NCBI GenBank assembly: GCA_964607415.1 | Contig: CAZSKK010000003.1 | Span: forward strand, 3,693-67,692 | Length of the DNA: 64,000 nt | Source: an uncultured Candidatus Saccharibacteria bacterium | Lineage (GTDB): Bacteria > Patescibacteriota > Dojkabacteria > J137 | Direction of reading: 5' to 3' | Part shown: positions 1-64,000 of the stretch, in pieces | How positions within the stretch are numbered: position 1 is the first letter of the stretch | Layout: each line of letters begins with the position of its first letter | Notes under the pieces: generated by a model | Told to the model about the DNA's origin: nothing | Seen by the model: only the letters and a program-made list of their open reading frames with translations | The model's database searches: none | Position numbers and translations under genes: made by a program

Positions 1-1
1 A

Positions 2-871
2 AATCAGGAAGAATTAAAATCTGACTTAAACAAACTTATAACCGAAGGCGGTTACAAATTAGTTGAAGAAGAATCCAATCTCTCTTTAAATTTAAACGAA
101 ACAATCTTTGCATTTGTTCTTTCTGCTTTTATTTTTGCAATATTTATTGCAATTCAAAAGCTTGGAATTGCCAATACAGTAAGTTCCGATAGCGAAAACT
201 ATAGCTTTGCATTTATTTTTAGTATTGGAGTAATTGCATCACTATCAACCTGCATGGCAGTTGTTGGCGGATTAGTTTTAAGTTTATCTGCAAAATACTC
301 AGAAGGACAAAAAACATTACCGCTTATACTTTTTCATATCTCTAGAGTTGTTGGATTTTTTTTACTTGGAGGAGTAATTGGTTTAATAGGATCAGCTTTT
401 GTGATTGGAGTTAATACAACGTTTGTTTTGAATTTAATCTTATTTTTAGTAATGGCAATTTTGGGAATAAGTCTAACTGGACTTTTCCCAACTATAGATA
501 AATTTCAGGTTAGATCACCAAAAGTTTTGGGTAAAAAAATTTTAGAACTGGAATCTGTAAATTCAAAAGCGCTTCCAGTGTTTTTAGGTACCTTAACATT
601 TTTTCTTCCATGTGGCTTTACCCAATCCATGCAAGTTTACTCTCTAACAACAGGAAGCTTTTTTGAAGGAGCAGTAACTATGTTAGTTTTTGCATTAGGA
701 ACTTTACCTGTTTTGAGTTTAATCAGCTTTGCATCTGTTAAGCTTTCAAAGGGATTACAATCAAAGTTATTTTATAAAACTGCAGGATTTTTAATCATCT
801 TCTTTGCGTTAATTAATCTTCATGGTGCCTTGGTTATAAAAGGAATTATTGAGCCACTGTTCACAATTTAG
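2..871 (+). CDS. Polytopic membrane protein, TauE/SafE / DsbD_2-like transporter family. It is 5'-truncated by the window edge.
   Basis: The frame is open from base 2 with no stop upstream of the annotated ATG at 254. Multiple hydrophobic TM segments are present, with a conserved FLPCGFTQ motif in a TM helix. Family assignment is by general resemblance only. Confidence 0.45.
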   Translation, partial: NQEELKSDLNKLITEGGYKLVEEESNLSLNLNETIFAFVLSAFIFAIFIAIQKLGIANTVSSDSENYSFAFIFSIGVIASLSTCMAVVGGLVLSLSAKYSEGQKTLPLILFHISRVVGFFLLGGVIGLIGSAFVIGVNTTFVLNLILFLVMAILGISLTGLFPTIDKFQVRSPKVLGKKILELESVNSKALPVFLGTLTFFLPCGFTQSMQVYSLTTGSFFEGAVTMLVFALGTLPVLSLISFASVKLSKGLQSKLFYKTAGFLIIFFALINLHGALVIKGIIEPLFTI

Positions 872-1087
872 CGTTTGAAGTAAGGCCATTCGATGAAGTA
901 ATAAATAAGTTGGATTCAAGAATGTTAGATCTGGAAGAAAAAGAAACTGAATAGATACTATGTACGCAGAGATTGGCGAGTTTTGATTTCATGCCTGGAG
1001 AAGTGCAAGACTTATTAAGTTTTTGTCAATTAATTCATCTCATACGCTTTACCATCCATAGGCTACTAGCTTATTATTTACAGTTTC

Positions 1088-1116
1088 TTGACAGTTCTCC
1101 TTTTCTGCATTACAAT
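1088..1116 (+). promoter_or_regulatory. Sigma70-like promoter (TTGACA-17-TACAAT) for the first XRE regulator gene
   Basis: TTGACA lies at 1088-1093, followed by a 17-nt spacer and TACAAT at 1111-1116. The ORF-track start at 1088 is the TTG of the -35 box and is spurious. Confidence 0.55.
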
Positions 1117-1147
1117 TCGTAGAATCCCCAACAAAAAGCACCACCAA

Positions 1148-1927
1148 ATGGAGGATCTTAGTTCAAAAACAGGAAAAAAGATTCGTTACTTTCGCGAGCG
1201 GGTAAACGAATCGCAGTTAAATATAGAAACAGCAATAAATGCTTCTCCCGGTACGCTTAGTAGAATTGAAAATGGTCAAACAAATCCTACCAAAGAAACA
1301 CTTCTTAAGATTTCAAGATATTTAAAGTTGAATAGGCTAGAAACAGCTTACCTACTGGGAGATACTGATAAACCAAGTTCAATAGAAGAGATTAATGAAG
1401 TTCGAGATAGATTAAAAGAATACTTTGGGAAAAAAGATGTAGTTGCGTATTTAACTGATGATCGCTATAGACTTGTTGCTGCCTCAAAGGGGATCCAGCA
1501 ACTGATGGACGTATCACCTGAACATTTGAAAAAACTCCTAGGTGAATCTTTAATAAAAATATTAATGGATGATTCTTTAGGTATAAAAAAATTTGTTGCA
1601 GACGACGAGTACAAAACAATTTTAAAAAATCTGATTTATCGATACTACGTTGAGGTTGGGTTTATGATCTGTGACGAAAAAAACCTTGAAACAATAGAAT
1701 TTATTTTGCATAATTCTGAAGCAAAAAAATATTGGGAAGAGTCGCACAAAGATTATCTAGAAAATAAAAGCATTTATACACTTGAATCTAGGAAAGTAAC
1801 TTTCAAATTTGGTTTTTTGACTGTTCCTATGTATTTTACCGTAGAACCTCTAACCTGGAATGAAAGGTTTCAAATGGTAGAGTATATGCCTACGAATTTG
1901 ATTATTCGATTGCTTCAGAAGCTATGA
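1148..1927 (+). CDS. XRE-family HTH transcriptional regulator, paralog A. It has a C-terminal domain of about 170 aa that may be an MmyB-like ligand-binding domain.
   Basis: The HTH_XRE signature is QLNIETAINASPGTLSRIENGQTNPTKETLLKISRYLKL. The start is placed at MEDLSSK, downstream of the promoter. The protein is about 45% identical to the next ORF across its full length. Confidence 0.75.
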   Translation: MEDLSSKTGKKIRYFRERVNESQLNIETAINASPGTLSRIENGQTNPTKETLLKISRYLKLNRLETAYLLGDTDKPSSIEEINEVRDRLKEYFGKKDVVAYLTDDRYRLVAASKGIQQLMDVSPEHLKKLLGESLIKILMDDSLGIKKFVADDEYKTILKNLIYRYYVEVGFMICDEKNLETIEFILHNSEAKKYWEESHKDYLENKSIYTLESRKVTFKFGFLTVPMYFTVEPLTWNERFQMVEYMPTNLIIRLLQKL

Positions 1928-2694
1928 TGAATAAAACCGGAGAAAAAGTAAGATATTTTAGAGAGCGTTTAAAAGAGGCACAACTTGACATAGAACTTGC
2001 TATAAATGCAGCGCCAGGTACACTTAGCAGAATTGAGAATGGGCAAACTAATCCCACTAAGGAAACCCTTCTAAAAATTGTTAAATACTTAAAGCTTAAT
2101 AAGTACGAAACAAGCTATCTACTTGGAGAAACAGATGAACCTGTTAATCAGCTAGAAATTGAAAATGCTCAGAAGAAATTACAAGATTATTTGGATAAAA
2201 AAGGAGTACTTGCCTATGTTAAAGATGACAGAGCAAGACTGATAACACTTTCAAAAGATTTTAAACGCCTAATGAACGTTTCTGAAGACAAAATGCATAA
2301 TATGATTGGAGTTTCTTTAGTAAAAGTGGTCCTTGATGATTCTTTAGGAATAAAAAGATCACTGGATGAAGATGGATATGCAGATCTATTGGAAGGAATG
2401 ATATACAGATACTATTTTGAAGTAGGATTTATGGTAACAGATTATTTTAATATAGCTACGAAAGAGCTCATTTTTAATAGTCCACTTGCTAAAAAATTTT
2501 GGGATCAGGCTGAGGAAAAATATTTAAGTGGAAATGAACTTTATACTTTGGACTCCAGAAAAGTAACTTTTAAATTTGGCTCATTTAAAGTTCCCATGTT
2601 TTATACAGTTGAGCCTGTAATGTGGGACGACCGGTTTCAGATTATTGAGTATACTCCTACAAATTCGATTGTTAGATTACTTCAGAAGCTGTAG
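1924..2694 (+). CDS. XRE-family HTH transcriptional regulator, paralog B. It is a tandem duplicate that overlaps paralog A at ATGATGA.
   Basis: It carries the same HTH (QLDIELAINAAPGTLSRIENGQTNPTKETLLKIVKYLKL). The C-terminal block KVTFKFGxxxVPMxxTVEP..W..RFQ..EY.PTN is conserved with paralog A. Confidence 0.8.
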   Translation: MMNKTGEKVRYFRERLKEAQLDIELAINAAPGTLSRIENGQTNPTKETLLKIVKYLKLNKYETSYLLGETDEPVNQLEIENAQKKLQDYLDKKGVLAYVKDDRARLITLSKDFKRLMNVSEDKMHNMIGVSLVKVVLDDSLGIKRSLDEDGYADLLEGMIYRYYFEVGFMVTDYFNIATKELIFNSPLAKKFWDQAEEKYLSGNELYTLDSRKVTFKFGSFKVPMFYTVEPVMWDDRFQIIEYTPTNSIVRLLQKL

Positions 2695-3424
2695 CTGATT
2701 TGTTTAATTTATACTCCACAACCACAAACCTTGGATCATTTGGAATATTTGTCCATGTATATGTAAATTCAAACTTTTTTACTAACAGATCAAACTCAAC
2801 AATTCTCCTTTCTTCTTCCAGAAGATTAATAGCTTCGTCAGGCAAGCTGTCCCACAATCTTTGAAAATCGGGCTGTTTTTTTAATCTTTCAATTAACTCC
2901 TTCCACCAGCTTTCATCAATCAAATAATCTCTTTCCTGCTTAAGAACAGCAATAACACTTGTTGCCACATTATCAAAATCTTTTATAAACTTTCTAAGAC
3001 CTAAACTGGGATCAAAAACAACTTCTGCAACTTGACTATTATAAATTTTCGAGAGATCCAGCCTTGCAAGTTTCGCTATAATCTTAAATCCATCACTAAT
3101 TTCCAGTATTATAGATTTATTATCCAGAAGGTAAGCAAATACCGTTTTCTTTTTGAAATGCGCCCTCAAAGAATTAATCATATTTTCAACTTCTTCCGGA
3201 GTTGGATCACTATGGTTAACATCTAGAAGATATGCCACTTCTGCTTGCGATAATTTTAAAAAGTTAGCAACTTTTACTATTGTCTCTTTAGTAGGATTTA
3301 CCAGATCATTCTCAATTCTGCTAACACTTCCTGCTGAAAGACCAAGCGCCATTTCAAGGTCGAATTGGCTAATACAATTCTTGTTTCTAAAGAATTTCAT
3401 TTTTTGTCCAAGGGATTTTGACAT
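2672..3424 (-). CDS. XRE-family HTH transcriptional regulator, paralog C. It is convergent with paralog B and overlaps it by 23 nt.
   Basis: The HTH is LEMALGLSAGSVSRIENDLVNPTKETIVKVANFLKL. Its size (250 aa) and C-terminal layout match paralogs A and B. Confidence 0.7.
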   Translation of the reverse strand: MSKSLGQKMKFFRNKNCISQFDLEMALGLSAGSVSRIENDLVNPTKETIVKVANFLKLSQAEVAYLLDVNHSDPTPEEVENMINSLRAHFKKKTVFAYLLDNKSIILEISDGFKIIAKLARLDLSKIYNSQVAEVVFDPSLGLRKFIKDFDNVATSVIAVLKQERDYLIDESWWKELIERLKKQPDFQRLWDSLPDEAINLLEEERRIVEFDLLVKKFEFTYTWTNIPNDPRFVVVEYKLNKSATASEVI

Positions 3425-3528
3425 ATCGTGCTCAAGGATTAGGAAATAATATACTAATTTGCATGTATTGTAAATACCAGTAATATCTTAAATAATAATA
3501 AAAACTCCTAGGTATTTGCCCAAGAGAT

Positions 3529-3558
3529 TTGACAAGTTATAAAAAGTTAGAGTATAAT
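3529..3558 (+). promoter_or_regulatory. Sigma70-like promoter (TTGACA-18-TATAAT)
   Basis: TTGACA lies at 3529-3534 and TATAAT at 3553-3558. The ORF-track TTG start at 3529 is the -35 box itself. This region is divergent from the paralog C start. Confidence 0.5.
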
Positions 3559-3579
3559 AGTTATATATTGTTAAAAGAT

Positions 3580-4659
3580 ATGACCCCAACAGATGAAGCT
3601 ATAGTTGAAACGACACCGGATGTTAAAAGCATTCCAGAAGCGCAACCTTCTGCTATTTTATTGTTGATTAGACTACTTACAGATAAAGCTAGTAGTCCGG
3701 ATGGTTCAGATCTGAGAGATGAATTGGCAAGTCTTATGTTTAACATAATGAATAATAATAGCTATGGGCCACAACTAGCCGAAAAACTTGATACACAGAT
3801 CGAAGAACTATACCCATCCTTAAATGTAAGATTGAATGGTCTTGCCGGTAAATATAATTTGGAAACGCTTAACTATAACGGAGATTCGCAAGCGCTAAAT
3901 ATTGCTCAAGATATAATAGAGCAAGGATATAGAAGGCATAAGAGCAAAGACAATAAAAACCAAGGGACATCAAGCGAAGAAGACAAAAATTACAGACCAA
4001 CTATTCCTAGGGTTAAAGGGATTCGTACTGGTTTACTAATGGCTAACCCTAACGAAACAGAAGTGCACCCTAACATTCCTCGTGCAATAATAGGTGTCGG
4101 CATACCGTCAGATTTAAACGATCCAACTTGTAAGCTTGAGGTCGATTACTTTATGAGTAATCCAGAGATAAGCGAAGCTGGGGTCATACAGTGGCTAAGA
4201 ACTAAAGAAGGATTTGAAAATGCTAAGGTCGCTAGTCTTGGTCCTTTCGTAATGGTTGAAGAGATACAGGATGATGGGAAAATAAAATCTGGGTTTAATA
4301 ATCCTAAACATTTAAGATATGCATTCAACTTATTTTCAGGTGTGAGAGGCCTATTAATGGATAAAGCGGGCGTCGATACTATTACTATGATTGCTAGTCC
4401 TAAATTAATTGAACGACTAAACCAATTTGGATTTAACTTTCTTGAATCACCTTTTACCGTATCTCCAGAGAAAATTTCCCCAGAAGGTATTCCTGTTTCA
4501 GAAATAATGAGAAAGTATCCAAGATACTGGAATCCGGATAATGCAGATAAACAACCAAAGCTTTACTATGCAAAATTAGAAGACTTAGCTAAAGCACTTC
4601 CGCATTTAGAACAGATGGTTTCATTTATTGAACAAGCCGGAAATAAGTCAGAAGCATAG
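3580..4659 (+). CDS. Hypothetical protein of 359 aa. The C-terminal region is weakly GNAT/acyl-transferase-like.
   Basis: It is a long ORF with its ATG at 3580, downstream of the predicted promoter. There is no signal peptide. The C-terminal segment HLRYAFNLF...ASPKLIERLNQFGFNF resembles the fold-closing region of GNAT or N-acyl amino-acid synthase-type enzymes. This resemblance is weak. Confidence 0.5.
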   Translation: MTPTDEAIVETTPDVKSIPEAQPSAILLLIRLLTDKASSPDGSDLRDELASLMFNIMNNNSYGPQLAEKLDTQIEELYPSLNVRLNGLAGKYNLETLNYNGDSQALNIAQDIIEQGYRRHKSKDNKNQGTSSEEDKNYRPTIPRVKGIRTGLLMANPNETEVHPNIPRAIIGVGIPSDLNDPTCKLEVDYFMSNPEISEAGVIQWLRTKEGFENAKVASLGPFVMVEEIQDDGKIKSGFNNPKHLRYAFNLFSGVRGLLMDKAGVDTITMIASPKLIERLNQFGFNFLESPFTVSPEKISPEGIPVSEIMRKYPRYWNPDNADKQPKLYYAKLEDLAKALPHLEQMVSFIEQAGNKSEA

Positions 4660-4728
4660 CATTATCCACAGTTACATTTTTCTTCTATTATCTGTATAAT
4701 TCATCATAGAATTGTTATTAACACCTAA

Positions 4729-7008
4729 ATGAGTGAATTTTTATATTACATCTACCTTTTTGTTCTAATTTTTGCTTCAGTGCTCGCCTTTTTAGTCATT
4801 TCACATAACTACAAAAAGCTCTATAATCAAATCTTTTTTGGGATGTTAATCACATTGTCCTTATGGATTGTATCACTATATTTTTTACAAAAAGAAAAAC
4901 ATCCCGATGCCTCTTTGATTTTCGGCAGAATGGGCTTTTTGTTACCGGCAGCATTTATCTTGTTATTCTTTATGTTTATTATTGTTTTTCCTAAAAGGTA
5001 TAAGATTCCAAGCAAAATTGAAATTTTTGTGTTTGGAGGAATACTTATGCTTAACTCAGTTTTATCATTATCTCCATGGATCATTGAATCTGTAGAAATT
5101 AGTGAAAGATTGCCAGTTCCTAATTACGGACAATTTTATCCTATTTATGGGATTTCAATTGTTATATCGATTATATATATTTTTTACATATTTATTAGGA
5201 AACTTATACTTACAAGTGGCTACGAAAGATCAATTCTCAAAGTAATAACTTATGGTTTTAGTATTTCAATATTTATTACTGTCGGAACAAACCTCATATT
5301 GGCAAATATTTTAGAAAATAGAATATCTTCAGCACTTGCTCCACTGAATATGATACCTTTACTTTTATTTGTATTGTACGCAATACTAAAATATAGGTTT
5401 CTTGATATTAGGGTAGTAATAAGTAGAGTTATATACTTCATAATAGTCGGAGGATTTGCATATGTTACGTTTTATGGGCTTATATTGTTTTACACGTATG
5501 TAATAGAAGGAATTTTTACACCCACTGCTTTTTTACTGGGCATATTTAACGCAATTGTTTTCACATCAGCATATGATCTTCTAAATAAATACATAAAGAA
5601 AAATATAAATCCAAGAATTGTTAATCCTCAATTCAACCCTGACGAAGAAACTGCAAGCTTCAATAATATGATTAGTCAGATTTTAAATATTGAGGAAATA
5701 CTAAATATCTCTACAGGGTTTCTTCTTAAAGTTTTAGATGTAAAAAATATAGTACTTTACATTATTAGCAGAGATGAGATCTTGATTAGATCTGGCAAAG
5801 AAGATCTTATGCCCAAAGAAACAATCCAGGCAATTTATCAAACTCTTATAAGCACTGACAAAACAGAATTCATTACTGATGAAATTGAACTTTATGAAGA
5901 CAAAGATTTTGGTAAATTTAAAAACGAGATTAAAACTATCTATTCTATAAGTAAAGCAAATAGAGTCAAAATGATTGCAAAGCTTAAATCTCTAAATAAC
6001 CAATCGGGGGCATTTTTCTTAATTGATAAAGATAACGGGATACTAAATACAACTAAAATTAAATTTATCCATGGTATTTTAGACCTTATTTCTCTCTCTC
6101 TCGGAAGAGCATTTTTATATAAGGAAGTCCAAACGTTCAATTCAACTCTTCAACAAAAAATCGATCAGGCAACTCTTGAACTTACCTCCAAAAATCAACA
6201 ACTAGAGGAAGCTTTGCGTAAAGAAAGAGATATGCTTGATATCTTAGGTCATGAACTTAGAACTCCACTTAGTACCTCCCGAAACTCATTAGATATAATT
6301 GATATCTATAAAAAACAAGGAAAACTTGATGAAGCTAAATTAAACCATCATCTAGATATTGCAAAAGAAAATCTTACCCGAGAGATTAAAATACTTGAAA
6401 CAATTCTTTCTTCTTCAAGAATTGACAACAGTAGATTGCAACTTAACTATGAAGAAGTTGATGCCAACGATGTAGTTGAAGATTCAATATCATCATATAA
6501 AGAACAAGCAGAGAAAAAAGGACTCATATTAAAAACCATACTTCCAAACGATAGAGTCTATTGTTATGGTGATAGAGCTGCTACTCAACAAATTATTGAT
6601 AACCTTGTAAGTAACGCCATCAAATATACACAAAAAGGAGCTGTTACAGTTGAACTAAAACTAGAAGCAGAGACCGTTGTATTCACTGTGAGTGATACAG
6701 GAGAGGGAATTCCAGCAGAAGAAATTCCAAACCTAGGTAAAAAGTTTTATAGAATAAATCCATACCTTAAATCAGAAGGGAAAATTGGTGGCAGACAAAT
6801 TGTAAGGCCAGGTGGCACGGGAATTGGTCTATATGTTGTTTTTAAATTAACAGGTATGATGAACGGTACAGTAAATGTGTCTAGTGAGGTAGGAAAGGGT
6901 AGTGCCTTTACTATAAAGCTTCCAAGATTTAACCCTCAAATCCACGAAATTAAAAAGATTGTGGAAGAACAACAACAACCTGTAAAAGCTGAAGCGTTGG
7001 TTGTTTAA
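4729..7008 (+). CDS. Membrane-bound sensor histidine kinase with a multi-TM N-terminal sensor, HisKA and HATPase_c domains
   Basis: About seven hydrophobic helices lie in the first 280 aa. The H-box is LGHELRTPLS. The N/G boxes are NLVSNAIKYT, DTGEGIP and GGTGIGL. No cognate response-regulator gene is adjacent. Confidence 0.85.
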   Translation: MSEFLYYIYLFVLIFASVLAFLVISHNYKKLYNQIFFGMLITLSLWIVSLYFLQKEKHPDASLIFGRMGFLLPAAFILLFFMFIIVFPKRYKIPSKIEIFVFGGILMLNSVLSLSPWIIESVEISERLPVPNYGQFYPIYGISIVISIIYIFYIFIRKLILTSGYERSILKVITYGFSISIFITVGTNLILANILENRISSALAPLNMIPLLLFVLYAILKYRFLDIRVVISRVIYFIIVGGFAYVTFYGLILFYTYVIEGIFTPTAFLLGIFNAIVFTSAYDLLNKYIKKNINPRIVNPQFNPDEETASFNNMISQILNIEEILNISTGFLLKVLDVKNIVLYIISRDEILIRSGKEDLMPKETIQAIYQTLISTDKTEFITDEIELYEDKDFGKFKNEIKTIYSISKANRVKMIAKLKSLNNQSGAFFLIDKDNGILNTTKIKFIHGILDLISLSLGRAFLYKEVQTFNSTLQQKIDQATLELTSKNQQLEEALRKERDMLDILGHELRTPLSTSRNSLDIIDIYKKQGKLDEAKLNHHLDIAKENLTREIKILETILSSSRIDNSRLQLNYEEVDANDVVEDSISSYKEQAEKKGLILKTILPNDRVYCYGDRAATQQIIDNLVSNAIKYTQKGAVTVELKLEAETVVFTVSDTGEGIPAEEIPNLGKKFYRINPYLKSEGKIGGRQIVRPGGTGIGLYVVFKLTGMMNGTVNVSSEVGKGSAFTIKLPRFNPQIHEIKKIVEEQQQPVKAEALVV

Positions 7009-7123
7009 AAAAAGCTTATTATTATTAAAACCTATCCCGATCCTTGATCCTCTCGGATCACCCTCTCCTAAAGGAAAGGAAATGAACGCAGTGAGCAGGG
7101 TGGTGGAAAACTTCTATTTTCTT

Positions 7124-7152
7124 TCAAAATTTGTATTGCAATACAATGCGGC
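7124..7152 (+). promoter_or_regulatory. Conserved upstream element, copy 1 (tcaaaatttgtattgcaatacaatgcggc). It contains the 16-bp perfect palindrome TTGTATTGCAATACAA at 7131-7146, overlapping a TACAAT -10-like hexamer.
   Basis: It matches copies at 14262-14290 and 15748-15776 almost exactly. Each copy sits 75-130 nt upstream of a secreted or envelope protein gene. Confidence 0.6.
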
Positions 7153-7201
7153 GAAAAATTTTTTACGCTATGATCAGTTATTTATTGATCATTTACCTCA
7201 T

Positions 7202-10200
7202 ATGAAGGGCCTTCTCAAAACCACACTAGTTTGGATAAGTATCTATTTAATTCTTTCACCGCTACTCTTAATAAAGCCATCGATAGCTGAAACACTTCAA
7301 AATATTGAAGTTTGCTTCATAGCCTTGGACATCAATAATCAAATTAAACAAAACCTACCTTCAGATACCAATGTGCAAATTGATTTTTATGACAATGTTC
7401 ATTTGCAAGAAAACACAATAAATACCTTATCTGGCAACTTTGCAACAGTTAGTTATACACAAGCATCACCTGCAAATCGAGATTTAATAGGAAATGATGG
7501 AATTTACGATGGCTACTGCGAAACCAGACAGTTTACAGTTGATGCTACAACTGAGTACGCATACACTCAGGCCCGAATATTTTCGCCAAATGATATTTCA
7601 GTTGTTGGATATAATGACCAGTTTGATATACAAGTCCAATCGATAGCAGACGTTTTTACTTATTCTAATGAATTTTTTGATGACATTATTGGAAACGAAT
7701 CAGCAAGAAACATAAACTCGGATGGACATATTATTATGGACGTCAATCGTGAATATAGACATTTAATCACAATTCTTAAAGATAATACACCAATAATCAC
7801 AAACCAACCCCCACAAATCTACCTGAGTTTAAATGGTGAGGCAGAGTATACAAATAATGCAGTTGTACAAACTGACTTGAATATAGCTACAACAAATGTA
7901 ATTCAGAATATCAGGTTTGGACCGAGTGAAGTAAGCATAGCTTCTTTAAACTGGGCCAACTATTCTGATTTTAATGGTGAATATATTTTACCTGGAAGCG
8001 ATTCAACCGGAAATAAAAGGCTTTGTATACAAGTTAAAGATAGTTTAAATCAAGATTCTAATATAGCCTGCGACGAAATAATTTTTGATAATCTACCTCC
8101 AATAGGCAGTATTTTTATAAATAATGATGAAATAGAAACTAGTAATACAAATTTAAACTTGAGCTTAAACGCTATCGATCCAATTTTAGAAGATGATCAA
8201 AATGGAATTGGGGGAATTCAAATGAGATTTTCTGAAGACAATTCGAATTGGTCAGTATGGGAACCTTACTTAGCAACAAAAACTTTCCAAACAACGACTA
8301 ATAATGGACAAGCTTTCGTATTTGTTCAATTTCAAGATTCTTTAGGGAATGTTTCAATATCCTATAGTGATAACATCTTAGTAGATCCAAATTCAACTAT
8401 TGGAACATTAAGAATAAATAATGATGACGCATACACAAATACTAGTTTAGTAAATCTAACTCTTAATAAAATTGGTAATCGAACTCCTTTGTATGTAAGA
8501 TTTATTCAAACTTCTAACGGTCAAGTTCCTTCTAACCCTCCCAATGTTTACAATCCAACTGATAATTTAGGTGGTTGGACATATTGGCAAAACTATTCTG
8601 AAAATAAACAGTGGGATCATGATCATCCCGAAGCAGGAACTGGTACAGATGGATATGGTAAAAAAAGTATTTATGCTCAGTACATGTGGAGCGATAATAC
8701 TGTTACAGAAATTTTTCGAGATAGCATTATCTATGCACCTTACTATGCAATAGAGTATAGGAGTGTAGATCATTCTGAACTTATAACTGAGCCTCAAAAT
8801 TCTACTCCTGATTTCAGTTACGAACCATTTTTTCCGGAATACACTCTGAATAATATCCCAACAAGCTTAAATACTCAGGAAGAAGTTATTATTAAATTAA
8901 ATACAAAAAATAACGGAACTTTTTCTTGGCAGCCAAATATTGTAAATATAACAAATTTTTGGGAGGTAATAAATATTGCCCCAGAATTTCAGTCCTTAGT
9001 TCAATCTTCAACCAGAGGCAACAATGCAACACCTGCGAGTATAATTAACTATAACCAGGAAACTGGAACTTTGAGCTTAACAGTTAAAGCCCCAAGTTAT
9101 CCTGGAACTTACAAGTTAAAACTAGATGCAATTCACGAAGGTGTAGCTCAATTTTCACAGTTTAATAATCCTTCGCCTGGTTTTGAAATAACCGTAACCA
9201 CGAATCCTAATACTCCACAACCTGGAAGTGACGAAGAACCTGATACAGATTTTACCGGCTACTATCCCTCCAATCCATACTCTGGTCAGTTGCATGTAAT
9301 TACTGGTTATGTCAGGTACGCGCCGCCTAACCAATATAATGCACCCTACATGATTGTAGAAGCTGATGGTAGTAGTGCTTATTGGTATATAAATCAGTAT
9401 GATATTGGTCAGTATCTAAATCAAGTGATAAGTGTACCAATTGTAATAGACAATCCTAGCATATTATCTTATTACGTAATCGGCTGGGACGCCATTCCGA
9501 TAAGTTACCCATCTAGTCTTACGTTAAGACCAGGGGATACCATCCCAATTGAAATAAGATATCAAAATGCCGGATACCATATATGGCCGATAGGTACAAC
9601 CAGGCTTGGAGTAACACAATCTGCCAACGGAACGTCTCTTTTTTACGATGGTAGTTGGTTAAGCGATGGAAGAATAAACATGGCTAATAATAATCAGGTT
9701 CGATATGGTGATGTGGCAAGTTTTAGATTTAATATTCATGCTCCAACTAATATCGCAGTTGGGTCCTATAGACAGTGTTTTGAACCATTAGTTGAGATGG
9801 TTACATGGATCGGAGGAAGTGGGAGAGATGTTTGTATAAATATTACAGTTACAAATCAGCCAACTCCTCCAGTAAACAATATTCCGCCAATTTCACCAAC
9901 ACCATCTGGCGATACTGGCTATGTTGTAAGGTACGCGTGCCTAGATGTTCTAGCAGGGCCTCAAGCGGGATTTCCTGTTGTTGTTCATATTAATTACGGT
10001 GATGCAGTTACAGTAATTGGGGAGGCTACGGTTGGAGCAACTGATTGGCTACAAATTAGAACTGGTAGTGGTGTTGAAGGCTGGGTTCCAAGAAGTTCAA
10101 TTGATCATGTAAATGATCCTGCTAATATTTCATTTAATCTTAATAATACTTATATTGCGTCTTATGTTTGTGGAAGTTCGTTAACAGTTTATAGTGGTCC

Positions 10201-13200
10201 TGGAGCTGAGTATGGAGTTAAGCAAATTCTTCCACAATGGACATCTACATATATATTAACAAGTTATAATGGTTGGCAGTTAATTACAATGCCTAATAAT
10301 ACAACTGGTTGGGTAAACTCACGTAGTCAACTTTGTGCAGGCAGCCCACAAGTTTTAGGTTATAGTACTAATAACGGTAACTACTCAGGACAAACAATTT
10401 ACAATGGCGAATTGATATCAAGACCTCTAAATCAAGGTAGCTATATAGTAACTCAGTATTTTAACAGTAGACACAACGGTGTTGACTACGCAGCAAGTTG
10501 TGGAACTCCCGTTTTTTCAATTGCAGAAGGAATTGTGATGATTGCACAAAGTGGATTTTCAAATACGTACAATCCTAATTTAACTGGAGCTGCAAGAATT
10601 GAAGCAATGAACAGAGTCAATTACGTTATGATTGCACATAAAAACGGGATAATGAGTATTTACGCACATCTGCAGGATGTAAATGTGACTTTAGGCCAGC
10701 ATGTCCAAATGGGTCAGAAAATTGGAACGGTTGGGAATACGGGATGGAGCACTGGTTGCCATCTTCATTTTAGTACAAGAACTCCAAGTGGAGCATATTT
10801 GGATCCAGAATCTATTCTTAGTCAGCAGGTAAATGTAGATCAACTAAGAGCATTTAATTCTGTAAGAAGCAGAGAAAATAACTCTACAAGTTATCTTGCA
10901 GTTAATAATCCAAATGGAGTCACTCATCAATATTGTGGAGCATGGATTAAAGATTATGAATACTTTCTCGAACCAGGTGAAACTTGGAGAACATATACAA
11001 ATTTGATTTACAATCCTTCAATTAACAAATCTTTAAGATTAAGAGGTGATATCAGGCTTGCGTATTGGAATAAATATGGTGGGACTTGTGGCAATTTAGG
11101 ATTGCCAACAACAGACGATCTTTGGGCCGCACAATACATATCTAATGGAACAACTACAACTGGTGCTTATCAAAAGTTTGATAAAGGAACCATTCATAGT
11201 AGCGGGCATGGAACATATGCAACAACTGGAACATTAGATTATATTCATACAAGTGGTGGTGGAACTGGAAGATACGGATTTCCTTTAGGTGAAATGTATA
11301 ACACAACTGAACGAGGCATGTGCCAGCAGTTCGAAAGTGGTTTGCTTTGCGAAAGGGATGCACCAGATAATAGATCTGATGCAGAAAAGGCAATTGACGC
11401 AAGAGCTAAAGCATTAGGAAGTACAGGACCAAGTGCACTAATCAATATTTGCGGATATCCGGCAAAAACATATTCCAATGTGATTACAGGTGAGGATGGT
11501 GCGATTGTATATGTAAACGGGAAAGCTACATATAGTTATGGTGGAACGTACGATACATTCGATTACTTTAGCGATAGATGTACAAGATTTGGCATTTGGA
11601 CAAATGATCCAGCGGTTGGAGGAAAAGGTCCATATAATACTCCAGGTGCATATCAGGACTATCAAAACGGAAGGATTTATTGGAGCTGGAAACATGTTGG
11701 AAAGTTTGTTTTTGGAACAATTAAAAATAGGTTTGAAACAGCCGGTGGTACAAATTCACAATACGGCTGGCCAACCAGTGAGGTTTATTCGGTAAATGAA
11801 AACGATGTACAAACAAATTGTCAGAATTTTGAAGGGAGTGGAGTATATAGAAGAATTTGCGAAAGCACAGTTCCAGAGGATACTCCAGCACAAAAAGCAT
11901 TTTATCAGCTTACAGGAATTCGCTTTAGTCCAAGCCAAATTAGGATGGAGTGTGGTAGAGAAACAGTAAATTTGGCTAATGGCGTTGCTATTTATGATTC
12001 AAACCGAAATCTTGCCAGATCTATAACTGGAAATATTTTTACGGCTTACAATTCTAATGGTGGGTGTACTACTTTTGGAATACCTGAGAATAATACTGAT
12101 AGTGTTTGGGGTGCTGGAAATGTGACAGGCTTTGCCCAGCGATTTATAAGATCTGGTAGCCCTCAAGTTATTAACGATTTTTATGAATATAATAACAATG
12201 TAACAATATTGGAAGGCACACCTAGAAATATTTTTGAATTACATAATGGTTTAGGAACTAATGGTTTTCCGGTTAGATACTTTATTGATAGTTCCCTTGA
12301 AGATAGAGGCGTTTGTGTTCAAACAACTACAAGTGGAAATATTTGCGAAAGGCCAATTCCAGAATGGAGTGTTTTGTTAAGAAGTAGGGTAGAAGGTGAA
12401 AATCAAACTTACGATCTTTCACAAATTTCGAGCATTTGTAGTAACAATGATTACAAAATCCATCCTTTAAGTAATGGCATTATTTACTACGATCCGATTT
12501 ATCACAATACAAGAATAATTAGATCAAATATTTTTATTTACTGGAATAGGGCAGACAAAGGTTGTGCTGTGTTAGGATTACCAGAAAACGATACTAGCTT
12601 TCCAATTAGTCCACAAGGAACACCTGGGGAAGCGCAAAGATTTTATAGAGATGAAAAGATTTTTGATATTTACTGGTCACAGTTTGGTACAATCGAATTG
12701 GAAGGTGCTGCAAGGAATTTGTATAACAATAATGGTGGATTATGGAACAATGGCTTTCCGAAGAATGTATTTGAAGACAGTGTAAGAGGTGTCTGTGTTG
12801 AAACGGAAGATAGCACTATATGCCAAAATGAAGCTGCTGATCCCGGCACCTGTGCAGAAGGCCAAACCTGGGATCCTGTGAGTGCACAATGTTTAGAAAA
12901 TAAAGAGTATGAATGTAGACAGCTTCAAATGCATAAATTCACAAGCTCTCAAAATCAAGTGGTATGTGCTAAAACTCTTAACATTTCCTACTTCAATCAG
13001 TACCTAAAGGACGATGGTACCTATAGCGAACCTAGCGATGGGAATAAAATGTGTGGAGCTGCAAGCATAGTAATGATTTCATCTTATTTAGGCAAACTTC
13101 CTATTAAAGATAAAAGTACAAGGATCAAAGATTATATGTATAAAGATGAGGGTCAAGGAATTATTAATGGTACGCAATTAGCTTCAATAACAAATCCTTA

Positions 13201-13630
13201 TACTGGTCAGCCTATTAATATATGTCATGATGGTGCATTTGGTCTTACAGGAGCATTTGTAAGTTGTTCAGAAAGTTCCAAAGAGGGCATGGAAGCTTAT
13301 ATCAAACTAATTGGATTAAAAAAAGATAGTGAAATATGGCATAACCCATATGATTTTGATCCTTCTTGGAATTTTGTAAAAAATTCGATTGATAATGGAC
13401 ATCCAGTTATAATAACTTATGGTTGGAAAGATAAATTATTTGGCCATATTACAGTCATAAAAGGTTATACAAGTGATATCGATGGTAAAAAATTTGTAAT
13501 GAACGATAGCTTTACAGATACAAGTGTTCATGGTGTAGAAAACGGTTATAACTTAGATGGGAATAATGCTCTATATTCTCTTTGGGAAAAAGGATGGGAG
13601 CCAGGATACCTAATCTCAGTCAGCAAATAA
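7202..13630 (+). CDS. Giant secreted cell-wall-active protein (about 2142 aa). It contains a signal peptide, a long Ig/beta-rich region, an SH3b domain, an M23 (LytM) metallopeptidase, about five LGFP repeats and a C-terminal papain-like C39-type cysteine peptidase.
   Basis: The signal-anchor is MKGLLKTTLVWISIYLILSPLLLIKPSIA. The SH3b-like block is GYVVRYACLDVLAGPQ...GWVPRSSIDHV. The M23 motifs are HNGVDYAA...GTPVFSIAEG and GNTGWSTGCHLHF. The LGFP-type repeats include YGGTCGNLGLPTTD, YGFPLGEMY, YGWPTSEVY, FGIPENNTD and LGLPENDTS. The C-terminal block is MCGAASIVMISSYLG...GHITVIKGY. The true start is probably the ATG at 7202, or possibly 7082. The ORF-track TTG start at 7001 and the frame through 7082 translate the conserved upstream motif. 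Confidence 0.8.
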   Translation: MKGLLKTTLVWISIYLILSPLLLIKPSIAETLQNIEVCFIALDINNQIKQNLPSDTNVQIDFYDNVHLQENTINTLSGNFATVSYTQASPANRDLIGNDGIYDGYCETRQFTVDATTEYAYTQARIFSPNDISVVGYNDQFDIQVQSIADVFTYSNEFFDDIIGNESARNINSDGHIIMDVNREYRHLITILKDNTPIITNQPPQIYLSLNGEAEYTNNAVVQTDLNIATTNVIQNIRFGPSEVSIASLNWANYSDFNGEYILPGSDSTGNKRLCIQVKDSLNQDSNIACDEIIFDNLPPIGSIFINNDEIETSNTNLNLSLNAIDPILEDDQNGIGGIQMRFSEDNSNWSVWEPYLATKTFQTTTNNGQAFVFVQFQDSLGNVSISYSDNILVDPNSTIGTLRINNDDAYTNTSLVNLTLNKIGNRTPLYVRFIQTSNGQVPSNPPNVYNPTDNLGGWTYWQNYSENKQWDHDHPEAGTGTDGYGKKSIYAQYMWSDNTVTEIFRDSIIYAPYYAIEYRSVDHSELITEPQNSTPDFSYEPFFPEYTLNNIPTSLNTQEEVIIKLNTKNNGTFSWQPNIVNITNFWEVINIAPEFQSLVQSSTRGNNATPASIINYNQETGTLSLTVKAPSYPGTYKLKLDAIHEGVAQFSQFNNPSPGFEITVTTNPNTPQPGSDEEPDTDFTGYYPSNPYSGQLHVITGYVRYAPPNQYNAPYMIVEADGSSAYWYINQYDIGQYLNQVISVPIVIDNPSILSYYVIGWDAIPISYPSSLTLRPGDTIPIEIRYQNAGYHIWPIGTTRLGVTQSANGTSLFYDGSWLSDGRINMANNNQVRYGDVASFRFNIHAPTNIAVGSYRQCFEPLVEMVTWIGGSGRDVCINITVTNQPTPPVNNIPPISPTPSGDTGYVVRYACLDVLAGPQAGFPVVVHINYGDAVTVIGEATVGATDWLQIRTGSGVEGWVPRSSIDHVNDPANISFNLNNTYIASYVCGSSLTVYSGPGAEYGVKQILPQWTSTYILTSYNGWQLITMPNNTTGWVNSRSQLCAGSPQVLGYSTNNGNYSGQTIYNGELISRPLNQGSYIVTQYFNSRHNGVDYAASCGTPVFSIAEGIVMIAQSGFSNTYNPNLTGAARIEAMNRVNYVMIAHKNGIMSIYAHLQDVNVTLGQHVQMGQKIGTVGNTGWSTGCHLHFSTRTPSGAYLDPESILSQQVNVDQLRAFNSVRSRENNSTSYLAVNNPNGVTHQYCGAWIKDYEYFLEPGETWRTYTNLIYNPSINKSLRLRGDIRLAYWNKYGGTCGNLGLPTTDDLWAAQYISNGTTTTGAYQKFDKGTIHSSGHGTYATTGTLDYIHTSGGGTGRYGFPLGEMYNTTERGMCQQFESGLLCERDAPDNRSDAEKAIDARAKALGSTGPSALINICGYPAKTYSNVITGEDGAIVYVNGKATYSYGGTYDTFDYFSDRCTRFGIWTNDPAVGGKGPYNTPGAYQDYQNGRIYWSWKHVGKFVFGTIKNRFETAGGTNSQYGWPTSEVYSVNENDVQTNCQNFEGSGVYRRICESTVPEDTPAQKAFYQLTGIRFSPSQIRMECGRETVNLANGVAIYDSNRNLARSITGNIFTAYNSNGGCTTFGIPENNTDSVWGAGNVTGFAQRFIRSGSPQVINDFYEYNNNVTILEGTPRNIFELHNGLGTNGFPVRYFIDSSLEDRGVCVQTTTSGNICERPIPEWSVLLRSRVEGENQTYDLSQISSICSNNDYKIHPLSNGIIYYDPIYHNTRIIRSNIFIYWNRADKGCAVLGLPENDTSFPISPQGTPGEAQRFYRDEKIFDIYWSQFGTIELEGAARNLYNNNGGLWNNGFPKNVFEDSVRGVCVETEDSTICQNEAADPGTCAEGQTWDPVSAQCLENKEYECRQLQMHKFTSSQNQVVCAKTLNISYFNQYLKDDGTYSEPSDGNKMCGAASIVMISSYLGKLPIKDKSTRIKDYMYKDEGQGIINGTQLASITNPYTGQPINICHDGAFGLTGAFVSCSESSKEGMEAYIKLIGLKKDSEIWHNPYDFDPSWNFVKNSIDNGHPVIITYGWKDKLFGHITVIKGYTSDIDGKKFVMNDSFTDTSVHGVENGYNLDGNNALYSLWEKGWEPGYLISVSK

Positions 13631-13649
13631 AATTTTAATTTATATTTAT

Positions 13650-14240
13650 ATGAAACTTAATAAAAAAAATAAAATATTTCTTGTGCTTGGATTATTTCTA
13701 ACATTAGTAACTATATCAGTTCTGATATTTATATTTACTAATTCCCAATACAGGAAACATAAATTCGTCTTTAATAAAAATACATATCAAATATCATACA
13801 AAAAAGATTTAAAATTCGAAGCAAAGGATAATGAATTCTTGAGATTAGAAACATTAGATAGTTACTCATTCAACATAATTGAAAAGACACTCCCTCCTGA
13901 TAGTAATAAACAAGACATATTAAACTACCTTATAACTGTACAAGGATACTATGAAATACCTTTTGATGATAAAAATTATGAATACATTTTTAGTATTGAA
14001 GGAATCGACGTTTATATGTACAAAGACTTTAAGCAAACTTCTGATGAAGATAAATACTATGATTTCAGGCTATTTTTCAGATCGGGTAACAATTTAAGTA
14101 ATATATACATAGATTATAATAATTTATTTTTTACTCAAATCCTAGTCCAATTACCTAAAGCATTAACATCTAATGAAGTTTCAAAGGAAAGCGTAAATGA
14201 ATTGAAAGAAGCGTTTAAAAGTATAAAAAATGCTGAGTAA
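13650..14240 (+). CDS. Hypothetical membrane-anchored protein (196 aa)
   Basis: It has an N-terminal TM helix (IFLVLGLFLTLVTISVLIFIF). It lies immediately downstream of the giant protein on the same strand. There is no recognisable domain. Confidence 0.5.
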   Translation: MKLNKKNKIFLVLGLFLTLVTISVLIFIFTNSQYRKHKFVFNKNTYQISYKKDLKFEAKDNEFLRLETLDSYSFNIIEKTLPPDSNKQDILNYLITVQGYYEIPFDDKNYEYIFSIEGIDVYMYKDFKQTSDEDKYYDFRLFFRSGNNLSNIYIDYNNLFFTQILVQLPKALTSNEVSKESVNELKEAFKSIKNAE

Positions 14241-14261
14241 TTTATAAATATAAATTTTCCT

Positions 14262-14290
14262 TCAAAATTTGTATTGCAATATAATGCGGC
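14262..14290 (+). promoter_or_regulatory. Conserved upstream element, copy 2. Its palindrome has one mismatch (TTGTATTGCAATATAA), which creates a perfect TATAAT. Similarity to copy 3 extends to about 14335.
   Basis: The sequence is tcaaaatttgtattgcaatataatgcggccacaaagtaattttggtagacttactcaaatacttt. It is about 85% identical to copy 3 over roughly 70 nt. Confidence 0.6.
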
Positions 14291-14394
14291 CACAAAGTAA
14301 TTTTGGTAGACTTACTCAAATACTTTATAGCAATTGTGAGTTAAGCGCTAAAGCTAAAGCATTTATATTATTACATACGACTTATCAACTCTAT

Positions 14395-15672
14395 ATGAAA
14401 AAGCTATTTAACAAAATATTCTCAAAAGGACGAAAAAGAAAAAATTTCATTATTGCTATCCTACTAGTTACTATCTCAATAACAGCTTTAGGTTTGATCA
14501 CTTATAAAAAGGAAGTAATGGTTTACCATAAACTCGAAGGTTTTGCTGAAATGGAAAATTATTATGTGTTTGGATTTAAATTTAAATCAGAGAATAAGTT
14601 ACTTACGCCTAGCGAGGAAATAACAATATTAGATACGAATATTTTCTATAAAGGTAGTATATTAAGTCCAACCGATATTCCAGGGTTTCCTTACGTAGGC
14701 ATTTCAGAGACAAAATTAGATTTTTTCGAAACTAAAGTTAAAGATAGCTCAATTTTATTTTTGCCTCATCAAATTGACTCTCCATGCCCTAATGCTTATG
14801 TGGAAACTTTCCGTTATATAGTTTGCCAAACAGATGAGTACACTAAAATTTTTTCTATTTCTTCTCTCAAAAGCAAACCCATTACTAACCAAATTATTAG
14901 TGTGCACGGCAGAAGCCGTATAATGGATTATGTAATAACAGAATCCAAAGAATATTTTTTTATTCAGAACATAACAAAAAATGAAATCTGCCTTTTTCAA
15001 ACCAAAAAACAAGAAGAAGCTTATAGTAGTTGTACTGATGCAGAAGCTGAAATAGTGCCTAATAATGGTTCATCAGAATTGTACGTGTTTGATGTTAAGT
15101 ATTTTAACATTGAAGCTAAACAGGCGATTTTGTTAGGAGGCATACGTATTCGTGGGCTTTCTGATCTTTTTTTTGTAGACCTTAATTTAGATAGAGTTAT
15201 TAAATTCCCCGCGTTCTCAAATAATCTATGGTACGACAGATACTACATAGAATCTAATAATATTTTTGTGATTGCAGCAGATACTAATATTAGATATAAG
15301 TTGGTAAATAATAGTGAGTATGAAATGCAAAGTGATGAATTTGGCGCAGGTATAACTCTATATTGGAGTAATATTGCTACTAAAGCTTTAGTAGACAATA
15401 AGATAATCAATTTATATACTAATAGCACCTTACTAGATCTAAATAAATTTAAATGCAACGCAACTAGTCTAGGAGGCTTTGGCTCAAATAGAAACACTAT
15501 TATTGCAATCAGCTTTAATAATCAATGTAAATTTCACACAATGCTATTAGATCCTCACAAAAATTTCATAAAAAAGCTTGACATTGATACTACGGAAGAT
15601 AGATATAAATTTGTAAAACTGATAACCTTGAAAGATATCGGGTTTTTAAAACAAGAAAACTTCTATATGTAG
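14395..15672 (+). CDS. Hypothetical signal-anchored extracytoplasmic protein (about 425 aa)
   Basis: The start is placed at MKKLFNKIF...FIIAILLVTISITALGLI, which is an N-terminal TM helix. The ORF-track start at 14269 translates the upstream regulatory motif. There is no recognisable domain. Confidence 0.55.
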   Translation: MKKLFNKIFSKGRKRKNFIIAILLVTISITALGLITYKKEVMVYHKLEGFAEMENYYVFGFKFKSENKLLTPSEEITILDTNIFYKGSILSPTDIPGFPYVGISETKLDFFETKVKDSSILFLPHQIDSPCPNAYVETFRYIVCQTDEYTKIFSISSLKSKPITNQIISVHGRSRIMDYVITESKEYFFIQNITKNEICLFQTKKQEEAYSSCTDAEAEIVPNNGSSELYVFDVKYFNIEAKQAILLGGIRIRGLSDLFFVDLNLDRVIKFPAFSNNLWYDRYYIESNNIFVIAADTNIRYKLVNNSEYEMQSDEFGAGITLYWSNIATKALVDNKIINLYTNSTLLDLNKFKCNATSLGGFGSNRNTIIAISFNNQCKFHTMLLDPHKNFIKKLDIDTTEDRYKFVKLITLKDIGFLKQENFYM

Positions 15673-15747
15673 ACTAACAAGCTGAAAGTACCAAAATATT
15701 TATTCTAGCATGTATTAATTTAGCAACAAAAATTTCTTGATTTCCCT

Positions 15748-15776
15748 CAAAATTTGTATTGCAATACAATGCGGCC
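15748..15776 (+). promoter_or_regulatory. Conserved upstream element, copy 3, with the perfect palindrome TTGTATTGCAATACAA at 15755-15770. Similarity to copy 2 extends to about 15812.
   Basis: The sequence is tcaaaatttgtattgcaatacaatgcggcccaaaagtaattttggtagacttacccaaatacttt. Confidence 0.6.
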
Positions 15777-15903
15777 CAAAAGTAATTTTGGTAGACTTAC
15801 CCAAATACTTTGCGGAATAAACAAATTCGAATAAATAACTTCGAATTAATTTCCAACTTCAAATAGAAAATATTAAAAAATTTTACTTTTTTATTAATTC
15901 ATT

Positions 15904-16665
15904 ATGTCAAGAATACTACATTTGTTTCTTCAGCTTTCTTTGAAAGCTAAAGTTCTTATCTTATTTGCATCAAGCGCTTCTGTTGCTGTAACTGGAACTG
16001 GTGCCTACTTCGTAGCACAAAGTTTAACTACAAATAACGAACACGAGCAAGTTATTACAGAGGAAGTTAACACTAACGAAGCTTTAGACGTTCCATCTTA
16101 TCCTGTAGCTATTGAAGATAACAAAACTGAAGAAGTTGTTGCCGAAGTACCAGTAGAGCAACCTGCTACACAGCCAACATATATTCCTCCAATTCAACAA
16201 CAACCAACTCCAACCCCACAGCCTGCGCCTACACCAGAACCTGAACCTCCAACTGGTGAAGAACCAGAATCAATATTTGGAGGAACTTTTACTAGCAGTA
16301 ACTATCAATTCTCATTTTCTTATATGCCAAGCATGGGTACTGCCTCAAGTACATACGATCCCAATGCGATGACTAAACCAGAAACTATCACTTTTAGTTC
16401 TAGAGCTGGATCAGTATCCGTAAATCCCATGCCTTTTGGAATTGAAACGCCTCCTCCAATTGAAGAATATTCACTTAACGCTGCATCAGGACAAACATTT
16501 AACGTTAGAATTAACAATCGAAATGGAATAATATTCTATGAAGCAAGCTATGGTATATGGGATCAAGGCTCTGTTACAATAGTCCTTTCTGGATACCCTT
16601 CAGTAGAATATGCAAAAGCAGAAGCTAATTATATTATAACCAGCATGAATATAGGAGCAATTTAA
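15904..16665 (+). CDS. Secreted Pro/Thr-rich protein (253 aa)
   Basis: It has an N-terminal signal-anchor (LILFASSASVAVTGTGAYFVA). A low-complexity PTPTPQPAPTPEPEPP linker is followed by a globular C-terminal domain. Confidence 0.6.
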   Translation: MSRILHLFLQLSLKAKVLILFASSASVAVTGTGAYFVAQSLTTNNEHEQVITEEVNTNEALDVPSYPVAIEDNKTEEVVAEVPVEQPATQPTYIPPIQQQPTPTPQPAPTPEPEPPTGEEPESIFGGTFTSSNYQFSFSYMPSMGTASSTYDPNAMTKPETITFSSRAGSVSVNPMPFGIETPPPIEEYSLNAASGQTFNVRINNRNGIIFYEASYGIWDQGSVTIVLSGYPSVEYAKAEANYIITSMNIGAI

Positions 16666-16696
16666 AGTCAAAAAATGCTTAATAGCTCTTTTGCTC

Positions 16697-18160
16697 TTAA
16701 GCTGTTAACCTTTCCAAAACCTCCTTCTTCCCCAAAACTTGCAAACATTCAAACAGTTGCGGGGAGAATGGAGTTCCTACAACCGCTACTCTTAAAGCCA
16801 TAAAAATATCGCCATGTTTTGCTGAATATTTATCTCCTATAGCTCTCATTCCTGTTTCCCATTGTTCGTGCGTCCATGTAGATGAATCATCAGGCATTGT
16901 TTCAATTAAGGCATAAATATCTTTTTTTATGTCTGATAACTGAGAACTGATTGCTGACAACTGTTTTATATTCCAATCAATATTGGCAGGTTTATTGTAA
17001 AAAAACATTATTTGTCCTAATGCATCCTTTAGTGTTGTAGCTCTATCTTTAACCAAAGACAACTTAACGGATAGAGCGGTGTCTGCATTTATTGTAGATT
17101 TTGTAGCCTCATCAGCATCTGAAAAGTTATTAAGCCACTTTAAAAACTTATTTGTAAGTAACTCCGAATCCATATTCTTAATGTATTCTTTGTTAAACCA
17201 AACAAGTTTATCTCTATTAAATACAGAATTCGTTCTATTCAAATCTTTCAAATCAAACATTTCAATGAATTCTGAAAGAGAAAAAATTTCTCGCTCTTTT
17301 TGCCCGTGCTCTCGTTTAATTGGAGCAGACCAACCTAAAAGCATTAGAAAATTTAAAATGGCTTCTGTAAAATATCCTTCATTTACAAACTCTCTTGAAG
17401 ATACGGCTCCTTTTCTTTTAGAAAGTTTTCCTCCGGCTGGATCTAAAATGACAGGCAAATGATAATATGGTGGCATTTCAATTCCTAAAAATCTATGAAG
17501 TAAAACTTGCTTTGGCGTACTAGGTAACCACTCAATTGCTCTAAAAACATGAGAGATCTTCATTAAATAATCATCAACAACAACAGCTAAATGGTATGAA
17601 GCCATTCCGTCTGATTTAATCAAGATTTCGTCACCCACAATATTTGAATCAAACTTAATTTCGCCCTGCAGTCCATCTTTGTGCATAATTACTTCATCAT
17701 CTGGAACTTTTAGTCTGATCGTATATTGTTTCCCTTCATCCATAAGTTTTTTTACATCATCATCAGATGCATTTCTATATGGTGATCTAAATCCTTTACC
17801 TTTAAATTCGGCCTGTAAGGATTTAAGCTCTTCACCTTCCAAAAAACAATAATACGCATTGCCTTGATCTAAAAGCTGATTTGCATATTTTCTATAGATT
17901 TCTTTTCTTTCGCTTTGAATGTAAGGCCCATAATCTCCACCATGCTTAACACTTTCGTCGGGTTCAAGCCCGTACTCATGAAGCATGTCAAAAATTTCAT
18001 CAATGGCACCTTCTACAAGTCTTTTTTGATCAGTATCTTCAACTCTAACAATAAATTGACCGCTTGTATTTTTTGCAAATGCATAGGCATATAAAGCAGT
18101 TCTTAAACTACCTATATGAAGCATTCCTGTTGGGCTTGGAGCAAATCTTGTTCGTGCCAT
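16697..18160 (-). CDS. gltX: Glutamate--tRNA ligase (GluRS)
   Basis: The N-terminus RFAPSPTGMLHIGSLRTALYAYAFAK carries the HIGS HIGH motif. KLSKRK is the KMSKS motif. The length of 487 aa fits the family. Confidence 0.9.
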   Translation of the reverse strand: MARTRFAPSPTGMLHIGSLRTALYAYAFAKNTSGQFIVRVEDTDQKRLVEGAIDEIFDMLHEYGLEPDESVKHGGDYGPYIQSERKEIYRKYANQLLDQGNAYYCFLEGEELKSLQAEFKGKGFRSPYRNASDDDVKKLMDEGKQYTIRLKVPDDEVIMHKDGLQGEIKFDSNIVGDEILIKSDGMASYHLAVVVDDYLMKISHVFRAIEWLPSTPKQVLLHRFLGIEMPPYYHLPVILDPAGGKLSKRKGAVSSREFVNEGYFTEAILNFLMLLGWSAPIKREHGQKEREIFSLSEFIEMFDLKDLNRTNSVFNRDKLVWFNKEYIKNMDSELLTNKFLKWLNNFSDADEATKSTINADTALSVKLSLVKDRATTLKDALGQIMFFYNKPANIDWNIKQLSAISSQLSDIKKDIYALIETMPDDSSTWTHEQWETGMRAIGDKYSAKHGDIFMALRVAVVGTPFSPQLFECLQVLGKKEVLERLTA

Positions 18161-18311
18161 ATTCGGGTTACTGTTAATTAGTTAATTTGTATTTTGTTAA
18201 TAAGTGCACTGACCAATTAACAAATTAACTAAATTGAAAATTAAGTTAACTTGACATTCAGTATTTATTATGTCATAAATTATATAATAAGTTGTTATTC
18301 AAAACAAATAA

Positions 18312-18782
18312 ATGCAAGATAACACAATGTCATCCCCAACACCTTCCGTTTCCCAAAAATATAACATTTTAGTAGTTGAAGACGAACCAGATGCTAAAGA
18401 ATTATTTATAGAATTATTGGCTACAGTTCCAGAATATGAAGTTCAGGGTGCTAATGATGGAGAGGAAGCTTTACAAAAAGCTGGAACAACTAAATTTGAC
18501 CTTATCCTTTTAGACATTGTAATGCCTAGAAAGGATGGTATCGAAACTTTAGATGATATACTTAAAGATAAAGCTAAATATGGCAACCCTATAGTTATCA
18601 TGCTTACAAATATTGGTGGTGATCTTGCGATTGAAAAAGCTTTAGAAATGGGTGCTGCCGGTTATAAATTGAAAATTGATACAGATCCAGAAGAATTACT
18701 AAGATATGTTGATGAGATGTTGAAGAAAAAAGGTGCACTGGGAGCGCAAAGTGCAAGTACTTTACCTCCACTAGCTGCTTAG
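18312..18782 (+). CDS. Stand-alone response-regulator receiver (CheY-like REC domain only)
   Basis: ILVVEDEPD carries the acidic pocket. DLILLDIVMPRKDG carries the phospho-acceptor Asp. No output domain is present. Confidence 0.8.
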   Translation: MQDNTMSSPTPSVSQKYNILVVEDEPDAKELFIELLATVPEYEVQGANDGEEALQKAGTTKFDLILLDIVMPRKDGIETLDDILKDKAKYGNPIVIMLTNIGGDLAIEKALEMGAAGYKLKIDTDPEELLRYVDEMLKKKGALGAQSASTLPPLAA

Positions 18783-18796
18783 AAATACAAACTTTA

Positions 18797-18833
18797 AAGC
18801 GGGTCTGAAGAAAATTCTTCAGGCCCGCTTTTT
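18797..18833. terminator. Bidirectional rho-independent terminator between convergent genes
   Basis: The stem AAGCGGGTCTGAAG with loop AAAATT and CTTCAGGCCCGCTT is followed by TTTTT. A-rich sequence lies on the 5' side. Confidence 0.75.
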
Positions 18834-18838
18834 ACTCC

Positions 18839-19282
18839 TTATCTAGGAACAGTCCCATCTTCGTTCAAGTCTAAATTTTCATTTTCAAGTATAAATAGAT
18901 CTAAAATTTTAGGATCTTCTTGAAAATCTCTTATTCTTCTTAGCACATTTCCGCTTGGAATAAGTTCTATATTTTCTTTATTAGTAATGCCTTCTTCTGC
19001 TGCAAGCAAAGTATAATTTTCAAAAAAAAGCTCAAGATCATCGTTAGAATTGATTTCATTTAAGTATATTATCGCTTTATCATCCTTTACTTCAATAGTG
19101 TAGTCAATATTTTCTTTAATATAACTTCTATTAATTTCTTCTACATTGCTTTGTCTAAACAGTCCTTCGCCTTTATAAAATAATATATTAATACCCACTA
19201 AAGTTATCACCAGAAGTACTAAAACTATGGTAATAATTCCAAAGTTAGACCTTAAATTTTTGAATCTATTCTTTTTATCCAT
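18839..19282 (-). CDS. Small membrane protein (148 aa). It is tightly coupled downstream of the giant hydrolase gene.
   Basis: The start is placed at MDKKNRF, 8 nt after the stop of the 1979-aa ORF. It has one TM helix (IITIVLVLLVITLVGINILFY). There is no recognisable domain. Confidence 0.5.
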   Translation of the reverse strand: MDKKNRFKNLRSNFGIITIVLVLLVITLVGINILFYKGEGLFRQSNVEEINRSYIKENIDYTIEVKDDKAIIYLNEINSNDDLELFFENYTLLAAEEGITNKENIELIPSGNVLRRIRDFQEDPKILDLFILENENLDLNEDGTVPR

Positions 19283-19289
19283 ATTTTTA

Positions 19290-22200
19290 TTAATTTGAGC
19301 TACAAACATATTTAGAATCAGGTGTTCCGTCAGAAACCCCATCATCATTAGTATCATTTACAATTTTACTATATTCCCTAAATACTAACTGACAGTAATC
19401 TCCAACTTCTCCACCATACTCCCAAATACAATCGCCATATAGAGAATGTCTTCCATAATAAGGTGCAGAAGCTATGTGCAAAGCACTAATCTTATAGTTA
19501 GGATTGAACAATCTTTCTCGTAGATTAATAATTGACTGCGTACCCGGATATTCATCCAACAAATCTTCCAATTGTTCGATAGTAATATCATAAAATCCAT
19601 TTTCGCCAGTCGCATCGTAAACTCTTTGCGTCCACTGTTCTTCAGTAAATACTTCCCCCTTTGGAATACCCAAATAATTTCTGCCATCTCTAGCAAGTTT
19701 AGTTCCACCTGCACACAAAGCGACTCCCAAAATTACTGCATCATCATGACTTAGGTCTTCCACAGTATTAAATGGTAACCCTAGTCCTTTAACACAGTAT
19801 AGAATTAAGTCGGCATCTGTTCTCATAATTCCGTCCCAACCTATTTGAGTAAATTGCATTGGACCTCTAGTTCCATATCCATTATCAGTCACATAGCTAA
19901 CATATGTCGGATCACCAGGTCTTTTATCTGCTTCTCCACGACTTTCTACATCTAAAATAGCTCGAATAACGTTACCAGTGATTCCAGGATAGTCTCTGCC
20001 TATTAAATCAGCAACTTCATCCAAAAGACATTGAATACTTGAAAAATTTTTATCCCCATCAACAATTGGATTACCATTTTCGTCGTATTTACATTCAGAA
20101 TTCAATTTAGCAGAAATAGTACTTGTCTGGGTTGTATCTTGGCTTGTCTTTTTACCATCAGTTACTGTTGTCCATTCAGGAGCTTCGCAAGCCTTGTCAT
20201 AACGACATGAATTAGTACTTCCACAGCCCAAAACATCTCCATACAAAACATACGGATTAATCTTTTGTCCATTGTAGGATGCATTAGTATGCAAGTGGGT
20301 TCCTTGGATACAAGGTGTCCACAAACCGTTAGGAACCTCATAAAGCCTAATAGTGTTTCCGTTAGCAGTCATAAATTTACCAGGCTTATCATAAGTAGTA
20401 ACATAATCAGACATAATCGAAGATGTTATTCTTAAGTGTAAAAATACATACTTAACACCACTCTTGCCTTGATAAATTATGTACCCTCCATTTGATCTCA
20501 TACCTAAGAGCTCTTCATCACTCATATTATCAATGATCTCAACTAAAGCAGCTCCATTAGATAGCTTTGAATTTAATTCCTTTAGTTGGCCCCTTATTGT
20601 TTCCGGTTTTGTACCAAGATTAGGACAAAAGTTGTTTTGACCTGCAACAATTTGTACAATTTCGCCAGCTTCAGGAGCATATAGATCACTATTGCCTCTT
20701 ACAGCACCTTTTGTATAAAGATCAAACGATAGTGAAGGCCTTGGATCTTGAGTTGTACTACAATAGTGTGTAAATCCACCTAAAGGCCCTTGATAACAAG
20801 CATCATTTTGGAGAGGACATGATGTTGCTCCAAAATCTAGCTTAGTTACATCACCATTAATTTGTTCTTCTGGTGGAACTTTGCATGAGTTGTCGCACAA
20901 TCCTTCTATTGTATAACCTTTACTGCATAAAAATTCACCCAGTTCATCTTTAAATCTATTATCCGACATATCTGTAATGCACGTTAACTCATCGTCAGGC
21001 TTTATCAAAGCTTCCGGGTTTAAAGCAAGGTCTGCCGAACTTGAAGCACCAACATTTCCTTGTGCCCCCAAAACAACATCACTTCTAACAAAACAACTAT
21101 TCCCAAAATTATCAAAGTCTTGATATCCCAAACCAGTTGCACCTTGCATATCGCAGCCTAAAGCTTTTGTAAATGATGCTATATTATTTTTATATTGACC
21201 TTCTTCGACTTCCATGTGCAAGTGAGGACCTTGTATTCCAATACATCCACCTTGGTTAGGATCTGTAACATCTAGATCTGAAAGCTTTGAAACTCTGGTA
21301 ATCTTTTGACCTGCTTTATAGGTATTGCCCTCCTGAACACTGTCATCAACCAGAACATGTAAGAACATCAGTTTTACTGTCTTACCATCAATCTTGCCTT
21401 GATAAAATATTCTTCCTCCAGCTTTTGTTCCATTATTACAATAGTTAAACTCATCTGCATTTTGAACTTCTACAATCTCACCATCAAAAGGAGCGATAAC
21501 GTTTTGATCTCCGCCATTGTAATTTGTATTAAATAAATCTACTGCATTTAATCCTTCATGCGATTCAACTCCAGGCCCTTTACCACAAAGTCCTGCTTCT
21601 ACAGGACAATAATACTGTGTGCTTGGTTGGTTTGACGAATCGGTGGTAGAATTTTGTACAGGATTTTCGTCAAATTTCCATTGCTCAACCTGATCACAAG
21701 TTACCACAGGAAAGCTTGTAGTAACACTTGCAAGCCCTGTTTCCAATACCTTTCTTCTTGTATTATTTGCTGCATTATTTTTACCATAGTTTGGATTATC
21801 AGTAAGTTTTTCTGCGCTAAAGGTAGAATCTTTTGTATAAGCAACGCTCATTTCTTGTAGTACATCTAGATATCCCAGCCAATCATAATATTGATATTCT
21901 GTTCTAGTTGGATTGGTTTTTGCTAGTAAAAACTCGTTGTTATAGATGTTGCTTGGAAGTTCGCAGGAATCTAAGTCTTGTGCATATTGATTTGGAATTA
22001 CATCTGGCAAGCCTCTATCATTTGATTCGGACAATGGCCTATTTGCATCTCGAACTTTTGAAGTTACCTCTGTTTTCCATGCAAGGTTTTCCCTAAAAAC
22101 CATCTTTAAACCTCTTTCACTCATTTGTGTTTGAAGCCTTTGGTACATTCTATACAAAGAATCATAGACTCCCGGAATATCATAATTTGGATTATTAGGC

Positions 22201-25200
22201 CACTTATCAGTTTTAATATAAATTTCATCTCCTCCTTGTTGGTTATATTTTAAACACTCTGCATATTCTGCTGGGATTGAACATTCACCCTTTTTAATTT
22301 TATCTAAAGTACAAAAACTAAAAGTTGATAAGTAACTTATATTAGGGCAGTAGAAAGAAATTCCATTAGCAATAATCGATTTATTTTCTATCTGGCAATC
22401 TAGCGCTGCTGCCTGATATTGTTCAGAATTAACTCCTCCAAGCTGACCTGGATAATCAACGCCAGCTAATACATCTTTTTCATTTTTCCTGTTTGCATAT
22501 TTTCTACAAACTTCGCCACCTGTTCCCGACCAAACTTGAGTTTTGTCCTGTACTTGAACTTCTGGCCCAATAATATAGTTTGATCTATTTTCAAGATAAA
22601 TAGTATCTTCACCACAAGTAGTTTTTCTATATTTAGAAGGAGTATTTTGTGGTAAATAATCTCTAAGCCCATCGATGATATCTGAAGCAACACCTTTATC
22701 CAAGCAAAAACCCAATGAGTCTATGCACAAAGCTTTTTCATCTTGCACAGTTTTACTAACATCATTCCAGGGTAAAGGATATATTGAACTACCTCCTTTT
22801 TGAGAAAAATTCTCTTCCCAGAAAGTTGTACCAAAAGGGTTGTCTTTAGAATTTAGTTCTTTAATTGTTTCCAATGTACTACTTCCTGGATTTAGGCTTG
22901 CCTTATCAGGAAGCCTTGCAAATTCCTGTGATGCTAGTATTAATTCTGCAGAACAGTTAATTGCTGATCCCAACCAAGGCATAGGATATGCTTTAGAAAG
23001 ATCTATGCTTGCTAATTGAGAGTCTATGTTATTAAAGTTGACTATACTTGCAGTGCCGCTAGAAATCAATGAATACAGACCTTCGTTTATTGGCTTATAG
23101 TTATCAATATGTACACCGTCGGAATATAAAAATGAATCTTTGTTTGATGCATTGTAGCTTACATTCAAATATTTAATAGAACTGCCGTTATCTAAGCTTT
23201 TCAAAAACTCATTAAAAGAATTGACTTTACTGTCAGAACAAAGTCCATCAGATCTCAATGGGATTGGAACAAAAATTATACTTTGGTTCTCAAGATTAGA
23301 AATTATATTATTGATATCTAACTTGAATCCTTCCAAATCAAAAGAGGGGCAGTCATTGGTACCTAACCAAATTACTACTGTTGTATTTGATGCAAGATCG
23401 GAAGGAATCGGATAACTGGCATCTGCAAAACCTCTTGCACTTGATCCAGCAATGGCAGCACTTCTGTTTACAGTTGTAAACCACTCTTGCGGTAGAAAAT
23501 CACCTCGTTCTGGACCAGGGGCCCCTTGGCTATCACTTATTACTGCTATAGGATTTGATAAGGCGGTTTTACCTGTATACAAGTTATCGATTCTAGAACT
23601 AGTAGTTACGCCTGTTGTTAGAATTCCAGCAAATTGATTTAATGCATCCACTTCTGAGTTCGCATAATACGATGCAACTTCTGCGCAAATTGGTGTAAAA
23701 GGCAAGGCTGATGTCCCTGCAGAACTATTACTTCCAAACTGTTTTATAGGTAGAGCAACTTCTACTGTTCCAATCATTTGCGTTGTGCAGTTATTATTTT
23801 CACACTTAACCTTTAATGCCGCTCCATTATCAATATTAAAAGTTCTGCTCTCCAGCTCTTCCCCACATGCACTTGCAGTTGAGCTTGTTGAATATTCCTT
23901 AGGATAAATACATGAGTCAAAATTACAATTTGCCCATGAAAAATCTTTAAATCCTGGCTTTTTCTGTACAGGACAATCACCAATTATTAGAGCATGCTCA
24001 CTTGGAGTCATTCCGTGCCTATCTTTCCAAACCAATTCATCATTTAAAGCTACACTCCCATTTTCGTTCAAAAACGATCTGAAAAATAATACACCTTCAA
24101 CATTGCCATCCTGACAGAATTTTGCAAAACTTTGAGTTTGTTCTTCAAGTGCTGCTTGTCTTCTTCCTTGATAGTTTTCAAAAAATGCACCAAACTCTGA
24201 AATAATAACAGGAATATCTTTTCCGTCAGCGTATTCTTTTAAAGTGTTTTCACCGTTTGTTTCAGCTCCGTTTACATAAAAATCATACGCACTAACACCC
24301 ACAGAAAGTTCATATGTGTTTCCTAGAAGGTAATCGTAGTATTCAGGATTAAAAATCCTACCACTATACAAATACTCCTTAACATCATTGTTAACAGCAT
24401 TCGTTAAGTTAAAAATTGCAGGAGCTAACAGCATATGCCCTGCATTAATTCCACTTGGACGTAGTCCCTGAAGTGCTTTGGCAACTTGATCGGTTTCATT
24501 CAAAAGAGCATCATAATTTAATCCTCCCACAAAGCCATTCATCTCAAGAGCTGGCTCTCCAGAGCCAGGTTCGTTTGGTCCAATTACCCCTAAAAAATAC
24601 TCATCCGGAGATGTCAATGAATGTACTTTTGTATAAAAATCAATAATTTGGTTTTGATCTTGAAAACTACAAAAACCAGCAGCACAAAGTCTTATTATTG
24701 GAAGCATTCCTAAAGCATTTGTTTGTTTAATAAACTGTGCAGCTGCTTCCTGAGAAGTTGGAGAGTTAGCTGTGACCATTCCTAGGTTATAACTCATTCC
24801 TAAATCAGAAGCATATTTCAAAATCTTTTCATTAAGCTCTGAATCGTATCCACCATCTAATACAATTGCCGTATTTGCACCTCCCATATTTCCTTCTAGC
24901 GATGGAAGTGCTAGTCTACTTAATTGTGAAGCAGTTTTAATTTCTGCTTTATTAGGGTCTATGATTTGACATCTATCATTTGATTCTAAAAGATTTCCTC
25001 CTCCGTCTAGTTGTTTTGCGAGTTTGCCAGTATTCAAACCAAAACCAGTAACTTGTGCCAGTACATCGCTAATAACTCCAAACGGTCTTACTCCTTTCCA
25101 GGTTGAAATATCGTTAATAAGTCCTATTGTTGCAAATATGAAAACGAAGCCGAGAAGGACTACAATTGCCGTTGGTGGACGAGAATTTGAATGATTGTTG

Positions 25201-25229
25201 TTTTTTGCGTTGGAAAGATTGTGATTCAA
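19290..25229 (-). CDS. Giant multidomain cell-wall hydrolase (1979 aa). It has an N-terminal TM anchor, a GH clan-A TIM-barrel glycosidase-like domain, an SGNH/GDSL esterase-like domain, two M23 metallopeptidase domains and a C-terminal lysozyme-like/SLT domain.
   Basis: The TM is IVVLLGFVFIFATIGLI. The GH-A acid/base and nucleophile motifs are VIGPNEPGSG and VIISEFGAF. The SGNH blocks are VIWLGTNDC and SDGVHIDN. The two M23 motif sets are CIGIQGPHLHMEVEEGQY and CIQGTHLHTNASYNGQKINPY. The SLT-like motif is ILDVESRGE...GTRGPMQFTQ. Confidence 0.75.
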   Translation of the reverse strand: MNHNLSNAKNNNHSNSRPPTAIVVLLGFVFIFATIGLINDISTWKGVRPFGVISDVLAQVTGFGLNTGKLAKQLDGGGNLLESNDRCQIIDPNKAEIKTASQLSRLALPSLEGNMGGANTAIVLDGGYDSELNEKILKYASDLGMSYNLGMVTANSPTSQEAAAQFIKQTNALGMLPIIRLCAAGFCSFQDQNQIIDFYTKVHSLTSPDEYFLGVIGPNEPGSGEPALEMNGFVGGLNYDALLNETDQVAKALQGLRPSGINAGHMLLAPAIFNLTNAVNNDVKEYLYSGRIFNPEYYDYLLGNTYELSVGVSAYDFYVNGAETNGENTLKEYADGKDIPVIISEFGAFFENYQGRRQAALEEQTQSFAKFCQDGNVEGVLFFRSFLNENGSVALNDELVWKDRHGMTPSEHALIIGDCPVQKKPGFKDFSWANCNFDSCIYPKEYSTSSTASACGEELESRTFNIDNGAALKVKCENNNCTTQMIGTVEVALPIKQFGSNSSAGTSALPFTPICAEVASYYANSEVDALNQFAGILTTGVTTSSRIDNLYTGKTALSNPIAVISDSQGAPGPERGDFLPQEWFTTVNRSAAIAGSSARGFADASYPIPSDLASNTTVVIWLGTNDCPSFDLEGFKLDINNIISNLENQSIIFVPIPLRSDGLCSDSKVNSFNEFLKSLDNGSSIKYLNVSYNASNKDSFLYSDGVHIDNYKPINEGLYSLISSGTASIVNFNNIDSQLASIDLSKAYPMPWLGSAINCSAELILASQEFARLPDKASLNPGSSTLETIKELNSKDNPFGTTFWEENFSQKGGSSIYPLPWNDVSKTVQDEKALCIDSLGFCLDKGVASDIIDGLRDYLPQNTPSKYRKTTCGEDTIYLENRSNYIIGPEVQVQDKTQVWSGTGGEVCRKYANRKNEKDVLAGVDYPGQLGGVNSEQYQAAALDCQIENKSIIANGISFYCPNISYLSTFSFCTLDKIKKGECSIPAEYAECLKYNQQGGDEIYIKTDKWPNNPNYDIPGVYDSLYRMYQRLQTQMSERGLKMVFRENLAWKTEVTSKVRDANRPLSESNDRGLPDVIPNQYAQDLDSCELPSNIYNNEFLLAKTNPTRTEYQYYDWLGYLDVLQEMSVAYTKDSTFSAEKLTDNPNYGKNNAANNTRRKVLETGLASVTTSFPVVTCDQVEQWKFDENPVQNSTTDSSNQPSTQYYCPVEAGLCGKGPGVESHEGLNAVDLFNTNYNGGDQNVIAPFDGEIVEVQNADEFNYCNNGTKAGGRIFYQGKIDGKTVKLMFLHVLVDDSVQEGNTYKAGQKITRVSKLSDLDVTDPNQGGCIGIQGPHLHMEVEEGQYKNNIASFTKALGCDMQGATGLGYQDFDNFGNSCFVRSDVVLGAQGNVGASSSADLALNPEALIKPDDELTCITDMSDNRFKDELGEFLCSKGYTIEGLCDNSCKVPPEEQINGDVTKLDFGATSCPLQNDACYQGPLGGFTHYCSTTQDPRPSLSFDLYTKGAVRGNSDLYAPEAGEIVQIVAGQNNFCPNLGTKPETIRGQLKELNSKLSNGAALVEIIDNMSDEELLGMRSNGGYIIYQGKSGVKYVFLHLRITSSIMSDYVTTYDKPGKFMTANGNTIRLYEVPNGLWTPCIQGTHLHTNASYNGQKINPYVLYGDVLGCGSTNSCRYDKACEAPEWTTVTDGKKTSQDTTQTSTISAKLNSECKYDENGNPIVDGDKNFSSIQCLLDEVADLIGRDYPGITGNVIRAILDVESRGEADKRPGDPTYVSYVTDNGYGTRGPMQFTQIGWDGIMRTDADLILYCVKGLGLPFNTVEDLSHDDAVILGVALCAGGTKLARDGRNYLGIPKGEVFTEEQWTQRVYDATGENGFYDITIEQLEDLLDEYPGTQSIINLRERLFNPNYKISALHIASAPYYGRHSLYGDCIWEYGGEVGDYCQLVFREYSKIVNDTNDDGVSDGTPDSKYVCSSN

Positions 25230-25839
25230 AGTGATTTTTATGTTAATTTGTTAATTAGTATAATGCTAATTGGTATAACGAATTAGCTAATTAACTGTCC
25301 ACTAATTAACGCTAATAAAGTTTTTAAAACTAATTTGTTCATTCTATGTGGTCGATAGTTGCTAGTGATAAGCAGTAAACTAGAATTTTCTTCAAAACTT
25401 ATGACGTCATTCCTGCGAAAGCAGGAATCTTCTTTATAACGGCATTGCTAGATTCCAGATCAATTACTGGAATGACTATTTCAGCTCATTTGCTCTATTG
25501 CTCTAAACCTCTACCGCTTTCTTTATTCTAAACCAGATCAATTTACTACTCAATAAAATTATGACTTTAGCACCAAAAAAACTTAGCAATCTGCCCGTGA
25601 GTCTGCTAAAATATAAACAATCAAAACTTAAAATATTGATACAATATAGTTGTGAAAACCATGTGAATGTGAGAATGTGCAAATATGAAAATAATGAATA
25701 GTTAATAGAGGTTTGGGTGTTGATGAGTTTGCGAGTTTAGGCTATTCGCTATATTCTATAAGCTATAATAAACTACTAACCATCGACTATTGACCAAAGC
25801 AAAATTATTACTTCAAACTAATAACTTAAAACTTTTTAT

Positions 25840-28314
25840 ATGAACATATCAGACCTTTTTTCAAACCGAACTCAAGAAGCGCTTCAAAGAGCAATCGGAG
25901 CTGCTATGGATAAAAAGCAAAGAGCTGCGGATACAGAACATATTCTGTATGGTCTTTGTGATGATGAAGTTGTAATGAACAGAGTTTTTAAAGAACTTGG
26001 TGTAAACATTAAAGAGCTAAAAACTACTCTTGATAAACAAATGAGCGAAGGTAACTTTGCTGGTGGGCAACCAGGCTTAACTCCCAGAGCTACTCAAGTT
26101 GTTCAGCTTGCATATCAAGAATCTTTGAATTTGAAACACAATTATATTGGCACAGAACATCTTTTCTTAGGACTAATTCTAGAAAGTGAAGGACTAGCAG
26201 CACAGATTTTAGAAAAATATGCAATCACGCATATCAAAGCAAGACAAGCAGTTGTAAAAGTTGTAGGAGAAGGAGATAAAGAAGGAAAAAAAGTTGGAGA
26301 AGAATCCGAAACACCAACTTTGGATCAATTTACAAAAGATTTAACTGAACTAGCACGTCAAGACAAAATCGATCCGGTTGTTGGCCGAGAAAAAGAAATT
26401 GAGCGAGTAATAGAAATTCTATCCCGTAGAAAAAAGAATAACCCAGTTTTAATAGGTGAGCCTGGTGTTGGGAAAACCGCAATTGCCGAAGGTCTTGCGC
26501 ATAGAATTATCAATGGTCAAATTCCAGAAGTTTTAAGAGACAAAAAAGTTAAAGCCCTTGATTTAAGTGCGTTAGTTGCGGGTTCAAAATTTAGAGGAGA
26601 ATTTGAAGAAAGAGCTAAAAAATTAATTGAAGAACTTAACAAAGTAGATAGGCAAATCATTTTATTTATTGACGAACTTCATACAATTGTGGGAAGTGGC
26701 GCTCAACAAGGCGAGCTTGATTTTTCAAATATGATTAAACCTGCCCTTGCACGTGGGGAACTTCAAGTAATTGGAGCTACAACGCTAAGCGAGTATCAAA
26801 AATACATAGAAAAAGACGCAGCACTTGAACGTAGATTTCAACCAGTTATTGTGGAAGAACCATCAGTTGAAAATACAGTCAAAATTCTAAAAGGAATTAA
26901 GGAACGATACGAAGCTCATCATAAGCTTAAAATTTCAGACGGTGCGTTAGATGCTGCAGCTCAGCTTTCGCATAGATATATTAAAAATAGATTTCTACCA
27001 GACAAAGCAATTGATGTGATTGACGAAGCTGCAAGTAGGGTAAGATTAAATTTCACAAGTGAGCCTGTTGAAATCAGAAACTTAAAAAATGAAATTTCTA
27101 AACTTGAAACTGAAAGAGAATCATTAACCAGAGGAGGCCAACACAAAGAAGCTGCTGAAATCAAAGTAAGAATTGAACAACTAAAAGAAGAATTACAACC
27201 GTTAGACTCTGAATGGGCTAAAAAAAGAGGTACAGGTACACCAGAAGTTAAAGTTTCTGATGTTAATGATGTAATTTCAAGAATGACTGGAGTTCCAATT
27301 ACTGAGCTAAATCTTGAAGAAAAAACAAGGCTAATAAACCTGGAACAAGAGTTACATAGTAGAGTAATAGGGCAGAGTGAAGCAGTTCATTTGGTAGCAC
27401 AAGCAATTAGAAGATCAAGAACTGGATTAAAAGATCCCAATAGACCTATTGCCTCATTTTTATTTTTAGGACCAACAGGAGTTGGAAAAACAGAGCTTGC
27501 AAAAGCACTTTCAGAAGTTATGTTTGGGTCCGAGGATGCAATGATTCGAATTGACATGAGTGAGTATATGGAAAAGTTTGCTGTTACTAGATTAATCGGC
27601 TCCCCTCCAGGATACGTTGGCTACGAAGAAGGGGGTCAACTAACCGAAAAAGTAAGACGCAAACCTTATAGCGTGATTCTTTTGGATGAACTTGAAAAGG
27701 CTCATCCGGATGTATTCAACATTCTTTTACAAGTACTGGATGATGGAAAACTAACGGACGGCAAAGGTCGAACTGTTGATTTTAAGAATACAATAATTAT
27801 TGCAACCAGCAACATTGGTTCAGATTTAATCCTTTCATCATTAGGTGCACAGCAAGTTGGGAAAATGCTTGATATGATTAGACCCAAAGAAGCTGATACA
27901 GGAATTATTAAAATGAAAGAGGCAAAAGAGCTAATTCCTAACTGGGAAGAAATAAAAACACAAGTTTTTAGTATGCTTAGAAATCATTTTAGGCCTGAAT
28001 TTATAAATAGACTTGACGAAATCATAATGTTTAAAGCACTTACCTTTTCAGAAGTTGAAAGAATTGTAAGGCTTGTTCTGGAAAAAACTAAAAAACTTTT
28101 ACAAGATCAAGAAATTGAAGTTGAGTTTGAAAATTCTGCTGTGGCCGAAATTGCAAGAAAAAGTTACAATCCACAATTTGGAGCAAGGCCTGTAAGGCGT
28201 GAAGTACAAAGGCAAATTGACAATCTTATTTCAGAAAAGATTTTAACAAACGAAATTAAAGCTGGAGATAAGATTAAGATAAGATTTACGAAAGGTAAAT
28301 TCGAAGTTATTTAA
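25840..28314 (+). CDS. clpC: ATP-dependent Clp protease ATP-binding subunit ClpC (two AAA+ modules with Clp_N repeats)
   Basis: Clp_N repeats are present. The Walker A motifs are GEPGVGKT and GPTGVGKT. A short middle coiled coil and the length of 824 aa favour ClpC over ClpB. Confidence 0.85.
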
Positions 28315-28334
28315 TTTTTAATAATGATGATTCT

Positions 28335-28356
28335 GAAGCCGCGACGTCGCGGCTTC
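28335..28356. terminator. GC-rich hairpin between convergent clpC and rmuC (GAAGCCGCGACGTCGCGGCTTC)
   Basis: It has a perfect 11-bp stem. It is flanked by TGATGA and TCATCA and by T-rich sequence. The stem sequence is shared with the hairpin at 44975-45002. Confidence 0.55.
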
Positions 28357-28367
28357 ATCATTTCATT

Positions 28368-29510
28368 TTATTCCTCCAAATGCGTTGGCTTTTCCACTTC
28401 TTCCGCTGTAATCACCAAGGATTCCCCATTTATATTTAAAATATCTTTATCAACCTTCTTAAGTTCTTTAAACGCAGTATTATAGGAATTTACAGTTGTT
28501 CCAAGGTTTCTTCCAATCTTATTAAAATTTTCTTCATACGCTTGCAGATGTTGCTTAAGCTTTGTTACATTTTCCAAAATACTTTTTGCTGATTCTTCAA
28601 TTTGCAATGCTCTTAATCCTTGAAGCACTGTCTGTAGATAAGCCAAAAAAGAAGTAGGAGATACAATAATTACATTTTTCTCTGCAAAAGCATATTGAAT
28701 AAGATCCCTTGTATTAACTTTTACAGCCCCTACCTGATTGATAAGTAGATCATAATAAATTCCTTCAGATGGAATAAACATAAAAGCAAAATCCATGGTT
28801 CCTTCAGTTGGCCTTATGTACTTTGAAGTTTCTTCAATCCTATTTTTCAGATCAATTTTAAATTGTTTTTCTAATTTTTCACGATTTGCAGGATCTTTTT
28901 CTTCAAGAATTTTATTGTAATTTTCCAATGAAAATTTTGAGTCAACAGGAATAATTTTATCTTTCACAAATACTGCAGCGTCAACAATTTCACCATCTTT
29001 AAATTTATATTGCATTTGATAAGATTTTGGTGGCAAAACGTTTTTAAGAACAGTTTCCAAAAAGTACTCTCCCAAAATTCCTCTTTGTTTTGGATTTTTT
29101 AGGATATTCTCTAGGCTTTGAAGCTGCTCTGCAAATCCAACAACTTGCTTGTTTGTATCCTCAACTTTTGTTAGTTTTTCAGTAACTTCTTTAAGAATTT
29201 GGGAAGTAAGTTTATTGGTTTCCTCTTTGTCTTTTTGGGAAAGCGAAAACTGACTTTGCAGAGATTTTTGATTTTCGTTTAATTGCTTGGTAAGAATTTC
29301 ATTTTGTTGTCTAAGTAATTGATCAAGTTCCTGTCTGGTTTTATCAATTTTATTTTCTTGCTGCTGTGAAAGTAGTGCTAATTGTTCTTTTAAAGATTTA
29401 ATTTCGCCGTTATCTTCTCTTGGCTTAGAAAGCTTTGTAACTAAGTAGGCAACGGTTCCAAGAACCATTATTAACAAGATTGAAATTATTATTAAAATTG
29501 TGGTTTCCAT
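28368..29510 (-). CDS. rmuC: DNA recombination protein RmuC
   Basis: It has an N-terminal TM helix, a long coiled coil and a C-terminal region with IPVDSKFSLENY and FAFMFIPSEGIYYDL motifs typical of RmuC. Confidence 0.7.
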   Translation of the reverse strand: METTILIIISILLIMVLGTVAYLVTKLSKPREDNGEIKSLKEQLALLSQQQENKIDKTRQELDQLLRQQNEILTKQLNENQKSLQSQFSLSQKDKEETNKLTSQILKEVTEKLTKVEDTNKQVVGFAEQLQSLENILKNPKQRGILGEYFLETVLKNVLPPKSYQMQYKFKDGEIVDAAVFVKDKIIPVDSKFSLENYNKILEEKDPANREKLEKQFKIDLKNRIEETSKYIRPTEGTMDFAFMFIPSEGIYYDLLINQVGAVKVNTRDLIQYAFAEKNVIIVSPTSFLAYLQTVLQGLRALQIEESAKSILENVTKLKQHLQAYEENFNKIGRNLGTTVNSYNTAFKELKKVDKDILNINGESLVITAEEVEKPTHLEE

Positions 29511-29556
29511 AGGATTTTGCTGGCTAATAGTAAATAGCTGATAGCGGATAGATAAA

Positions 29557-29910
29557 TTAGGTTTTCATTTTGCTTATAAATTTTGAAAGCATTTTTAGGA
29601 TCTCTGTTATTTTATCATGTAATTGTGTGTATTGTTCCTGATTTATAAACTCCAAATCTTTAGCAAGTTCAATCAGGCAATCTGTCTCACTAGCCGAACC
29701 CATAGCGATTTGTAAAAAACGATTAAAATCTTTGTCTGAACCTCGACAGCACCCTTCCGCAATGTTTGCTTCAATTGAAATAGTTGCTCGTGTTAGTTGT
29801 GAAGTTAATATGTATTGTTGAGATCTTGGGAATTGCTCAACAACCTTGAATATTTCTTTCGTTAAATCGTGAGATTTATACCAAACTTGTAAATTTCTAA
29901 AATTCTTCAT
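29557..29910 (-). CDS. Four-helix-bundle protein (TIGR02436 family, formerly called the 23S rRNA intervening-sequence protein)
   Basis: The N-terminal signature is FRNLQVWYKSHDLTKEIFKVVEQFPRSQQYILTSQLTRATISIEANIAEG. The length is 117 aa. Confidence 0.8.
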   Translation of the reverse strand: MKNFRNLQVWYKSHDLTKEIFKVVEQFPRSQQYILTSQLTRATISIEANIAEGCCRGSDKDFNRFLQIAMGSASETDCLIELAKDLEFINQEQYTQLHDKITEILKMLSKFISKMKT

Positions 29911-29996
29911 ACTGTTATACTTTCGTTATGTATGTGCTATACGCTATTTGCTATACGCTAATGTTACAAGTATAATATATGCGCACGAATTAAACA

Positions 29997-30767
29997 TTGT
30001 ATTACACTACAAAAATGGTTGAAAAAGCTGATAATAAAATCAAATTCTCTGTTGTCGTCCCTGTCTTAAACGAAGAAAAATTCATTGCAAAATTTCTTCA
30101 ATCAATGAATAACCAAACTCAAAAAAACTTTGAAGTAATTATTGTTGATAATGGTAGTACAGATAAAACTCTGGAAATACTTGAAGCAGAAGAAAATAAC
30201 ATAAATTATGACTTACGAATTGAGCATTGCACAGAAAGAGGGATAAGTTACGCAAGAAACTTTGGCGCCAAAAAAGCAAAGTACGATTATGTAGTTTTTT
30301 TTGACGCAGACAGTAAACCCAAGTCTGACTGGATTGAATTAGCAACTAAACTTTTTGAAAAAGATAAAAGAACTAAAGTTCTTGGTGGAGTAGTAGCCTA
30401 TAGTTATAAAACACCTTGGCAGATGATTTATTACAATGGTTATACAGTAGTTGTGTTTGGATATTTATATCTTTCCAAATTAATTTACGGCAAATGTACA
30501 ATTCCTGGAAACTGCATGGCAATAAAGAAAGATTTCTTTTTTAAAGTAGGTGCTTTTCCTCATTTGATTGCCGAAGACTTAGCATTTTCTGCAAATGCAT
30601 ATAAATATATGAAAGATAGAATTGAATATGTATTTAGTTTAAATCTAATTGTACAGGCTTCATCCAGAAGATTTGAAAAGCGTGGAATGTTCAGAACAAT
30701 CTTTTTGGAACAACTTGCAGGCTACAAACTTCGAAAAAATTCTAGAGAGTACAAGATTTATAGATAG
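29997..30767 (+). CDS. Family 2 glycosyltransferase
   Basis: The GT2 motifs are FSVVVPVLNEEKFI, EVIIVDNGSTDKT and FFDADS. An alternative start lies at 30015. Confidence 0.8.
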   Translation: MYYTTKMVEKADNKIKFSVVVPVLNEEKFIAKFLQSMNNQTQKNFEVIIVDNGSTDKTLEILEAEENNINYDLRIEHCTERGISYARNFGAKKAKYDYVVFFDADSKPKSDWIELATKLFEKDKRTKVLGGVVAYSYKTPWQMIYYNGYTVVVFGYLYLSKLIYGKCTIPGNCMAIKKDFFFKVGAFPHLIAEDLAFSANAYKYMKDRIEYVFSLNLIVQASSRRFEKRGMFRTIFLEQLAGYKLRKNSREYKIYR

Positions 30768-31015
30768 AATCACTAATGACCCCAAAATATCTTTGCGAGC
30801 AAAACGAAGCAAACTCTTTAAAGTAAAGTATTAATTAATGAGATTGCTTATTGCTTTGCCCTGATAAATCGTAACTCGCAGTGACTCAAGCTCATAAACA
30901 CGTGAACACTAAAACTCGCAAACCCATTAACTCCCCCCAACACGAAAACCCTTAAATGATGTATAATTTCAGTCAGCAGATAGCAAATAGACCTCACCCG
31001 ATTCGCTACGCTCAT

Positions 31016-31070
31016 CACCCTCTCCTTAAGGAGAGGGAAATCCGAGCTTGCAAGGATGGGGTGAGGTATT
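31016..31070. repeat. GC-rich palindromic repeat, family A (CCCTCTCCTTAAGGAGAGGG ... TCCGAGCTTG ... GGTGAGG). This is the intergenic copy upstream of lepA.
   Basis: It is about 85% identical to 31378-31443 inside lepA. Related hairpins lie at 33176-33191, 43303-43328 and 51402-51420. Confidence 0.7.
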
Positions 31071-31164
31071 ACTAAATCTTAAATCCCTGCCTGCGTGCCG
31101 AGCACTGCGACAGGCAGGTTGAATCATCAATCTTAATTCTGAACGATCAACAATTGTCTAACTT

Positions 31165-33126
31165 ATGAACCAAACAAGAATCCGCAACTTTTGCATAATC
31201 GCCCATATCGACCATGGTAAATCAACCTTGGCCGATAGACTTATTGAATATACCGGTGCATTATCAACCAGAGAAATGAAAGATAGAGTTTTGGATACAT
31301 TAGAACTTGAACAAGAAAGAGGCATTACAATTAAACTACAAACCGCAAGGTTGGAATACAAGTATAGCCCTACTCATAAAGGAGGCCCTCTCCTTGCAGG
31401 AGAGGGTGGCTCCGAGCTTGTCGAGGAGCCGGGTGAGGCTACTTACCACCTAAACCTTATCGATACCCCTGGCCATGTAGACTTTAGCTACGAAGTTTCA
31501 AGATCAGTTGCAGCTTCTGAGGGAGCATTAATACTTATTGATGCATCGCAAGGAATTCAAGCACAAACTTTGACTACTGTTTACAAAGCAATGGAGTATG
31601 ACTTAAAACTTATTCCAGTTTTAAATAAAGTTGATCTTCCCAATGCAGAAGTTGATAGAGTACGCCAGGAAGTTATGGAAACATTTGGTTTTAAAGAAGA
31701 AGAAATCATTTTAGCTTCAGGGAAATCTGGAATTGGTGTCAAAGATATTTTGGACGCAATCGTAGAAAGAGTTCCAGCGCCAAATAAACATAATTCCTTG
31801 ATATACACTTACGATCAGGATGAAACCATTACAAAAGGCTTAATTTTTGATGCTTTTTATCACGAGTATAAAGGCGTTGTAGCTTTAACAAAAATTGTTT
31901 CAGGAAATATTAAAAAAGGCCAAAAGCTTTATTTAACTGGAACCAACAAGCTTGTTGATCCTATTGAAATTGGTTATCTTTCACCAAAAATGAAAGAAAC
32001 AAACGCAATCTTTGAAGGAGAAGTAGGCTATATTGCAACAGGGCTAAAAAGCATTGGTGATGTGCATACTGGAGATACAATCACTCTTGCTAAGCCAGAC
32101 GGTAGTCATAAAAAAATTAAGCCTTTAGAAGGCTATCAACCACCCAAGCCTATGGTTTACGCAAGTCTTTATCCTGTTGAAGCTAACGATTATCCCCAAT
32201 TTAAAGAAGCTTTGGAAAAATTGTCTTTAAACGATGCGGCGCTCACTTATCAAAAAGAATATTCTGCAGCTTTGGGAACTGGATATGTTTGCGGTTTTTT
32301 GGGCTTACTTCATTTGGAGATAACACAAGATAGATTAGAGCGAGAATTTGGAATAAATTTAATTAGCACAACGCCAACAGTTGAGTTTCAAATAAAGCTT
32401 ACAACCAAAGATTATTCAAAAGTGCCAAACATAAACGTTGCAAATATCGATGAACAAACTAATATTGCAACAATAAGAACTGCAGCAGAATTTCCAGATG
32501 GAAGTCTTTTTTCTGAAGTTTATGAACCTTGGGTGAAAATTGAAATTGTAACACCAGAAGAATACATAGGAGGAATTATGGAGCTTGCACAAAAAAATCG
32601 AGGAATTTATAGAACTATGAGCTTTTTATCTAAAAACTCTACTGGTCAAAAACATGCAATAATCACTTATGAAATTCCTACAGTTGAAATGATTGTGAAT
32701 TTTTTTGATAAATTAAAATCAATTAGTCACGGTTACGCATCAATGGACTATTCATTTTTAGAATATAGAAAAGGTGACATTGCCAAAGTTTCAATAATGG
32801 TAAATTCTGAACCTGTAGAGGCGCTATCTTTTATTTGCCACAAGGAAAGTGCAGTTAGAAGAGGAAAACTTATGGTAGAAAAACTACAGGAAATCATTCC
32901 AAGACAACAATTTAAGATTCCAATTCAAGCTGCAATTGGAGGACAAATTATTGCCCGTAAAGACATAAACGCATTTAAAAAAGATGTTACATCCAAGCTT
33001 TACGGTGGTGATGTAACAAGAAAAATGAAACTTTTAGAAAAGCAAAAGAAAGGTAAGAAAAAATTAAAGATGATTGGAAACGTTGAAATTCCAAAGGAGG
33101 CGTTCTTAGCCGCACTTAAAGACTAA
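31165..33126 (+). CDS. lepA: Elongation factor 4 (LepA). It carries an in-frame insertion of about 21 aa derived from a repeat element.
   Basis: The G1 and G3 motifs are IIAHIDHGKSTL and DTPGHVDFSYEVSRS. The full LepA C-terminal domain is present. The insertion SPTHKGGPLLAGEGGSELVEEPGEA at 31378-31443 is GC-rich and homologous to the intergenic repeat. Confidence 0.9.
   Translation: MNQTRIRNFCIIAHIDHGKSTLADRLIEYTGALSTREMKDRVLDTLELEQERGITIKLQTARLEYKYSPTHKGGPLLAGEGGSELVEEPGEATYHLNLIDTPGHVDFSYEVSRSVAASEGALILIDASQGIQAQTLTTVYKAMEYDLKLIPVLNKVDLPNAEVDRVRQEVMETFGFKEEEIILASGKSGIGVKDILDAIVERVPAPNKHNSLIYTYDQDETITKGLIFDAFYHEYKGVVALTKIVSGNIKKGQKLYLTGTNKLVDPIEIGYLSPKMKETNAIFEGEVGYIATGLKSIGDVHTGDTITLAKPDGSHKKIKPLEGYQPPKPMVYASLYPVEANDYPQFKEALEKLSLNDAALTYQKEYSAALGTGYVCGFLGLLHLEITQDRLEREFGINLISTTPTVEFQIKLTTKDYSKVPNINVANIDEQTNIATIRTAAEFPDGSLFSEVYEPWVKIEIVTPEEYIGGIMELAQKNRGIYRTMSFLSKNSTGQKHAIITYEIPTVEMIVNFFDKLKSISHGYASMDYSFLEYRKGDIAKVSIMVNSEPVEALSFICHKESAVRRGKLMVEKLQEIIPRQQFKIPIQAAIGGQIIARKDINAFKKDVTSKLYGGDVTRKMKLLEKQKKGKKKLKMIGNVEIPKEAFLAALKD
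31378..31443. repeat. Family A palindromic repeat inserted in frame within the lepA coding sequence
   Basis: The sequence is ggcCCTCTCCTTgcAGGAGAGGGtggcTCCGAGCTTGtcgAGGAgccgGGTGAGG. The local GC is far above that of the gene. The reading frame is preserved. Confidence 0.7.
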
Positions 33127-33194
33127 CACGTAAGACGTTAGATGTATGACGTTTGACGAATCAAATTAATTATTTCCCCTCTTGAGAGGGGAAG

Positions 33195-33215
33195 AAAAAG
33201 CATACCATGCTTTTT
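33195..33215 (+). terminator. Rho-independent terminator after lepA (AAAAAGCAT-ACC-ATGCTTTTT). It is preceded by the family A hairpin CCCCTCTTGAGAGGGG at 33176-33191.
   Basis: It has a 9-bp stem including an A/T run, which makes it bidirectional-capable. It lies about 70 nt after the lepA stop. Confidence 0.55.
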
Positions 33216-33273
33216 AAGGGGAGTGACATAAGAATAGGAAATTCGATTACACAAAACTCATTACTCACAACTC

Positions 33274-34365
33274 ATGACCTTTTTCGAACTTAAAAACAAA
33301 ATTGAAGAAATCTCCAAAAGATTTGAACAAATCAAATCTAAAAAAGATCTTGCTAAACTTGAAAACCAAATAATTGATTTGGAAAAAGAATCTCAAACTT
33401 CTGAATTTTGGTCCGATCAGCAAAAGGCACAAGGTGTTATGCAAAACCTTGGTGATTTAAAAAAGGAAGTTGAAGAAGTAAAATCATTAGAATTAAGAGT
33501 TAAAGATACAGTTTCATTGGCCAACGAAATTTCAGAAAGTGATACCGAAATGGTTGAGCTTTTGGCATCTGAAAGTGAAAAATTAGAAAAGGATTTGGAA
33601 AAAGTTGAACTTACAACATTTTTATCTGGGAAATTTGATCATTGTAATGCAATTTTAAGTATTCATGCAGGGCAGGGTGGAACTGAAGCAATGGATTGGA
33701 CTTCAATGCTCCTTAGAATGTATGTAAGATATTGTAATAGTATAGGCTGGAAAGTTGAAGTCTTAGATCAAGTAGCTGGTGCAGAAGCAGGTTTGCAAAG
33801 TGTTTCTTTAGAGATCAAAGGTCGTAATGCTTATGGATATTTAAAACACGAACATGGCACACATAGACTTGTTCGAATTTCTCCATTTAATGCACAAGGC
33901 TTGAGGCAAACTTCTTTTGCTGGTGTAGAAGTAACTCCAGTTGTAGAAGAAGACATTGATTTTGAAGTTAAAGAAGAAGAAATTGAATTTCACGCAGTGC
34001 GAAGTAGTGGCGCAGGTGGGCAAAACGTAAATAAAGTTTCTTCAAAAGTAAGGCTTGTACACAAGCCTACTGGAATTGCAGTGGAATCTTCAGCACAACG
34101 AACCCAACATCAAAACCGAGAAACTGCTTTAAGAATGCTAAAAGCAAAACTTTACGAAATTGAAGAAGCAAAAAAGAATGCTGAGCTTTCAAAAGAAAAA
34201 GGTGAATATAAAGTTGCAGGCTGGGGAAATCAAATTAGAAACTACGTTCTTCAACCATATAAACTTGTTAAAGATTTAAGAACTGATGTAGAAACTTCTC
34301 AAGCAGATAATGTTTTAGATGGAGATTTACAACAGTTCATTGATGCTGAAGTTCGGATGCTCTAA
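33274..34365 (+). CDS. prfB: Peptide chain release factor 2, encoded in a single frame with no programmed +1 frameshift
   Basis: The SPF tripeptide (RF2-specific) and GGQ (SGAGGQNVNKV) are present. The protein is colinear with E. coli RF2 from the N-terminus to the C-terminus. Confidence 0.9.
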   Translation: MTFFELKNKIEEISKRFEQIKSKKDLAKLENQIIDLEKESQTSEFWSDQQKAQGVMQNLGDLKKEVEEVKSLELRVKDTVSLANEISESDTEMVELLASESEKLEKDLEKVELTTFLSGKFDHCNAILSIHAGQGGTEAMDWTSMLLRMYVRYCNSIGWKVEVLDQVAGAEAGLQSVSLEIKGRNAYGYLKHEHGTHRLVRISPFNAQGLRQTSFAGVEVTPVVEEDIDFEVKEEEIEFHAVRSSGAGGQNVNKVSSKVRLVHKPTGIAVESSAQRTQHQNRETALRMLKAKLYEIEEAKKNAELSKEKGEYKVAGWGNQIRNYVLQPYKLVKDLRTDVETSQADNVLDGDLQQFIDAEVRML

Positions 34366-34702
34366 AGGTATATTTTTTTATGAAAAAGCCAGTATCCCGT
34401 TTATCTTCATAACCTAAATACTTAAGAATTTCACAAACACTTTTTTTCTCACTCTCACCTAAATTATATCCACAACTAATTGTGTGGTTAAATTCTATTT
34501 CTGGCCACGATTTTAACAAAGGAGCAATACTAATTCCTATCTGTTCTGGTATTCTTTTTATTTTATCCTCATTGATTTCTATCACAACCGTATTAGCTTC
34601 GTAAACAGCTTTATCTTTATCTCTAACTGTATGGTCTCTTTCTACTTGAGTTTCAAAAATTTTGCTAGATGAATCCTCTGGTTTTAATATGTCGCTAAAC
34701 AT
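34337..34702 (-). CDS. Hypothetical protein (121 aa)
   Basis: The ORF is convergent with prfB and overlaps its 3' end by 29 nt. There is no recognisable motif. It fills an otherwise uncoded gap. Confidence 0.35.
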   Translation of the reverse strand: MFSDILKPEDSSSKIFETQVERDHTVRDKDKAVYEANTVVIEINEDKIKRIPEQIGISIAPLLKSWPEIEFNHTISCGYNLGESEKKSVCEILKYLGYEDKRDTGFFIKKYTFRASELQHQ

Positions 34703-34829
34703 GGAATGACGATTCCAGTACTCGGAATCATTAACAAATTATGCAGGTATTATAAAATAAACTAACACCTAACACCAGTAGTTTTTATGAAATTGTAATT
34801 AAAGAGGATTTGTTGACTTGGAAAAGAAT

Positions 34830-35507
34830 TTAAACAGTTCCCAACTTTACAGGATCGAAGATGAATCCTGGTATTATTTCTTCTTCAAATTCATCCATTC
34901 CTTTTCTTTCAACAACTCTCAAATTCATATCTGTTGTAGGGCAAACAAGCCTGCCGCCATCGATCTTTAGTTGTTTTTTTAATTCTTCTGGAACAGTTTC
35001 TAATGCAAAGCTAACATGAATTCCGTCAAAAGGTGCCTTGGAAACTAGCCCTTGCGATCCATCTCTATATAAGAAACTAACATTTCTTACTTCTGGATAT
35101 TTATTCGCATTTTGCCTTGCCTGTTCCCAAAGCCACTGAATCCTTTCCATTGTAAAAACAGATCCTGTACTACCTGCAATAAAACCTAGAGTTAATGCAA
35201 CATAACCAGCACCTGTTCCTAAATCCAAATATTTTCCACCAACTCTTGGCTTTAATAATGAAATCATTTGAGCAATAATTGTTGGTTTATTGATTTTTTC
35301 CCCATATCCAATATCCAATTCAATATCCATGTAAGATTTAGGCTGTAAAGTTTCAGGAACAAAATCTTTTCTATCAATTTTAAGAAGAGCATTGATTATT
35401 ATTGGGTCTGTAACAATTGGATTAACACCTGTGCTCACAACTTTTACAAGGTATTCTTTACTCCAGGCAAACATTTTTCCAGAACCAAGTGAGTTTATGT
35501 CAATCAT
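34830..35507 (-). CDS. pcm: Protein-L-isoaspartate O-methyltransferase
   Basis: The motifs are RKDFVPE, GEKINKPTIIAQMISLL and YLDLGTGAGYVALTL, which are SAM-binding motif I and PCMT pre- and post-regions. Confidence 0.75.
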   Translation of the reverse strand: MIDINSLGSGKMFAWSKEYLVKVVSTGVNPIVTDPIIINALLKIDRKDFVPETLQPKSYMDIELDIGYGEKINKPTIIAQMISLLKPRVGGKYLDLGTGAGYVALTLGFIAGSTGSVFTMERIQWLWEQARQNANKYPEVRNVSFLYRDGSQGLVSKAPFDGIHVSFALETVPEELKKQLKIDGGRLVCPTTDMNLRVVERKGMDEFEEEIIPGFIFDPVKLGTV

Positions 35508-35532
35508 ACAATTAGTTATAAGTATAATGAGT

Positions 35533-35582
35533 ACTATCAGCTATCAGCTATCACAGCTATCAGCTATCACAGCTATCAGCTA
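35533..35582. repeat. Tandem heptamer microsatellite (AGCTATC / AGCTATCAC)n immediately upstream of the pcm start
   Basis: The sequence is cagctatcagctatcacagctatcagctatcacagctatcagc. Related GCTATCAGCTAT-type tracts lie at 29519-29548, 29925-29955, 42505-42552 and 55375-55400, all in 5' regions. Confidence 0.7.
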
Positions 35583-35747
35583 AAATCATTCTAAAGCTAA
35601 TCGCAGCACTCAGCAACCCCGAGACAGCATATTATGCTGTCGAGTGAAGCTACATATATTTTGACGCTACACTCAAATGCACAATGTGCGTTTTAGGAGA
35701 AGGCGCGTAGCACCTAGGTGGGTTATTCGTGCTAAAATTACTTTTGT

Positions 35748-36647
35748 ATGTCAAAGATTTCACTTCCCAAAAACTATATGGGCTTCGTTTACCAAATAAT
35801 ACGCCCTACAGGCCTTTTAGATCCTATTGTGGAGATTAGGCCAACAATGCCAGAAAACCTAGATAAATTACAGGCTGAACTTAGAAAAAACGGCTACGAA
35901 GACATGCCAGCATATAAGGCAACAAGTTGGATAAATCCTCAAATTCCCAATCTTATAATTGAAATCGAAGCAAATATCAAAAAAGGCGAAAGAGTTTTGG
36001 TTACTACCCTAACTAAAAGAATGGCGGAAGAACTTTCGGATTATCTTTCAGAACGGCATATTTCTAGTAAATACATCCATTCGGACATAGATACAATTGA
36101 ACGTGTTGAAATCTTAAGAGATTTAAGAAAAGGTCTTTATGATGTTGTAGTAGGAATTAATCTTTTAAGAGAAGGATTAGATTTGCCCGAAGTGTCCTTA
36201 ATTGCAATTTTGGATGCAGACAAAGAAGGTTTTTTAAGATCCAGTACTAGTTTAATTCAAACTATCGGAAGAGCAGCAAGGCACGTAAACGGAAGAGTTA
36301 TTATGTATGCTGATAAAGTGACAGATTCAATGAAATTTGCAATTGATGAAACCAGAAGAAGAAGAGCGGTTCAGGAGAAATACAATACCGATCATGGTAT
36401 TAATCCTAAATCTATTATCAAAGAAATTAAAGATCAGCTTGAAAGGACTAAGAAAGAAGAGCACGAAGAAGAAGAGGTTAAAAACTGGCACAAAAAAGCA
36501 GAAAGTTTTAAGGCTATGACTAAAAAAGATCAGAAAAAATTTATTAAAGAATTAAAATTTGAAATGCAGATTTTGGCGGATTTGATGGAATTTGAAAAAG
36601 CTGCTGAAATTAGAGATATTATTGTGGAGCTGGAAGGGAAGGGTTAG
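35748..36647 (+). pseudogene. uvrB: uvrB C-terminal fragment (helicase domain 2 plus UVR domain only; about 400 N-terminal residues missing)
   Basis: It aligns colinearly with E. coli UvrB from RPTGLLDP onward. The matching motifs are [63 protein letters not shown] and QTIGRAARH, plus the C-terminal UVR coiled coil. The upstream 240 bp are repeat-filled and non-coding. Confidence 0.7.
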
Positions 36648-38575
36648 GATTCTTCCAGATAATCATCTGGGCTCAATACAAATCCATCCCTAATCAATGA
36701 TTCAACTAATTGATCGAGTCGTCCTAGCTGGCTTGGTTCTCGATAAGTAGCCACTTGCTCTTTTTCTATATTGCCTTTTCTTTTATTAACCTTCAGTTTT
36801 ATTGAATTCAAAGTTTTTTCAAGTAATTGGGCAGCCTCAATCACAACTTGTATCTCTTTTGATTTGTTCTGATACAAACTAGGATCTAATTCCTGTAAAA
36901 GAGTTACTAGCTCTTGAAGAGTAGTAAATTCTTTAGCTCTTTCATCACTGACTTCTTCATATGCCTGACGACTCTTAACTATATTTTCAATATCTCTTAC
37001 AAGAAGGGTAACTACAAAAGTTCTAATATTATTATAATCTTCGTTAATTTTATTGTAATCAAAGAAAATTGTCGACCAATTAGGCTTAACATTATTAGCT
37101 TTTGCTTTTTCTAACATCCGTTGCTCAGCAAAGTCAATTAATGCTGGATAAGCTTGATAAGTAGCTATAAAAGATTGCATAATTGTTGGAAGAAATTTAA
37201 CGCTTGGCAAAGCTCCAAATTTAGATTCAAGGCTAATAGTAGAAAGTGGAAATGGCTGAAACTGTTTTTGTCCTACTTGCTTTGGGTTTCTTCTACCTTT
37301 ATCTATAGCTTCTGCTGAAAGTATAATCGAGCAAAAAGACATAAGTTCACCTGCTTTAGCACTAATTAAGTTAAATCCATGTTCTGTCATTACCTCCATG
37401 ATTAAAGGGTTTTCAACAGCCATACATAATAGATTCTGTATCCCTTCTTGCAAATCTGCATAACTTATTGTTAAATTTGAATCAGTTAATAAATTATTGA
37501 TCACTTCCTCAGGTCTCAAGGATAAATTTGCTGATTCAATACAGATTTTTAATGCAAGCGCCATGTTAACAGCTGGGTCAGGTTTTGAACTTTCAATAGA
37601 TGTACCTAATGTAAAGTTCTCAGCACCAAAAATTCCCCTTACTTGATATATTTTAAGATCAGGAAAAGATGCTATATTTTCCTTATTTAGATTATATATA
37701 GGCAAAAAACTCTTACCTACAAAGTATTGTGTATGAAAGTATAGACGAGTCTTTTGATTGACCAGCAAATCCGCAGTACTTACCTGATCAATATTTTCTA
37801 ATAAACTATTTAAGCTAAATACTCTAGAAGGTAAGTAAGCTAAGTGGAGAGCTTTATTTTCGCTTTCTGATAGAAGTTCAGGGGGGAGACCTAACCTTTC
37901 TAAAAGTCTAATATTGTGGCTTGTTGGATTTTCAAGATTAACTCTTCTAATTATAGGATCTAAGTCCGTATTTACCCTAACTGGATAGCTAATGCTTCTA
38001 AGAACGTCGTATGGTAAGTGCTTTCTACTATATAATGAATCTGCTAAATCACTTGGTTTCACTACCTGTCTTAAAATATATTTTTGTGATCGTTCATCAA
38101 TATAAGGTAAATTTTTTAATATTTGTACTCCTATTAAATCTTCATGATACGGATAATCTACATCACCTTCAACAATGAGTGTAAGTGCATTCATAATTGA
38201 TTTCATTTTTATACCTCTCGCAATGACCAAATTAGCTTTGTATCGAATAATGTCTTTCCCTTCTTTAAGGAGTCTCTCAGTTTCTCGATTAGAGTAATCT
38301 GGATCCAAAATAACTCTTGCTTCTTTTGTTACCTGAAAAGTACTTGTCAATTCTCTGAGATCTTCAAAATTTGCTGATGAATGAAACGCCTTAAGAACTT
38401 GGAAGTTAGAAAAATCATTTAGCTTAACCAGCAATTGCATAACTAGCTCATAGTCGTACATTAATCGCTCTGTATTTACAAAAATTTTAATTAAATCTTC
38501 TGCAGTCTGCTGCAATTCTTCAGGAATTTCAAATTGTGGTTCTTCTTGCGGTGATTGATTCGCCATAGAAAACAA
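36644..38575 (-). CDS. Hypothetical protein (643 aa)
   Basis: It is a long uninterrupted ORF with coding-like composition. There is no recognisable domain. It overlaps the uvrB fragment stop by 4 nt. Confidence 0.5.
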
Positions 38576-38762
38576 TTCTAATATATATTCGCTATATTTG
38601 TCAACCTAGAAGCGTTATAGAGTTTACGAGTTTAAGAGTGGCGTGTTTAAGCATTTAGAAGTTTGAGTCGCGCCGTGAATAAACCTCCAACTTCTAATCT
38701 CTAGCATCTGATCTCTGGCTTCTAATTTCTGACTTCAGATCTCTAATGATATAATTCTCTTT

Positions 38763-39842
38763 GTGAAAAACGAAACAAAAAAACAAAAAGTATTTGTAGC
38801 GTTATCAGGCGGAGTAGATTCTGCTGTGTCTGCAGCGCTATTAGTAGAGCAGGGCTATGACGTAACAGGAGTTTATATGAAAAACTGGTCTGGCGATGAA
38901 TTTGGAATTCAAGCAGACTGTCCATGGGAAACTGATCAAGCCGATGCAGAGGCAGTTTGTAAACACCTAGGGATCCCATTTAGATCTTTTAATTTTGAAA
39001 AGCAATATAGGCAAAAAGTTGTAGAATACTTTTTTAGCGAATACGAAAAAGGCAGAACTCCAAATCCTGATGTAATGTGCAACAAAGAAATTAAATTCAA
39101 ATTATTTTTAGATAAAGCAATTATCGAGGGTGCAGATTTAATTGCAACTGGGCATTACGCAAGACACACCGGTGACGAACTACACATTGGCCTTGATCCA
39201 AACAAAAATCAAGTCTATTTTCTTTACAATATAACCCAAGAGCAATTGAGCAAAACCTTGTTTCCTATTGGACATTTAACTAAACCTGAAGTTAGAGAAC
39301 TTGCTAAAAAATATAATCTGCCCAATGCAAATAAACCTGATAGTCAAGGGATTTGCTTTATTGGAGAAATTAATGTTTTAAAATTCTTAATGTCTAGAAT
39401 TCCAGAAAAAAAAGGAGAAATACAAGATTTTGATACAAAAAAAGTTGTAGGTGAACATAAAGGTGTTTACTTTTACACAATTGGTCAACGTGAAGGAATT
39501 GGAGTTGGAGGTCAGAGTGAGCCTTATTATGTTGTGGATAAAGATTTCGAAAAAAACATTCTCTATGTGGGACATGGGCACAACCACCCGCAGATGTTCA
39601 AAAAAGAAGTTATACTTGAAACTATTCATTGGATAAACCAAGAACCTAAAGATTTTGATAACTTGCAGGCAGTTGTGAGGTATAGGCAGAAACCTTTAAA
39701 CGGTAAATTTGAATTACGAATTACTAATTACGAAAAAACACCTGTATTCATTTTTGATGAGCCGGTTAGAGCTGCAACAAGTGGACAGAGTTTAGTAATT
39801 TTTGATGGAGAGGTGGTGCTTGGAGGAGGAATTATCAAATAA
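38763..39842 (+). CDS. mnmA: tRNA-specific 2-thiouridylase MnmA
   Basis: The PP-loop is VFVALSGGVDSAVSA. Motifs RTPNPDVMCNKEIKF and DSQGICFIGE are present. The protein is colinear with E. coli MnmA. Confidence 0.9.
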   Translation: MKNETKKQKVFVALSGGVDSAVSAALLVEQGYDVTGVYMKNWSGDEFGIQADCPWETDQADAEAVCKHLGIPFRSFNFEKQYRQKVVEYFFSEYEKGRTPNPDVMCNKEIKFKLFLDKAIIEGADLIATGHYARHTGDELHIGLDPNKNQVYFLYNITQEQLSKTLFPIGHLTKPEVRELAKKYNLPNANKPDSQGICFIGEINVLKFLMSRIPEKKGEIQDFDTKKVVGEHKGVYFYTIGQREGIGVGGQSEPYYVVDKDFEKNILYVGHGHNHPQMFKKEVILETIHWINQEPKDFDNLQAVVRYRQKPLNGKFELRITNYEKTPVFIFDEPVRAATSGQSLVIFDGEVVLGGGIIK

Positions 39843-39903
39843 CCACTCAGGCTAAAGCCACCTCCACTTTAATTAAAGTGGAGGAAGGGAGGGTTATTTC
39901 ATT
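39841..39903. repeat. MITE-like repeat, family B (AACC..TCC ... CCTCCACTTTAATTAAAGTGGAGG ... GGGAGGGTTATT)
   Basis: The same architecture is found at 54437-54513 and 60317-60380, with a longer variant at 58631-58757. It has terminal inverted repeats (AACCCCTCC / GGAGGGGTT) and a central perfect hairpin. Confidence 0.65.
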
Positions 39904-40029
39904 CGTCATTTCTATAGGTCATTGCTTAAACAATTCATTCTTAATATAATTAAGTAATGAACTTGATTCTTGCTTCTTATTTTATTCCTGAATCTTGAAT
40001 CTAAAATCTTAATTCTTAAATCTTTTTAT

Positions 40030-40488
40030 ATGAGCATGTTTGGAGACGTAAACAAAGTAACATTAATGGGTAATATTACTAACGATCCCGAGCTGAGATA
40101 CACACCAGGAGGTGCTGGAGTATTAAATTTTGGGATGGCAACTAATAGAAGCTACCAAAAGGACAACCAATGGGTAGATGAACCAAGTTTTCACAATATT
40201 GTAGTTTGGAGAAGTGCAGAAACTTTGGCTCAAAGAGTTAAAAAAGGAACAAGGGTTTATGTTGAAGGAAGGCTTCAAACAAGAAGCTGGGAAAACGCAG
40301 AAGGTAAAAAACAATATAAAACTGAAGTTGTCGCAGAAGATGTAATTTTAGTTGCAAGATATGAAGGTGGAAAAGAAGATGGAGGAAGTAACGCAGCACC
40401 AGAAAGTGCTCCTAAAAAATCAGCTTCAAAATCTAAAAAAGAGGAGGCTAGTGACGATTCAATAAACCCGGACGATTTACCGTTTTAA
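40030..40488 (+). CDS. ssb: Single-stranded DNA-binding protein
   Basis: An OB-fold is present (LMGNITNDPELRYTPGGAGVLNFGMATN ... VVWRSAETLAQRVKKGTRVYVEGRLQTRSWE). It has a Gly/acidic tail ending in DDLPF. Confidence 0.9.
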   Translation: MSMFGDVNKVTLMGNITNDPELRYTPGGAGVLNFGMATNRSYQKDNQWVDEPSFHNIVVWRSAETLAQRVKKGTRVYVEGRLQTRSWENAEGKKQYKTEVVAEDVILVARYEGGKEDGGSNAAPESAPKKSASKSKKEEASDDSINPDDLPF

Positions 40489-41192
40489 AGTTTCTTGCTT
40501 TTAGTAAGCTTACTGAATATCTCTTTTAAGGATTTCAGTAAGCTTTTTTTATTTACTTCAGAATACTTGTTATCGACACTCTCCATTTCATCCCTTTTGC
40601 GAAAAAGTTCATATTTTAGCAGATTGATCATTAATTTGTTTTCATTGTCTGTAAAGTAATGTAACAAAACTCTTTCAAATTCTTCTTTATCTTTTAAAAC
40701 AAGGCACAACGTAGAAATTAGTAGTGCATTAAAATTATATGGCTGATAGTTTGAAACCGGGTATCCTTCAATCCACTCTTTAATTATTAGATTACCAAAA
40801 TAGGATTTCCAGTATTCATAATCGTCTGGTACAACTAAAGAATTTATATCTAATGATTCAATAAATCTGGGTATGATAAAGCTTTTGCCAAGTTCCACAG
40901 AGTCTAAACTTACTAACACCTGATATAATTCTCTTAATTCGTTTTCCAATCTTTCAACAATTAATGCATACTCTTTATCCAAAGGATCTTCGCTAAAAAG
41001 CCTAATAACAAGCATTAATTTTGTTCTTATATAATCAAATTGCAGGTCTTCTGGTTTATAACCATACTCGGGAAAACCAATTCCATCTTCAGAAAAAAAT
41101 CCGCCGGATCTTAGATAAGTTAAAAACAAGCTGTAAGCAGCTGGTTCTGCTAAAGGAGAAGCTTCAATTATTTCTGCTGACGCGTCCATCAT
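40485..41192 (-). CDS. Hypothetical protein (235 aa)
   Basis: The ORF has coding-like composition and no recognisable domain. Confidence 0.45.
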   Translation of the reverse strand: MMDASAEIIEASPLAEPAAYSLFLTYLRSGGFFSEDGIGFPEYGYKPEDLQFDYIRTKLMLVIRLFSEDPLDKEYALIVERLENELRELYQVLVSLDSVELGKSFIIPRFIESLDINSLVVPDDYEYWKSYFGNLIIKEWIEGYPVSNYQPYNFNALLISTLCLVLKDKEEFERVLLHYFTDNENKLMINLLKYELFRKRDEMESVDNKYSEVNKKSLLKSLKEIFSKLTKSKKL

Positions 41193-41242
41193 GTATTAGA
41201 TTAATTTGCGGAAATCTTAGCAAGAAGAAAAACGTTTTGCAA

Positions 41243-41869
41243 TTAGCCTTGTGGATAAAATCTTTCTTCAATAATTGCAAAACACACATCGCTAATTGAA
41301 CCTCCCATATATTCGCTTTGCCTCTGCATTGTTTTCATTCTTTTCCGATACTCATGGATATCCTTACTTGTTAAATGAATTAGAAGCATATTTAATAACT
41401 GTTCTCTAGCTGAATCTTGTTTTATTTGGAATCTATCTTCTTTGAATAGGGAATAAATATTATTAAATAAATATGGTAAATTTTGACGAACTAAAAATTT
41501 ATCCAAGCTAGTTCCAACAGTATGAATTAATATTCCAAAATTGACATTGGTTATGAAAGAATCATACCTTTCTTTATACTCATTATCCTCACTAAGTGGC
41601 AATGTAATCAACCTATAGCCAAGGCTTAAAAACACTTTCACTTCATTCAGTAAATGCTCGTTTATAACTTTTCCTTCGTCATCAAAAATAAGCTGTTCTA
41701 AAACACTTAGTCTCTTATAAACTGTTTCAGCATTTTTTTGATGAAGTGTCAGCCCAATTTCTTCTTCAGGTTGTAATTCTATTTGGTTTATAGTTGACAT
41801 CAGCTGTGTAAATATCTGAGAAAATTTTTCTGAATAATCAATGGTTTGTGGGGTATAACTATCAGACAT
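41243..41869 (-). CDS. Hypothetical protein (208 aa)
   Basis: The ORF lies directly upstream of the SpoU methyltransferase gene, with a 2-nt gap. There is no recognisable domain. Confidence 0.45.
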   Translation of the reverse strand: MSDSYTPQTIDYSEKFSQIFTQLMSTINQIELQPEEEIGLTLHQKNAETVYKRLSVLEQLIFDDEGKVINEHLLNEVKVFLSLGYRLITLPLSEDNEYKERYDSFITNVNFGILIHTVGTSLDKFLVRQNLPYLFNNIYSLFKEDRFQIKQDSAREQLLNMLLIHLTSKDIHEYRKRMKTMQRQSEYMGGSISDVCFAIIEERFYPQG

Positions 41870-41871
41870 TT

Positions 41872-42384
41872 TTAGAAGCTAAATAATGTAATTGCAACGC
41901 TTGATGCAACATTTAAACTTGCACCTTTACCATACATTGGAATAAATACCGAAGAATCACATCGTTCTAAAGTTTTTTTATTAACTCCATAAACTTCACT
42001 TCCCGCAACAAAGCAAATCTTATCTTTTCCCTCTAAATAATTTTTAAGTTGATCTATTAGCATTGCTTTATCAGTAAGCTCAATTGCAATAATTTCAAAA
42101 CCTTGTCTTTTTAGCGAATTAATTACTTCGCCAGAAGTTTTATTTCCTACCCAATCAATTGATTTTTCTTTATGGCGCGATACTTTAACCAAATCTTTTC
42201 CAAAAGGGGGTAGATGCGAAATCCCAGTTAAAAATACTTTTCTAACTCCTGCTGCGTCTGCAACCCTAAACATAATTGCTACATTTCTTGCATATTCAAT
42301 ATTTTCAAGAAGAAGATAAATTGTTTTGTCTCGTTTAAATTCTTTTGAAAGTTTTTTAATTTCTTTTTTTTGTAACTGACGCAT
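41872..42384 (-). CDS. SpoU/TrmH-family RNA 2'-O-methyltransferase
   Basis: The SPOUT motifs are FRVADAAGV, FVAGSEVYGV and PMYGKGASLNVASSVAITLF. Confidence 0.75.
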   Translation of the reverse strand: MRQLQKKEIKKLSKEFKRDKTIYLLLENIEYARNVAIMFRVADAAGVRKVFLTGISHLPPFGKDLVKVSRHKEKSIDWVGNKTSGEVINSLKRQGFEIIAIELTDKAMLIDQLKNYLEGKDKICFVAGSEVYGVNKKTLERCDSSVFIPMYGKGASLNVASSVAITLFSF

Positions 42385-42616
42385 TTTAATTGGTTAGTAA
42401 GTTAAAAGTTAATTGGTTAATTTGTAAAACCACTAATTAACTATTATACCGTTGACTAATTAACTTTACCAATTTCTACAGTCACTCACACAGTCCATCA
42501 GTTACAATTTACTCACTATTTGCTATCCGCTATCAGCTATCAGCTATTAGCTATGATATAATCTTCATACAACTTAACTTTATACATTAAAACGTTTTTA
42601 CCTTACAACGCTTTTT

Positions 42617-43273
42617 ATGAAAAACGCAACCAAAATCATTACCTCACTTGTTTTAATAATAATATTTTTATTAGCATGTGGAGCAATGTTAAGTATAGGA
42701 TTTGTTGGAGCATGGCTTCATACTTATAGAGTCTTAACAGATAGAAGACCAGTTGCGGAAATTTCGATTTCAGAACTAAAGGAAGATGATCTAGGTCAGT
42801 ACATGAATGTAACTTATAAGCCAATAAAAGAAGAATCTGCACTAGTAGCTTTAATTGCTCCAAACGATAGCGAAGATGTTGAATTTGAGCAAGAACAAAC
42901 GTTTAAGCTTTACGGAGATACTGTTCACATTGGAGGTCCAATGGTTAAGTTTAACGATGAATTAATTTTGGTAAATTTCAAAACAATTTATAAAGTAGGT
43001 AAAATTTTCTCTAGATATAACATAGATAACGAAAAAGAAATAAATAAGACTGATGAAATGCAAAAGCAATCATCTTATGATATAAATGGTGGAATTGATT
43101 CCAACTGGCAGTCAATTCATGATAAATTAACTGAAAATAGCCTAAGGGGAAAGTTTTATAGAATTTTTGTTGATACAACTCAACTTGATGTACCTGGTCA
43201 GTTTGCTAGTAATAGAGAACAAACCTACACTTTGTATATTACTAATAATGGATTTGTTTGGGACTTGAAATAA
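42617..43273 (+). CDS. Putative lipoprotein or hypothetical exported protein (218 aa)
   Basis: The N-terminus MKNATKIITSLVLIIIFLLACGAM has a lipobox-like LLAC. There is no recognisable domain. Confidence 0.5.
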   Translation: MKNATKIITSLVLIIIFLLACGAMLSIGFVGAWLHTYRVLTDRRPVAEISISELKEDDLGQYMNVTYKPIKEESALVALIAPNDSEDVEFEQEQTFKLYGDTVHIGGPMVKFNDELILVNFKTIYKVGKIFSRYNIDNEKEINKTDEMQKQSSYDINGGIDSNWQSIHDKLTENSLRGKFYRIFVDTTQLDVPGQFASNREQTYTLYITNNGFVWDLK

Positions 43274-43411
43274 ATAAGACAAAGGTTGTAAAGATAGATT
43301 ATGTTTCCTCTCCCTTTGGGAGAGGATTAAGGTGAGGGGTTCGAAAAAAGCACATTGTGCATTTGAGTGCAGCTAAAATAGCTCCATTCGACTGCATAAT
43401 ATGCAATCTCA

Positions 43412-43444
43412 GGTGTTGTGGCCAAGTGGTAAGGCGAGAGTCTG
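43412..43444 (+). other. tRNA 5'-half-like fragment (acceptor 5' strand, D-arm and anticodon-stem 5' strand). It matches tRNA-Cys at 31 of 33 positions.
   Basis: The sequence GGTGTTGTGGCCAAGTGGTAAGGCGAGAGTCTG compares with GGTGACGTGGCCAAGTGGTAAGGCGAGAGTCTG of the intact gene. It ends after the first anticodon nucleotide. Confidence 0.6.
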
Positions 43445-43514
43445 ACCCGAAAATCATGTTAAGCTTGCGAAACATATGATTTTCGTGGATCCCAAACTTT
43501 ATGAATTACAAAAA

Positions 43515-43585
43515 GGTGACGTGGCCAAGTGGTAAGGCGAGAGTCTGCAAAACTCTTACTCGCGGGTTCGATTCCCGCCGTCACC
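43515..43585 (+). tRNA. tRNA-Cys (anticodon GCA)
   Basis: A 71-nt cloverleaf is present, with acceptor GGTGACG/CGTCACC and anticodon stem AGAGT/ACTCT around loop CTGCAAA. The T-arm is GCGGG-TTCGATT-CCCGC. No CCA is encoded. It is flanked by the perfect 14-bp inverted repeat ATGAATTACAAAAA / TTTTTGTAATTCAT. Confidence 0.85.
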
Positions 43586-43674
43586 TTTTTGTAATTCATA
43601 TTTCTTTGTGGGGACAAAACTATTATCATACATACAGAATAATTTTCATTCTCAACATGACATTTAGTCATGTT

Positions 43675-43703
43675 TCGGGGTTCGATTCCCGCCAACACCT
43701 TAT
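43675..43703 (+). other. tRNA 3'-half-like fragment (T-arm and acceptor 3' strand). Its acceptor CAACACC is complementary to the 5' fragment GGTGTTG.
   Basis: The sequence is CGGGGTTCGATTCCCGCCAACACC. It is preceded by the hairpin CATGACATTTAGTCATG. Confidence 0.55.
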
Positions 43704-43835
43704 AGGTTTTTGGTTTAGCTCACTCGACAACATAATATGTTGTCTCAGGTGCAACTCCCACCGTGTCCTATTACTGCAAAACAGCTTTTTTTATATATTC
43801 GACTGCATAATATGCAGTCTCAACTCTCAGCATTC

Positions 43836-44960
43836 TCATTGCAGTTCAAACTCAAAACTCTTAAAGATCTCCCCATTAATTTGTATTTCAAGTTTGTGCG
43901 TTCCAGGATACAAAGTTCGTGTAGTCATAAACTGTTTTAGCATATGTTTCTTTTGAATTGTTGCAGTTTCACCTTCGTTAAGATTTAAAGCTTTAATTTT
44001 AAAAACCTTTTTGTTATTTAGCTTCCCAGTCTTATTCTGAAAGTAGAGTATATAGTCAACTACTAAATTAACTTCTGATTTAGCATAGATATCAAAGCTA
44101 AACTGCAAGTACGAATTCATTTTAACTTTGTTTGTTGCCGTAAAATTTTGAATTGCTATATCCGGTTTGTGGCTAAAACCCAGCAATTCCATTGCCCCCA
44201 AATCGCCTTGTTTTATAAGCGTTCTTAAAGAATGTTTTATAATGTAATCCATCTCTTTAGGATCTTGCTTTTTAGAATCCCTCCACTTAATCAAAGTTTT
44301 AATTACCAACTCTGGATCAACCTTGGAAATATCGTTCATGTGATTTGCCACCGAGCGTGTTACAAATCTAGCCGAATCGGAGAACAAATTATCTAAAATT
44401 GTAATTGGAGTAGAGTGGCTCATATTAATTTTTTGAGCCCAGGGAAGCTTAGGTCTTGTTCCTTCACTACAAAGCCTCCTTACGTGGTAGTTTGAATCTT
44501 TGCTCCATATCAAAAGTGTTTCTAAAGTCTCCTTTGGATATTTATTAATGAAATACCTGATTGCATCTTCAACCGAAAAACGCATTGTAATTTCCCTTAG
44601 GACATTTAACGACAAAGTTAGATTGTTCCTATCAAGCCCATATTTAGCTACAAACTCCGCATATGGTGCATAAATAAAATCTCCAAAGTCGTTATCAGTT
44701 AAACTGGGATCATTTGGCTCCGGAAGTGCCTTAAGTATAACTGCAACTGCATCACTATAATTGTTTGGCAAATATTTCTTAAGATTTTCTGCAATCCACG
44801 AAATTCTGGCTTTTAACTCAAGCTCTGGGAATTTTATCATCACCTCATCTATAAAACTTTCTTCGGCAAATTCCGGATAAACGTTTTTTACTTCACTAGC
44901 CAGTTGGCTAACTTTATTTTTATTAAAAAGAAAATCTTTTAAAGAAAATTTTTCAGCCAT
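43836..44960 (-). CDS. DNA alkylation repair (AlkD/AlkC-like HEAT-repeat glycosylase) family protein with an extra C-terminal domain
   Basis: It has an all-helical repeat architecture. The SNYHVRRLCSEGTRPKLPWAQ block resembles the DNA_alkylation family. Confidence is moderate. Confidence 0.5.
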   Translation of the reverse strand: MAEKFSLKDFLFNKNKVSQLASEVKNVYPEFAEESFIDEVMIKFPELELKARISWIAENLKKYLPNNYSDAVAVILKALPEPNDPSLTDNDFGDFIYAPYAEFVAKYGLDRNNLTLSLNVLREITMRFSVEDAIRYFINKYPKETLETLLIWSKDSNYHVRRLCSEGTRPKLPWAQKINMSHSTPITILDNLFSDSARFVTRSVANHMNDISKVDPELVIKTLIKWRDSKKQDPKEMDYIIKHSLRTLIKQGDLGAMELLGFSHKPDIAIQNFTATNKVKMNSYLQFSFDIYAKSEVNLVVDYILYFQNKTGKLNNKKVFKIKALNLNEGETATIQKKHMLKQFMTTRTLYPGTHKLEIQINGEIFKSFEFELQ

Positions 44961-44974
44961 AAGTTTTTAAATAT

Positions 44975-45002
44975 GAAGCCGCGACTTCGAAGTCGCGGCT
45001 TC
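44975..45002 (-). terminator. GC-rich hairpin terminator after the 524-aa acidic protein gene (GAAGCCGCGACTTCGAAGTCGCGGCTTC)
   Basis: The 11-bp stem is identical in sequence to the stem at 28335-28356. It is followed by T/A-rich sequence on the minus strand. Confidence 0.5.
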
Positions 45003-45046
45003 ATAAAATGTTCTACAAAATAAAGCCTGAATACAATAATTTAAGC

Positions 45047-46621
45047 TTACAACGACCCATCGTCTTCATAATAGTCTTCCCAGTTGTAGTCTTCCATATA
45101 TTCATCAAAATTGTAATCCGAATCATCCATGTAATCCTCCCAATTAAAATCGTCCGTAGAATTGTCATCCAAACCATAATCTCCCATATCTAAAAAACTG
45201 TATGGATCAATTTGGTTTAACTGTTCAGTTAAATCCACATCAAACTCAGGCGCTACTACTTCTTTGTCCGAATCATTACTTAAAATAAGATAATTAAATT
45301 TTAAGTTTATCAATGAATCTCCAAAGCTAAGCCCTGGATACGCTCCGTCTAGACTTCCGGAATTAAATACCAGATCAACCCCAGCGCCACTTAATTTAGA
45401 ATCATTTACACACATATTTACACTAACAGCAATTTGGCTGTTATCAATCTCATCTCTGAGTTGATCCATAGATTCTTCAATTGACTGTCTTGCTTCTTCT
45501 GGAGTTTCAGGTCCATCATAAGCCTCATCATTTGTTACAATATCAGAAATTTCAACAGCTGCAGTTTCAAGTTGATCAATCATTCCTTTAAAATCTACCT
45601 CACTTGAATCACAAGTTGAATCAGAGTCATCCCTTATTGGATCAAAACTTTCAGTGTTTCCAAAGATTGTAAAATCTTCCATTGTTTTAATTAAAACATC
45701 CTTTACCGGATTTCCAATTCGCTGAATTAAAGCTTCGTCTTCATCGGAAAGATCAGCGAATGTTTCGTCCAAAGAGTTAGTGTATTCTTCTAATAAATCT
45801 TCAGTTGAAAAAGAAGCTCCTGATACACTCATTTCTTCAGATTTTAAAGTACTAATAAGTTCAGACATATATTCAGTTAAATCAACTTTGAATACTTTAT
45901 CTTCAACCAAAGCCGCACCTAAAGCTGAATCACTATCTGTTGATTCAGGCATTACTAAGTTATCAAAGCTTATGTATACAACTTCATCAGTATAAGTTAG
46001 ATCAAAGTTCCCGTTAAACTCACCAGTTGAAGGTTCTGAAAAATTAAAGCTTCCTTTAATATTAATTGCAGGAATAGATCTTAATATTTCAGCCTCACTC
46101 ATATCGATAAAAGGATTTTCACCCTCAGATACTTCATATTTTGAGTAATCAAACTCCGGATAATCTACTAAAATATCTGAGTTTAAGTTTAGGCTCCCGG
46201 AATCTCCCATGTCTAAAGCCATATCAAAAGCAACCTCCAATGTTTTTCCAGATACATCTACATCTTCACTTGAAAAATACCTTAAATTATCACTAATCTC
46301 GCTAGATTTTTCTGAAATTGCATCCAGATCAAAAATCTTTGGAGGATTGTCTTTATCGAAATTTGAGAAATCAAGGTCTTCAAGATATAACTTAACAGAA
46401 TCAGAGAAAGCCATTTCAAGCTCTTCCTGAGGATTATCTGCTTTATAGTCATCGCTTAGTATGTTAATAGATGAGTCTTCAGAGATAAAAAGAAAAAAAG
46501 CAGCTACTGAAGAAATAGCAAAAAGGAACAAAATAGTAAAACAACCTAGCCCTAGCCAAAGAAATTTCTTACTTTTCTTTTTGGTTTTAGTTTCTACTGG
46601 AGCAATTGTTGCATCTGGCAT
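45047..46621 (-). CDS. Membrane-anchored, highly acidic (D/E-rich) extracytoplasmic protein (524 aa)
   Basis: It has an N-terminal TM (FLWLGLGCFTILFLFAISSVAAFFLF). The rest is strongly acidic and low in complexity, with a C-terminal DYNWEDYYEDD repeat. Confidence 0.55.
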   Translation of the reverse strand: MPDATIAPVETKTKKKSKKFLWLGLGCFTILFLFAISSVAAFFLFISEDSSINILSDDYKADNPQEELEMAFSDSVKLYLEDLDFSNFDKDNPPKIFDLDAISEKSSEISDNLRYFSSEDVDVSGKTLEVAFDMALDMGDSGSLNLNSDILVDYPEFDYSKYEVSEGENPFIDMSEAEILRSIPAINIKGSFNFSEPSTGEFNGNFDLTYTDEVVYISFDNLVMPESTDSDSALGAALVEDKVFKVDLTEYMSELISTLKSEEMSVSGASFSTEDLLEEYTNSLDETFADLSDEDEALIQRIGNPVKDVLIKTMEDFTIFGNTESFDPIRDDSDSTCDSSEVDFKGMIDQLETAAVEISDIVTNDEAYDGPETPEEARQSIEESMDQLRDEIDNSQIAVSVNMCVNDSKLSGAGVDLVFNSGSLDGAYPGLSFGDSLINLKFNYLILSNDSDKEVVAPEFDVDLTEQLNQIDPYSFLDMGDYGLDDNSTDDFNWEDYMDDSDYNFDEYMEDYNWEDYYEDDGSL

Positions 46622-46797
46622 AATGAAAGAATTAAGAATTATGAATTAAGATTTAAGAAAGTTAATTAGTCAGTTGGTAAACAGTCAATTAGTGTAATAT
46701 CCCAATTAACGCATCTACTAATTAACATATTAACCTAATGGTTTTATGTGTTTTACTTACGTCAAACGTCCTACGTCTGACTTCAAACGCTAACTAA

Positions 46798-48363
46798 TTA
46801 TACCAAAAGATCTCGACCCGTCATATCTGCGGGAGGCTCCACTCCCATAAGTTTTAATATAGTAGGTGCAACGTCTGCTAAACCACCTACTGGGAGTTCT
46901 CTACCATCAAGGCCTTTTTTTATTACAATGAAAGGAACCTGATTGGTTGAGTGCTTTGTATCAGGTTCGCCTGTTTGAACATTAATCATTTCTTCAGCAT
47001 TCCCATGATCTGCCGTAATAACTACCGCTCCGTCCTTTTTTAAAACTTCTTGTACAATTCTACCTACACAATCGTCACAAACCTCCATTGATTTTATTGT
47101 TGCATCTAAAACTCCTGTATGTGCAACCATATCGGGTCCTGCAAAGTTTACAACTATAAAATCAAATTCATCCTTTTCTATTTTCTCGATCAGAACATCT
47201 GTAACCCACTTTTGGCTCATTTCTGGTTTTAAATCATATGTTGCAACGTCTTTAGGCGATGGAATTTCAAGCCAAACTTCACCTGGCCAAATATTTGGAT
47301 TACCACCATTAAAAAAATAAGTAACATGAGGAAATTTTTCTGACTCCGAAATTCGTAGCTGCTTCAGTCCTTTATCTGAAAGTACCTTTCCTAATGGATC
47401 CGTAATCTCTTCTGGAGGAAAAGCTTTTCTAATTGGAAAACCATCCTCGTATTCTGTAAAACCAACAAAATACAAATTTTTAATCTTCGTCCTCTCAAAT
47501 CCTTTAAAATTGTCATCTTCAAAAGCTTTAGTTATTTGAGTTGCTCTATCTGCTCTAAAATTGAAGAAAATAACACAATCTCCTTCCTTGATTACTGCAG
47601 GTTTCTCTTTTCCAGTAACTACAACAAGGGGTTCCATATATTCATCAGTAACGTTTTTCTTATACATCTCCTCTAAAGTTTTCTTCCAGCTTTTTGTTTC
47701 CGTTCCAATTCCACTTGTTAGTAAATCATAAGCTCTTTTTGTTTTTTCCCACCTTCTATCTCTATCCATGGCATAAGTTCTTCCTATGATTGTTGCAATT
47801 CTACCTACTCTTTTTTGAATACAATATGATTCTAATTTTTCTAAAAGATCAGATCCTGCTGTGGGTGAAGAATCCCTTCCATCAGTAAAACAATGAATAA
47901 AAAGACTATCTGGATCAATTTTTTGCCTTTTAGCAACTTCCATTAGGGCAACTAAATGCTCAAAAGATGAATGCACAACTCCATCCCCGACTAAGCCCAT
48001 AAAGTGAATGTTACCTTTATTCTTCTTTGCATGCTCAATGCCATCTATTATTACCTGATTTGAATAAAAGCCATCGTTTTTTATAGCATTATCTATTCTG
48101 GGAAGATCTTGAAAAATTACTTTCCCAGCACCTATGGTCATATGTCCTACCTCAGAATTACCATCTGCATCTGATGGTAAACCAACATGTAATCCAGCAG
48201 CCTCTAAATATGTATGCGGGTAACTGGGCCACAATTTATCAAGATTTTTTGTGTCTGCAAGAGTAACAGCATTACCAGGTCCAGGCTGTGCAACGCCAAC
48301 CCCATCCATAGAAATTAATACAACAGGTTTTGGTCTTTTAAAAAAATCCGCCATTATAATCAA
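46798..48363 (-). CDS. gpmI: 2,3-bisphosphoglycerate-independent phosphoglycerate mutase
   Basis: The N-terminus VVLISMDGVG...SEVGHMTIGAG carries the iPGM catalytic Ser motif. Also present are DGRDSSP, VITADHGNAE and a metal-binding C-terminal half. Confidence 0.9.
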   Translation of the reverse strand: MIIMADFFKRPKPVVLISMDGVGVAQPGPGNAVTLADTKNLDKLWPSYPHTYLEAAGLHVGLPSDADGNSEVGHMTIGAGKVIFQDLPRIDNAIKNDGFYSNQVIIDGIEHAKKNKGNIHFMGLVGDGVVHSSFEHLVALMEVAKRQKIDPDSLFIHCFTDGRDSSPTAGSDLLEKLESYCIQKRVGRIATIIGRTYAMDRDRRWEKTKRAYDLLTSGIGTETKSWKKTLEEMYKKNVTDEYMEPLVVVTGKEKPAVIKEGDCVIFFNFRADRATQITKAFEDDNFKGFERTKIKNLYFVGFTEYEDGFPIRKAFPPEEITDPLGKVLSDKGLKQLRISESEKFPHVTYFFNGGNPNIWPGEVWLEIPSPKDVATYDLKPEMSQKWVTDVLIEKIEKDEFDFIVVNFAGPDMVAHTGVLDATIKSMEVCDDCVGRIVQEVLKKDGAVVITADHGNAEEMINVQTGEPDTKHSTNQVPFIVIKKGLDGRELPVGGLADVAPTILKLMGVEPPADMTGRDLLV

Positions 48364-48680
48364 GCTTCTTCATATTACTTCTCCTTTAGGAGAAGTCGAT
48401 TCTGAACTTTGTTTCAGAATCTGATGAGGTTAATAAAATCCCCTTTTTATTCTCAACAACATAAAATGTTGTTTCGGGTCGATTTCGATATTGTTCGAAA
48501 TCGGGTGAGGTTTTTAATTTTTAACTCCACTCAGCAGCACAATGTGCTGTTTCGGGAGAAATAAAGAGGGGTTGTACAACTATATCTAATATCAGCATAC
48601 CTGAAAAGAAAAAAAGTATAAAGACTATTGAAATCTTCAATAAAAAATTATATAAAGTCGTAATTTTTAAATTAAAATAA

Positions 48681-49043
48681 ATGTCAACACTAGAGCAAGA
48701 AGTTAATTTGTGGCCTGTAAACGTCCGTACCGATACTCCAGTATTAGGTCTTCCTGATGCTATATTTAACAGTATGGAAGAAAGTACGTTAAATTGGGGC
48801 CGTTTATTACATTCAGCCAAAGATTTACTAAAAAGTGAATCAACTACCGCCCAGTTGCTACTATCTGGGATGCCTGTCGAGGTTGCTCTCATAAAAATCC
48901 AAAATAGAGTGATAATTACACTACAAACCATTGTAAATGAAGCCGATATAGAATATGTCCTAAGCGACCTCATTCTGGCAATCAACGAAGCTAATAAGTC
49001 TCTTCCTCAAGCAGTATTTGAAATTGCGCAAATGTACAGTTGA
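48681..49043 (+). CDS. Hypothetical small protein (120 aa), first in a five-gene cluster
   Basis: The ORF has no recognisable domain. It overlaps the next gene at ATGA. Confidence 0.4.
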   Translation: MSTLEQEVNLWPVNVRTDTPVLGLPDAIFNSMEESTLNWGRLLHSAKDLLKSESTTAQLLLSGMPVEVALIKIQNRVIITLQTIVNEADIEYVLSDLILAINEANKSLPQAVFEIAQMYS

Positions 49044-49408
49044 ATATGACGCCGATTTTTGGTATCATATTTAGTATTTATATAATCATTATTTATATGG
49101 ATACATTAAATTTTAGTGAGCAAATACCAGAAGCGTTGCCTTATAGTGCAAGTATTAGAGAAATTATGCAACATATCCAATCTAATAATTTCGCAATTAG
49201 TACCACCTTACAAGTTATTAATGATGGTTTGTTCGAACTTTGGATAGATAAAAGTGGAAAGATAACTCCTATAATAAAAACTGACAACCTATCGTTAGAT
49301 TTCGAGAACTCGAGGCGATATAACCAAGCATTTGTTAGATTAGCAAATGCTAGTCGAGAAATTTTTCCACAAGTAAATACACCACCTGTATACTCTGATC
49401 TTTACTAA
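49040..49408 (+). CDS. Hypothetical small protein (122 aa) with an N-terminal TM helix
   Basis: The N-terminus is MNMTPIFGIIFSIYIIIIYM. Confidence 0.4.
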   Translation: MNMTPIFGIIFSIYIIIIYMDTLNFSEQIPEALPYSASIREIMQHIQSNNFAISTTLQVINDGLFELWIDKSGKITPIIKTDNLSLDFENSRRYNQAFVRLANASREIFPQVNTPPVYSDLY

Positions 49409-49454
49409 GCTTACCCTCAAAGCCAAAAGCCATATTAATCGTTAAAATTAAACT

Positions 49455-49736
49455 GTGGTTATACCTGACAGCTCTACAAAAGAAACTCTTATGCAACAAA
49501 TAGAAAAATCTATCACTCAACTGAATGATGATTCTATTTCTATTTCTATTGAACCAACATTAGGTATTTCGTTAGTAATAGAACGTTCTAATGGGAATAT
49601 ACATGCAACTATTGTAAGGCCTGAAAAGGTAAAGCATTTGAGCATCATCGGTGACACATGGAATATTCTTCATGTAAATAATATTAGCAATGTTTCATTT
49701 AAAAATATTTATAATCATTCAAACCATGAAGGTTGA
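49455..49736 (+). CDS. Hypothetical small protein (93 aa)
   Basis: The ORF is in the same operon-like array as its neighbours. There is no recognisable motif. Confidence 0.35.
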   Translation: MVIPDSSTKETLMQQIEKSITQLNDDSISISIEPTLGISLVIERSNGNIHATIVRPEKVKHLSIIGDTWNILHVNNISNVSFKNIYNHSNHEG

Positions 49737-50178
49737 AACTTTACCTAATAGACATGAGTTTGAAGTATTCTTTCGAGGAACAGGAAGACGTTCCAATCCT
49801 TTCGTTCCTCGATCCCTAACAAATGAAATTGCTATTGGTACATTTTTTAATTTATTGCCTTTTAGCCATCCTGAAAATGGTGGTTATCCTTTGTTTTTGG
49901 AGGTTTTTACTGGGCAAAACGAGACTCACTTTATCATAGAAGCATGCAGAGATTGCTATGGGCAATTAACTTACAACATTTTACTAAAAGAAGGATATTT
50001 ACCCTCTAAATCCGTAAAAGATTATTTTGAGCTACAAAAAATAGTAAACAAAATACTTCCAAATCCCGTAGAATACAATCTTGAGAATATTTCACTTCAC
50101 GAAAGACATAACAATCCAACCAAAGTCCTTCTGGATTCTGAACCGTATTTAGATATCACTATGCAAATAGAGGCATAA
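49726..50178 (+). CDS. Hypothetical protein (about 150 aa)
   Basis: The start is placed at MKVETLPN. It overlaps the previous ORF by 11 nt. Confidence 0.4.
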   Translation: MKVETLPNRHEFEVFFRGTGRRSNPFVPRSLTNEIAIGTFFNLLPFSHPENGGYPLFLEVFTGQNETHFIIEACRDCYGQLTYNILLKEGYLPSKSVKDYFELQKIVNKILPNPVEYNLENISLHERHNNPTKVLLDSEPYLDITMQIEA

Positions 50179-50240
50179 CATTTGTTGACTTCATTTTACG
50201 ATTATCTATAATATAATTATATTTCTTATTTGAAAATATT

Positions 50241-50816
50241 ATGGCTAATCCCACCCATGTTGCAATTGTAAATGAGGCATTGAAAAATCAAGCTGATGCA
50301 GGAAGAAAATTACAAAATGAGATTACAGAAGAAAAAGCAAATAGAGACACTTCTTATAAATCTCTTGAATATAAGCCTATTCCTATAATTCCCGTAGAGT
50401 TGTCATACAATAAATACGAACAGATGGATTTTGAGTCAATTCTACATGAAATTGATGAAATAAATTCAAACTACAAATCCGATCCAGCAGGAACAAACAA
50501 TAAAATCAGATGGTATCGTGAAAATCCCCAATCTCCACTTGCTAAATTAAAAACAGATTTAAGCTTAGCTATTGCAGAACAGATAAAATCTATCAATCAA
50601 AACAGCGAATCCCACCATGCCAATGAAGGTTTTATAGCAACTGTAATTAAATTTTCAGGTTCAGATTTACAAATTACTTTAAAAGGGCAGTATGGGATCG
50701 GTAATGTAAGTGGATTTATTACAGGAGGTGATGATATAGATCCAGCATTTCTTGATACGTTAACTTTTCTTGTACAAGGTTCACATGGAGGATTTGGTGT
50801 AAACTTACAAATGTAG
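50241..50816 (+). CDS. Hypothetical protein (191 aa)
   Basis: The ORF is last in the five-gene array. There is no recognisable motif. Confidence 0.4.
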   Translation: MANPTHVAIVNEALKNQADAGRKLQNEITEEKANRDTSYKSLEYKPIPIIPVELSYNKYEQMDFESILHEIDEINSNYKSDPAGTNNKIRWYRENPQSPLAKLKTDLSLAIAEQIKSINQNSESHHANEGFIATVIKFSGSDLQITLKGQYGIGNVSGFITGGDDIDPAFLDTLTFLVQGSHGGFGVNLQM

Positions 50817-50818
50817 TT

Positions 50819-52021
50819 TTACTTGAACTTATTCATCCAATCAGAATAAAACTTCAAATTATGAATTGTAGCAAGTCTTAGTCCACTTGATTCGTTAATT
50901 CGGATTAAATGTCTTAAATAACTTCTAGACACCGTTTTACAACATTCGCAATCACAATTTTCATCTACAGGCTTATCATCAAATTTATATCTTTCAGATC
51001 TTAAATGCAAAACATCGTATTTTAAGTTTTTATAGCCCTTTTGTACGTCGCCTTGTTCTTCTGAAACATATAAATATCCATGCCTTGCATTTCTGGTTGG
51101 CAAAACTGTATCAAATAAATGCCACCCAGTTTCTACACAAAATGCAATATCATCAGGTTGCCCAACGCCCATTGCATATTTGATTTTATCTTTAGGAATC
51201 AAATCCGACACAAATTGCAACATTTCTTTATAGAATTTTCCTTTGTCTTCATCATCTCTCCAGGTTAAACCTGAATTTAAAGGTACTCCACCAAAATTGT
51301 ATAAATCAAAATCTAAATCGATTAATTCTTTTGCGCTTTGTTTTCTAAGTTTAAAATCATCCCCACCTTGAATAACAGCCCCTAATAACGGTCTCAGGTT
51401 ACCCTCTCCTTTGGGACGAGAATGCATATTATGCATTCGGGCTGTTTTTTTTCCCCCATCACTTGACGACCCATGGAGCTCATCATACTTTTTCTTTGCC
51501 CTTTCAGCCCATTTTGTATTTATCCGAACACATTCTTTTCGCTCTTTTAAACTTGAATTCCCAATAATTGGGAAGTCCAGAACAGTCATTATATCCGATC
51601 CTAAATTATGTTGAATAACCATTGAAGATTCTGGAGTTAGTAAACTTGATTTTCCAGTATTAGGATCTATAAAACTACAACCTACTTCTGTTGCGGAATT
51701 CTGGGAGTTTCCACGTTTACTGTTTATTAAAGAAAAGACCTGCCAACCACCACTATCAGTTAATATGGGCCTATCCCAGCCAAAAAATTTATGAATTCCG
51801 CCAAATTTTTTTATAAACTGGCTGCCTATTTTTTGCTCAATGTGAAGTGTAGTGGTTACTATTTGTTCAATACCAGCATTTTTTGCATCCGCAAAGCTTA
51901 CGGTTTTAATTGAGCCATAAGTTGCATCCGGCATAAATGCCGGGAATTTTATCTCGCCGTGATTTGTAACCAATTTATCCATGGTGTAATATAGAGCTAA
52001 TTTACAAATTTCGCAACACAC
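50819..52021 (-). CDS. tgt: Queuine tRNA-ribosyltransferase. It carries an in-frame insertion of about 23 aa derived from repeat elements.
   Basis: The motifs are ILTDSGGWQVFSL and GVGQPDD. The Zn site is CDCECCKTVSRSYLRHL. The insertion ELHGSSSDGGKKTARMHNMHSRPKGEGNLRP has no counterpart in E. coli Tgt and is encoded at about 51395-51480. Confidence 0.9.
   Translation of the reverse strand: MCCEICKLALYYTMDKLVTNHGEIKFPAFMPDATYGSIKTVSFADAKNAGIEQIVTTTLHIEQKIGSQFIKKFGGIHKFFGWDRPILTDSGGWQVFSLINSKRGNSQNSATEVGCSFIDPNTGKSSLLTPESSMVIQHNLGSDIMTVLDFPIIGNSSLKERKECVRINTKWAERAKKKYDELHGSSSDGGKKTARMHNMHSRPKGEGNLRPLLGAVIQGGDDFKLRKQSAKELIDLDFDLYNFGGVPLNSGLTWRDDEDKGKFYKEMLQFVSDLIPKDKIKYAMGVGQPDDIAFCVETGWHLFDTVLPTRNARHGYLYVSEEQGDVQKGYKNLKYDVLHLRSERYKFDDKPVDENCDCECCKTVSRSYLRHLIRINESSGLRLATIHNLKFYSDWMNKFK
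51395..51480. repeat. Family A hairpin (CCCTCTCCTTTGGGACGAG) plus a GCATATTATGC-type hairpin (GAATGCATATTATGCATTC). Both are embedded in frame in the tgt coding sequence.
   Basis: These are the same two hairpin families seen intergenically, for example at 43303-43328 and 58657-58675. The local GC is elevated. Confidence 0.65.
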
Positions 52022-52512
52022 TTAAAACCATACATCCCGTGAGATGTCTCCAAAGGATATAAAATGTCTAATTCTGATTTAAGTATTCCAATCTTATCTC
52101 TTATTTTTCCCAAAATCTCTTCTGCTTTTTGCTTACTTCCACATACAAAATTGAATTCAATAATAGCGTACCCTTTAACATACTCGTAATCTGCTGTATC
52201 CAATTTAGTATTTAAAGCATGGATTTTTGTCTGCGTATTTTCCTGGAGCTGTTCGATTGTAATAGATGGAAATCTATTTTTATATTTCTCATACTTTTTT
52301 ATCAAACCAATTCCTGAAGACTCATATCTTAATTCAACAATTCGAGCAGGAATTTCCTTGTAATCATCAATTGTAGATCTGGTTATTTGAATTCCACCAG
52401 CTAATAGTCCCAATTCATCTGTAGAAAAAGATTTAAGGAAATCATAAAACTCGTTACTTTTTTGCTCAAATAAAGGAACTGTGGGTTCGGAGTCAAAATC
52501 TAAATTAGGCAT
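51997..52512 (-). CDS. Hypothetical protein (171 aa), a paralog of the upstream 205-aa protein
   Basis: A C-terminal block EYVKGYAIIEFNFVCGSKQKAEE is shared with EYAEGIARIELTFVGKNQATAES of the neighbour. It overlaps the tgt start by 25 nt. Confidence 0.45.
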   Translation of the reverse strand: MPNLDFDSEPTVPLFEQKSNEFYDFLKSFSTDELGLLAGGIQITRSTIDDYKEIPARIVELRYESSGIGLIKKYEKYKNRFPSITIEQLQENTQTKIHALNTKLDTADYEYVKGYAIIEFNFVCGSKQKAEEILGKIRDKIGILKSELDILYPLETSHGMYGFKCVAKFVN

Positions 52513-52567
52513 AAAAAGCTAACTTGCTAATAAATTAATTTAGCAATTATAGCATCCCAATCAATAA

Positions 52568-53185
52568 TTATTGTTCCTGTAAATGTGCATAGCTTTCCGG
52601 GCTTCCAAATTCAAAAGTACAAGTTATTTGGTACACACCACTACCCAAAGGCTCTTCCTTTATTAAAATTAATCTGCCTTGAAAATCTTGCGCGTTTTTA
52701 TTAAAGTCTTTTTTAAGCCAGCTTTCTGCAGTAGCCTGATTTTTGCCAACAAAAGTAAGTTCTATTCTGGCAATGCCTTCAGCATACTCGCTTTCAGCTT
52801 TCTCCATTCTGCCATTCAATTTATCTATTTGCTCTATTATAGTTTCTCTGATGTACTCAACTGTGATAGTAGGATGATCTGCAACTAGAGACTTGTATTC
52901 ATCAGTCAAATTTTCTTCTGTCAAACGTAGTTTTAAACCAGCTATTTGCGTTTGACAATTTAAGCGATCACTGATTGTTGATCTTAAAATTACAACACTT
53001 GCCTCCGACCTATAATCCTCAGCGTTCTCAACCAAATACAAAACAAATTCTTCAAAAGCTTTTGCGTTTTTTTCAAACTCTGGAATGTTTTCAAAGGAAG
53101 CTCCTGCACTATCTGGTATTGGAGGAAGGTTATCATCAGGCATATCGGTGTTTTTAAATACGGAAATTATACAACAGAAAATCAA
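52568..53185 (-). CDS. Hypothetical protein (205 aa), a paralog of the previous ORF
   Basis: See the previous entry. There is no known domain. Confidence 0.45.
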   Translation of the reverse strand: MIFCCIISVFKNTDMPDDNLPPIPDSAGASFENIPEFEKNAKAFEEFVLYLVENAEDYRSEASVVILRSTISDRLNCQTQIAGLKLRLTEENLTDEYKSLVADHPTITVEYIRETIIEQIDKLNGRMEKAESEYAEGIARIELTFVGKNQATAESWLKKDFNKNAQDFQGRLILIKEEPLGSGVYQITCTFEFGSPESYAHLQEQ

Positions 53186-53327
53186 TAGTTTGAAATTTTA
53201 ATCAGTAAGTAAGAACACCCAAGTTCTACAATGAATTACCATTAATTACAACCTAATAAGATTTATGAATCTTTTTACAATGTTATAATAATTTTAAAAT
53301 CTACATTTTTAATTTTACATTTTTTGC

Positions 53328-53900
53328 ATGTACCCAAATATTACTCTTCAAATAAAAAATCATAAGCCTTTGATAGTTTTTAAGCCAAACGAAAGTGAAA
53401 GTAAAGTAATAACAGAAAAAATAGAAGACATTGCAGATATTATGATCAACCTTGCTAAAAAACTGGACCTTGAAAATGAGATTGCATCTCAAATCAATGA
53501 TAGAGAAATTATTATTGAAAACCTACTTCAACTGGCAAGGGAATCTGATGAAACTAAAGTAAGTGCATATACAGATTTAGATGCAACCAGTACAGAGTTT
53601 GAGCTTAAGAAAGCAGTAGATAGCTTTTTTAAAAATGCTGAAAACGAAAAAGAAGATTTTGATGCGATTGTAGAAGCATCGGTTCAAGTAAAAAAAGAAC
53701 TCCAAAGAAATCAAAATTCTGATATTTTCGCTGCCGGATTGGATGCCATTTATAATATCTTGATTGCAAAGACATTAATTGCTGCGGAACAGCTAGGCAT
53801 TGGAACAATAAAACTTGACGATGAGCATGAAAATATAAGACTTTATGAAAAAATGGTCCAAGAGCTTTCCAAGATTGGGATTTCTTTAAATGAAGATTAA
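53328..53900 (+). CDS. Hypothetical acidic, helical protein (190 aa)
   Basis: The ORF lies upstream of msrA on the same strand. There is no recognisable domain. Confidence 0.4.
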   Translation: MYPNITLQIKNHKPLIVFKPNESESKVITEKIEDIADIMINLAKKLDLENEIASQINDREIIIENLLQLARESDETKVSAYTDLDATSTEFELKKAVDSFFKNAENEKEDFDAIVEASVQVKKELQRNQNSDIFAAGLDAIYNILIAKTLIAAEQLGIGTIKLDDEHENIRLYEKMVQELSKIGISLNED

Positions 53901-53908
53901 AAATATTT

Positions 53909-54439
53909 ATGAAAGAACTAGCAACATTAGCTTCGGGATGTTTTTGGTGCACAGAAGCAATTTTTAAAAGAGTAAACGGTGTAATTTCAGCCACATCTGG
54001 ATATTCAGGGGGAAATATTGAAAATCCAACCTATGAAATGCTGCATACAATGGATACAGGTCACGCAGAAGCAGTTCAAATCGAATTTAATCCAGAAATC
54101 ATTTCTTACAAAGACATTTTATACATCTTTTTTAAAACTCATGATCCAACAACATTAAATAGACAAGGAAATGATGTCGGAGAAGAGTATAGATCAGCGA
54201 TTTTTTACCATAATAAAAATCAGAAAAAAATCGCTGAAGAAATGAAAAAAGAGCTCGAGAAAAACAAAACATTTAAAGATCCTATAGTAAGTGCAATCGA
54301 GCCATACAAAAACTTTTACAAAGCTGAAGAAGATCAACAAGACTTCTATCAGAAGAATCCTAACGCTGGCTACTGCCGAGTTATTATAGACCCTAAAGTA
54401 AGGAAGTTTATGGAAGAATTTGAAGAGAATCTTAAATAA
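53909..54439 (+). CDS. msrA: Peptide methionine sulfoxide reductase A
   Basis: The active site GCFWC and the motifs HAEAVQIEFNP and RSAIFYH are present. Confidence 0.9.
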   Translation: MKELATLASGCFWCTEAIFKRVNGVISATSGYSGGNIENPTYEMLHTMDTGHAEAVQIEFNPEIISYKDILYIFFKTHDPTTLNRQGNDVGEEYRSAIFYHNKNQKKIAEEMKKELEKNKTFKDPIVSAIEPYKNFYKAEEDQQDFYQKNPNAGYCRVIIDPKVRKFMEEFEENLK

Positions 54440-54513
54440 CCCCTCCTGGTGCTACGCACCTTCCTCCCCTTTAATTAAAGGGGAGGTGGCTCGGAGAGCC
54501 GGAGGGGTTATTA
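54437..54513. repeat. MITE-like repeat, family B (TAACCCCTCC ... CCTCCCCTTTAATTAAAGGGGAGG ... GGAGGGGTTATTA)
   Basis: It starts inside the msrA stop codon. It has terminal inverted repeats and a central perfect hairpin. Confidence 0.7.
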
Positions 54514-54561
54514 ATTGTTCGAATTTCGTAATTCGTATTTCGAGTTTGACAGCTTTAGCTG

Positions 54562-55248
54562 TTAGCCATATTTCTCAAAAAACACATGTCCTTCCGGAAT
54601 CCCCAGTCCTTTTAACACGTCCTGCATGTCAAATATCATTTGGTTTACACCACAGATGTAAAATTGTGTATCCGATACGTACTCACTTTTTTTCGGTAAA
54701 ACTTTTGTAACTCTTCCCTCAATTGTATATTCATCATAAGCTTCAGGCTGACTTATACATCTATAAAACTTAAAGTTTTTATAACCTAAAAACTTTTTAA
54801 AATAACTATCATACGCTTTGTTATCGGCTAAAGTCCTGGTTCCCAAAAAGAATTCAATTTCATTATCTGCATTATCTTGCAGCAATTTATCAATCATTGG
54901 AATAAAAGGCACAAGGCCTGTTCCTGTTGCAATAAAAACCTGTTTTGGAGCAGAGTAGTTACATTTAAAAACACCAAGAGGAAGTAGAGCCGTAGTACCT
55001 TCACCAATCTTCGCATTCGCAAAAAATTGTGATCCAGGCCCTCCAGGAGATAAATCTACGATCAATGTCATTAGCCCATTTTTAACCTCTAGAATTGAAT
55101 AAGATCTTCTTAAAGGCGGTTTAACAACAATACTTGCAAATTGTCCCGGTTCAAAAACCAAATCCTTTGGAACAATGTATTTATACTCCCAGACATTTTT
55201 TGTAAGTTGAGATTTTTCGGATAATGTGATCTGTGTGTTGTATACCAT
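54562..55248 (-). CDS. Ferredoxin-NADP+ reductase-type FAD/NAD(P)-binding oxidoreductase
   Basis: The FAD-binding motif is RRSYSI. GGPGS is present. The NAD-binding motif is VFIATGTGLVPF. The length is 228 aa. Confidence 0.7.
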   Translation of the reverse strand: MVYNTQITLSEKSQLTKNVWEYKYIVPKDLVFEPGQFASIVVKPPLRRSYSILEVKNGLMTLIVDLSPGGPGSQFFANAKIGEGTTALLPLGVFKCNYSAPKQVFIATGTGLVPFIPMIDKLLQDNADNEIEFFLGTRTLADNKAYDSYFKKFLGYKNFKFYRCISQPEAYDEYTIEGRVTKVLPKKSEYVSDTQFYICGVNQMIFDMQDVLKGLGIPEGHVFFEKYG

Positions 55249-55453
55249 AAATTGATTTTAAACTAAAATATTATAGCAGAAGCCAGAGACCAGAAGTCAG
55301 TAAATAGAAATGAAATAACTGGCTCCCGTCCTCTGACCTCCAACCTCTATTCTGGTATAATATCCTTAAATTTAGAGCTAATTGCTAAAGCGCTATAGCT
55401 ATTAGCCATTTACCATCGACATGGGACTCAACTTATAATTTAAGCTTTTACAA

Positions 55454-56398
55454 ATGATCTCTATATTAATTACAGCCTGGAAAGAGGATAAAACAATTGC
55501 TAAATGTATTCGTTCAATTGCAGATAGCGAATATTCTGGAATAGTTCAGCCATTCGAGATTTTGCTTGCCTGTCCGGATGAGCAGACAAGATTGGAAGCC
55601 GAAAAAGAAATTAAAAGGCTTGGTTTAAAAGATAAATTCACGCATGTTAAGGATCCAGGGAAAGGAAAACCTACAGCACTAAACATGCTAATGGAAAAAG
55701 CAAAAGGTCAGATTTGGATTTTTACAGATGGTGATGTTTACTTTGGTGAAAATGCTGTTAGAAATCTTGTTGTAGAATTTAATGATAAATCAGTCAAACT
55801 AACTACTGGTAGGCCTGTATCTGGTGATACTAAAAGTAATATTATGGGCTATTTTGGACATTTACTTGCAGACGCAGCTGACCATAAAAGAAAACTTGAG
55901 TTATCCGATAACCCAGTGGGAAAAAGCACAAAATTAATAAAAAAAGTGGGCTTTTTCCCTGTGAGTGGCTATATTTATGCAATGCGTGCAGATAAATCAA
56001 TAAAATTTCCTGTAGATACGCTTGTGGATGATGCATACATTTCATATTTAGTATTTAATAATGGAGGGAAAATTGCGTACGCAGAAGATGCCATTGCCTA
56101 CATAAAATACGCGACAAATCTTAAGGATTATTTTAAGCAAAAGAAAAGGTCAACAGGAGGTTACGTTCAGCTTTGGGAATATGGCCTTGTAAAACCTGAA
56201 ACCAAAACTAGATCAGTAAAAAAAGAGCTGGAGTACTTCTGGTTTCCGTTTAAATATGCTAAAAACCTTAAAGAATTAGCTTGGTCTATTTGTTTATATC
56301 CTATAAGATTGTGGCTTTGGATTATGATTATTTGGGAACGTAGAGTGGTAAAGAAAGATTTTGTTAAGACCTGGGTTAGAGTAGAGAGCACCAAGTAG
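55454..56398 (+). CDS. Family 2 glycosyltransferase-like protein
   Basis: The N-terminal Rossmann-like region has IFTDGDV, which is D-x-D-like. The C-terminus is hydrophobic. Confidence 0.6.
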   Translation: MISILITAWKEDKTIAKCIRSIADSEYSGIVQPFEILLACPDEQTRLEAEKEIKRLGLKDKFTHVKDPGKGKPTALNMLMEKAKGQIWIFTDGDVYFGENAVRNLVVEFNDKSVKLTTGRPVSGDTKSNIMGYFGHLLADAADHKRKLELSDNPVGKSTKLIKKVGFFPVSGYIYAMRADKSIKFPVDTLVDDAYISYLVFNNGGKIAYAEDAIAYIKYATNLKDYFKQKKRSTGGYVQLWEYGLVKPETKTRSVKKELEYFWFPFKYAKNLKELAWSICLYPIRLWLWIMIIWERRVVKKDFVKTWVRVESTK

Positions 56399-56869
56399 TC
56401 TTCAGTTCTTAATTGTCAGTTCTCAGAATAACCTATTGGGAAATATAAATATGTTCGTTCCTAGTATAAATTCCTAATGACCAGAAGACTAGCAATTTTC
56501 AATTTCAAAGCATCAATTTTCAAGTTAGTCACTTTGAAAATTCTTTACATTTGTAAATTGATAATTTATCTCTAAACTTTCATGCCAAATAATTTAAACG
56601 ATGAGCTGTCAGAAAACGACACCCAGGAATATAGATTTGAGTTAAAGTTTACAGAAGCAATTGCACATAACGCTGCAGCAATTTTAATTTGCTTTGTTTG
56701 CTCAACTTTACTTTATTGTCACGATTTAGAAAAGGAAGCAGAAGTTTTTGCAGTACTTGGCTCAATCTTTGCACTAAATTTAGTACGGCTCGAATTCATG
56801 TATAACCAAAACGAACAGTAGTAATTTCCAAACACGTGAACTCGTTAACCCGCGAACTCTTTAACAATT

Positions 56870-57532
56870 TCACCATTCTATTTCCCCCAATCCTTTACTT
56901 TTTAAATATTCGTTTGCTTTACTAAATGGTTTACTGCCGAAGAACCCGCGATCAGCTGAAAATGGTGAAGGGTGTGCAGATTTGATTATAAAGTGCTTTG
57001 AAGAATCAATTAATGCTTCCTTTTTTTGCGCGTAAGCTCCCCATAAAAAGAAAACAACATGCTCTTTTTTTTCAGAAACTATCCTAATTACTTCATCTGT
57101 AAATTGTTCCCAACCCTTACCTTGATGCGATGCAGGCTCTCCTTTTCTAACAGTTAACGTTGCATTTAAAAGTAAAACTCCTTGCCTTGCCCAACGGGTC
57201 AAATCACCAGTTTTAGGTGGTTCTACTCCTAAATCGGCTTTCAGCTCTTTATAGATATTAATTAATGATGGCGGAATTCTTTGCTCTGGATTTACTGAAA
57301 AAGCTAGCCCATTAGCAACTCCAGGTGTATGGTATGGGTCCTGGCCAATAATTACCAATCTTACCTTATCAAAAGGGCATTCATCAAATGCTCTAAATAT
57401 AAAATTGCCTTTAGGAAAAACTACTTTTGAAGAGTATTCATCTTTAACAAACTTTGTAAGCTCGTTAAAATATGACTTTTCAAACTCCTGCTCTAATACT
57501 TTTTTCCAAGAAGTCTCAATTTGTACGGACAT
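56870..57532 (-). CDS. ung: Uracil-DNA glycosylase (family 1)
   Basis: The motifs are GQDPYHTPGVANGLAFSV and HPSPFSA. The water-activating and Leu-loop regions are present. Confidence 0.9.
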   Translation of the reverse strand: MSVQIETSWKKVLEQEFEKSYFNELTKFVKDEYSSKVVFPKGNFIFRAFDECPFDKVRLVIIGQDPYHTPGVANGLAFSVNPEQRIPPSLINIYKELKADLGVEPPKTGDLTRWARQGVLLLNATLTVRKGEPASHQGKGWEQFTDEVIRIVSEKKEHVVFFLWGAYAQKKEALIDSSKHFIIKSAHPSPFSADRGFFGSKPFSKANEYLKSKGLGEIEW

Positions 57533-57655
57533 ATAGTGATAAGTTAATTTGTCAATTAGTTAAAGGTCAATTTGTGGTCAGAATTAATTAACTGTAAACC
57601 AATTAACCAGTTAACTTTAACCAAAACCCTAACTCGTAAACCCAGAAACAACTCG

Positions 57656-58597
57656 CTAACACATAACACAATACACCTTCCCCTCCGACTCAAATTTACC
57701 AACCAATTTAAACCCAAATCTTTCAAACTTTTCTAAAACCTTTGTAACATTTGAATATTTAACAAAAACATCAATATTTTCAGTTTTTCCTTTTACAACT
57801 TCCCACTTCTGAATAAGCTCTTTTGATGTTTTTATGCCTACTACCAAGCATGATTCTTCCTTTCTAATTCTTAAAAGCTCTTTTATAAACTCAGTTTCGT
57901 GATCTTCTGAAATACTATTCCAAAAACTATCAATCCAAATCAAATCAAATGCTTTTTCTTTGTAATTATTCTTAAAAAACTCTTTAGATATTAAATTTGA
58001 CTTTATATTTAAGTTTGTTTTTACATATTTTACAGCATTTTTGGAAACATCAATTCCGAATATTCTGAAATTATTTTTAATAAAGTGTTTTAATAATTTC
58101 TGGGAATCAATTCCAATGAATAAAATTTGGTGTTTCACACTATCGGACAGTATTTGGCTACTTTCAATACTGGCAAATATTTCGTGGAACATAGTTTTCT
58201 TTTCTTTAAACTCATGGTCATTCTTTTCTAAAATTGCTTTAAAGTACTTGTTTTTAAATATTGCCAAAGATTTACTTATATATTTATAGTCAAAGCTATT
58301 TTGTGCTCTTAATTTTTTAACCTCGGCTCTTATTTGTTTCAATTTCCATAAAAATATTGGTCCACGGTTTTCAAACCTGGAATCAACCGCAAAGCTATAT
58401 GCCTGCTCCATCAAAGATCTTTCGACACTTTTAGCAAGGCGCATATAAATTTTAAGATTACCAAGGTCGTTTAAGTCATGTGCCAATCTATAAGCGTATG
58501 CCTGAAATTCATGTGACGGATGGCGTTTACCATCAGAAATTCCGCTTTGGAAATCATGAGAAATTAATAAATCTTTTGCTGATTTAATTGCAGACAT
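57656..58597 (-). CDS. Hypothetical protein with a C-terminal class I SAM-methyltransferase-like fold
   Basis: ILFIGIDSQ is motif I-like. FDLIWIDSF is motif IV-like. The N-terminal 130 aa are unassigned. Confidence 0.4.
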   Translation of the reverse strand: MSAIKSAKDLLISHDFQSGISDGKRHPSHEFQAYAYRLAHDLNDLGNLKIYMRLAKSVERSLMEQAYSFAVDSRFENRGPIFLWKLKQIRAEVKKLRAQNSFDYKYISKSLAIFKNKYFKAILEKNDHEFKEKKTMFHEIFASIESSQILSDSVKHQILFIGIDSQKLLKHFIKNNFRIFGIDVSKNAVKYVKTNLNIKSNLISKEFFKNNYKEKAFDLIWIDSFWNSISEDHETEFIKELLRIRKEESCLVVGIKTSKELIQKWEVVKGKTENIDVFVKYSNVTKVLEKFERFGFKLVGKFESEGKVYCVMC

Positions 58598-58630
58598 TAA
58601 AAAAGATTAAAGAATTAGAATGTTTAGCAA

Positions 58631-58757
58631 TAACCCCTCCTTTAATTCCTCCTGAGAGTGCATATTATGCACTCGAATGAAGCTATAGAGGTTCGGTTTT
58701 AGCTGCACTCAAATGCACAATGTGCATTTTCGGGTGGCTTTAGCCGCTGGGGTTATT
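58631..58757. repeat. Composite family B repeat. It has TAACCCCTCCTTTAATTCCTCC / GCCGCTGGGGTTATTCC ends enclosing a GCATATTATGC-type hairpin and an AAATGCACAATGTGCATTT-TCGGG hairpin.
   Basis: The ends match 60317-60380. The internal hairpins match 43339-43353 and 35675-35693. Confidence 0.65.
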
Positions 58758-58763
58758 CCAAAG

Positions 58764-60284
58764 CTAATTGGTAAGGTTACTTACGAGCTCTTTCGCTATT
58801 TGTGTCAACCTATACGAGCTAAAGAAAACCACAAGTACTTTTGTGTCTTGATTCTTGATTCTTGATTCTAATTGGCTAACTAATTGCTCACTCTCAACAT
58901 ATGTTGCTTTAACGTTCAAGTCACTCAGCCTTTTTATCATCTCTTCTGAATCAATAAATTCATCCTTAAAGCTTGAAAGATCCGGAATAATAATTTCGTC
59001 CGCATTTGTGAATGCGTCTTTGTAAATTTTATTAAAAATCTCCAGATCCTTTGGCCTACTTCCAGAATTTGGCTCAAATACGCCAATAATTTTGTAATCT
59101 TGATAGTATTCTTTTAAGGTTTTTAACGAATTCTTGGCTCGAGTTGGAGCAACGCCGAAATCGTCAACCACTGTTACATTTTCATTTTCAAAAAGTATCT
59201 CTAGTCGTTTTTTGGCACCTTTAAACTCTTTAACGCAAATTTCAAAGAAGTTACTAAACATATGTGACCGTAAAAGTTCTTTAATTTCGGGGATATTAGA
59301 AACAAGAGTGCCAACAGCCAAAATATTTTCAAAATTATATTCTCCAATTAAATTTGTTGTACCAGAAAAGACTTCATTGCCTTTGTTATCAGAAATTCGA
59401 TAGTCATGTCCACCAAGAAGCTTATGTTCGTCAATTTCATAGCTAATTGTCCAGATTCCCTCTCGTAATTCGCCTTTTGCAATTGAATATCTGATTACCT
59501 TACACTTTGCATTAATTAGTGCTTTATCAATATTTTCATCATCCGCTTTAGCTACAATCAAGCCATCTTCAGGTACAAGTTCAACTAATTTTTGAAATTC
59601 GTTAATATAGCTTTCTTGTGTTGGGAAAATATCTTGATGCTCCCAGCCAATATTAGTAATTACTAAATATTTTGGCTTATACTCCATAAATTTTGCGTGA
59701 CCTTCAATTTCAGGACTATGGTATTCATCACCTTCAATTACGGACCATTTGGAATCGTTTATTCGGACAGAATCTTCAAAGTTGGCAACTTCAGCTCCAA
59801 TCATGTATGAAGGATTTAGCCCTAATTTTTCTAAAACATATGTTGCAAGTGCTGTAGTTGTAGTTTTTCCTGCTGTTCCCACAACAACAATCGAATTTTC
59901 TTTAATTAAATACTCTGAAAGAACTTTTGCGTAAGGTCTAATGTCTATATTGTGTAATTTAGCGTATCTATATTCTTTATTTTTAGGAGTCAAAAAGCTC
60001 ATCACGAGTCCAAGATCTGGTTGTTCTCCGATTGAAAGCTCGTGGCTCGAAGCTCGCAGCTTTTTCTCCCAGAACTCTGATGTTAAATGACGATAGTCAT
60101 AACCTTCAACAGTATGAACTTTGGAATTTTTAAGTAATTCACTTGCTGGTGGTAAATATTGCATATCCGACCCTGTTACAAACCAGCCCATATCGGAAAA
60201 TGCTTTCGCAATATTTGCAGTTGTTTTACCACATACCCCAATAGCATGAAACCACTTTTGTTTTGGTTGAGTGTTTGTTTGCAT
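58764..60284 (-). CDS. Mur ligase family protein (MurC/Mpl-like UDP-N-acetylmuramate-amino-acid ligase)
   Basis: The N-terminal domain is HAIGVCGKTT...VTGSDMQ. The central Mur ligase P-loop is VVVGTAGKTTTTA. The C-terminal domain has GVFEPNSGSR. The choice between MurC and Mpl cannot be resolved by eye. Confidence 0.7.
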   Translation of the reverse strand: MQTNTQPKQKWFHAIGVCGKTTANIAKAFSDMGWFVTGSDMQYLPPASELLKNSKVHTVEGYDYRHLTSEFWEKKLRASSHELSIGEQPDLGLVMSFLTPKNKEYRYAKLHNIDIRPYAKVLSEYLIKENSIVVVGTAGKTTTTALATYVLEKLGLNPSYMIGAEVANFEDSVRINDSKWSVIEGDEYHSPEIEGHAKFMEYKPKYLVITNIGWEHQDIFPTQESYINEFQKLVELVPEDGLIVAKADDENIDKALINAKCKVIRYSIAKGELREGIWTISYEIDEHKLLGGHDYRISDNKGNEVFSGTTNLIGEYNFENILAVGTLVSNIPEIKELLRSHMFSNFFEICVKEFKGAKKRLEILFENENVTVVDDFGVAPTRAKNSLKTLKEYYQDYKIIGVFEPNSGSRPKDLEIFNKIYKDAFTNADEIIIPDLSSFKDEFIDSEEMIKRLSDLNVKATYVESEQLVSQLESRIKNQDTKVLVVFFSSYRLTQIAKELVSNLTN

Positions 60285-60316
60285 ATACTGTGATTATAAC
60301 AAAAACATGCTATCAC

Positions 60317-60380
60317 AACCCCTCCTTTAATTCCTCCCCTTTAATCAAAGGGGAGGTGGCGTTAGCCGGAGGGGTTATTA
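60317..60380. repeat. MITE-like repeat, family B (AACCCCTCCTTTAATTCCTCCCCTTTAATCAAAGGGGAGGTGGCGTTAGCCGGAGGGGTTATTA)
   Basis: It is about 85% identical to 54437-54513. Confidence 0.7.
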
Positions 60381-60516
60381 GGAGTTCGAAGAAAATTTGT
60401 TAACTAGAAACTGATAAAATTGTGCCTAAAAATTTTCATCAATATTATCCCATAGCATAAATATGTACCTCTGGAATCTTCTACTCACGGTCTAGCTCAA
60501 ACTTGCACATTTTCGC

Positions 60517-60569
60517 TTGACACCACAACCGATTGTGTGTAGATTGATAAAATACCACAATTTGTAGTA
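60517..60569 (+). promoter_or_regulatory. Putative nrdR promoter (TTGACA-17-TAGATT) with two NrdR-box-like palindromes (CACAACCGATTGTG at 60524-60537 and TACCACAATTTGTAGTA at 60553-60569)
   Basis: Both palindromes have CACAA...TTGTG arms resembling the NrdR box consensus (acaCwAtATaTwGtgt). The first palindrome lies between the -35 and -10 elements. Confidence 0.4.
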
Positions 60570-60603
60570 TATTATTAAAAGAAAACATGTTTAAATTAAG
60601 CCA

Positions 60604-61059
60604 ATGATTTGCCCTTATTGCAAAAGTGAAAAAATCAAAGTTGTTGATAAAAGAGACAACAACGAAACAAATACTATAAGACGAAGACGTGAATGTGAAG
60701 AATGTCATAAAAGATTCACAACTTATGAAAGAATTGAAAAAGTTTTATTAAATGTTTTAAAGCGAGATGGTAGAGTAGAGGAATTTGATAGAGAAAAGCT
60801 AAAGCGAGGAATAATGAAAGCAGTAAAAAAGCGAGCTATTCCTGAAGACACAATTGATGATCTAATTGATGATATTGAAAATACATTAATGGTTAGAGAA
60901 GAGCAAATTATAAGATCAGTTGACATAGGGCAAATGGTGCTAAAAAAGCTTAGCAAGATTGATAAATTAGGGGCACTTCTTTTTGCGGCTGTCTATAAAG
61001 AATTTGAAAGTTTGGAAGATGTTGAAAAAGAATTGAAGAAGTTGAATGGAACTAAATAG
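60604..61059 (+). CDS. nrdR: Transcriptional repressor NrdR
   Basis: The N-terminal zinc ribbon is MICPYCKSEKIKVVDKRD...RRRRECEECHKRFTTYE. It is followed by an ATP-cone. Confidence 0.9.
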   Translation: MICPYCKSEKIKVVDKRDNNETNTIRRRRECEECHKRFTTYERIEKVLLNVLKRDGRVEEFDREKLKRGIMKAVKKRAIPEDTIDDLIDDIENTLMVREEQIIRSVDIGQMVLKKLSKIDKLGALLFAAVYKEFESLEDVEKELKKLNGTK

Positions 61060-61181
61060 ATTTTTAGATATATGAAACGATAATTGGTGCTACTTTTGTT
61101 GCACTTTTATTAATCCTTGTACCTCAAGGATTAACTTCAAGATAACACTTGAAGGCTACTTTTACTTATTATGTTAAATCA

Positions 61182-64000
61182 ATGAAGACAGGTAAGAAAG
61201 ACCGTGTTGTTAGTGACGAAGCTCTTCTTCAGAGAATCAACAACAATATCGGAAAGAAAGGTTTAAAAATTCCAAGAGTATTCACAAAAAAAGGATTAGA
61301 TAGATACGATGGAATTGATTTTGATTACAGAACTTCAAAAATAATAAATCCAGATGGATCGGTGGTATTTGAAATGAATAATGTTGAGGTTCCCAAATAC
61401 TGGAGCCAAATGGCGACCGATATTTTGGCTCAAAAATACTTTAGGAAAAAAGGAGTTCCTCAAAAAAATTCCAAAGGAGAAATCAGAAAAGATAAGAATG
61501 GGAAAGTGATTCTAGGAGGTGAAACTTCAATCAAACAAGTAGCAGATAGACTTGCTGGAGCATGGAGAACATGGGGAGAAAAATACGGATATTTTGATTC
61601 TAAAGAAGATGCCAATGCATTTGAAGACGAAATTGCTTATTCGATTGTTACCCAAATGGCCGCTCCAAATAGCCCTCAATGGTTTAATACAGGATTAAAT
61701 TATGCTTATGGCTTAACTGGAATCCCACAAGGGCACTATTATGCAGATCCTGCTACAGGAGAACCTAAACTTTCTGAGGATGCCTATACCAGATCTCAAC
61801 TTCATGCATGCTATATACAATCTGTTAATGATGATCTTGTAAACGAAGGAGGAATTTTTGACCTTGTAACCAAAGAAGCTAGACTATTTAAATACGGTTC
61901 TGGAACTGGAACAAATTTTTCAAACTTGAGGGCTGTTAACGAACCCCTTTCGGGTGGAGGAAAATCATCTGGTTTAATGAGCTTTCTTAAAGTCTTTGAT
62001 GCTGCAGCAGGCGCAATTAAATCTGGTGGAACAACCAGAAGAGCTGCAAAAATGGTTTGTTTAAATATAGACCACCCAGAAATTGAAACATTTGTTCAAT
62101 GGAAAGTTAAAGAGGAACAAAAAGTTGCAGCTTTAGTTACTGGATCGTTCATGAACTATGCTCATCTAAAAAAGATTATGCAATCTGCTGAGGAAAAAGG
62201 AATTGATCCTAAGCAAAATCCTGAGCTAAAAAAATTAATAAAAAAAGCTAACGAAGATTTTGTTCCTCTAAACTACATAAAAAGAGTTCTGATGTTGGTT
62301 GAAAACGGTGTTAGCGCAGATGAATTCTCTTTAGAAAGATATGATACAGACTTTAGATCAGAAGCTTATTCAACAGTTGGAGGTCAAAACTCTAATAACT
62401 CAATCAGAATCACAAATGATTTTATTGAAGCTGTTAACGAAGATAAAGATTGGAATCTTATAAATAGAACTGATGGATCTGTTGCAAGAACAATAAAAGC
62501 TAAAGATCTTTGGGGAAAAATTGTTGACGCTGCTTGGAATTCAGCTGATCCAGGAGTTCAATTTGATACAACAATAAACGAATGGCACACATGTCCTAAA
62601 GACGGAAGAATTAACGCAAGTAACCCTTGTTCTGAATACATGTTTTTAGATAACACAGCTTGTAACCTTGCATCGCTAAACTTAATAAAGTTTTATGATT
62701 ACGATACTCAAAAATTTGACGTAGAAAGTTACAAACATGCAGTTAGAATTTGGACAATGGTTTTAGAAATTTCAGTTTTAATGTCACACCTTCCAAGTAG
62801 GGAACTTGCGGAACTTACATATAAATACAGAACTTTAGGACTTGGATATGCCAATATTGGTTCTCTTTTGATGGTACAAGGAATTCCTTATGAAAGTGAG
62901 GAAGGCTATGCAATTACAGGTGCCCTTAGTGCAATTCTAGGTGGAGAATCATATGCCACATCTGCAGAAATGGCAAAAGTAGTTGGAACCTTTGAAAGAT
63001 ATGAACCAAACAAAAAAGACATGTTAAGAGTAATGAGAAACCATAGAAGAGCAGCATACAATGCAGCAGAATACGAATACGAAGGATTAACTATTAAACC
63101 AATGGGAATTGATGAAACTTTAATTGAAGACAAATCTTTGATTGAAGGTGCTAAAGCTAGCTGGGATTATGCATTATTTTTGGGTGAACAGTTTGGATAC
63201 AGAAATGCGCAAGCTACAGTAATTGCGCCAACAGGAACAATTGCTCTTGTAATGGACTGCGATACAACTGGAATTGAACCTGACTTTGCCTTGGTCAAAT
63301 TTAAGAAACTTGTAGGTGGTGGATATTTCAAGATTGTTAACCAATCGGTTAGACCTGCACTTAAAAAACTTGGCTATTCTGAACAGCAAATTAAAGACAT
63401 TGAACAGTATATTGTAGGTCACGCAACACTTGGAGGAGCTCCATTTATAAACCCGCTAACTTTAAAAGAAAAAGGTTTTACTGAAAAAGAATTAATGGTT
63501 GTAGAAGGTTCTCTGGCTGGTGCATTCGATCTAAAAAGTTCATTCAGCAAATGGGTTTTGGGTGAACAATTTTGTAAAGAAGTTTTGGGGTTAAGCGATG
63601 AAGATTTAAATTCAGGAAATATTTTAGAAAAACTTGGATTTACCAAAGAACAAATTGAAAAAGCTGAAGAATATGTTTCAGGAACAATGACAATTGAAGG
63701 TGCACCACACCTAAAACCTGAACACCTACCTATCTTTGACTGTGCAAACAAATGTGGCGCAAAAGGTCAGAGATATATATCTACAATGGGTCACCTTTTA
63801 CAAATGGCTGCAGCTCAACCGTTTATAAGTGGTGCAATAAGTAAAACTGTAAATCTTCCAGAAGAAGCTACTCTTAAAGACGTTGATGAAGCATATATTG
63901 AAGGATGGAAATTAATGTTAAAAGCGAATGCTTTATATAGAGATGGCTCTAAGCTTAGCCAGCCACTAAATTCATCGGCTGGAAATAGTGCTTACGCAGA
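61182..64000 (+). CDS. nrdJ: Adenosylcobalamin-dependent (class II) ribonucleoside-diphosphate/triphosphate reductase. It is 3'-truncated by the window edge.
   Basis: The N-terminus is [54 protein letters not shown]. Active-site motifs [21 protein letters not shown] and APTGTIAL are present. There is no stop before position 64000. It lies immediately downstream of nrdR. Confidence 0.85.

Follow-up and report, generated by a model that had tools for sequence, protein, structure and literature searches.

A candidate small-molecule signalling cassette of MmyB-type regulators, a GNAT-like protein and a sensor kinase in Candidatus Dojkabacteria-type genomes

Within the window, i.e., the whole 64-kb stretch of DNA that was analysed, a block extending from R1 to a sensor histidine kinase encodes three XRE-family regulators (R1, R2 and R3), a 359-aa orphan protein and the kinase. 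In about a dozen loci a full-length ortholog of the kinase is found near MmyB-type regulators of this clade, although the loci have been rearranged. We put it at a little better than an even chance that the block represents a chromosomal cassette for small-molecule signalling that Candidatus Dojkabacteria-type (CPR/Patescibacteria) genomes have conserved and that operates by the full mechanism proposed at the end of this paper.

Results and Discussion

Three paralogous XRE regulators

The five open reading frames lie where the original prediction placed them, including the overlapping tandem pair R1/R2 and the convergent R3. R1 (1148-1927, plus strand, 259 aa) ends at the junction CTATGATGAAT, where the R2 ATG is overlapped by the R1 stop TGA; with this ATGA overlap, R2 (1924-2694, plus strand, 256 aa) appears to be translationally coupled. 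R3 (2672-3424, minus strand, 250 aa) shares a 23-nt overlap with the 3' end of R2. Full-length alignments gave 57% identity for R1/R2 (E 8e-113), 31% for R1/R3 (E 1e-36) and 27% for R2/R3 (E 7e-31). These similarities are well above chance, and by these alignments the three proteins are full-length paralogs, as had been claimed, R3 being the divergent member. Between R1 and R2, the HTH core is 91% identical and the ligand-binding domain (LBD) 52%. Divergence of this pair is thus mostly in the LBD, not the HTH, which is consistent with ligand diversification, one of the two readings given earlier to the triplication. R3 is 45-48% identical to R1/R2 in the HTH and 21% in the ligand-binding domain, so that the near-identical HTH string and the C-terminal motif KVTFKFG..VPM.., both ascribed earlier to all three proteins, belong to R1 and R2 only.

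The R1-R2 operon is preceded by a sigma-70-like promoter (1088..1116, plus strand, TTGACA-17-TACAAT) that matches the consensus at 11/12 positions; no palindrome was found upstream of it. A promoter-like site for R3 (3446..3474, minus strand, TTTACA-17-TATTAT) overlaps the pseudo-palindrome GTATTGTAAATAC in a block that is conserved in locus L035.

Relation to MltR, MmyB and RRNPP-type regulators

Pfam searches detected the predicted XRE HTH in R1 (HTH_3), R2 and R3 alike. The Pfam check that had been proposed for the C-terminal domain was positive for R3, which scored 35.4 bits against MLTR_LBD (PF17765; cutoff 26.3), while R1 and R2 did not reach the model. The regulator family profile found 3PXP as its best PDB match (E 7e-7), and the AlphaFold (AF2) model of R1 (pLDDT 89) found the same structure in Foldseek, across both domains (E 5e-10, TM 0.6), with PAS domains next. 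Because of these three matches, by R3, by the profile and by the R1 model, the C-terminal domain is MmyB/MltR-like, as originally supposed. Judged by sequence and modelled fold, R1-R3 are divergent MmyB/MltR-family one-component regulators, each pairing an XRE HTH with a PAS-like ligand-binding domain.

3PXP is MltR (Caur_2278), which binds myristate in its PAS-like pocket and is, to our knowledge, the only family member with a solved structure. MltR resembles R1-R3 in having an N-terminal XRE HTH followed by a ~170-aa C-terminal PAS-like ligand-binding domain, and it is both the top sequence-profile and the top structural match, but the identity is just ~17-18%. The MltR residues listed as conserved, Glu70, Ala111 and Trp210 (Xu et al. 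2012, PMC3406030), align with the clade's conserved E65, A and invariant W196, whereas equivalents of MltR Pro110, Asn124, Asn149, Arg71 and Arg181 are not conserved in the clade, whose HTH, unlike that of MltR, has its own signature, SRIENGxxNPTKET. As here, the MmyB-like family has several paralogs per genome and an LBD more divergent than the HTH (PMC3406030). That family has been described as 64% actinobacterial and 29% proteobacterial, whereas the host here is a CPR bacterium, and the systematic histidine kinase pairing seen here is not described for it. Streptomyces coelicolor MmyB, of the methylenomycin cluster, is a pathway-linked activator believed to recognise pseudo-palindromic 'B-boxes', SGR_6891 adjoins the A-factor synthase gene afsA, and family members neighbour small-molecule (signal) biosynthesis genes (PMC3406030). 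Similarly, the regulator genes here lie beside those for a GNAT-like protein or other small-molecule enzymes, and they are accompanied by palindromic promoters of the activator type. Unlike those systems, the present one lacks an antibiotic cluster, a TetR-type butenolide/furan receptor and TTA control, and one or two genes make up its 'cargo'. Its operator sequence and -42.5 geometry are putative.

RRNPP-type regulators (ComR, PrgX and Rgg) follow a similar logic, with an XRE HTH and a C-terminal sensor domain, palindromic operators and tandem paralogs. The RRNPP sensor domain binds a self-made signal. That domain is of the TPR type, whereas the one here is PAS-like (GAF in sister loci); the Foldseek matches of ComR and PrgX to the R1 model are confined to the HTH (TM ~0.24), and no peptide-signal gene is present here.

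XRE HTH proteins are also typical of phage or toxin-antitoxin regulators, and weak NCBIfam and PADLOC matches to DicA, RstR, HipB, CapH and RmrA, in the HTH only, might suggest a mobile-element, prophage-repressor, toxin-antitoxin or defence module whose XRE proteins repress a horizontally acquired island. We find this very hard to credit, given that the matches span just the ~60-aa HTH and fall far under the family cutoffs, that no integrase, toxin or defence protein was found, that the GC content is uniform, that the flanking genes are housekeeping genes (GltX, ClpB, LepA, RF and MnmA), and that the module recurs in a chromosomal neighbourhood across many species.

The 359-aa orphan protein

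The orphan gene (3580..4659, plus strand) has its own sigma-70-like promoter (3529..3558, plus strand, TTGACA-18-TATAAT; 12/12 match), which is conserved in L035. The protein has no match in Pfam or NCBIfam. Three homologs were found among 1.84 billion representatives, plus one distant homolog in locus L013, and by these searches the orphan is a member of a new, very small family with five members. The AF2 model, with a 4-sequence alignment behind it, has an overall pLDDT of 71 and ~80-90 at residues 90-350, and the C-terminal ~260 aa are predicted to adopt a GNAT fold. The top Foldseek matches were FeeM (2G0B), TofI (3P2H), BjaI (5W8A) and LasI (1RO5), at E of about 4e-4 to 5e-3, the best score being modest (E 4e-4, TM ~0.6 on target, rmsd ~7 A). 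The orphan is thus predicted to be nearest, at the fold level only, to the LuxI-type AHL and FeeM-type N-acyl amino acid synthases, which agrees with the faint GNAT/acyl-synthase likeness noted in the original prediction. The topology beta1-alpha1-alpha2-beta2-4-alpha3-beta5-alpha4-beta6/7 is common to the model and these synthases, and, as with them, the orphan gene adjoins genes for ligand-sensing transcription factors. Unlike them, the orphan has no Pfam Autoind_synth, Acetyltransf_5 or FeeM match and at the sequence level resembles no GNAT, LuxI or FeeM family, and the canonical LuxI R-F-W (R24/F28/W34) and E-x-S-R motifs are not evident. It also has an additional ~90-aa helical N-terminus and insertions, and the receptor is MmyB-like here where LuxI systems have LuxR.

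Orphan homologs are adjacent to or immediately upstream of the kinase in three relatives; the contig ends in the fourth. The gene order is two regulators, orphan homolog and kinase in L030, and receiver fragment, orphan homolog and kinase in L034, the fragment being directly 5' of the homolog; in L013 an orphan-like gene adjoins the kinase. Consistent pairing with the kinase, the lack of any GNAT sequence match, and the absence, by inspection, of an acyl-CoA P-loop (Q/RxxGxG/A) or LuxI signature would all suit a non-enzymatic kinase accessory or adaptor, a degenerate GNAT-like scaffold, in a system without a locally made signal. We think such a role unlikely. Many invariant residues of polar or aromatic type (Y117, H120, R139, E187, D189, Y190, S219, Y313, Y316 and W317) suggest a pocket, the top fold matches are acyl-ACP/CoA-using synthases that likewise lack the P-loop, and equivalent positions in sister loci are occupied by bona fide enzymes.

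The kinase, its linkage to regulators, and a stand-alone receiver

The kinase gene (4729..7008, plus strand) follows a weakly evidenced promoter-like site (4671..4700, plus strand, GTTACA-18-TATAAT; 10/12 match). Based on Pfam, the hydropathy profile, and an ortholog profile that matches GAF structures and kinase cores, the 759-aa product is a polytopic membrane region of ~9 TM helices (1-285) followed by GAF (~296-473), HisKA and HATPase_c domains. The H, N, G1 and G2 boxes do not vary among orthologs. Neither a receiver domain in the kinase nor a receiver gene in the R1-to-kinase block was found, and the earlier statement that the kinase lacks a partner regulator is correct for the block itself; 11 kb downstream, however, is a gene for a receiver-only protein (18312..18782, plus strand, 156 aa; Pfam Response_reg, 71.6 bits). 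This receiver is 51% identical to the L003 and L004 receivers, which sit directly upstream of a regulator gene, and it is the likely phospho-partner of the kinase.

Full-length kinase orthologs lie 0-4 kb from MmyB-type regulators in about 12 Dojkabacteria-type loci (the window itself, L003, L004, L005, L006, L012, L013, L014, L023, L030, L039 and L040), among which orientation, spacing and intervening genes all vary. Between or beside regulator and kinase are variable, mostly unannotated 'cargo' genes. In sister loci the cargo enzymes include a methyltransferase, a racemase and a glycosyltransferase, with terpene cyclases in the GAF-type version; no homology was detectable among the cargo genes of the other loci, some of which do not clearly code for enzymes. 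Part of the linkage could reflect inherited synteny, since many regulator-kinase loci of the relatives (L007, L009, L012-L014, L018, L022 and L025) have a conserved polyprenyl synthetase gene nearby. A giant hydrolase-like gene lies directly after the kinase only in L018 among the relatives; in L003 a giant-like gene is 3 kb away on the opposite strand. The proposed survey of co-occurrence in relatives thus upheld the regulator-kinase pairing, but found synteny with the hydrolase in L018 only.

Strict neighbouring of regulator and kinase in these loci might also indicate a non-canonical two-component pair, in which the XRE-MmyB regulators receive the signal straight from the kinase, by interaction or by phosphorylation of the PAS-like domain, and replace the DNA-binding response regulator that these reduced genomes lack near the kinase. 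In L012-L014 and L023, regulator and kinase genes are immediate, convergent neighbours and the surrounding +/-10 kb contain no receiver gene, and the only receivers found near the module lack an output domain. The regulators, however, contain neither a receiver domain nor any known phospho-acceptor motif; the module includes a receiver-only gene in L003, L004, L022 and L034, which fits ordinary phosphotransfer; and literature searches yielded no precedent for a kinase signalling directly to XRE-MmyB regulators. Direct signalling is improbable in our estimation, and we prefer phosphotransfer to the stand-alone receiver.

Palindrome promoters and the giant hydrolase

The giant secreted hydrolase gene (7202..13630, plus strand; Pfam SH3_3, Peptidase_M23, LGFP and Peptidase_C39_2) is outside the sensor module and is its probable target. 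Promoter position and a signal anchor (MKGLLKTT...) indicate that the likely start is ATG 7202, not 7001, so that a palindrome (7131-7146) and -10 box (7169-7174) fall in a 193-nt intergenic region. This putative activator-type promoter (7131..7174, plus strand) consists of TTGTATTGCAATACAA, a 22-nt spacer and the -10 TATGAT, with no -35. A second palindrome promoter (14269..14312, plus strand; 1 mismatch, 22 nt, TAGACT) precedes the gene for a membrane-anchored protein, and a third (15754..15797, plus strand; exact, 22 nt, TAGACT) precedes that for a membrane-anchored Pro-rich protein (15904-16665). These are the three strong palindrome sites in the window, and all are within 9 kb downstream of the cassette. 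They resemble class II activator-dependent promoters of the CRP/FNR type, in which the activator site is centred near -41.5: the 16-bp palindrome is fixed 21-22 nt from the -10, there is no recognisable -35, and the predicted centre is near -42. The putative binder differs in being XRE-family, not CRP/FNR, and the conserved upstream flank TTTC..CAAAAT has no known counterpart.

In relatives, the palindrome/-10 geometry is found ahead of regulator genes of the MmyB type and the GAF type alike. All gene-proximal exact or near-exact palindromes are followed, after 21-23 nt (mostly 22), by a -10-like hexamer that begins with TA (mostly TAnnnT), and such a hexamer was found at this spacing at 15/57 relaxed palindrome sites vs 5.5% of background positions. 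In L041, TTGTAATGCAATACAA, 22 nt and TATAAT precede the MmyB-type regulator gene P0004 (39% identical to R2); in L012 and L013, TTGCGTTCTAACGCAA, 21 nt and TATAAT precede MmyB-type regulator genes, as does the same architecture in L006. GAF-type regulator operons are preceded by it in L007, L018 and L022, and L018 has an identical TTGTATTGCAATACAA element between the kinase and giant-like genes. The HTH signature is nearly identical across the MmyB-type and GAF-type regulators of these loci; TTGTATT-type exact palindromes are commoner in the GAF-type loci.

Given the fixed activator-type geometry and the same palindrome before the clade's regulator genes, control of the giant hydrolase by R1-R3, as originally proposed, is plausible. 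Since L018 is the only relative in which a giant hydrolase-like gene comes directly after the kinase gene, the link is weakened on the terms of the original prediction, which took missing synteny in relatives to count against it. It is possible, if doubtful, that R1-R3 control just themselves and the orphan-kinase unit via a metabolite, that another XRE paralog outside the window binds the palindromes, and that the regulators' position beside the hydrolase is incidental. The upstream regions of R1, R3, the orphan and the kinase have no palindrome, most other MmyB-type loci have no exact TTGTATT-type sites, and the regulators in L018 are GAF-type. The same HTH is carried by short stand-alone and GAF-fused proteins, so there are many candidate binders, and such paralogs outside the window may be the true ones. 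Against so local a role, the palindrome/-10 architecture also stands in front of MmyB-type regulator genes (L041, L012, L013 and L006), the strong sites cluster near the cassette, and the window encodes no further protein carrying this HTH.

Proposed mechanism

In the signalling cassette that we favour, R1-R3 would form homo- or heterodimers whose PAS-like pocket takes up a small amphipathic ligand, by analogy with MltR and its myristate. The GNAT-like orphan would make or modify this ligand, as other cargo enzymes would in sister lineages. The TM and GAF regions of the kinase would sense a membrane or cytoplasmic cue, and the kinase would phosphorylate the stand-alone receiver. R1/R2 and the orphan are each served by a near-consensus constitutive promoter, which suggests that the circuit is gated by ligand, not by regulator abundance. 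R1-R3 would then act as class-II-type activators at -35-less promoters carrying the 16-bp palindrome centred near -42.5, and the palindrome promoters in the window would control expression of the giant M23/C39-like hydrolase and of two or more envelope proteins. The cassette would probably turn on genes in its vicinity whose products are secreted and degrade cell walls.

Gene layout and genomic setting

The five genes of the original prediction were all present in the region. R1 (1148-1927, + strand, 259 aa) and R2 (1924-2694, +, 256 aa), two of the three XRE helix-turn-helix (HTH) regulators with a C-terminal ligand-binding domain (LBD), are encoded in tandem, the start of R2 overlapping the stop of R1 in CTATGATGA. 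R3 (2672-3424, -, 250 aa) is convergent, with a 23-nt 3' overlap with R2. Beyond it lie the genes for the orphan protein (3580-4659, +, 359 aa) and the sensor histidine kinase (4729-7008, +, 759 aa), and then the ORF of the giant secreted hydrolase, whose 3' end is at 13630.

Housekeeping genes in the window (GltX, ClpB, RmuC, LepA, a release factor and MnmA) mark the block as chromosomal, and GC is uniform throughout, at about 33%. A mobile or defence element was rejected on the uniform GC and the surrounding housekeeping genes; a defence system was also rejected because PADLOC returned generic HTH matches only. The closest relatives of the block's proteins all came from Candidatus Dojkabacteria (WS6) or other Patescibacteria metagenome-assembled genomes.

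At least three independent assemblies (contig starts L001, L036 and L037; window 1-253) end within a few bases of one another, about 57 nt 5' of an HMA-DsbD gene in all assemblies of this genome, and the shared break suggests a repeat or hard-to-assemble element just 5' of the window. A 299-aa ORF at 35748-36647 (+) encodes just the C-terminal portion of UvrB (domains Helicase_C, UvrB and UVR) and may be a split or truncated uvrB.

R1-R3 are divergent MmyB/MltR-like regulators

The claimed triplication of the regulator is real. R1 and R2 are 57% identical (E 8e-113), and R3 is 27-31% identical to R1 and R2 across its whole length (E 1e-36 and 7e-31), values that tie R1 and R2 to R3 by full-length homology; R3 is an old, divergent copy. 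The conserved motif strings first quoted for all three proteins hold for R1 and R2 but not for R3.

The C-terminal domain had been proposed to be MmyB-like, with a Pfam search suggested as the check. Pfam HTH_3 scored above cutoff at the N terminus of R1 (37 bits), R2 (31.4) and R3 (32.2). MLTR_LBD (PF17765) was found in R3, at 35.4 bits against a gathering cutoff of 26.3, and gave no match in R1 or R2; its threshold was passed by one of 11 clade members, a regulator of comparison locus L012 scoring a sub-threshold 20 bits. A profile of the 11-member clade searched against the PDB gave as its best match 3PXP (E 7e-7, residues 40-219), which is MltR, the founding structure of the MmyB/MltR family. 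An AlphaFold (AF2) model of R1 built on the clade alignment (pLDDT 89, pTM 0.85) likewise had 3PXP as its top Foldseek match, over both domains (E 5e-10, 281 aligned columns, TM 0.59), with PAS domains ranked next. The modelled fold is like that of 3PXP, an HTH plus a PAS-like LBD with a helical insertion. The MmyB-like assignment is thus borne out by the R3 Pfam score, the profile search and the structure comparison.

Conserved residues of the family include Pro110, Ala111, Asn124 and Asn149, and the interface residues Glu70, Arg71, Arg181 and Trp210 (Xu et al. 2012, PMC3406030). In the HMMER alignment, MltR Glu70, Ala111 and Trp210 align with the clade's conserved E65, an Ala and the invariant W196, and the other five are replaced. 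R1-R3 and their relatives thus make up a divergent subfamily of a known family.

Triplication had been taken to point to ligand or operator diversification. R1 and R2 share 91% identity in the core from helix 2 to helix 3 and 52% in the LBD; their divergence is concentrated outside the DNA-reading part, which for this pair fits diversification of the ligand rather than of the operator. Decayed regulator copies were seen in two relatives: in L005 a second MmyB-type gene is broken into two ORFs (9071-9834, -), and in L026 an XRE-GAF gene (1245-1871) survives as a remnant of the HTH plus a GAF ORF of its own.

The orphan protein is GNAT-like at the level of predicted fold

The orphan had been called faintly GNAT/acyl-synthase-like, a likeness that held for the predicted fold but not for the sequence, where no method made the link. 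Pfam and NCBIfam scans of the orphan gave no match, and none at E<=1, models such as Autoind_synth, Acetyltransf_5 and the FeeM equivalents included; the family profile had no meaningful match, and no GNAT, among PDB sequences. Exhaustive phmmer against 1.84 billion representatives recovered three homologs (75%, 36% and 34% identical), and a profile search added just one, a 267-aa protein of L013. Neither phmmer nor a five-sequence profile search found further homologs or any with a Pfam label. A local jackhmmer search drifted to unrelated 155-aa proteins and was disregarded.

An AF2 model from four sequences (pLDDT 71 overall, 80-90 for residues ~90-350) has GNAT topology, and all its Foldseek matches were GNATs, led by FeeM (E 4e-4, TM on target 0.59), TofI (6e-4), BjaI (8.5e-4) and LasI (5e-3). 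The structure comparisons suggested at the outset thus led to 3PXP for the regulator domain and to FeeM/AHL-synthase-type GNATs for the orphan. The LuxI signature residues (R24, F28, W34, D45, D48, R70, E101, S103 and R104) were not evident in the orphan. The orphan shares the GNAT fold, on a moderate model, without a sequence-profile match; its likeness to AHL/NAS synthases is at the fold level only. On the model, the orphan and its four homologs appear to form a new GNAT-like family of five members. A GNAT-like orphan may make the ligand of the R1-R3 receptors; alternatively the orphan could be non-enzymatic, a reading favoured by the lack of evident signature residues and opposed by the structural matches.

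The kinase and a stand-alone receiver

Hydropathy of the kinase indicated about nine TM or hydrophobic segments in residues 1-285, a region with a weak match to HisKA_7TM (PF16927; 23.1 bits, under the cutoff of 28.6, residues 9-227). A cytoplasmic GAF domain follows at ~296-473, where the ortholog profile matches the GAF structures 6OAP, 3LFV and 6UV8. HATPase_c scored 93 bits in Pfam, and the ortholog profile matched PDB kinase cores at E 8e-38. The core is canonical, and its H, N, G1 and G2 boxes do not vary among 13 orthologs (H508-E-L-R-T-P, N625/N629, D656-x-G-x-G and G696-T-G-x-G-L). What is uncommon in this otherwise ordinary HisKA kinase is the sensor region.

The kinase had been described as having no partner regulator. 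Within 1148-7008 this is correct, there being no receiver domain in the kinase or elsewhere in the block, but the window does hold a receiver-only gene. Searched locally with CheY, Spo0F, PhoB and NarL, the 64 kb gave a single receiver protein, at 18312-18782 (Pfam Response_reg, 71.6 bits), which lacks an output domain. Receivers immediately 5' of a regulator gene in L003 and L004 are 51% identical to it, and a receiver C terminus lies immediately 5' of the orphan homolog in L034, so that its orthologs adjoin the module in all three. From this neighbourhood we infer that the receiver is the kinase's phospho-partner. Direct signalling from the kinase to the XRE regulators is a rival that we regard as improbable, the module-adjoining receivers agreeing with ordinary phosphotransfer. 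Directly after the receiver gene region is a second giant ORF (19290-25229, -, 1979 aa), which had no Pfam match.

A regulator-kinase cassette with swappable parts

One genome per species was scanned with the clade's HTH signature, giving 24 loci, and more were added by exact-protein look-ups. Two module types were found. Type M, with one to three copies of an XRE regulator with an MmyB-like LBD, occurs in the window and in L003, L004, L005, L006, L012, L013, L014, L023, L030, L039 and L040. In the loci found it is always 0-4 kb from an ortholog of the window kinase that is full-length and includes the 7TM region, in co-directional or convergent arrangement with differing cargo in between. Type G (L007, L009, L018, L022 and L025) has two or three tandem copies of a regulator in which this HTH is joined to a GAF domain; its kinases have only the core in common with the window kinase, and it adjoins terpenoid genes (class II cyclase, UbiA, polyprenyl synthetase and probable class I synthases).

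The terpenoid sets (L018 8745-14703; L007 13467-16883; L009 7950-12373; L022 7751-9793; L025 7323-12064) sit between the two or three tandem XRE-GAF regulators and the histidine kinase. The cyclase is of the class II squalene-hopene type, UbiA is a prenyltransferase, and the probable class I synthases have DDxxD-like motifs. Terpene cyclases were not expected in genomes so reduced.

Orphan-family cargo was found in the window, L030 and L034, and homologs lie beside the kinase ortholog in three relatives, immediately 5' in L030 and L034 and adjacent in L013, where the orphan-like gene is on the kinase's far side. In L035 a homolog and an R3 ortholog are divergently arranged, on a contig that stops short of any kinase. 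As cargo, L004 and L039 have a SAM methyltransferase together with a 427-642-aa unknown, L040 an Asp/Glu racemase together with a 513-aa unknown, L005 a glycosyltransferase, L006 an M23 peptidase, and L012 and L023 a DDAH-like enzyme together with unknowns. By hhalign, the orphan family gave no match to the cargo at the equivalent position in L004/L039 (427-642 aa), L040 (513 aa), L003 (689 aa), L012 (275 aa) and L014 (311 aa), and Pfam and NCBIfam scans of these tested proteins were empty. As no mutual homology was detected among the cargo proteins, the conserved core is the regulator or regulators plus the kinase, and the orphan is one among several alternative cargoes. Co-occurrence in relatives, suggested earlier as a check on the whole locus, held for regulators with the kinase in type M loci; the kinase-to-giant arrangement is shared by L018 alone.

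In L014 the gene next to the kinase (13048-13983, -) encodes a 311-aa protein with a LuxI-like MRYQVFKMGKGW motif, with R-x3-F-x5-W spacing identical to the LuxI/LasI N-terminal signature. PDB phmmer gave four weak matches only, LasI among them at E=1. We treat the motif as a lead, not as evidence.

Palindrome promoters

The 16-bp palindrome TTGTATTGCAATACAA occurs in the window at 7131, 14269 (one mismatch) and 15754, with a weaker copy at 29997; at up to three mismatches six sites were observed against 1.4 expected. The three strong copies have a ~45-nt block in common. An exact copy of the 16-mer with matching flanks is present in L018, where it separates the kinase from a giant-like gene, and others occur in L026 and three metagenome contigs. 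Gene-proximal palindromes were in every case followed 21-23 nt 3', mostly 22 nt, by a TA-initiated -10-like hexamer (mostly TAnnnT), and had no -35 box. Among relaxed 7-2-7 sites (TTGnnTT-NN-AAnnCAA), 15 of 57 had the -10-like feature, versus 5.5% of background positions. The fixed spacing would place the site centre near -42.5, the position of a class II activator.

The same architecture precedes regulator genes of the clade. In L041, TTGTAATGCAATACAA is followed after 22 nt by TATAAT and then by the gene for P0004, a regulator 39% identical to R2; in L012 and L013, TTGCGTTCTAACGCAA and TATAAT are 21 nt apart, and L006 is alike. These are MmyB-type loci, and GAF-type regulator genes have it 5' in L007, L018 and L022. 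The arrangement looks like positive autoregulation by the clade. Across the MmyB-type and GAF-type regulators with such promoters the HTH is nearly invariant, which, with the palindromes ahead of the clade's own genes, makes R1 and R2 credible binders of the palindrome promoters in the window. At P0004 (L041 1540-1594) only ~8 nt separate the -10 box and the ATG, so the mRNA may be leaderless.

In the window, the palindrome at 7131 precedes the giant hydrolase (SH3, M23, LGFP and C39-like domains). The other promoters lie ahead of two membrane-anchored proteins of unknown function (14269-14312, gene at about 14397-15672; 15754-15797, gene at 15904-16665) and a family-2 glycosyltransferase (29997-30040, gene at 30015-30767). 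Taken as a group, the four genes resemble an envelope regulon. The start of the giant is called at TTG 7001 or ATG 7082, 5' of its own promoter; because of the promoter position and the signal-anchor sequence, the true start is probably ATG 7202. Probably over-extended, too, are the ORFs listed from 14269 and 29997, whose TTG start codons fall within the palindrome.

The proposed control of the giant by this block is favoured by the promoter geometry and by the palindromes at clade genes, but synteny is limited to L018. Also against a link between R1-R3 and the giant, near-consensus sigma-70 promoters that lack a palindrome serve R1-R2 (11/12 matches) and the orphan (12/12). No TTGTATT-type palindrome was found 5' of R1, R3, the orphan or the kinase, just a +1-spaced pseudo-site at 3465-3477. 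These points would suit purely local regulation, with which the palindromes shared by clade genes and the giant sit less easily; other paralogs, encoded beyond the window, could also be the binders.

A metagenome scan for the 24-nt block of the palindrome returned three short contigs only (exact copies at L027 101-124, L028 2829-2852 and L029 844-867), with secreted-protein genes 3' and no regulators visible. Their GC is higher, 37-46%, and the genes 3' of the block encode secreted or PEP-CTERM-like proteins; the element may extend beyond Dojkabacteria.

A possible signalling circuit

In the mechanism we favour, R1-R3 would be made constitutively as MmyB-like receptors and, by analogy, bind a ligand of amphipathic nature, as myristate is bound by the one relative with a solved structure (PMC3406030). 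Ligand-binding receptors would then, judging from promoter geometry, activate the palindrome promoters of envelope and lytic protein genes, with the 9TM-GAF kinase and the stand-alone receiver as a probable second input.

A broader reading, which we regard as unlikely, is that the cassette is a self-contained synthase-receptor-kinase signalling system by which an episymbiotic CPR bacterium controls predation through quorum or host sensing. A rapidly diversifying cargo enzyme, a LuxI/FeeM-like GNAT here and a terpene cyclase, prenyltransferase, methyltransferase or racemase in sisters, would make a lineage-specific lipophilic signal. Paralogous XRE receptors, with MmyB-PAS or GAF sensors swapped, and the polytopic GAF kinase would read it, and the receptors would activate a palindrome-promoter regulon driving giant cell-wall hydrolases used on the host.

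The MmyB/MltR family has been described mainly from actinomycetes, and R1-R3 are new, divergent members in a phylum beyond that range. Also new are the orphan family itself, a conserved regulator-kinase cassette whose sensor domains and cargo are both swappable, and the occurrence of this cassette in CPR bacteria; the associated activator-type palindrome promoters appear to be a new class. A literature search for MmyB-like regulators, histidine kinases or AHL synthases in Dojkabacteria or Patescibacteria found nothing. To our knowledge, almost nothing is known of gene regulation in CPR/Patescibacteria, or of how reduced episymbionts control the very large hydrolases that they secrete, presumably against host cells. 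The locus offers a concrete, testable circuit of four elements: a defined regulator clade with a signature HTH, seen recombined with PAS-like or GAF sensors; a putative 16-bp operator with fixed promoter geometry, conserved across species; a partner kinase and receiver; and a candidate signal-making enzyme. If the synthase-receptor reading is true, this would be the first proposal of small-molecule signalling that a CPR bacterium encodes for itself.

Follow-up and report, generated by a model that had tools for sequence, protein, structure and literature searches.

What does a bacterium do with a secreted protein of 2142 residues that carries two different peptidases and a series of wall-binding repeats, and is such a protein directed at the producer's own wall or at that of another cell? 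The question is raised by a locus in the window (the whole stretch of 64,000 nucleotides that was analysed) from an uncultivated organism that is probably a CPR-type bacterium; its LepA shares ≤50% identity with that of any species representative matched, the best of them being a Saccharibacteria MAG. The giant protein is a rare, oversized form of the ordinary modular cell-wall hydrolase and not a new kind of system. We lean toward a Sec-exported, non-covalently wall-associated modular lysin with two wall-cleaving peptidases, acting more likely on a foreign wall.

Gene and Predicted Export

The 2142-aa ORF of the initial annotation is real: an uninterrupted reading frame spans 7001..13630 (+) in surrounding DNA of 34% G+C, and an independent Logan assembly (SRR7051043) contains the same 6429 bases at 100% identity, the Logan contig carrying the gene being found across 16 samples. 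Database calls for the same protein are 2182 and 2209 aa, whereas translation from the ATG at 7202 yields 2142 aa with the N-terminus MKGLLKTTLVWISIYLILSPLLLIKPSIA|ETL. This start is favored over the longer calls because the classical signal peptides of two relatives, P0117 (…SVLA|ATVDQ) and P0010 (…VQA|QETL), align there. The signal-peptide site is the sole hydrophobic segment of the protein, and neither a lipobox Cys nor an LPXTG motif is present in the 2142-aa translation; the sequence points to export by Sec. The features of the protein are collected in Table 1.

Table 1. Features of the giant protein and their positions in the window.
Feature	Residues	Position	Strand	Basis
ORF of the 2142-residue protein		7202-13630	+	intact, ATG start
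Signal peptide	1-29	7202..7288	+	n-, h- and c-regions; predicted cleavage after SIA
N-terminal domain	30-195	7289..7786	+	no Pfam match; homologues only
Three tandem ~95-115-aa repeats	201-298, 296-400, 397-513	7802..8740	+	internal similarity
Module A	520-690	8759..9271	+	no Pfam/PDB match; homologous to P0010
Module B	700-890	9299..9871	+	no Pfam/PDB match
Two SH3b domains	~910-970, ~985-1045	9929..10336	+	Pfam SH3_3
Peptidase_M23 metalloendopeptidase	~1075-1210	10424..10831	+	Pfam, PDB alignment
Four ~160-aa super-repeats (LGFP region)	1235-1400, 1401-1572, 1573-1722, 1723-1864	10904..12793	+	self-similarity, unit alignment
Cys-rich connector	1865-1925	12794..12976	+	cysteine pattern, model
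Papain-like Peptidase_C39_2	1926-2142	12977..13627	+	Pfam, invariant residues, AF2

Proposed Stalk and Wall-Binding Modules

The first ~1000 residues had been described as lacking any assignable domain. This stands for the first ~900 residues as far as Pfam and a sequence search of the PDB are concerned, neither of which gave a match, but an N-terminal domain shared with other proteins can be recognized, as can three repeats whose family occurs in giant surface proteins. The N-terminal domain recurs in two further large proteins, having 37% identity with the start of P0117 and matching four segments of P0003 (E 3e-33). The ~95-aa repeats (consensus INGGAxYT…MRFSxDGxxWSxWExY…DGxKxVYVxxxDxAGNxS) gave no match in a PDB sequence search and weakly match PHROG 10898 (function unknown); copies are found in P0002 (8), P0004 (9) and P0005 (5), and also in P0010 and P0060. 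Module A is homologous to residues 401-536 of P0010 (E 5e-10), whereas the homologue search found nothing for module B; a linker rich in Pro and Thr (residues 886-908) comes next.

All four families expected from the initial annotation (Peptidase_M23, SH3_3, LGFP and Peptidase_C39_2) scored above the Pfam thresholds. Its SH3-like block consists of two domains: SH3_3 matches two stretches of the full protein (42.3 bits, cutoff 27) and again two stretches when the segment is searched by itself (49.3 bits), SH3_4 and GW matching as well. Its count of at least five LGFP repeats agrees with the five [LYF]G[LFWI]P motifs found in the region, and the super-repeat analysis raises the number to ~8 LGFP-type modules, each super-repeat comprising two of them plus conserved cysteines. 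The Pfam LGFP model (35.4 bits, cutoff 22) detects only units 1 and 2, units 3 and 4 being tied in by similarity within the protein (E 1e-6 to 1e-11). The super-repeats are 51% identical to those of P0117, and residues 1481-1545 match PHROG endolysin 2998.

The LGFP region also matches the solved C-terminal LGFP domain of Corynebacterium glutamicum PS1/mycoloyltransferase A (6swz, 6sx4; E 2e-6), which is of the same repeat type; the PS1 repeats were proposed to be a cell-wall anchor (as cited in PMC3314691), and LGFP is catalogued as a wall-binding domain in lysins of Gram-positive phages (PMC8223927). Unlike PS1, the repeats described here form four double-LGFP super-repeats closed by conserved cysteines, two of which (units 3 and 4) have diverged beyond the reach of the Pfam model, and they are attached to peptidases rather than to an esterase. 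Judging from these similarities, the SH3b and LGFP modules would bind the wall.

Two Peptidase Domains

Pfam Peptidase_M23 matches residues 1090-1202 with 86.4 bits (cutoff 28.7), and the domain matches 37 PDB M23 chains. The HxxxD and HxH motifs noticed earlier correspond to H1091-x3-D1095 and H1187-L-H1189, with H1156 (YAHL) between them, and the zinc and catalytic residues all align with their counterparts in active enzymes including zoocin A and 9gy1; the domain is not a degenerate LytM-type. It is predicted to be an active zinc metalloendopeptidase with a complete active site.

At the other end of the protein, the connector contains six cysteines (1865, 1874, 1884, 1897, 1905 and 1922) and in the predicted model packs as a small beta subdomain ahead of the peptidase (pLDDT above 95); it is kept in the closest relatives, and a CBM_14 match is weak and sub-threshold. 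The peptidase itself matches PF13529 (Peptidase_C39_2) at 1926-2103 with 32.6 bits (cutoff 24), 142 of the 143 profile positions being covered. The papain-like Cys/His pair of the initial annotation falls on invariant columns: Q1933, C1951 (MCGAAS), H2082 (GHITVIKGY) and D2102 are conserved in all 40 relatives, as are C2008 and C2022, which possibly form a disulfide. The AlphaFold (AF2) model of the domain, built on this 40-sequence alignment, has a pLDDT of 93.9 and a pTM of 0.91, and the Foldseek matches in the PDB at E≤1e-3 all belong to papain-like cysteine peptidases, the best being Alr0975/C83, interpain and SpeB (C10), IdeS and staphopain (TM-scores 0.4-0.5). The family profile additionally matches dionain-1 (E 1.8e-5) with Cys and His aligned. 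A papain-like peptidase fold is predicted with high confidence, which speaks against a non-peptidase fold, and peptidase activity is suggested by the conserved residues and the model. Among the viral structural neighbors of the fold are proteins that bear the names lysozyme, peptidoglycan-binding protein and endolysin.

The canonical C39 peptidases of ABC transporters (PCAT1, ComA; MEROPS C39) have the same papain-like fold and Cys/His active site, and the PCAT peptidase domain can be aligned with the CGAAS motif that surrounds the nucleophile. Unlike these, the domain comes without a fused ABC transporter and is located at the C-terminus of a predicted Sec-secreted protein; no double-glycine leader substrate lies near the gene, and the sequence matches PF13529 and not the C39 family proper.

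The initial annotation spoke of two peptidoglycan-peptidase chemistries. Both peptidase domains are intact, whereas the link of C39_2 to peptidoglycan comes from the listing of PF13529 as a catalytic domain in phage endolysin catalogues (PMC8223927; PMC3314691) and from the fusion context; no member with a determined substrate or biochemical characterization was found in the PF13529 literature. The nearest solved folds cut proteins or peptides, and the wall peptidases NlpC/P60 and CHAP are not among them, an observation that counts against a peptidoglycan role. PF13529 might instead be a protease that acts on proteins, either in self-maturation of the giant precursor or by degrading surface proteins of a target cell, with M23 as the sole wall-cleaving activity. 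Besides the literature result, this is favored by the fold neighbors (streptopain, interpain, IdeS, staphopain, UfSP and the PCAT1 C39 domain), by the extreme C-terminal position of the domain in 18 of the 23 relatives of ≥1000 aa and by the proposal that terminal C39/C39-like domains of giant Omnitrophota proteins cleave a propeptide (bioRxiv 10.1101/2023.11.21.568195). Against it, many relatives (~280 aa) contain little beyond the domain, endolysin catalogues list the family among the catalytic domains, and here it is fused directly to ~8 wall-binding modules; we regard this explanation as possible, if doubtful.

Rarity and Relatives

The C39_2 subfamily is rare, with 96 clusters in a set of 1.84 billion representatives, and 54 of its 55 closest relatives match PF13529. 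The relatives are mostly giant repeat-rich surface proteins with lectin, CBM or Ig modules; 19 others are short, begin with Met and have a hydrophobic N-terminus, which suggests that the domain also serves as a free-standing secreted enzyme. M23 accompanies it in only two of the 55 (P0010 and P0011). P0011 (MBN1915537.1, "peptidoglycan DD-metalloendopeptidase family protein", Candidatus Dojkabacteria) has the same M23–LGFP–C39_2 order, although it is partial, and the metagenomic P0010 runs repeats–SH3–M23–(DUF5648)–LGFP–C39_2, differing by its shorter length and the inserted DUF5648. P0117, also metagenomic, likewise combines the N-terminal domain, LGFP super-repeats and C39_2 but has no M23, and its flanking genes are unlike those in the window. 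The giant surface proteins of Omnitrophota, uncultivated bacteria of predatory or episymbiotic habit, are implicated in cell-surface polymer processing (bioRxiv 10.1101/2023.11.21.568195). They are alike by description, being very long, secreted and repeat-rich with a terminal C39 or C39-like peptidase; they are, however, 10 to 40 times longer, with many transmembrane segments and other catalytic sets, and M23 is unmentioned.

C39_2 stands at the C-terminus of 74 of the 95 relatives, behind N-terminal scaffolds that vary, and this would also suit a polymorphic-toxin or bacteriocin-like effector in which the domain is an exchangeable warhead and a downstream immunity protein protects the producer. 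Imm-SuFu immunity proteins have been reported alongside a Tox-PL-C39 toxin domain family (PMC3482391), and a small N-terminally anchored membrane protein is encoded by the next gene downstream in all five loci examined. Nevertheless, mutual sequence similarity of these downstream proteins is detectable only for L088 and L089, two loci that are close relatives, and those of the window and of the homologous locus L083 matched no Pfam family. Additionally, the Pfam scan of the giant protein found no RHS, filamentous-haemagglutinin, PT-domain or T5/T6/T7SS trafficking module, and an extracellular rather than intracellular target is suggested by the invariant C2008/C2022 (a possible disulfide), by the wall-binding modules and by the export through Sec that is predicted. 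An effector of this kind is very unlikely.

Proposed Role and Known Lysins

As a secreted lysin, the protein would lose its signal peptide, and its ~860 residues of beta-rich repeats may form an extended stalk or adhesin-like arm. The two SH3b and ~8 LGFP-type modules would bind wall polymers and hold the enzyme on the sacculus, where M23 would cut the peptide cross-links of peptidoglycan. The papain-like domain (Gln/Cys/His/Asp) would cleave another peptide bond, for which the stem peptide or cross-bridge is the likeliest site, ahead of a wall-associated protein. The target is more likely the wall of a neighboring host, prey or competitor cell than the producer's own, since for an organism with a small genome the size of the protein is very large, LGFP-type modules are typical of actinobacterial envelopes and the nearest architectural relative belongs to Dojkabacteria (CPR). 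This last point also makes the epibiotic lifestyle proposed earlier plausible.

A single polypeptide of this composition had been called unusual. The exact combination and size are rare, but two catalytic domains with wall-binding modules are normal in Gram-positive autolysins and endolysins; Gram-positive and actinobacterial hydrolases and phage endolysins follow the same design of peptidase domain(s) and wall-binding repeats in one chain. The module set of mycobacteriophage LysA includes M23, a C39-like papain-fold cysteine protease (N5) and LGFP (Payne and Hatfull, 2012; PMC3314691), and Peptidase_C39_2 is catalogued as an enzymatically active lysin domain for Gram-positive phages (PMC8223927). 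In contrast to LysA, the protein is chromosomal, Sec-secreted (as predicted) and four to five times larger, has an N-terminal repeat stalk and eight LGFP-type modules with extra cysteines, lacks an amidase or glycosidase domain and carries M23 and the C39-like domain in one chain. Its C39_2 subfamily was not found in PHROGs or in IMG/VR contigs, which counts against the lysin reading.

Genomic Neighborhood

A 7TM histidine kinase gene on the same strand ends 194 bp upstream, with no terminator-like site found between it and the ORF, and a receiver-only response regulator gene lies nearby. This arrangement would also suit a regulated housekeeping autolysin and counts against a lysin acting on a foreign wall. 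Such an autolysin would be kept on the producer's own wall by SH3b and LGFP, remodel or split it during growth and division and be controlled by the adjacent two-component sensor. A Mur ligase gene is present and the organism makes peptidoglycan, a point that also favors the lysin reading; M23 plus SH3b enzymes are classic division and elongation hydrolases, and NCBIfam matches the M23 portions of ShyA, ShyC and MepM, along with DipM. Yet 2142 residues with a long stalk far exceed known housekeeping hydrolases and are costly for a reduced genome, the C39_2 relatives sit mostly on giant surface proteins, and synteny is not conserved at L083; we hold an autolysin to be unlikely.

The other neighbors are housekeeping genes (gltX, clpC-like, lepA, prfB, rmuC, mnmA and ssb) and regulators, and no phage structural or lysis genes are among those in the window. 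These surroundings, the predicted Sec signal peptide, the IMG/VR search, which found no relatives of the C-terminal domain, and a G+C of 36% for the gene versus 34% for the window argue against a tail lysin or endolysin of prophage or phage origin that was left in the chromosome. Such an origin is barely credible, even though PHROG families of endolysins and tape-measure proteins match the M23 region and an endolysin PHROG matches the LGFP region. The M23 domain is also shared with P0006, a TP901-family tape measure protein.

Gene Model and Modular Architecture

The giant protein is a putative modular cell-wall hydrolase assembled from known module families. Its gene lies in DNA of 34% G+C, in an open frame that runs unbroken for 2209 codons, and the ATG chosen by the initial annotation yields 2142 residues with an N-terminus of MKGLLKTTLVWISIYLILSPLLLIKPSIA/ETL, MKGLLKTTLVWISIYLILSPLLLIKPSIA being the only strongly hydrophobic segment in this part of the protein. 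Longer versions exist in the databases (2182 aa at NCBI, 2209 aa in Logan); the shorter product is preferred because of this hydrophobic segment and because two relatives that share modules with it, P0117 and P0010, carry classical signal peptides at the aligned position (MKKINLVLKS…SVLA/ATVDQ and MRKSHYW…VQA/QETL, respectively). The predicted signal peptide points to Sec export. A Logan contig from SRR7051043, assembled independently and present in 16 samples, carries the gene with 100% identity, so it is not an assembly artefact. The M23, SH3b, LGFP and C39-like modules named by the initial annotation all score above the curated Pfam thresholds. In the best-supported reading, the protein would be a Sec-exported modular lysin held on a sacculus by its SH3b and LGFP modules, where the zinc-dependent M23 domain would cut peptidoglycan cross-links and the papain-like C39_2 domain would cut a second peptide bond.

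Features of the giant protein, its neighbourhood and related loci (positions are those of the window unless a contig locus of a relative, L083 or L087 to L089, is named)
Feature	Position (strand)	Residues	Length
Open frame of the giant gene	7001-13630 (+)		2209 codons
Giant protein, preferred start	7202-13630 (+)	1-2142	2142 aa
N-terminal domain shared with P0117		30-195
Tandem repeat, three copies	7802-8740	201-513	~95 aa each
Module shared with P0010		520-690
Stretch with no relative detected		700-890
SH3_3 (SH3b, PF08239), two stretches
Peptidase_M23 (PF01551)		1090-1202
LGFP super-repeats, units 1 to 4		1235-1864	~160 aa each
Peptidase_C39_2 (PF13529), Pfam match		1926-2103
XRE-family (HTH_3) regulators, three genes	1088-3424
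Histidine kinase (HisKA_7TM)	4729-7008 (+)
Small membrane protein after giant gene	13650-14240 (+)
ORF starting with hydrophobic segment	14269-15672 (+)
ORF starting with hydrophobic segment	15904-16665 (+)
Receiver-only response regulator	18312-18782 (+)		156 aa
Second giant ORF	19293-25229 (-)		1979 aa
UvrB C-terminal half	35748-36647 (+)		299 aa
Small membrane protein, L083	14558-15172
Small membrane protein, L087	1701-2303
Giant C39_2 protein, L088	2119-9588		2487-2489 aa
Small membrane protein, L088	9593-10336
Giant C39_2 protein, L089	570-8033		2487-2489 aa
Small membrane protein, L089	8053-8799

The M23, SH3b and LGFP Modules

The Peptidase_M23 match, to a family of lysostaphin/LytM type, reaches 86.4 bits against a cutoff of 28.7 and covers profile positions 2-96 of 96; 37 M23 chains in the PDB match the domain at E ≤ 1e-3. 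Active M23 enzymes are distinguished from degenerate LytM-type factors (EnvC, NlpD) by a complete set of HxxxD and HxH zinc ligands together with the catalytic histidine. Aligned to zoocin A and 9gy1, the motifs HNGVD (H1091, D1095), YAHL (H1156) and HLHF (H1187, H1189) are the same residues in the giant protein, so that its domain is not of the degenerate type; the HxxxD and HxH motifs first read in the translation are genuine, and the objection that catalytic residues might be missing fails against the solved M23 chains. Among PHROGs, the M23 domain falls in endolysin and tape-measure lysin families. The two SH3_3 stretches score 42.3 to 49.3 bits (cutoff 27).

Downstream lie four super-repeats, each a pair of LGFP-type modules with conserved cysteines closing the second one. 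LGFP repeats are recognised as tandem repeats of ~54 aa that fit the model and carry an LGxP motif, and five LGxP-type motifs are present, in line with the at least five repeats reported initially. The whole protein scores 35.4 bits for LGFP (PF08310; cutoff 22); taken singly, units 2 and 1 score 26.7 and 21.8 bits and are the only two in which Pfam recognises the repeat, whereas units 3 and 4 are identified as their homologues from similarity within the protein (E 1e-6 to 1e-11). The region also shows homology with the LGFP domain of C. glutamicum PS1, whose structure is solved (E 2e-6), and with the C-terminal portion of an endolysin family in PHROGs. By analogy with the literature on PS1 and on endolysins, these repeats would bind the cell wall.

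The C-terminal Peptidase_C39_2 Domain

Peptidase_C39_2 belongs to the papain-like clan CA, and its match in the giant protein (32.6 bits against a cutoff of 24) spans profile positions 1-142 of 143. Relatives of the C-terminal domain are rare: among 1.84 billion cluster representatives, searched exhaustively with phmmer, there were no more than 96, and 54 of the best 55 of these match PF13529, the strongest at 1e-21. In an alignment of 40 domain sequences, the invariant columns include an N and the Q of YFNQ, the C of MCGAAS, the H of GHI and the D of ND, and the invariant positions in the numbering of the giant protein are Q1933, C1951, C2008, C2022, H2082 and D2102. In papain-like sites the glutamine forms the oxyanion hole, the cysteine is the nucleophile and the histidine the general base, with an additional Asp or Asn. 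C2008 and C2022 may form a disulfide pair.

The AlphaFold2 model built from the 40-sequence alignment has a pLDDT of 93.9 and a pTM of 0.91, whereas single-sequence prediction of the region gave a pLDDT of 34, and it displays a predicted papain-like alpha+beta fold. phmmer found no match for the domain among PDB sequences. With the model as Foldseek query, all 11 PDB matches at E ≤ 1e-3 are clan-CA cysteine peptidases, with modest TM-scores of 0.35-0.52; they include Alr0975 (C83), interpain and streptopain (C10), IdeS/Mac-1 and UfSP, followed by staphopain slightly above E 1e-3 and, lower in the list, the C39 domain of PCAT1. Additionally, the family profile matches the C1 peptidase dionain-1 (E 1.8e-5) and also interpain A, and in both alignments its Cys and His coincide with the catalytic residues. 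The Pfam match, the invariant residues, the model and its papain-like neighbours predict a peptidase fold with high confidence, so the objection that the fold might be a non-peptidase one fails and the C39-like assignment first proposed for this end of the protein holds.

Canonical C39 peptidases form the N-terminal domain of ABC (PCAT/AMS) exporters and cleave double-glycine leaders. A bacteriocin-processing peptidase of this kind is ruled out, since the domain studied here is C-terminal in a Sec-type secreted protein that has no ABC transporter domain. Pfam scans of a subset of the window ORFs likewise gave no match to an ABC-transporter family.

The substrate is a separate matter, and peptidoglycan as the target of the PF13529 domain is the weakest link of the lysin reading. 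The solved folds nearest to the domain cleave proteins or small peptides, not peptidoglycan, and the literature searched yielded no biochemical characterisation of the family; for both reasons a protein-directed or self-processing protease is a serious rival, and the same proposal has been made for C39-like domains on giant Omnitrophota proteins (bioRxiv 10.1101/2023.11.21.568195). On the other hand, Peptidase_C39_2 is catalogued as an endolysin catalytic domain (PMC8223927). The module set of mycobacteriophage LysA includes a C39-like cysteine protease domain (N5) beside M23 and LGFP (PMC3314691), and the neighbours of the modelled domain in a viral structure library include a cyanophage "lysozyme", a Synechococcus phage "peptidoglycan-binding protein", a Gordonia phage endolysin and a Bacillus phage C39 protein. 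The giant protein could serve as a starting point for learning what Peptidase_C39_2 cleaves.

The N-terminal Stalk and the Family of Giant Proteins

The N-terminal ~900 residues have no Pfam match, and phmmer with the first 873 residues found no match among PDB sequences, which agrees with the original description of the first ~1000 residues as devoid of assignable domains; that description does not extend to the shared modules and repeats found there by comparison with relatives. The first domain is common to P0117 (37% identity) and is repeated in P0003, another large protein. The tandem repeat that follows (consensus INGGAxYT…MRFSxDGxxWSxWExY…DGxKxVYVxxxDxAGNxS) recurs in giant surface proteins, with eight copies in P0002, nine in P0004 and five in P0005 (the last from a Thermoplasmatota archaeon), where FG-GAP, FN3, cadherin-like and Big_13 domains occur alongside it. 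The repeat has no Pfam match in the giant protein; its profile gave only insignificant Ig-like matches among PDB sequences and a weak match to PHROG 10898, of unknown function. Residues 520-890 may bear some resemblance to NBR1-type Ig domains, on which no claim is made.

The C-terminal domain lies within 40 residues of the C-terminus in 74 of 95 relatives. Proteins of at least 1000 aa account for 23 of the 95, several of them ~2400-2600 aa long; another 19 are short relatives that start with Met and are hydrophobic at the N-terminus. The families that co-occur with C39_2 are mostly Ig-like, lectin and CBM domains (Big_13 in 11 of the best 55 relatives, then Ricin_B, CBM96 and FlgD_ig), M23 being found in only two of these 55 and LGFP in four. 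Three relatives come closest in arrangement: P0011 (MBN1915537.1, Candidatus Dojkabacteria, a partial sequence) has the order M23, LGFP, C39_2; P0010 the order repeats, SH3, M23, DUF5648, LGFP, C39_2; and P0117, on a 467-kb JGI contig, has in common the N-terminal domain, the LGFP super-repeats (51% identity) and C39_2, without M23. By these arrangements the architecture constitutes a small, recurrent and rare family. A pattern scan of 185,579 species-representative genomes found no relative of the giant protein. Proteins ending in a domain of the same C39_2 subfamily are encoded on the metagenomic contigs L088 and L089, and further representatives of ~2400-2600 aa carry it as well (P0022, P0031, P0035, P0039, P0042, P0051 and P0092); the giant size thus seems to be a conserved format.

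Lysins are normally bifunctional, so the initial view that two peptidase chemistries joined to wall-binding repeats are unusual was overstated. What is unusual is the 2142-residue format, which includes a long stalk of repeats, the organisation of LGFP as doubled super-repeats that carry conserved cysteines, and the pairing of M23 with a rare PF13529 subfamily that elsewhere caps giant surface proteins. To our knowledge, little has been established at the molecular level about how ultra-small CPR/Patescibacteria attach to, feed on or kill their hosts. With both of its peptidase domains intact, numerous putative wall-binding modules and predicted secretion, the giant protein is a concrete candidate for such an effector. 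A bolder proposal, which we consider improbable, is that the giant protein is the most complete member of a group of CPR-associated giant "wall-breaching" surface enzymes, in which the PF13529 subfamily would serve as C-terminal warhead on long repeat stalks, LGFP and SH3b would recognise an actinobacterial-type host envelope, and the two peptidases, M23 and the cysteine enzyme, would make a local opening in the host sacculus through which a Dojkabacteria-like episymbiont could attach, feed or lyse the host. If true, it would supply a concrete, testable effector of CPR–host interaction and would have a parallel in the attack of lytic Saccharibacteria on the actinobacterial genus Gordonia, as stated where PMC13293708 cites Batinovic et al. 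(2021).

Genomic Neighbourhood

The giant gene lies among chromosomal genes (DsbD-like, three XRE-type regulators, gltX, clpC-like, rmuC, lepA, prfB, mnmA, ssb, tgt, iPGM and a Mur ligase), and many ORFs of the window have no family match. The LepA is at most 50% identical to any matched representative, the best being a Saccharibacteria MAG. A Dojkabacteria-like CPR bacterium is the best guess at the source: P0011, the nearest relative of the same architecture, comes from Candidatus Dojkabacteria, the G+C is 34%, and the WS6 bin names in the taxonomy have mid-field numbers of 33-39, which would agree if they give %G+C. An endolysin or tail-associated lysin of a prophage is unlikely, as the neighbours are housekeeping genes and not a lysis or tail module, and IMG/VR scans with the C39_2 domain and with an 8-sequence alignment returned no relatives. 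Synteny around the P0117 gene differs from that of the window.

In all five loci compared, the gene directly after the C39_2-bearing gene encodes a protein of 196-248 aa with a single N-terminal membrane helix. These proteins show no significant similarity to one another (z ≤ 2.2, the same as controls) except for the close pair L088/L089, and the downstream ORFs of the window and L083 match no Pfam family. A conserved downstream partner or immunity gene was therefore rejected, position and topology recurring in 5/5 loci and sequence similarity not. Polymorphic toxins are marked by a trafficking or repeat module (RHS, FHA, T5/T6/T7SS signals) and by a cognate immunity gene directly downstream. 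A toxin with a Tox-PL-C39 domain is an unlikely identity for the giant protein, in which Pfam finds no RHS, FHA or T5/T6/T7SS modules and whose downstream ORFs are neither matched to families (window and L083) nor conserved between loci. Two further window ORFs downstream also start with hydrophobic segments.

Upstream, the gene of a histidine kinase with an N-terminal 7TM sensor ends 194 bp before the giant gene on the same strand, with no terminator-like site between them, and a response regulator gene lies between the two giant genes of the window; a regulatory link of this pair to one or both may exist. Promoter and terminator scans found sites no more frequent than in shuffled sequence, and tRNA-Cys was the sole Rfam match in the window and the 5' region. 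The adjoining sensor kinase, together with the housekeeping role of many M23 enzymes, favours an autolysin acting on the producer's own wall, in which case the protein would stand out only by its size within a familiar class of enzymes. The wall of another cell, the likelier target, is favoured by the size of the protein, its stalk, relatives rich in lectin and Ig modules, and the presumed CPR affiliation.

The second giant ORF lies 5.7 kb downstream on the opposite strand and has an N-terminal hydrophobic segment, a sub-threshold Peptidase_M23 match (21.6 bits), a second M23-like segment and a weak GDSL-lipase match. Both M23-like segments keep HLH (residues 1336-1338 and 1645-1647), the first His of HxxxD being non-canonical. 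With these features, two giant putative wall-active proteins flank a two-component system. Paralogy between the two giant ORFs was rejected, none being detected.

Further upstream, the XRE-family cluster, one of whose products has an MmyB-like ligand-binding domain, precedes an unknown 376-aa ORF and the kinase gene. Elsewhere in the window, a 299-aa ORF corresponds to the C-terminal half of UvrB only (Helicase_C, UvrB and UVR motifs). Upstream there is no N-terminal half; a PCMT gene in the opposite orientation ends there, 240 bp away, and the ORF may represent a truncated or split uvrB.

What the first reader, a model, noticed from the sequence alone, without database searches (positions are those of the whole stretch)
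18839..25229. A 1979-aa membrane-anchored enzyme carrying five hydrolase-type modules (GH clan-A, SGNH esterase, two M23 domains, SLT), plus a tightly coupled small membrane protein
The translation shows several motif sets:
- The NEP acid/base and SEFG nucleophile of clan GH-A glycosidases.
- SGNH blocks (GTND, DGVHI).
- Two complete M23 motif sets (...HLHMEVEEG and ...GTHLHTNASYNG).
- A C-terminal E-S...G.MQ lysozyme-like/SLT motif.

Together these could cleave glycan strands, remove O-acetyl groups and cut peptide cross-links, so the protein carries a nearly complete murein-degradation toolkit. A 148-aa single-pass membrane protein starts 8 nt after its stop. It could be an immunity or chaperone partner, but that is speculative. 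The gene is divergent from clpC across a 610-bp structured leader.
Basis: partly seen in the sequence, partly recalled or inferred. Interest (0 to 1): 0.65.

Follow-up and report, generated by a model that had tools for sequence, protein, structure and literature searches.

The report
Giant membrane-anchored multi-enzyme cell-wall hydrolase
A tiny-genome Dojkabacteria (CPR) bacterium encodes a 1979-residue membrane-anchored protein that strings together a sugar-cleaving barrel, an esterase, two metallopeptidase modules, a lysozyme-like module and a large unknown domain. The protein is always followed by a small membrane protein, so the pair is most likely a lineage-specific machine for cutting bacterial cell walls.

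Summary
ORF 19290..25229 (-) encodes 1979 aa with one N-terminal TM helix and 50 cysteines. A 147-aa single-pass protein starts 7 nt after its stop.

Curated HMMs barely detect the domains: Pfam gives only sub-threshold M23 and GDSL_2 hits. Deeper tests support all five proposed modules:
- **GH clan-A barrel:** the AF2 model shows eight β/α units, with NEP after β4 and E345 in β7. The top 50 Foldseek PDB hits are mainly GH5, GH1, GH26, GH164 and GH2 (best E=1e-6).
- **SGNH esterase:** all four blocks are conserved, and the profile matches PDB 1yzf at E=2e-8.
- **M23 copy 1:** hhalign gives 95% to canonical M23.
- **M23 copy 2:** hhalign gives 97% to copy 1. Both copies have unusual H…D spacing.
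- **C-terminal GH23/SLT-like domain:** E-S, GPMQF and YYG are conserved. Fold hits are lytic transglycosylases, but with weak E-values.

The protein is a single-copy ortholog found only in Dojkabacteria-type MAGs, always divergent from clpC. Its core is conserved and its C-terminal lytic modules vary (VanY, NAGPA, Amidase_2, SLT). The small TM partner is conserved whatever the module type, which argues against an immunity role. The "structured leader" is not supported. Whether the target wall is the cell's own or a host's is unresolved.

The parts
19290..25229 (-). Giant gene, 1979 aa, TTG start
   Evidence: identical protein P0001 in NCBI/Logan
25110..25172 (-). N-terminal signal-anchor TM helix (aa ~20-40). 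The rest of the protein is predicted to be extracytoplasmic and contains 50 Cys.
   Evidence: Hydropathy scan. An N-terminal TM is also found in nearly all orthologs.
23955..25097 (-). N-domain aa 45-425: (β/α)8 barrel of clan GH-A type. N219-E220-P221 follow β4 and E345 lies in β7.
   Evidence: AF2 secondary structure. Foldseek PDB top hits are mainly GH5, GH1, GH26, GH164 and GH2, E down to 1.3e-6. NEP and EFG are at least 90% conserved. No significant sequence-HMM hit.
23595..23954 (-). Cys-rich β-rich module aa ~426-545 (SWANCNFDSC...PIKQFGSNS...LNQFAG), conserved in all homologs
   Evidence: conservation; β strands, pLDDT 70-92. No family hit.
23010..23552 (-). SGNH/GDSL esterase module aa ~560-740. 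Block I is S-D-S566, block II is G, block III is GTND623 and block V is D704-x-x-H707. It is an insertion present only in a subset of orthologs.
   Evidence: Blocks conserved in P0001-P0006. Pfam GDSL_2 E=2.9e-4, sub-threshold. 7 of 17 homologs hit GDSL_2, best 1.2e-9. Profile against PDB 1yzf E=2.1e-8.
21660..22994 (-). Central conserved domain aa ~746-1190 (YPMPWLGSAINC ... DERA ... GPE ... RDANR ... YYDWLGYLD). Fold and function are unknown. It is the best conserved part of the family.
   Evidence: 32 invariant columns. No Pfam, PHROG or PDB-profile hit. AF2 pLDDT is mostly 70-93 in its second half.
21180..21617 (-). M23 module 1, aa ~1205-1350: H1224...D1231, H1291, H1336-L-H1338
   Evidence: Pfam M23 E=2.1e-4, 21.8 bits, below the 28.7 cut-off. 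hhalign to canonical M23 95.4%, E=1.9e-8. H1291, H1336 and H1338 invariant.
20250..20981 (-). Cys-rich linker plus M23 module 2, aa ~1417-1660: H1488...D1504, a His in the FLHL motif aligned to H1291 of copy 1, and H1645-L-H1647, with a ~40-aa insertion. It is an internal duplication of the linker and M23 unit.
   Evidence: Family HMM E=1.4e-21. hhalign to the module-1 type 97%, E=1.1e-10. DNA repeat 20451-20490 / 21381-21420. No direct Pfam or PDB hit.
19335..20096 (-). C-terminal GH23/SLT-like (lysozyme-like) domain, aa ~1712-1965: E1762-S, GDP, GPMQF1789, YYG
   Evidence: Homologs found only in other giants of this family. Invariant E, GDP, GPMQF, K, Y-G. AF2 core pLDDT 80-91. Foldseek hits: phi6 lysin, phiKZ gp144, MltF/C/E and phage LT_GEWL/SLT proteins. 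E-values are only 0.007-0.5.
18839..19282 (-). Coupled 147-aa single-pass membrane protein, starting 7 nt after the giant's stop
   Evidence: A positional ortholog with an N-terminal TM is present in 13 of 15 complete loci and in L004-L010. The family is connected by phmmer. The window copy is only marginally similar to the others.
25230..25839 (.). 610-bp divergent intergenic region shared with clpC
   Evidence: Not unusually structured. No Rfam family. The clpC divergence is conserved in 18 of 18 loci of the genome scan that yielded matches.
25840..28314 (+). clpC (824 aa), the conserved divergent neighbour
18312..18782 (+). Stand-alone receiver-domain response regulator, convergent on the small ORF. 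It is a frequent syntenic neighbour.

Best explanation
**Proposed mechanism.** The gene encodes a type-II membrane-anchored, disulfide-rich, extracytoplasmic multi-enzyme that dismantles cell-wall material.

Domain order from the N-terminus:
1. TM anchor
2. Clan GH-A retaining glycosidase
3. Cys-rich β module
4. SGNH esterase
5. 445-aa domain of unknown fold
6. Two LytM/M23-type metallopeptidase modules
7. GH23-type muramidase or lytic transglycosylase

**Inferred division of labour:**
- The SGNH module removes O-acyl groups from the glycan.
- The GH23 module cuts MurNAc-GlcNAc bonds.
- The M23 modules cut peptide cross-links.
- The GH-A barrel cuts a β-glycan that is probably a wall-associated polymer rather than murein itself.

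**Family pattern.** The protein is the Dojkabacteria-specific, single-copy ortholog of a family with a fixed core (TM, GH-A, central domain, M23). Its C-terminal lytic modules are swappable: VanY, NAGPA, Amidase_2, SLT, or an extra M23. It is co-transcribed with a conserved small single-pass membrane partner. That partner goes with the conserved core and probably helps with assembly, anchoring or control.

**Target.** I favour a non-self wall, meaning the host or neighbour cell of this presumed epibiont, or wall debris. That step is inference.

**Shown versus inferred.**
- Shown: the ORF, the topology signal, domain homologies and folds, motif conservation, synteny and partner conservation.
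- Inferred: catalytic activity, substrates, target cell and partner role.
For: **Domains:**
- GH-A barrel.
- SGNH.
- M23 x2.
- GH23-like.

**Location outside the cytoplasm:** one N-terminal TM helix and 50 Cys, with a DsbD_2 gene in the window.

**Lineage-specific single-copy ortholog:**
- There are 20 loci in 20 Dojkabacteria-type MAGs.
- clpC is divergent upstream in 18 of 18.

**Modular C-termini in the family:**
- Counts among 17 homologs: M23 in 13, GDSL_2 in 7, VanY in 3 and NAGPA in 2.
- P0019-P0022 combine VanY, M23, Amidase_2 and the SLT-like domain.
- The query-specific region aa 1400-1979 is shared only with P0002.

**Partner gene:**
- It starts within -25 to +19 nt of the giant's stop in 13 of 15 loci.
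- It forms one family across giants with different C-terminal modules.

**Arguments for a non-self target:**
- Module shuffling suggests adaptation to different wall chemistries.
- A GH-A barrel, and NAGPA in relatives, are not known murein-remodelling activities.
- Published proposals hold that patescibacterial surface lytic enzymes compromise host envelopes (PMC11665869; PMC8080830).
Against: - No enzymatic data exist.
- Curated HMM support in the query itself is sub-threshold or absent.
- GH23 fold-match E-values are weak (0.007-0.5), and that model has a mean pLDDT of only 66.
- Both M23 copies have non-canonical H...D spacing and could be degenerate LytM-like regulators.
- A membrane anchor, strict single-copy core-genome synteny next to clpC and gltX, and a Mur ligase in the window fit a housekeeping autolysin acting on the cell's own wall equally well.
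- SGNH and GH23 modules do not consistently co-occur across orthologs.
- The largest conserved domain is unexplained.
Confidence: 0.5

Rival explanations
1. Self-directed autolysin. The membrane-anchored enzyme, together with its small TM partner, remodels the bacterium's own peptidoglycan during growth and daughter-cell separation. It may be controlled by the neighbouring receiver-domain protein or histidine kinase. The domain assignments are the same as in the best explanation, and only the target differs.
For: - The N-terminal TM anchor places the enzyme next to the cell's own wall.
- It is a single-copy, strictly syntenic ortholog beside clpC and gltX in every genome found.
- The genome makes its own murein (Mur ligase).
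- A response regulator is adjacent in many loci.
- A HisKA_7TM kinase lies next to the second giant hydrolase and in L007.
Against: - Five or more lytic activities on one polypeptide is more typical of exolysins than of autolysins.
- C-terminal modules differ between related species, although their own wall chemistry is expected to be similar.
- GH-A and NAGPA modules have no known role in murein turnover.
Confidence: 0.3
2. Largely non-catalytic surface adhesin or scaffold. Several modules, especially the two atypical M23 copies and the unknown central domain, bind wall ligands rather than cut them. This would resemble degenerate LytM domains such as EnvC and NlpD.
For: - The H...D spacing is non-canonical in both M23 copies.
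- Pfam scores fall below the gathering cut-offs.
- CPR genomes are rich in giant surface proteins thought to mediate attachment (PMC8080830).
Against: - Catalytic residues of the GH-A (N, E, E), SGNH (S, G, N, D, H) and GH23 (E) modules are conserved across homologs at 20-45% identity.
- All four M23 metal or catalytic positions can still be aligned.
Confidence: 0.1
3. Polymorphic toxin with a cognate immunity protein. The variable C-terminal lytic module is an antibacterial effector, and the small downstream protein protects the producer.
For: - The C-terminal modules vary on a conserved N-terminal core.
- A small gene follows immediately downstream.
Against: - The small proteins form one homologous family regardless of which C-terminal module the giant carries: VanY in L008, NAGPA/M23 in L007, M23 only in L009, SGNH type in L005.
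- No secretion-system or recombination-hotspot genes were found in the window.
- The giant is membrane-anchored and single-copy, with no orphan module/immunity cassettes downstream.
Confidence: 0.05

Closest known systems
Conjugation-associated multidomain peptidoglycan hydrolases of monoderms (PrgK of pCF10, TraG of pIP501, CwlT of ICEBs1; VirB1-like)
   Same: N-terminal membrane anchor. A glycan-cleaving SLT or muramidase module is combined with peptide-cleaving modules (LytM/M23, CHAP, NlpC/P60) on one polypeptide. (Own knowledge; cited in PMC12102498.)
   Different: - No T4SS genes lie nearby.
- This protein is much larger.
- It carries a GH-A barrel, an SGNH esterase and a 445-aa unknown domain.
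- It is a core-genome syntenic ortholog beside clpC rather than part of a mobile element.
Family-1 lytic transglycosylases / GH23 (Slt70, MltE, MltC, MltF; phage phi6 P5, phiKZ gp144)
   Same: The C-terminal domain has a helical lysozyme-like model whose best fold matches are these proteins. It has a Glu-Ser at a helix end, a G-x-M-Q motif and a Y-x-G motif.
   Different: - There is no sequence-HMM match to SLT families.
- The motifs are variants: GPMQF instead of GLMQ, and RYYGA instead of AYNxG.
- Detectable sequence relatives occur only inside this giant family.
Clan GH-A glycoside hydrolases (GH5 subfamilies, e.g. GH5_18; also GH1, GH26, GH164)
   Same: Predicted (β/α)8 barrel, Asn-Glu-Pro after β4, Glu in β7, plus a conserved Arg (PIIRLC) and Tyr (GNTY).
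   Different: - TM-scores are only 0.4-0.55, with rmsd 6-9 Å and 9-14% identity.
- There is no significant HMM hit to any GH family. The best are an endoglucanase (PDB 8bqa) at E=0.34 and Pfam Cellulase at E=0.06 in a homolog.
- It is therefore a candidate new family, and the substrate is unknown.
SGNH O-acetyl esterases (e.g. peptidoglycan O-acetylesterase Ape1, CE2/CE3 esterases, TesA-type SGNH hydrolases)
   Same: All four SGNH blocks are present, and the profile match to solved SGNH hydrolases is significant.
   Different: - The nearest solved relatives are generic lipase/acylhydrolases, so specificity for O-acetyl-MurNAc is not shown.
- Block I is SDS rather than GDS in the query.
- The module is an insertion present in only some orthologs.
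LytM/lysostaphin-type M23 peptidases, and modular lysins such as phi29 gp13 (lysozyme plus M23)
   Same: The H...D, H and HxH residues can be aligned in both copies. There is profile-level homology to canonical M23. The pairing with a lysozyme-like module matches that in tail lysins (own knowledge).
   Different: - The H-x6-D and H-x15-D spacing replaces HxxxD.
- There is an extra Cys-containing loop, and copy 2 has a 40-aa insertion.
- Pfam scores are below the gathering cut-off or absent.

Membership tests
Clan GH-A (4/7 superfamily) glycoside hydrolase | (β/α)8 TIM-barrel fold | tested here: met
   AF2 model (22-sequence alignment, pLDDT ~80 in this region) shows eight alternating β/α units. 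The Foldseek PDB top-50 hits are mainly clan GH-A barrels, prob 1.00, E 1e-6 to 3e-4.
Clan GH-A (4/7 superfamily) glycoside hydrolase | Acid/base Glu in an Asn-Glu motif at the C-terminal end of β4, and nucleophile Glu at the end of β7 | tested here: met
   N219-E220-P221 follow model strand 168-171 (aa 212-215). E345 lies in model strand 297-304 (aa 341-348). Both are at least 90% conserved in 22 homologs.
Clan GH-A (4/7 superfamily) glycoside hydrolase | Sequence membership of a named CAZy/Pfam GH family | tested here: not met
   There is no GH-family Pfam hit on the query N-domain. The profile against PDB gives at best E=0.34 to an endoglucanase. A homolog gives Pfam Cellulase at E=0.06.
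Clan GH-A (4/7 superfamily) glycoside hydrolase | Glycosidase activity with retention of configuration | not testable with these tools
   Needs enzyme assays.
SGNH/GDSL hydrolase | Conserved blocks I (GDS, Ser nucleophile), II (Gly), III (GxND) and V (DxxH) | tested here: met
   S-D-S566, A-G-S, G-T-N-D 623-626 and D704-G-V-H707 are invariant or conserved in 7 family members.
SGNH/GDSL hydrolase | Significant profile match to the family | tested here: met
   Family-segment profile against PDB SGNH hydrolase 1yzf gives E=2.1e-8 over the whole domain. Pfam GDSL_2 on the query alone is sub-threshold at 21.8 bits, below the 32.9 cut-off. The best homolog gives 1.2e-9.
Peptidase M23 (LytM/lysostaphin type) | Profile match at or above the Pfam gathering score | tested here: not met
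   Copy 1 scores 21.8 bits, below the 28.7 cut-off. Copy 2 has no hit. Indirect evidence: hhalign of the copy-1 type against canonical M23 gives 95.4%, and copy 2 against the copy-1 type gives 97%. 13 of 17 homologs hit M23, best 1.7e-32.
Peptidase M23 (LytM/lysostaphin type) | Zn and catalytic residues: HxxxD, a central His, and HxH | tested here: inconclusive
   HxH (1336/1338 and 1645/1647) and the central His (H1291 in copy 1, and the His of the FLHL motif in copy 2) are present in both copies. The first motif has H-x6-D in copy 1 and H-x15-D in copy 2 instead of HxxxD.
GH23 / family-1 lytic transglycosylase (SLT) | Lysozyme-like helical fold | tested here: met
   The AF2 model has pTM 0.71 and core pLDDT 80-91. 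Best PDB matches are phi6 lysin, phiKZ gp144 and MltF/C/E (prob 0.99 and 0.91, but E 0.04-0.5). Best BFVD matches are LT_GEWL/SLT proteins (best E 6.5e-3). The matches are coherent but statistically weak.
GH23 / family-1 lytic transglycosylase (SLT) | Catalytic Glu (E-S motif) at a helix end, plus GLMQ and AYNxG-type motifs | tested here: met
   E1762-S lies at the end of model helix 41-51. GPMQF and (R/P)YYG(A/R) are present. E, GPMQF, Y and G are invariant in 8 sequences.
GH23 / family-1 lytic transglycosylase (SLT) | Sequence-profile match to SLT families | tested here: not met
   There is no Pfam, NCBIfam, PHROG or PDB-profile hit.
Polymorphic toxin / immunity pair | The downstream small protein co-varies with the C-terminal toxin module | tested here: not met
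   The small proteins are one family across giants with different C-terminal modules.
T4SS-associated VirB1/PrgK-type hydrolase | Encoded within a type IV secretion or conjugation gene cluster | tested here: not met
   Neighbours are clpC, a response regulator, gltX and other housekeeping genes. Pfam scans of the ORFs tested (those of at least 110 aa up to 16.7 kb, then the larger ORFs from 33 kb on) found no VirB4, VirD4 or relaxase hits.

The most novel reading that the evidence does not exclude
The conserved core (TM anchor, new GH-A family, 445-aa orphan domain, variant M23) together with its small membrane partner may form a previously undescribed Dojkabacteria-wide surface machine for breaching host cell envelopes. 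In this reading the orphan central domain is a new catalytic fold. The interchangeable C-terminal lytic cassettes (SLT, VanY, NAGPA, Amidase_2, an extra M23) would tune each species to the wall chemistry of its host.
Probability: 0.2. Interest if true: 0.75.

Novelty: new variant of a known kind. Interest (0 to 1): 0.5.

Why it matters
How CPR/Patescibacteria obtain nutrients from other cells is largely unknown, and surface lytic enzymes are prime suspects. This family could matter for several reasons:
- It is a universal, single-copy, very large investment for a genome of under 1 Mb.
- It offers a concrete, testable candidate.
- It contains a candidate new clan GH-A family.
- It contains a divergent GH23 subfamily and an atypical M23 subtype.
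- It contains a 445-aa conserved domain with no detectable relatives.

If the modules are active, they could also serve as a source of new lysins.

Tried and rejected
**Searches with no significant hit:**
- Pfam, NCBIfam and PHROGs on the whole protein and on six segments gave only sub-threshold M23, GDSL_2 and one PHROG peptidase hit.
- phmmer or profile searches against PDB gave nothing significant for the whole protein, N-domain, central domain, M23-2 or C-terminal domain.

**Tool problems:**
- The search for homologous proteins with the C-terminal 580 aa, and with the C-terminal alignment, returned no hits, not even the query's own record. I treat this as a tool limitation, not evidence.
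The central domain therefore could not be fold-searched on its own.

**Ideas rejected or not supported:**
- Structured leader or riboswitch: z=-1.0, and there were no Rfam hits.
- DGR target: a bAvd-like gene is nearby, but no template/variable repeat pair involves this gene.
- Phage origin: no relatives in IMG/VR.
- T4SS hydrolase: no T4SS genes were found.
- Immunity protein: see the rival explanations.

Full report

Yes. The ORF listing gives a 1979-aa ORF at 19290..25229 on the minus strand with a TTG start (translation). The identical protein (P0001) is present in NCBI and Logan assemblies, and one of the contigs that carry it recurs in 16 samples. It is therefore not an assembly artefact.

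A hydropathy scan finds a single TM-like helix at aa ~20-40 and counts 50 cysteines.

The small ORF starts at ATG 19282, 7 nt after the TAG. It encodes 147 aa with one TM helix. The longer 172-aa reading from an upstream ATG is not supported by the orthologs, which all begin just before the TM helix.

clpC (824 aa, 25840..28314, +) is divergent across 610 bp. That leader is not unusually structured: z=-1.02, with 3 of 20 shuffles folding as well. It has no Rfam match. No terminator-like site separates the giant from the small ORF.

**2. What organism and family?**

The window has ~34% G+C. Named homologs are from Candidatus Dojkabacteria, a CPR/Patescibacteria lineage.

A scan of one genome per species with the central-domain profile found 20 loci. 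All were in Dojkabacteria-type MAGs, each on a contig of a different MAG. IMG/VR had none.

Seventeen homologs of 1369-2402 aa were found by word-indexed search. Six more giants of 1548-1981 aa, plus one 687-aa protein, came from the exhaustive search with the C-terminal domain.

**3. Domain anatomy**

Alignment of the 17 homologs shows a conserved core:
- N-domain, aa ~45-425
- Cys-rich segment, aa 426-545
- central domain, aa ~746-1190
- an M23 module

The segment aa 560-745 is an insertion present only in P0002-P0006. P0021 has a GDSL_2 hit at a comparable position. Everything after aa ~1400 is shared only with the 79%-identical P0002.

*(a) N-domain.*
- No GH-family Pfam hit appears on this segment.
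- A 13-sequence profile gives only sub-significant PDB hits: an endoglucanase (8bqa) at E=0.34 and β-glucuronidases at ~1.5.
- One homolog has a weak Pfam Cellulase hit at E=0.06.
- The AF2 model of aa 45-1200 (22 sequences, mean pLDDT 75) shows eight alternating β/α units. N219-E220-P221 lie just after strand 4, and E345 lies inside strand 7.
- Foldseek against the PDB returns mainly clan GH-A barrels in its top 50: GH5_18, GH5 mannanases and cellulases, GH1, GH164, GH26, GH2 and GH30. All have probability 1.00 and E from 1.3e-6.
- NEP and EFG are at least 90% conserved.
- The clan-A reading is therefore supported, but the domain belongs to no recognisable GH family and its substrate is unknown. 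I know of no clan GH-A enzyme that cleaves murein glycan, so counting it as a murein glycan cutter is not justified.

*(b) SGNH.*
- Blocks I (S/G-D-S), II (G), III (GTND) and V (D-x-x-H) are conserved in all seven members that have the insertion.
- The query alone scores below the Pfam cut-off.
- The family-segment profile matches the solved SGNH hydrolase 1yzf at E=2.1e-8 across the whole domain.

*(c) M23.*
- Copy 1 (aa ~1205-1350) gets Pfam M23 at E=2e-4, below the gathering score.
- A family HMM built on this region hits the query twice. The second hit (aa 1419-1537, E=1.4e-21) includes the Cys-rich linker that precedes M23 in other orthologs.
- A 40-nt DNA repeat (20451-20490 and 21381-21420) marks the duplication.
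- hhalign gives 95.4% (E=1.9e-8) for the copy-1 subtype against canonical M23. It gives 97% (E=1.1e-10) for copy 2 against the copy-1 subtype. Copy 2 against canonical M23 directly is not significant.
- All four metal or catalytic positions can be aligned, but the first motif is H-x6-D in copy 1 and H-x15-D in copy 2 instead of HxxxD. Copy 2 also carries a ~40-aa insertion. Activity is therefore plausible but not assured.

*(d) C-terminal domain (aa ~1712-1965).*
- No HMM or PDB-sequence hit appears.
- The exhaustive search finds it only at or near the C-termini of other giants of this family.
- The eight-sequence alignment has an invariant Glu (followed by Ser or Thr), GDP, GPMQF, a Lys, and Y-x-G.
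- The AF2 model (pTM 0.71, core pLDDT 80-91) is helical, with the Glu at the end of helix 41-51.
- The best PDB fold matches are phi6 lysin, phiKZ gp144, MltF, MltC, MltE, GH124 and Tse3.
- The best viral matches are almost all LT_GEWL, SLT or lytic transglycosylase proteins.
- E-values are weak (0.007-0.5), but the matches agree with each other and with the motifs. I accept a GH23-like lysozyme or lytic-transglycosylase fold. These data cannot distinguish hydrolase from lytic transglycosylase.

- The Cys-rich β module (aa 426-545) was not noted.
- The 445-aa central domain has 32 invariant columns in 15 sequences, including several acidic residues.
- It has no relatives detectable by Pfam, PHROGs or a PDB profile.
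- It could not be fold-searched separately.

**4. Context**

- clpC is divergent upstream in all 18 loci of the genome scan that gave matches. In the loci fetched by protein look-up it is adjacent in most, while in two of them other genes intervene.
- The receiver-only response regulator and gltX follow downstream in 6 of the 7 relatives' loci fetched by protein look-up. They also follow in 8 loci of the scan.
- No T4SS, phage or toxin-system genes are present among the window ORFs tested. Neighbours are housekeeping genes, including a Mur ligase.

**5. The small partner**

- An ORF of mostly 131-157 aa (230-272 aa in three loci) starts within -25 to +19 nt of the giant's stop in 13 of 15 loci with a complete gene end. 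All but one of these have an N-terminal TM helix. The same holds in L004-L010.
- Eighteen such proteins form one phmmer-connected family, many pairs with E<1e-10.
- The window's copy and its close relative are divergent. They score 12.5 bits against a profile of the others, a score reached by 1 of 200 shuffles.
- Membership for the window copy therefore rests mainly on position, size and topology.
- The family is the same next to giants with VanY, NAGPA/M23, M23-only or SGNH-type architectures. This argues against a module-specific immunity protein. It favours a partner of the conserved core.

**6. Mechanism**

Shown:
- the membrane-anchor signal and a Cys-rich ectodomain
- four kinds of hydrolase module with conserved catalytic residues
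- a conserved core with variable C-terminal lytic modules across the family: M23 in 13 of 17, GDSL_2 in 7, VanY in 3, NAGPA in 2, plus Amidase_2 and the SLT-like domain in others
- tight coupling to the partner gene

Inferred:
- The enzyme sits in the cytoplasmic membrane with its modules outside and degrades cell-wall material.
- The esterase de-acylates glycan. Established knowledge is that O-acetylation of MurNAc C6 blocks lytic transglycosylases.
- The GH23 module cuts glycan strands.
- The M23 modules cut cross-links.
- The GH-A barrel attacks an associated β-glycan.

Whether the substrate is the cell's own wall or that of a host or neighbour cannot be decided from sequence. I give about 0.5 to non-self, based on module shuffling, non-murein glycosidase modules and the CPR epibiotic lifestyle (PMC11665869; PMC8080830). 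I give about 0.3 to self, based on the membrane anchor and the core-genome single-copy synteny.

**7. Comparison and novelty**

Multidomain wall hydrolases are well known. Examples are PrgK, TraG and CwlT of monoderm conjugation systems, phage tail lysins and staphylococcal autolysins.

This protein differs from those in several ways:
- its size and its genomic setting
- a GH-A barrel that fits no existing family
- a GH23-like subfamily and an M23 subtype invisible to curated HMMs
- a large orphan domain
- a dedicated small membrane partner

Public records call the family 'hypothetical protein' or name it after a single module. My three literature searches did not turn up a description of it. 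I rate it a new variant of a known kind, of moderate interest.

Noticed in passing
window 4729-13630 (+): A second giant wall-hydrolase gene (7001..13630, 2209 aa) carries SH3_3, a canonical M23 (E=1.4e-24), LGFP and Peptidase_C39_2. It overlaps by 8 nt the end of a HisKA_7TM histidine kinase gene (4729..7008). It shares only the M23 module with the giant studied here.
   Followed up: partly
window 7118-7188, 14256-14326, 15741-15811: A 71-nt direct repeat (70-93% identical) contains a TTGTATTGCAATAyAAT promoter-like core. One copy straddles the start of ORF 14269..15672 and one lies upstream of ORF 15904..16665, both of unknown function. A third lies inside the start of the second giant gene. 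It may be a shared regulatory element.
   Followed up: no
window 18312-18782 (+); L007 12669-14930: A receiver-only response regulator is convergent on the small partner gene in most orthologous loci. A HisKA_7TM kinase lies close by in L007 and next to the other giant in this window. This hints at two-component control of the giant hydrolases.
   Followed up: partly
window 29557-29910 (-): A 117-aa protein has 23S_rRNA_IVP and weak bAvd Pfam hits (precomputed). No reverse transcriptase or template/variable repeat pair was seen nearby.
   Followed up: partly
window 1088-3424: Three adjacent XRE-type HTH_3 regulator genes. The first two share a 151-nt direct repeat at 75% identity (1773-1923 and 2540-2690). 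One of the three has an MmyB-like ligand-binding domain.
   Followed up: no
L011 (AP024679.1, complete Dojkabacteria genome) 6393-12000; L029 6366-10983: In these two genomes the orthologous giant is interrupted: a 993-aa ORF followed by a gap, and 848-aa plus 723-aa overlapping ORFs. This could be a frameshift, a pseudogene or a sequencing error.
   Followed up: no
proteins P0017, P0023, P0016: Two distant family members carry a second, weak N-domain-like segment at aa ~860-1030. P0016 has a ~300-aa insertion that splits the N-domain. P0017 lacks the NEP and EFG catalytic motifs.
   Followed up: no
tool behaviour: the search for homologous proteins returned no hit at all for the C-terminal 580 aa or for its alignment, not even the query's own database record. 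The exhaustive representative search did find 8 relatives.
   Followed up: partly
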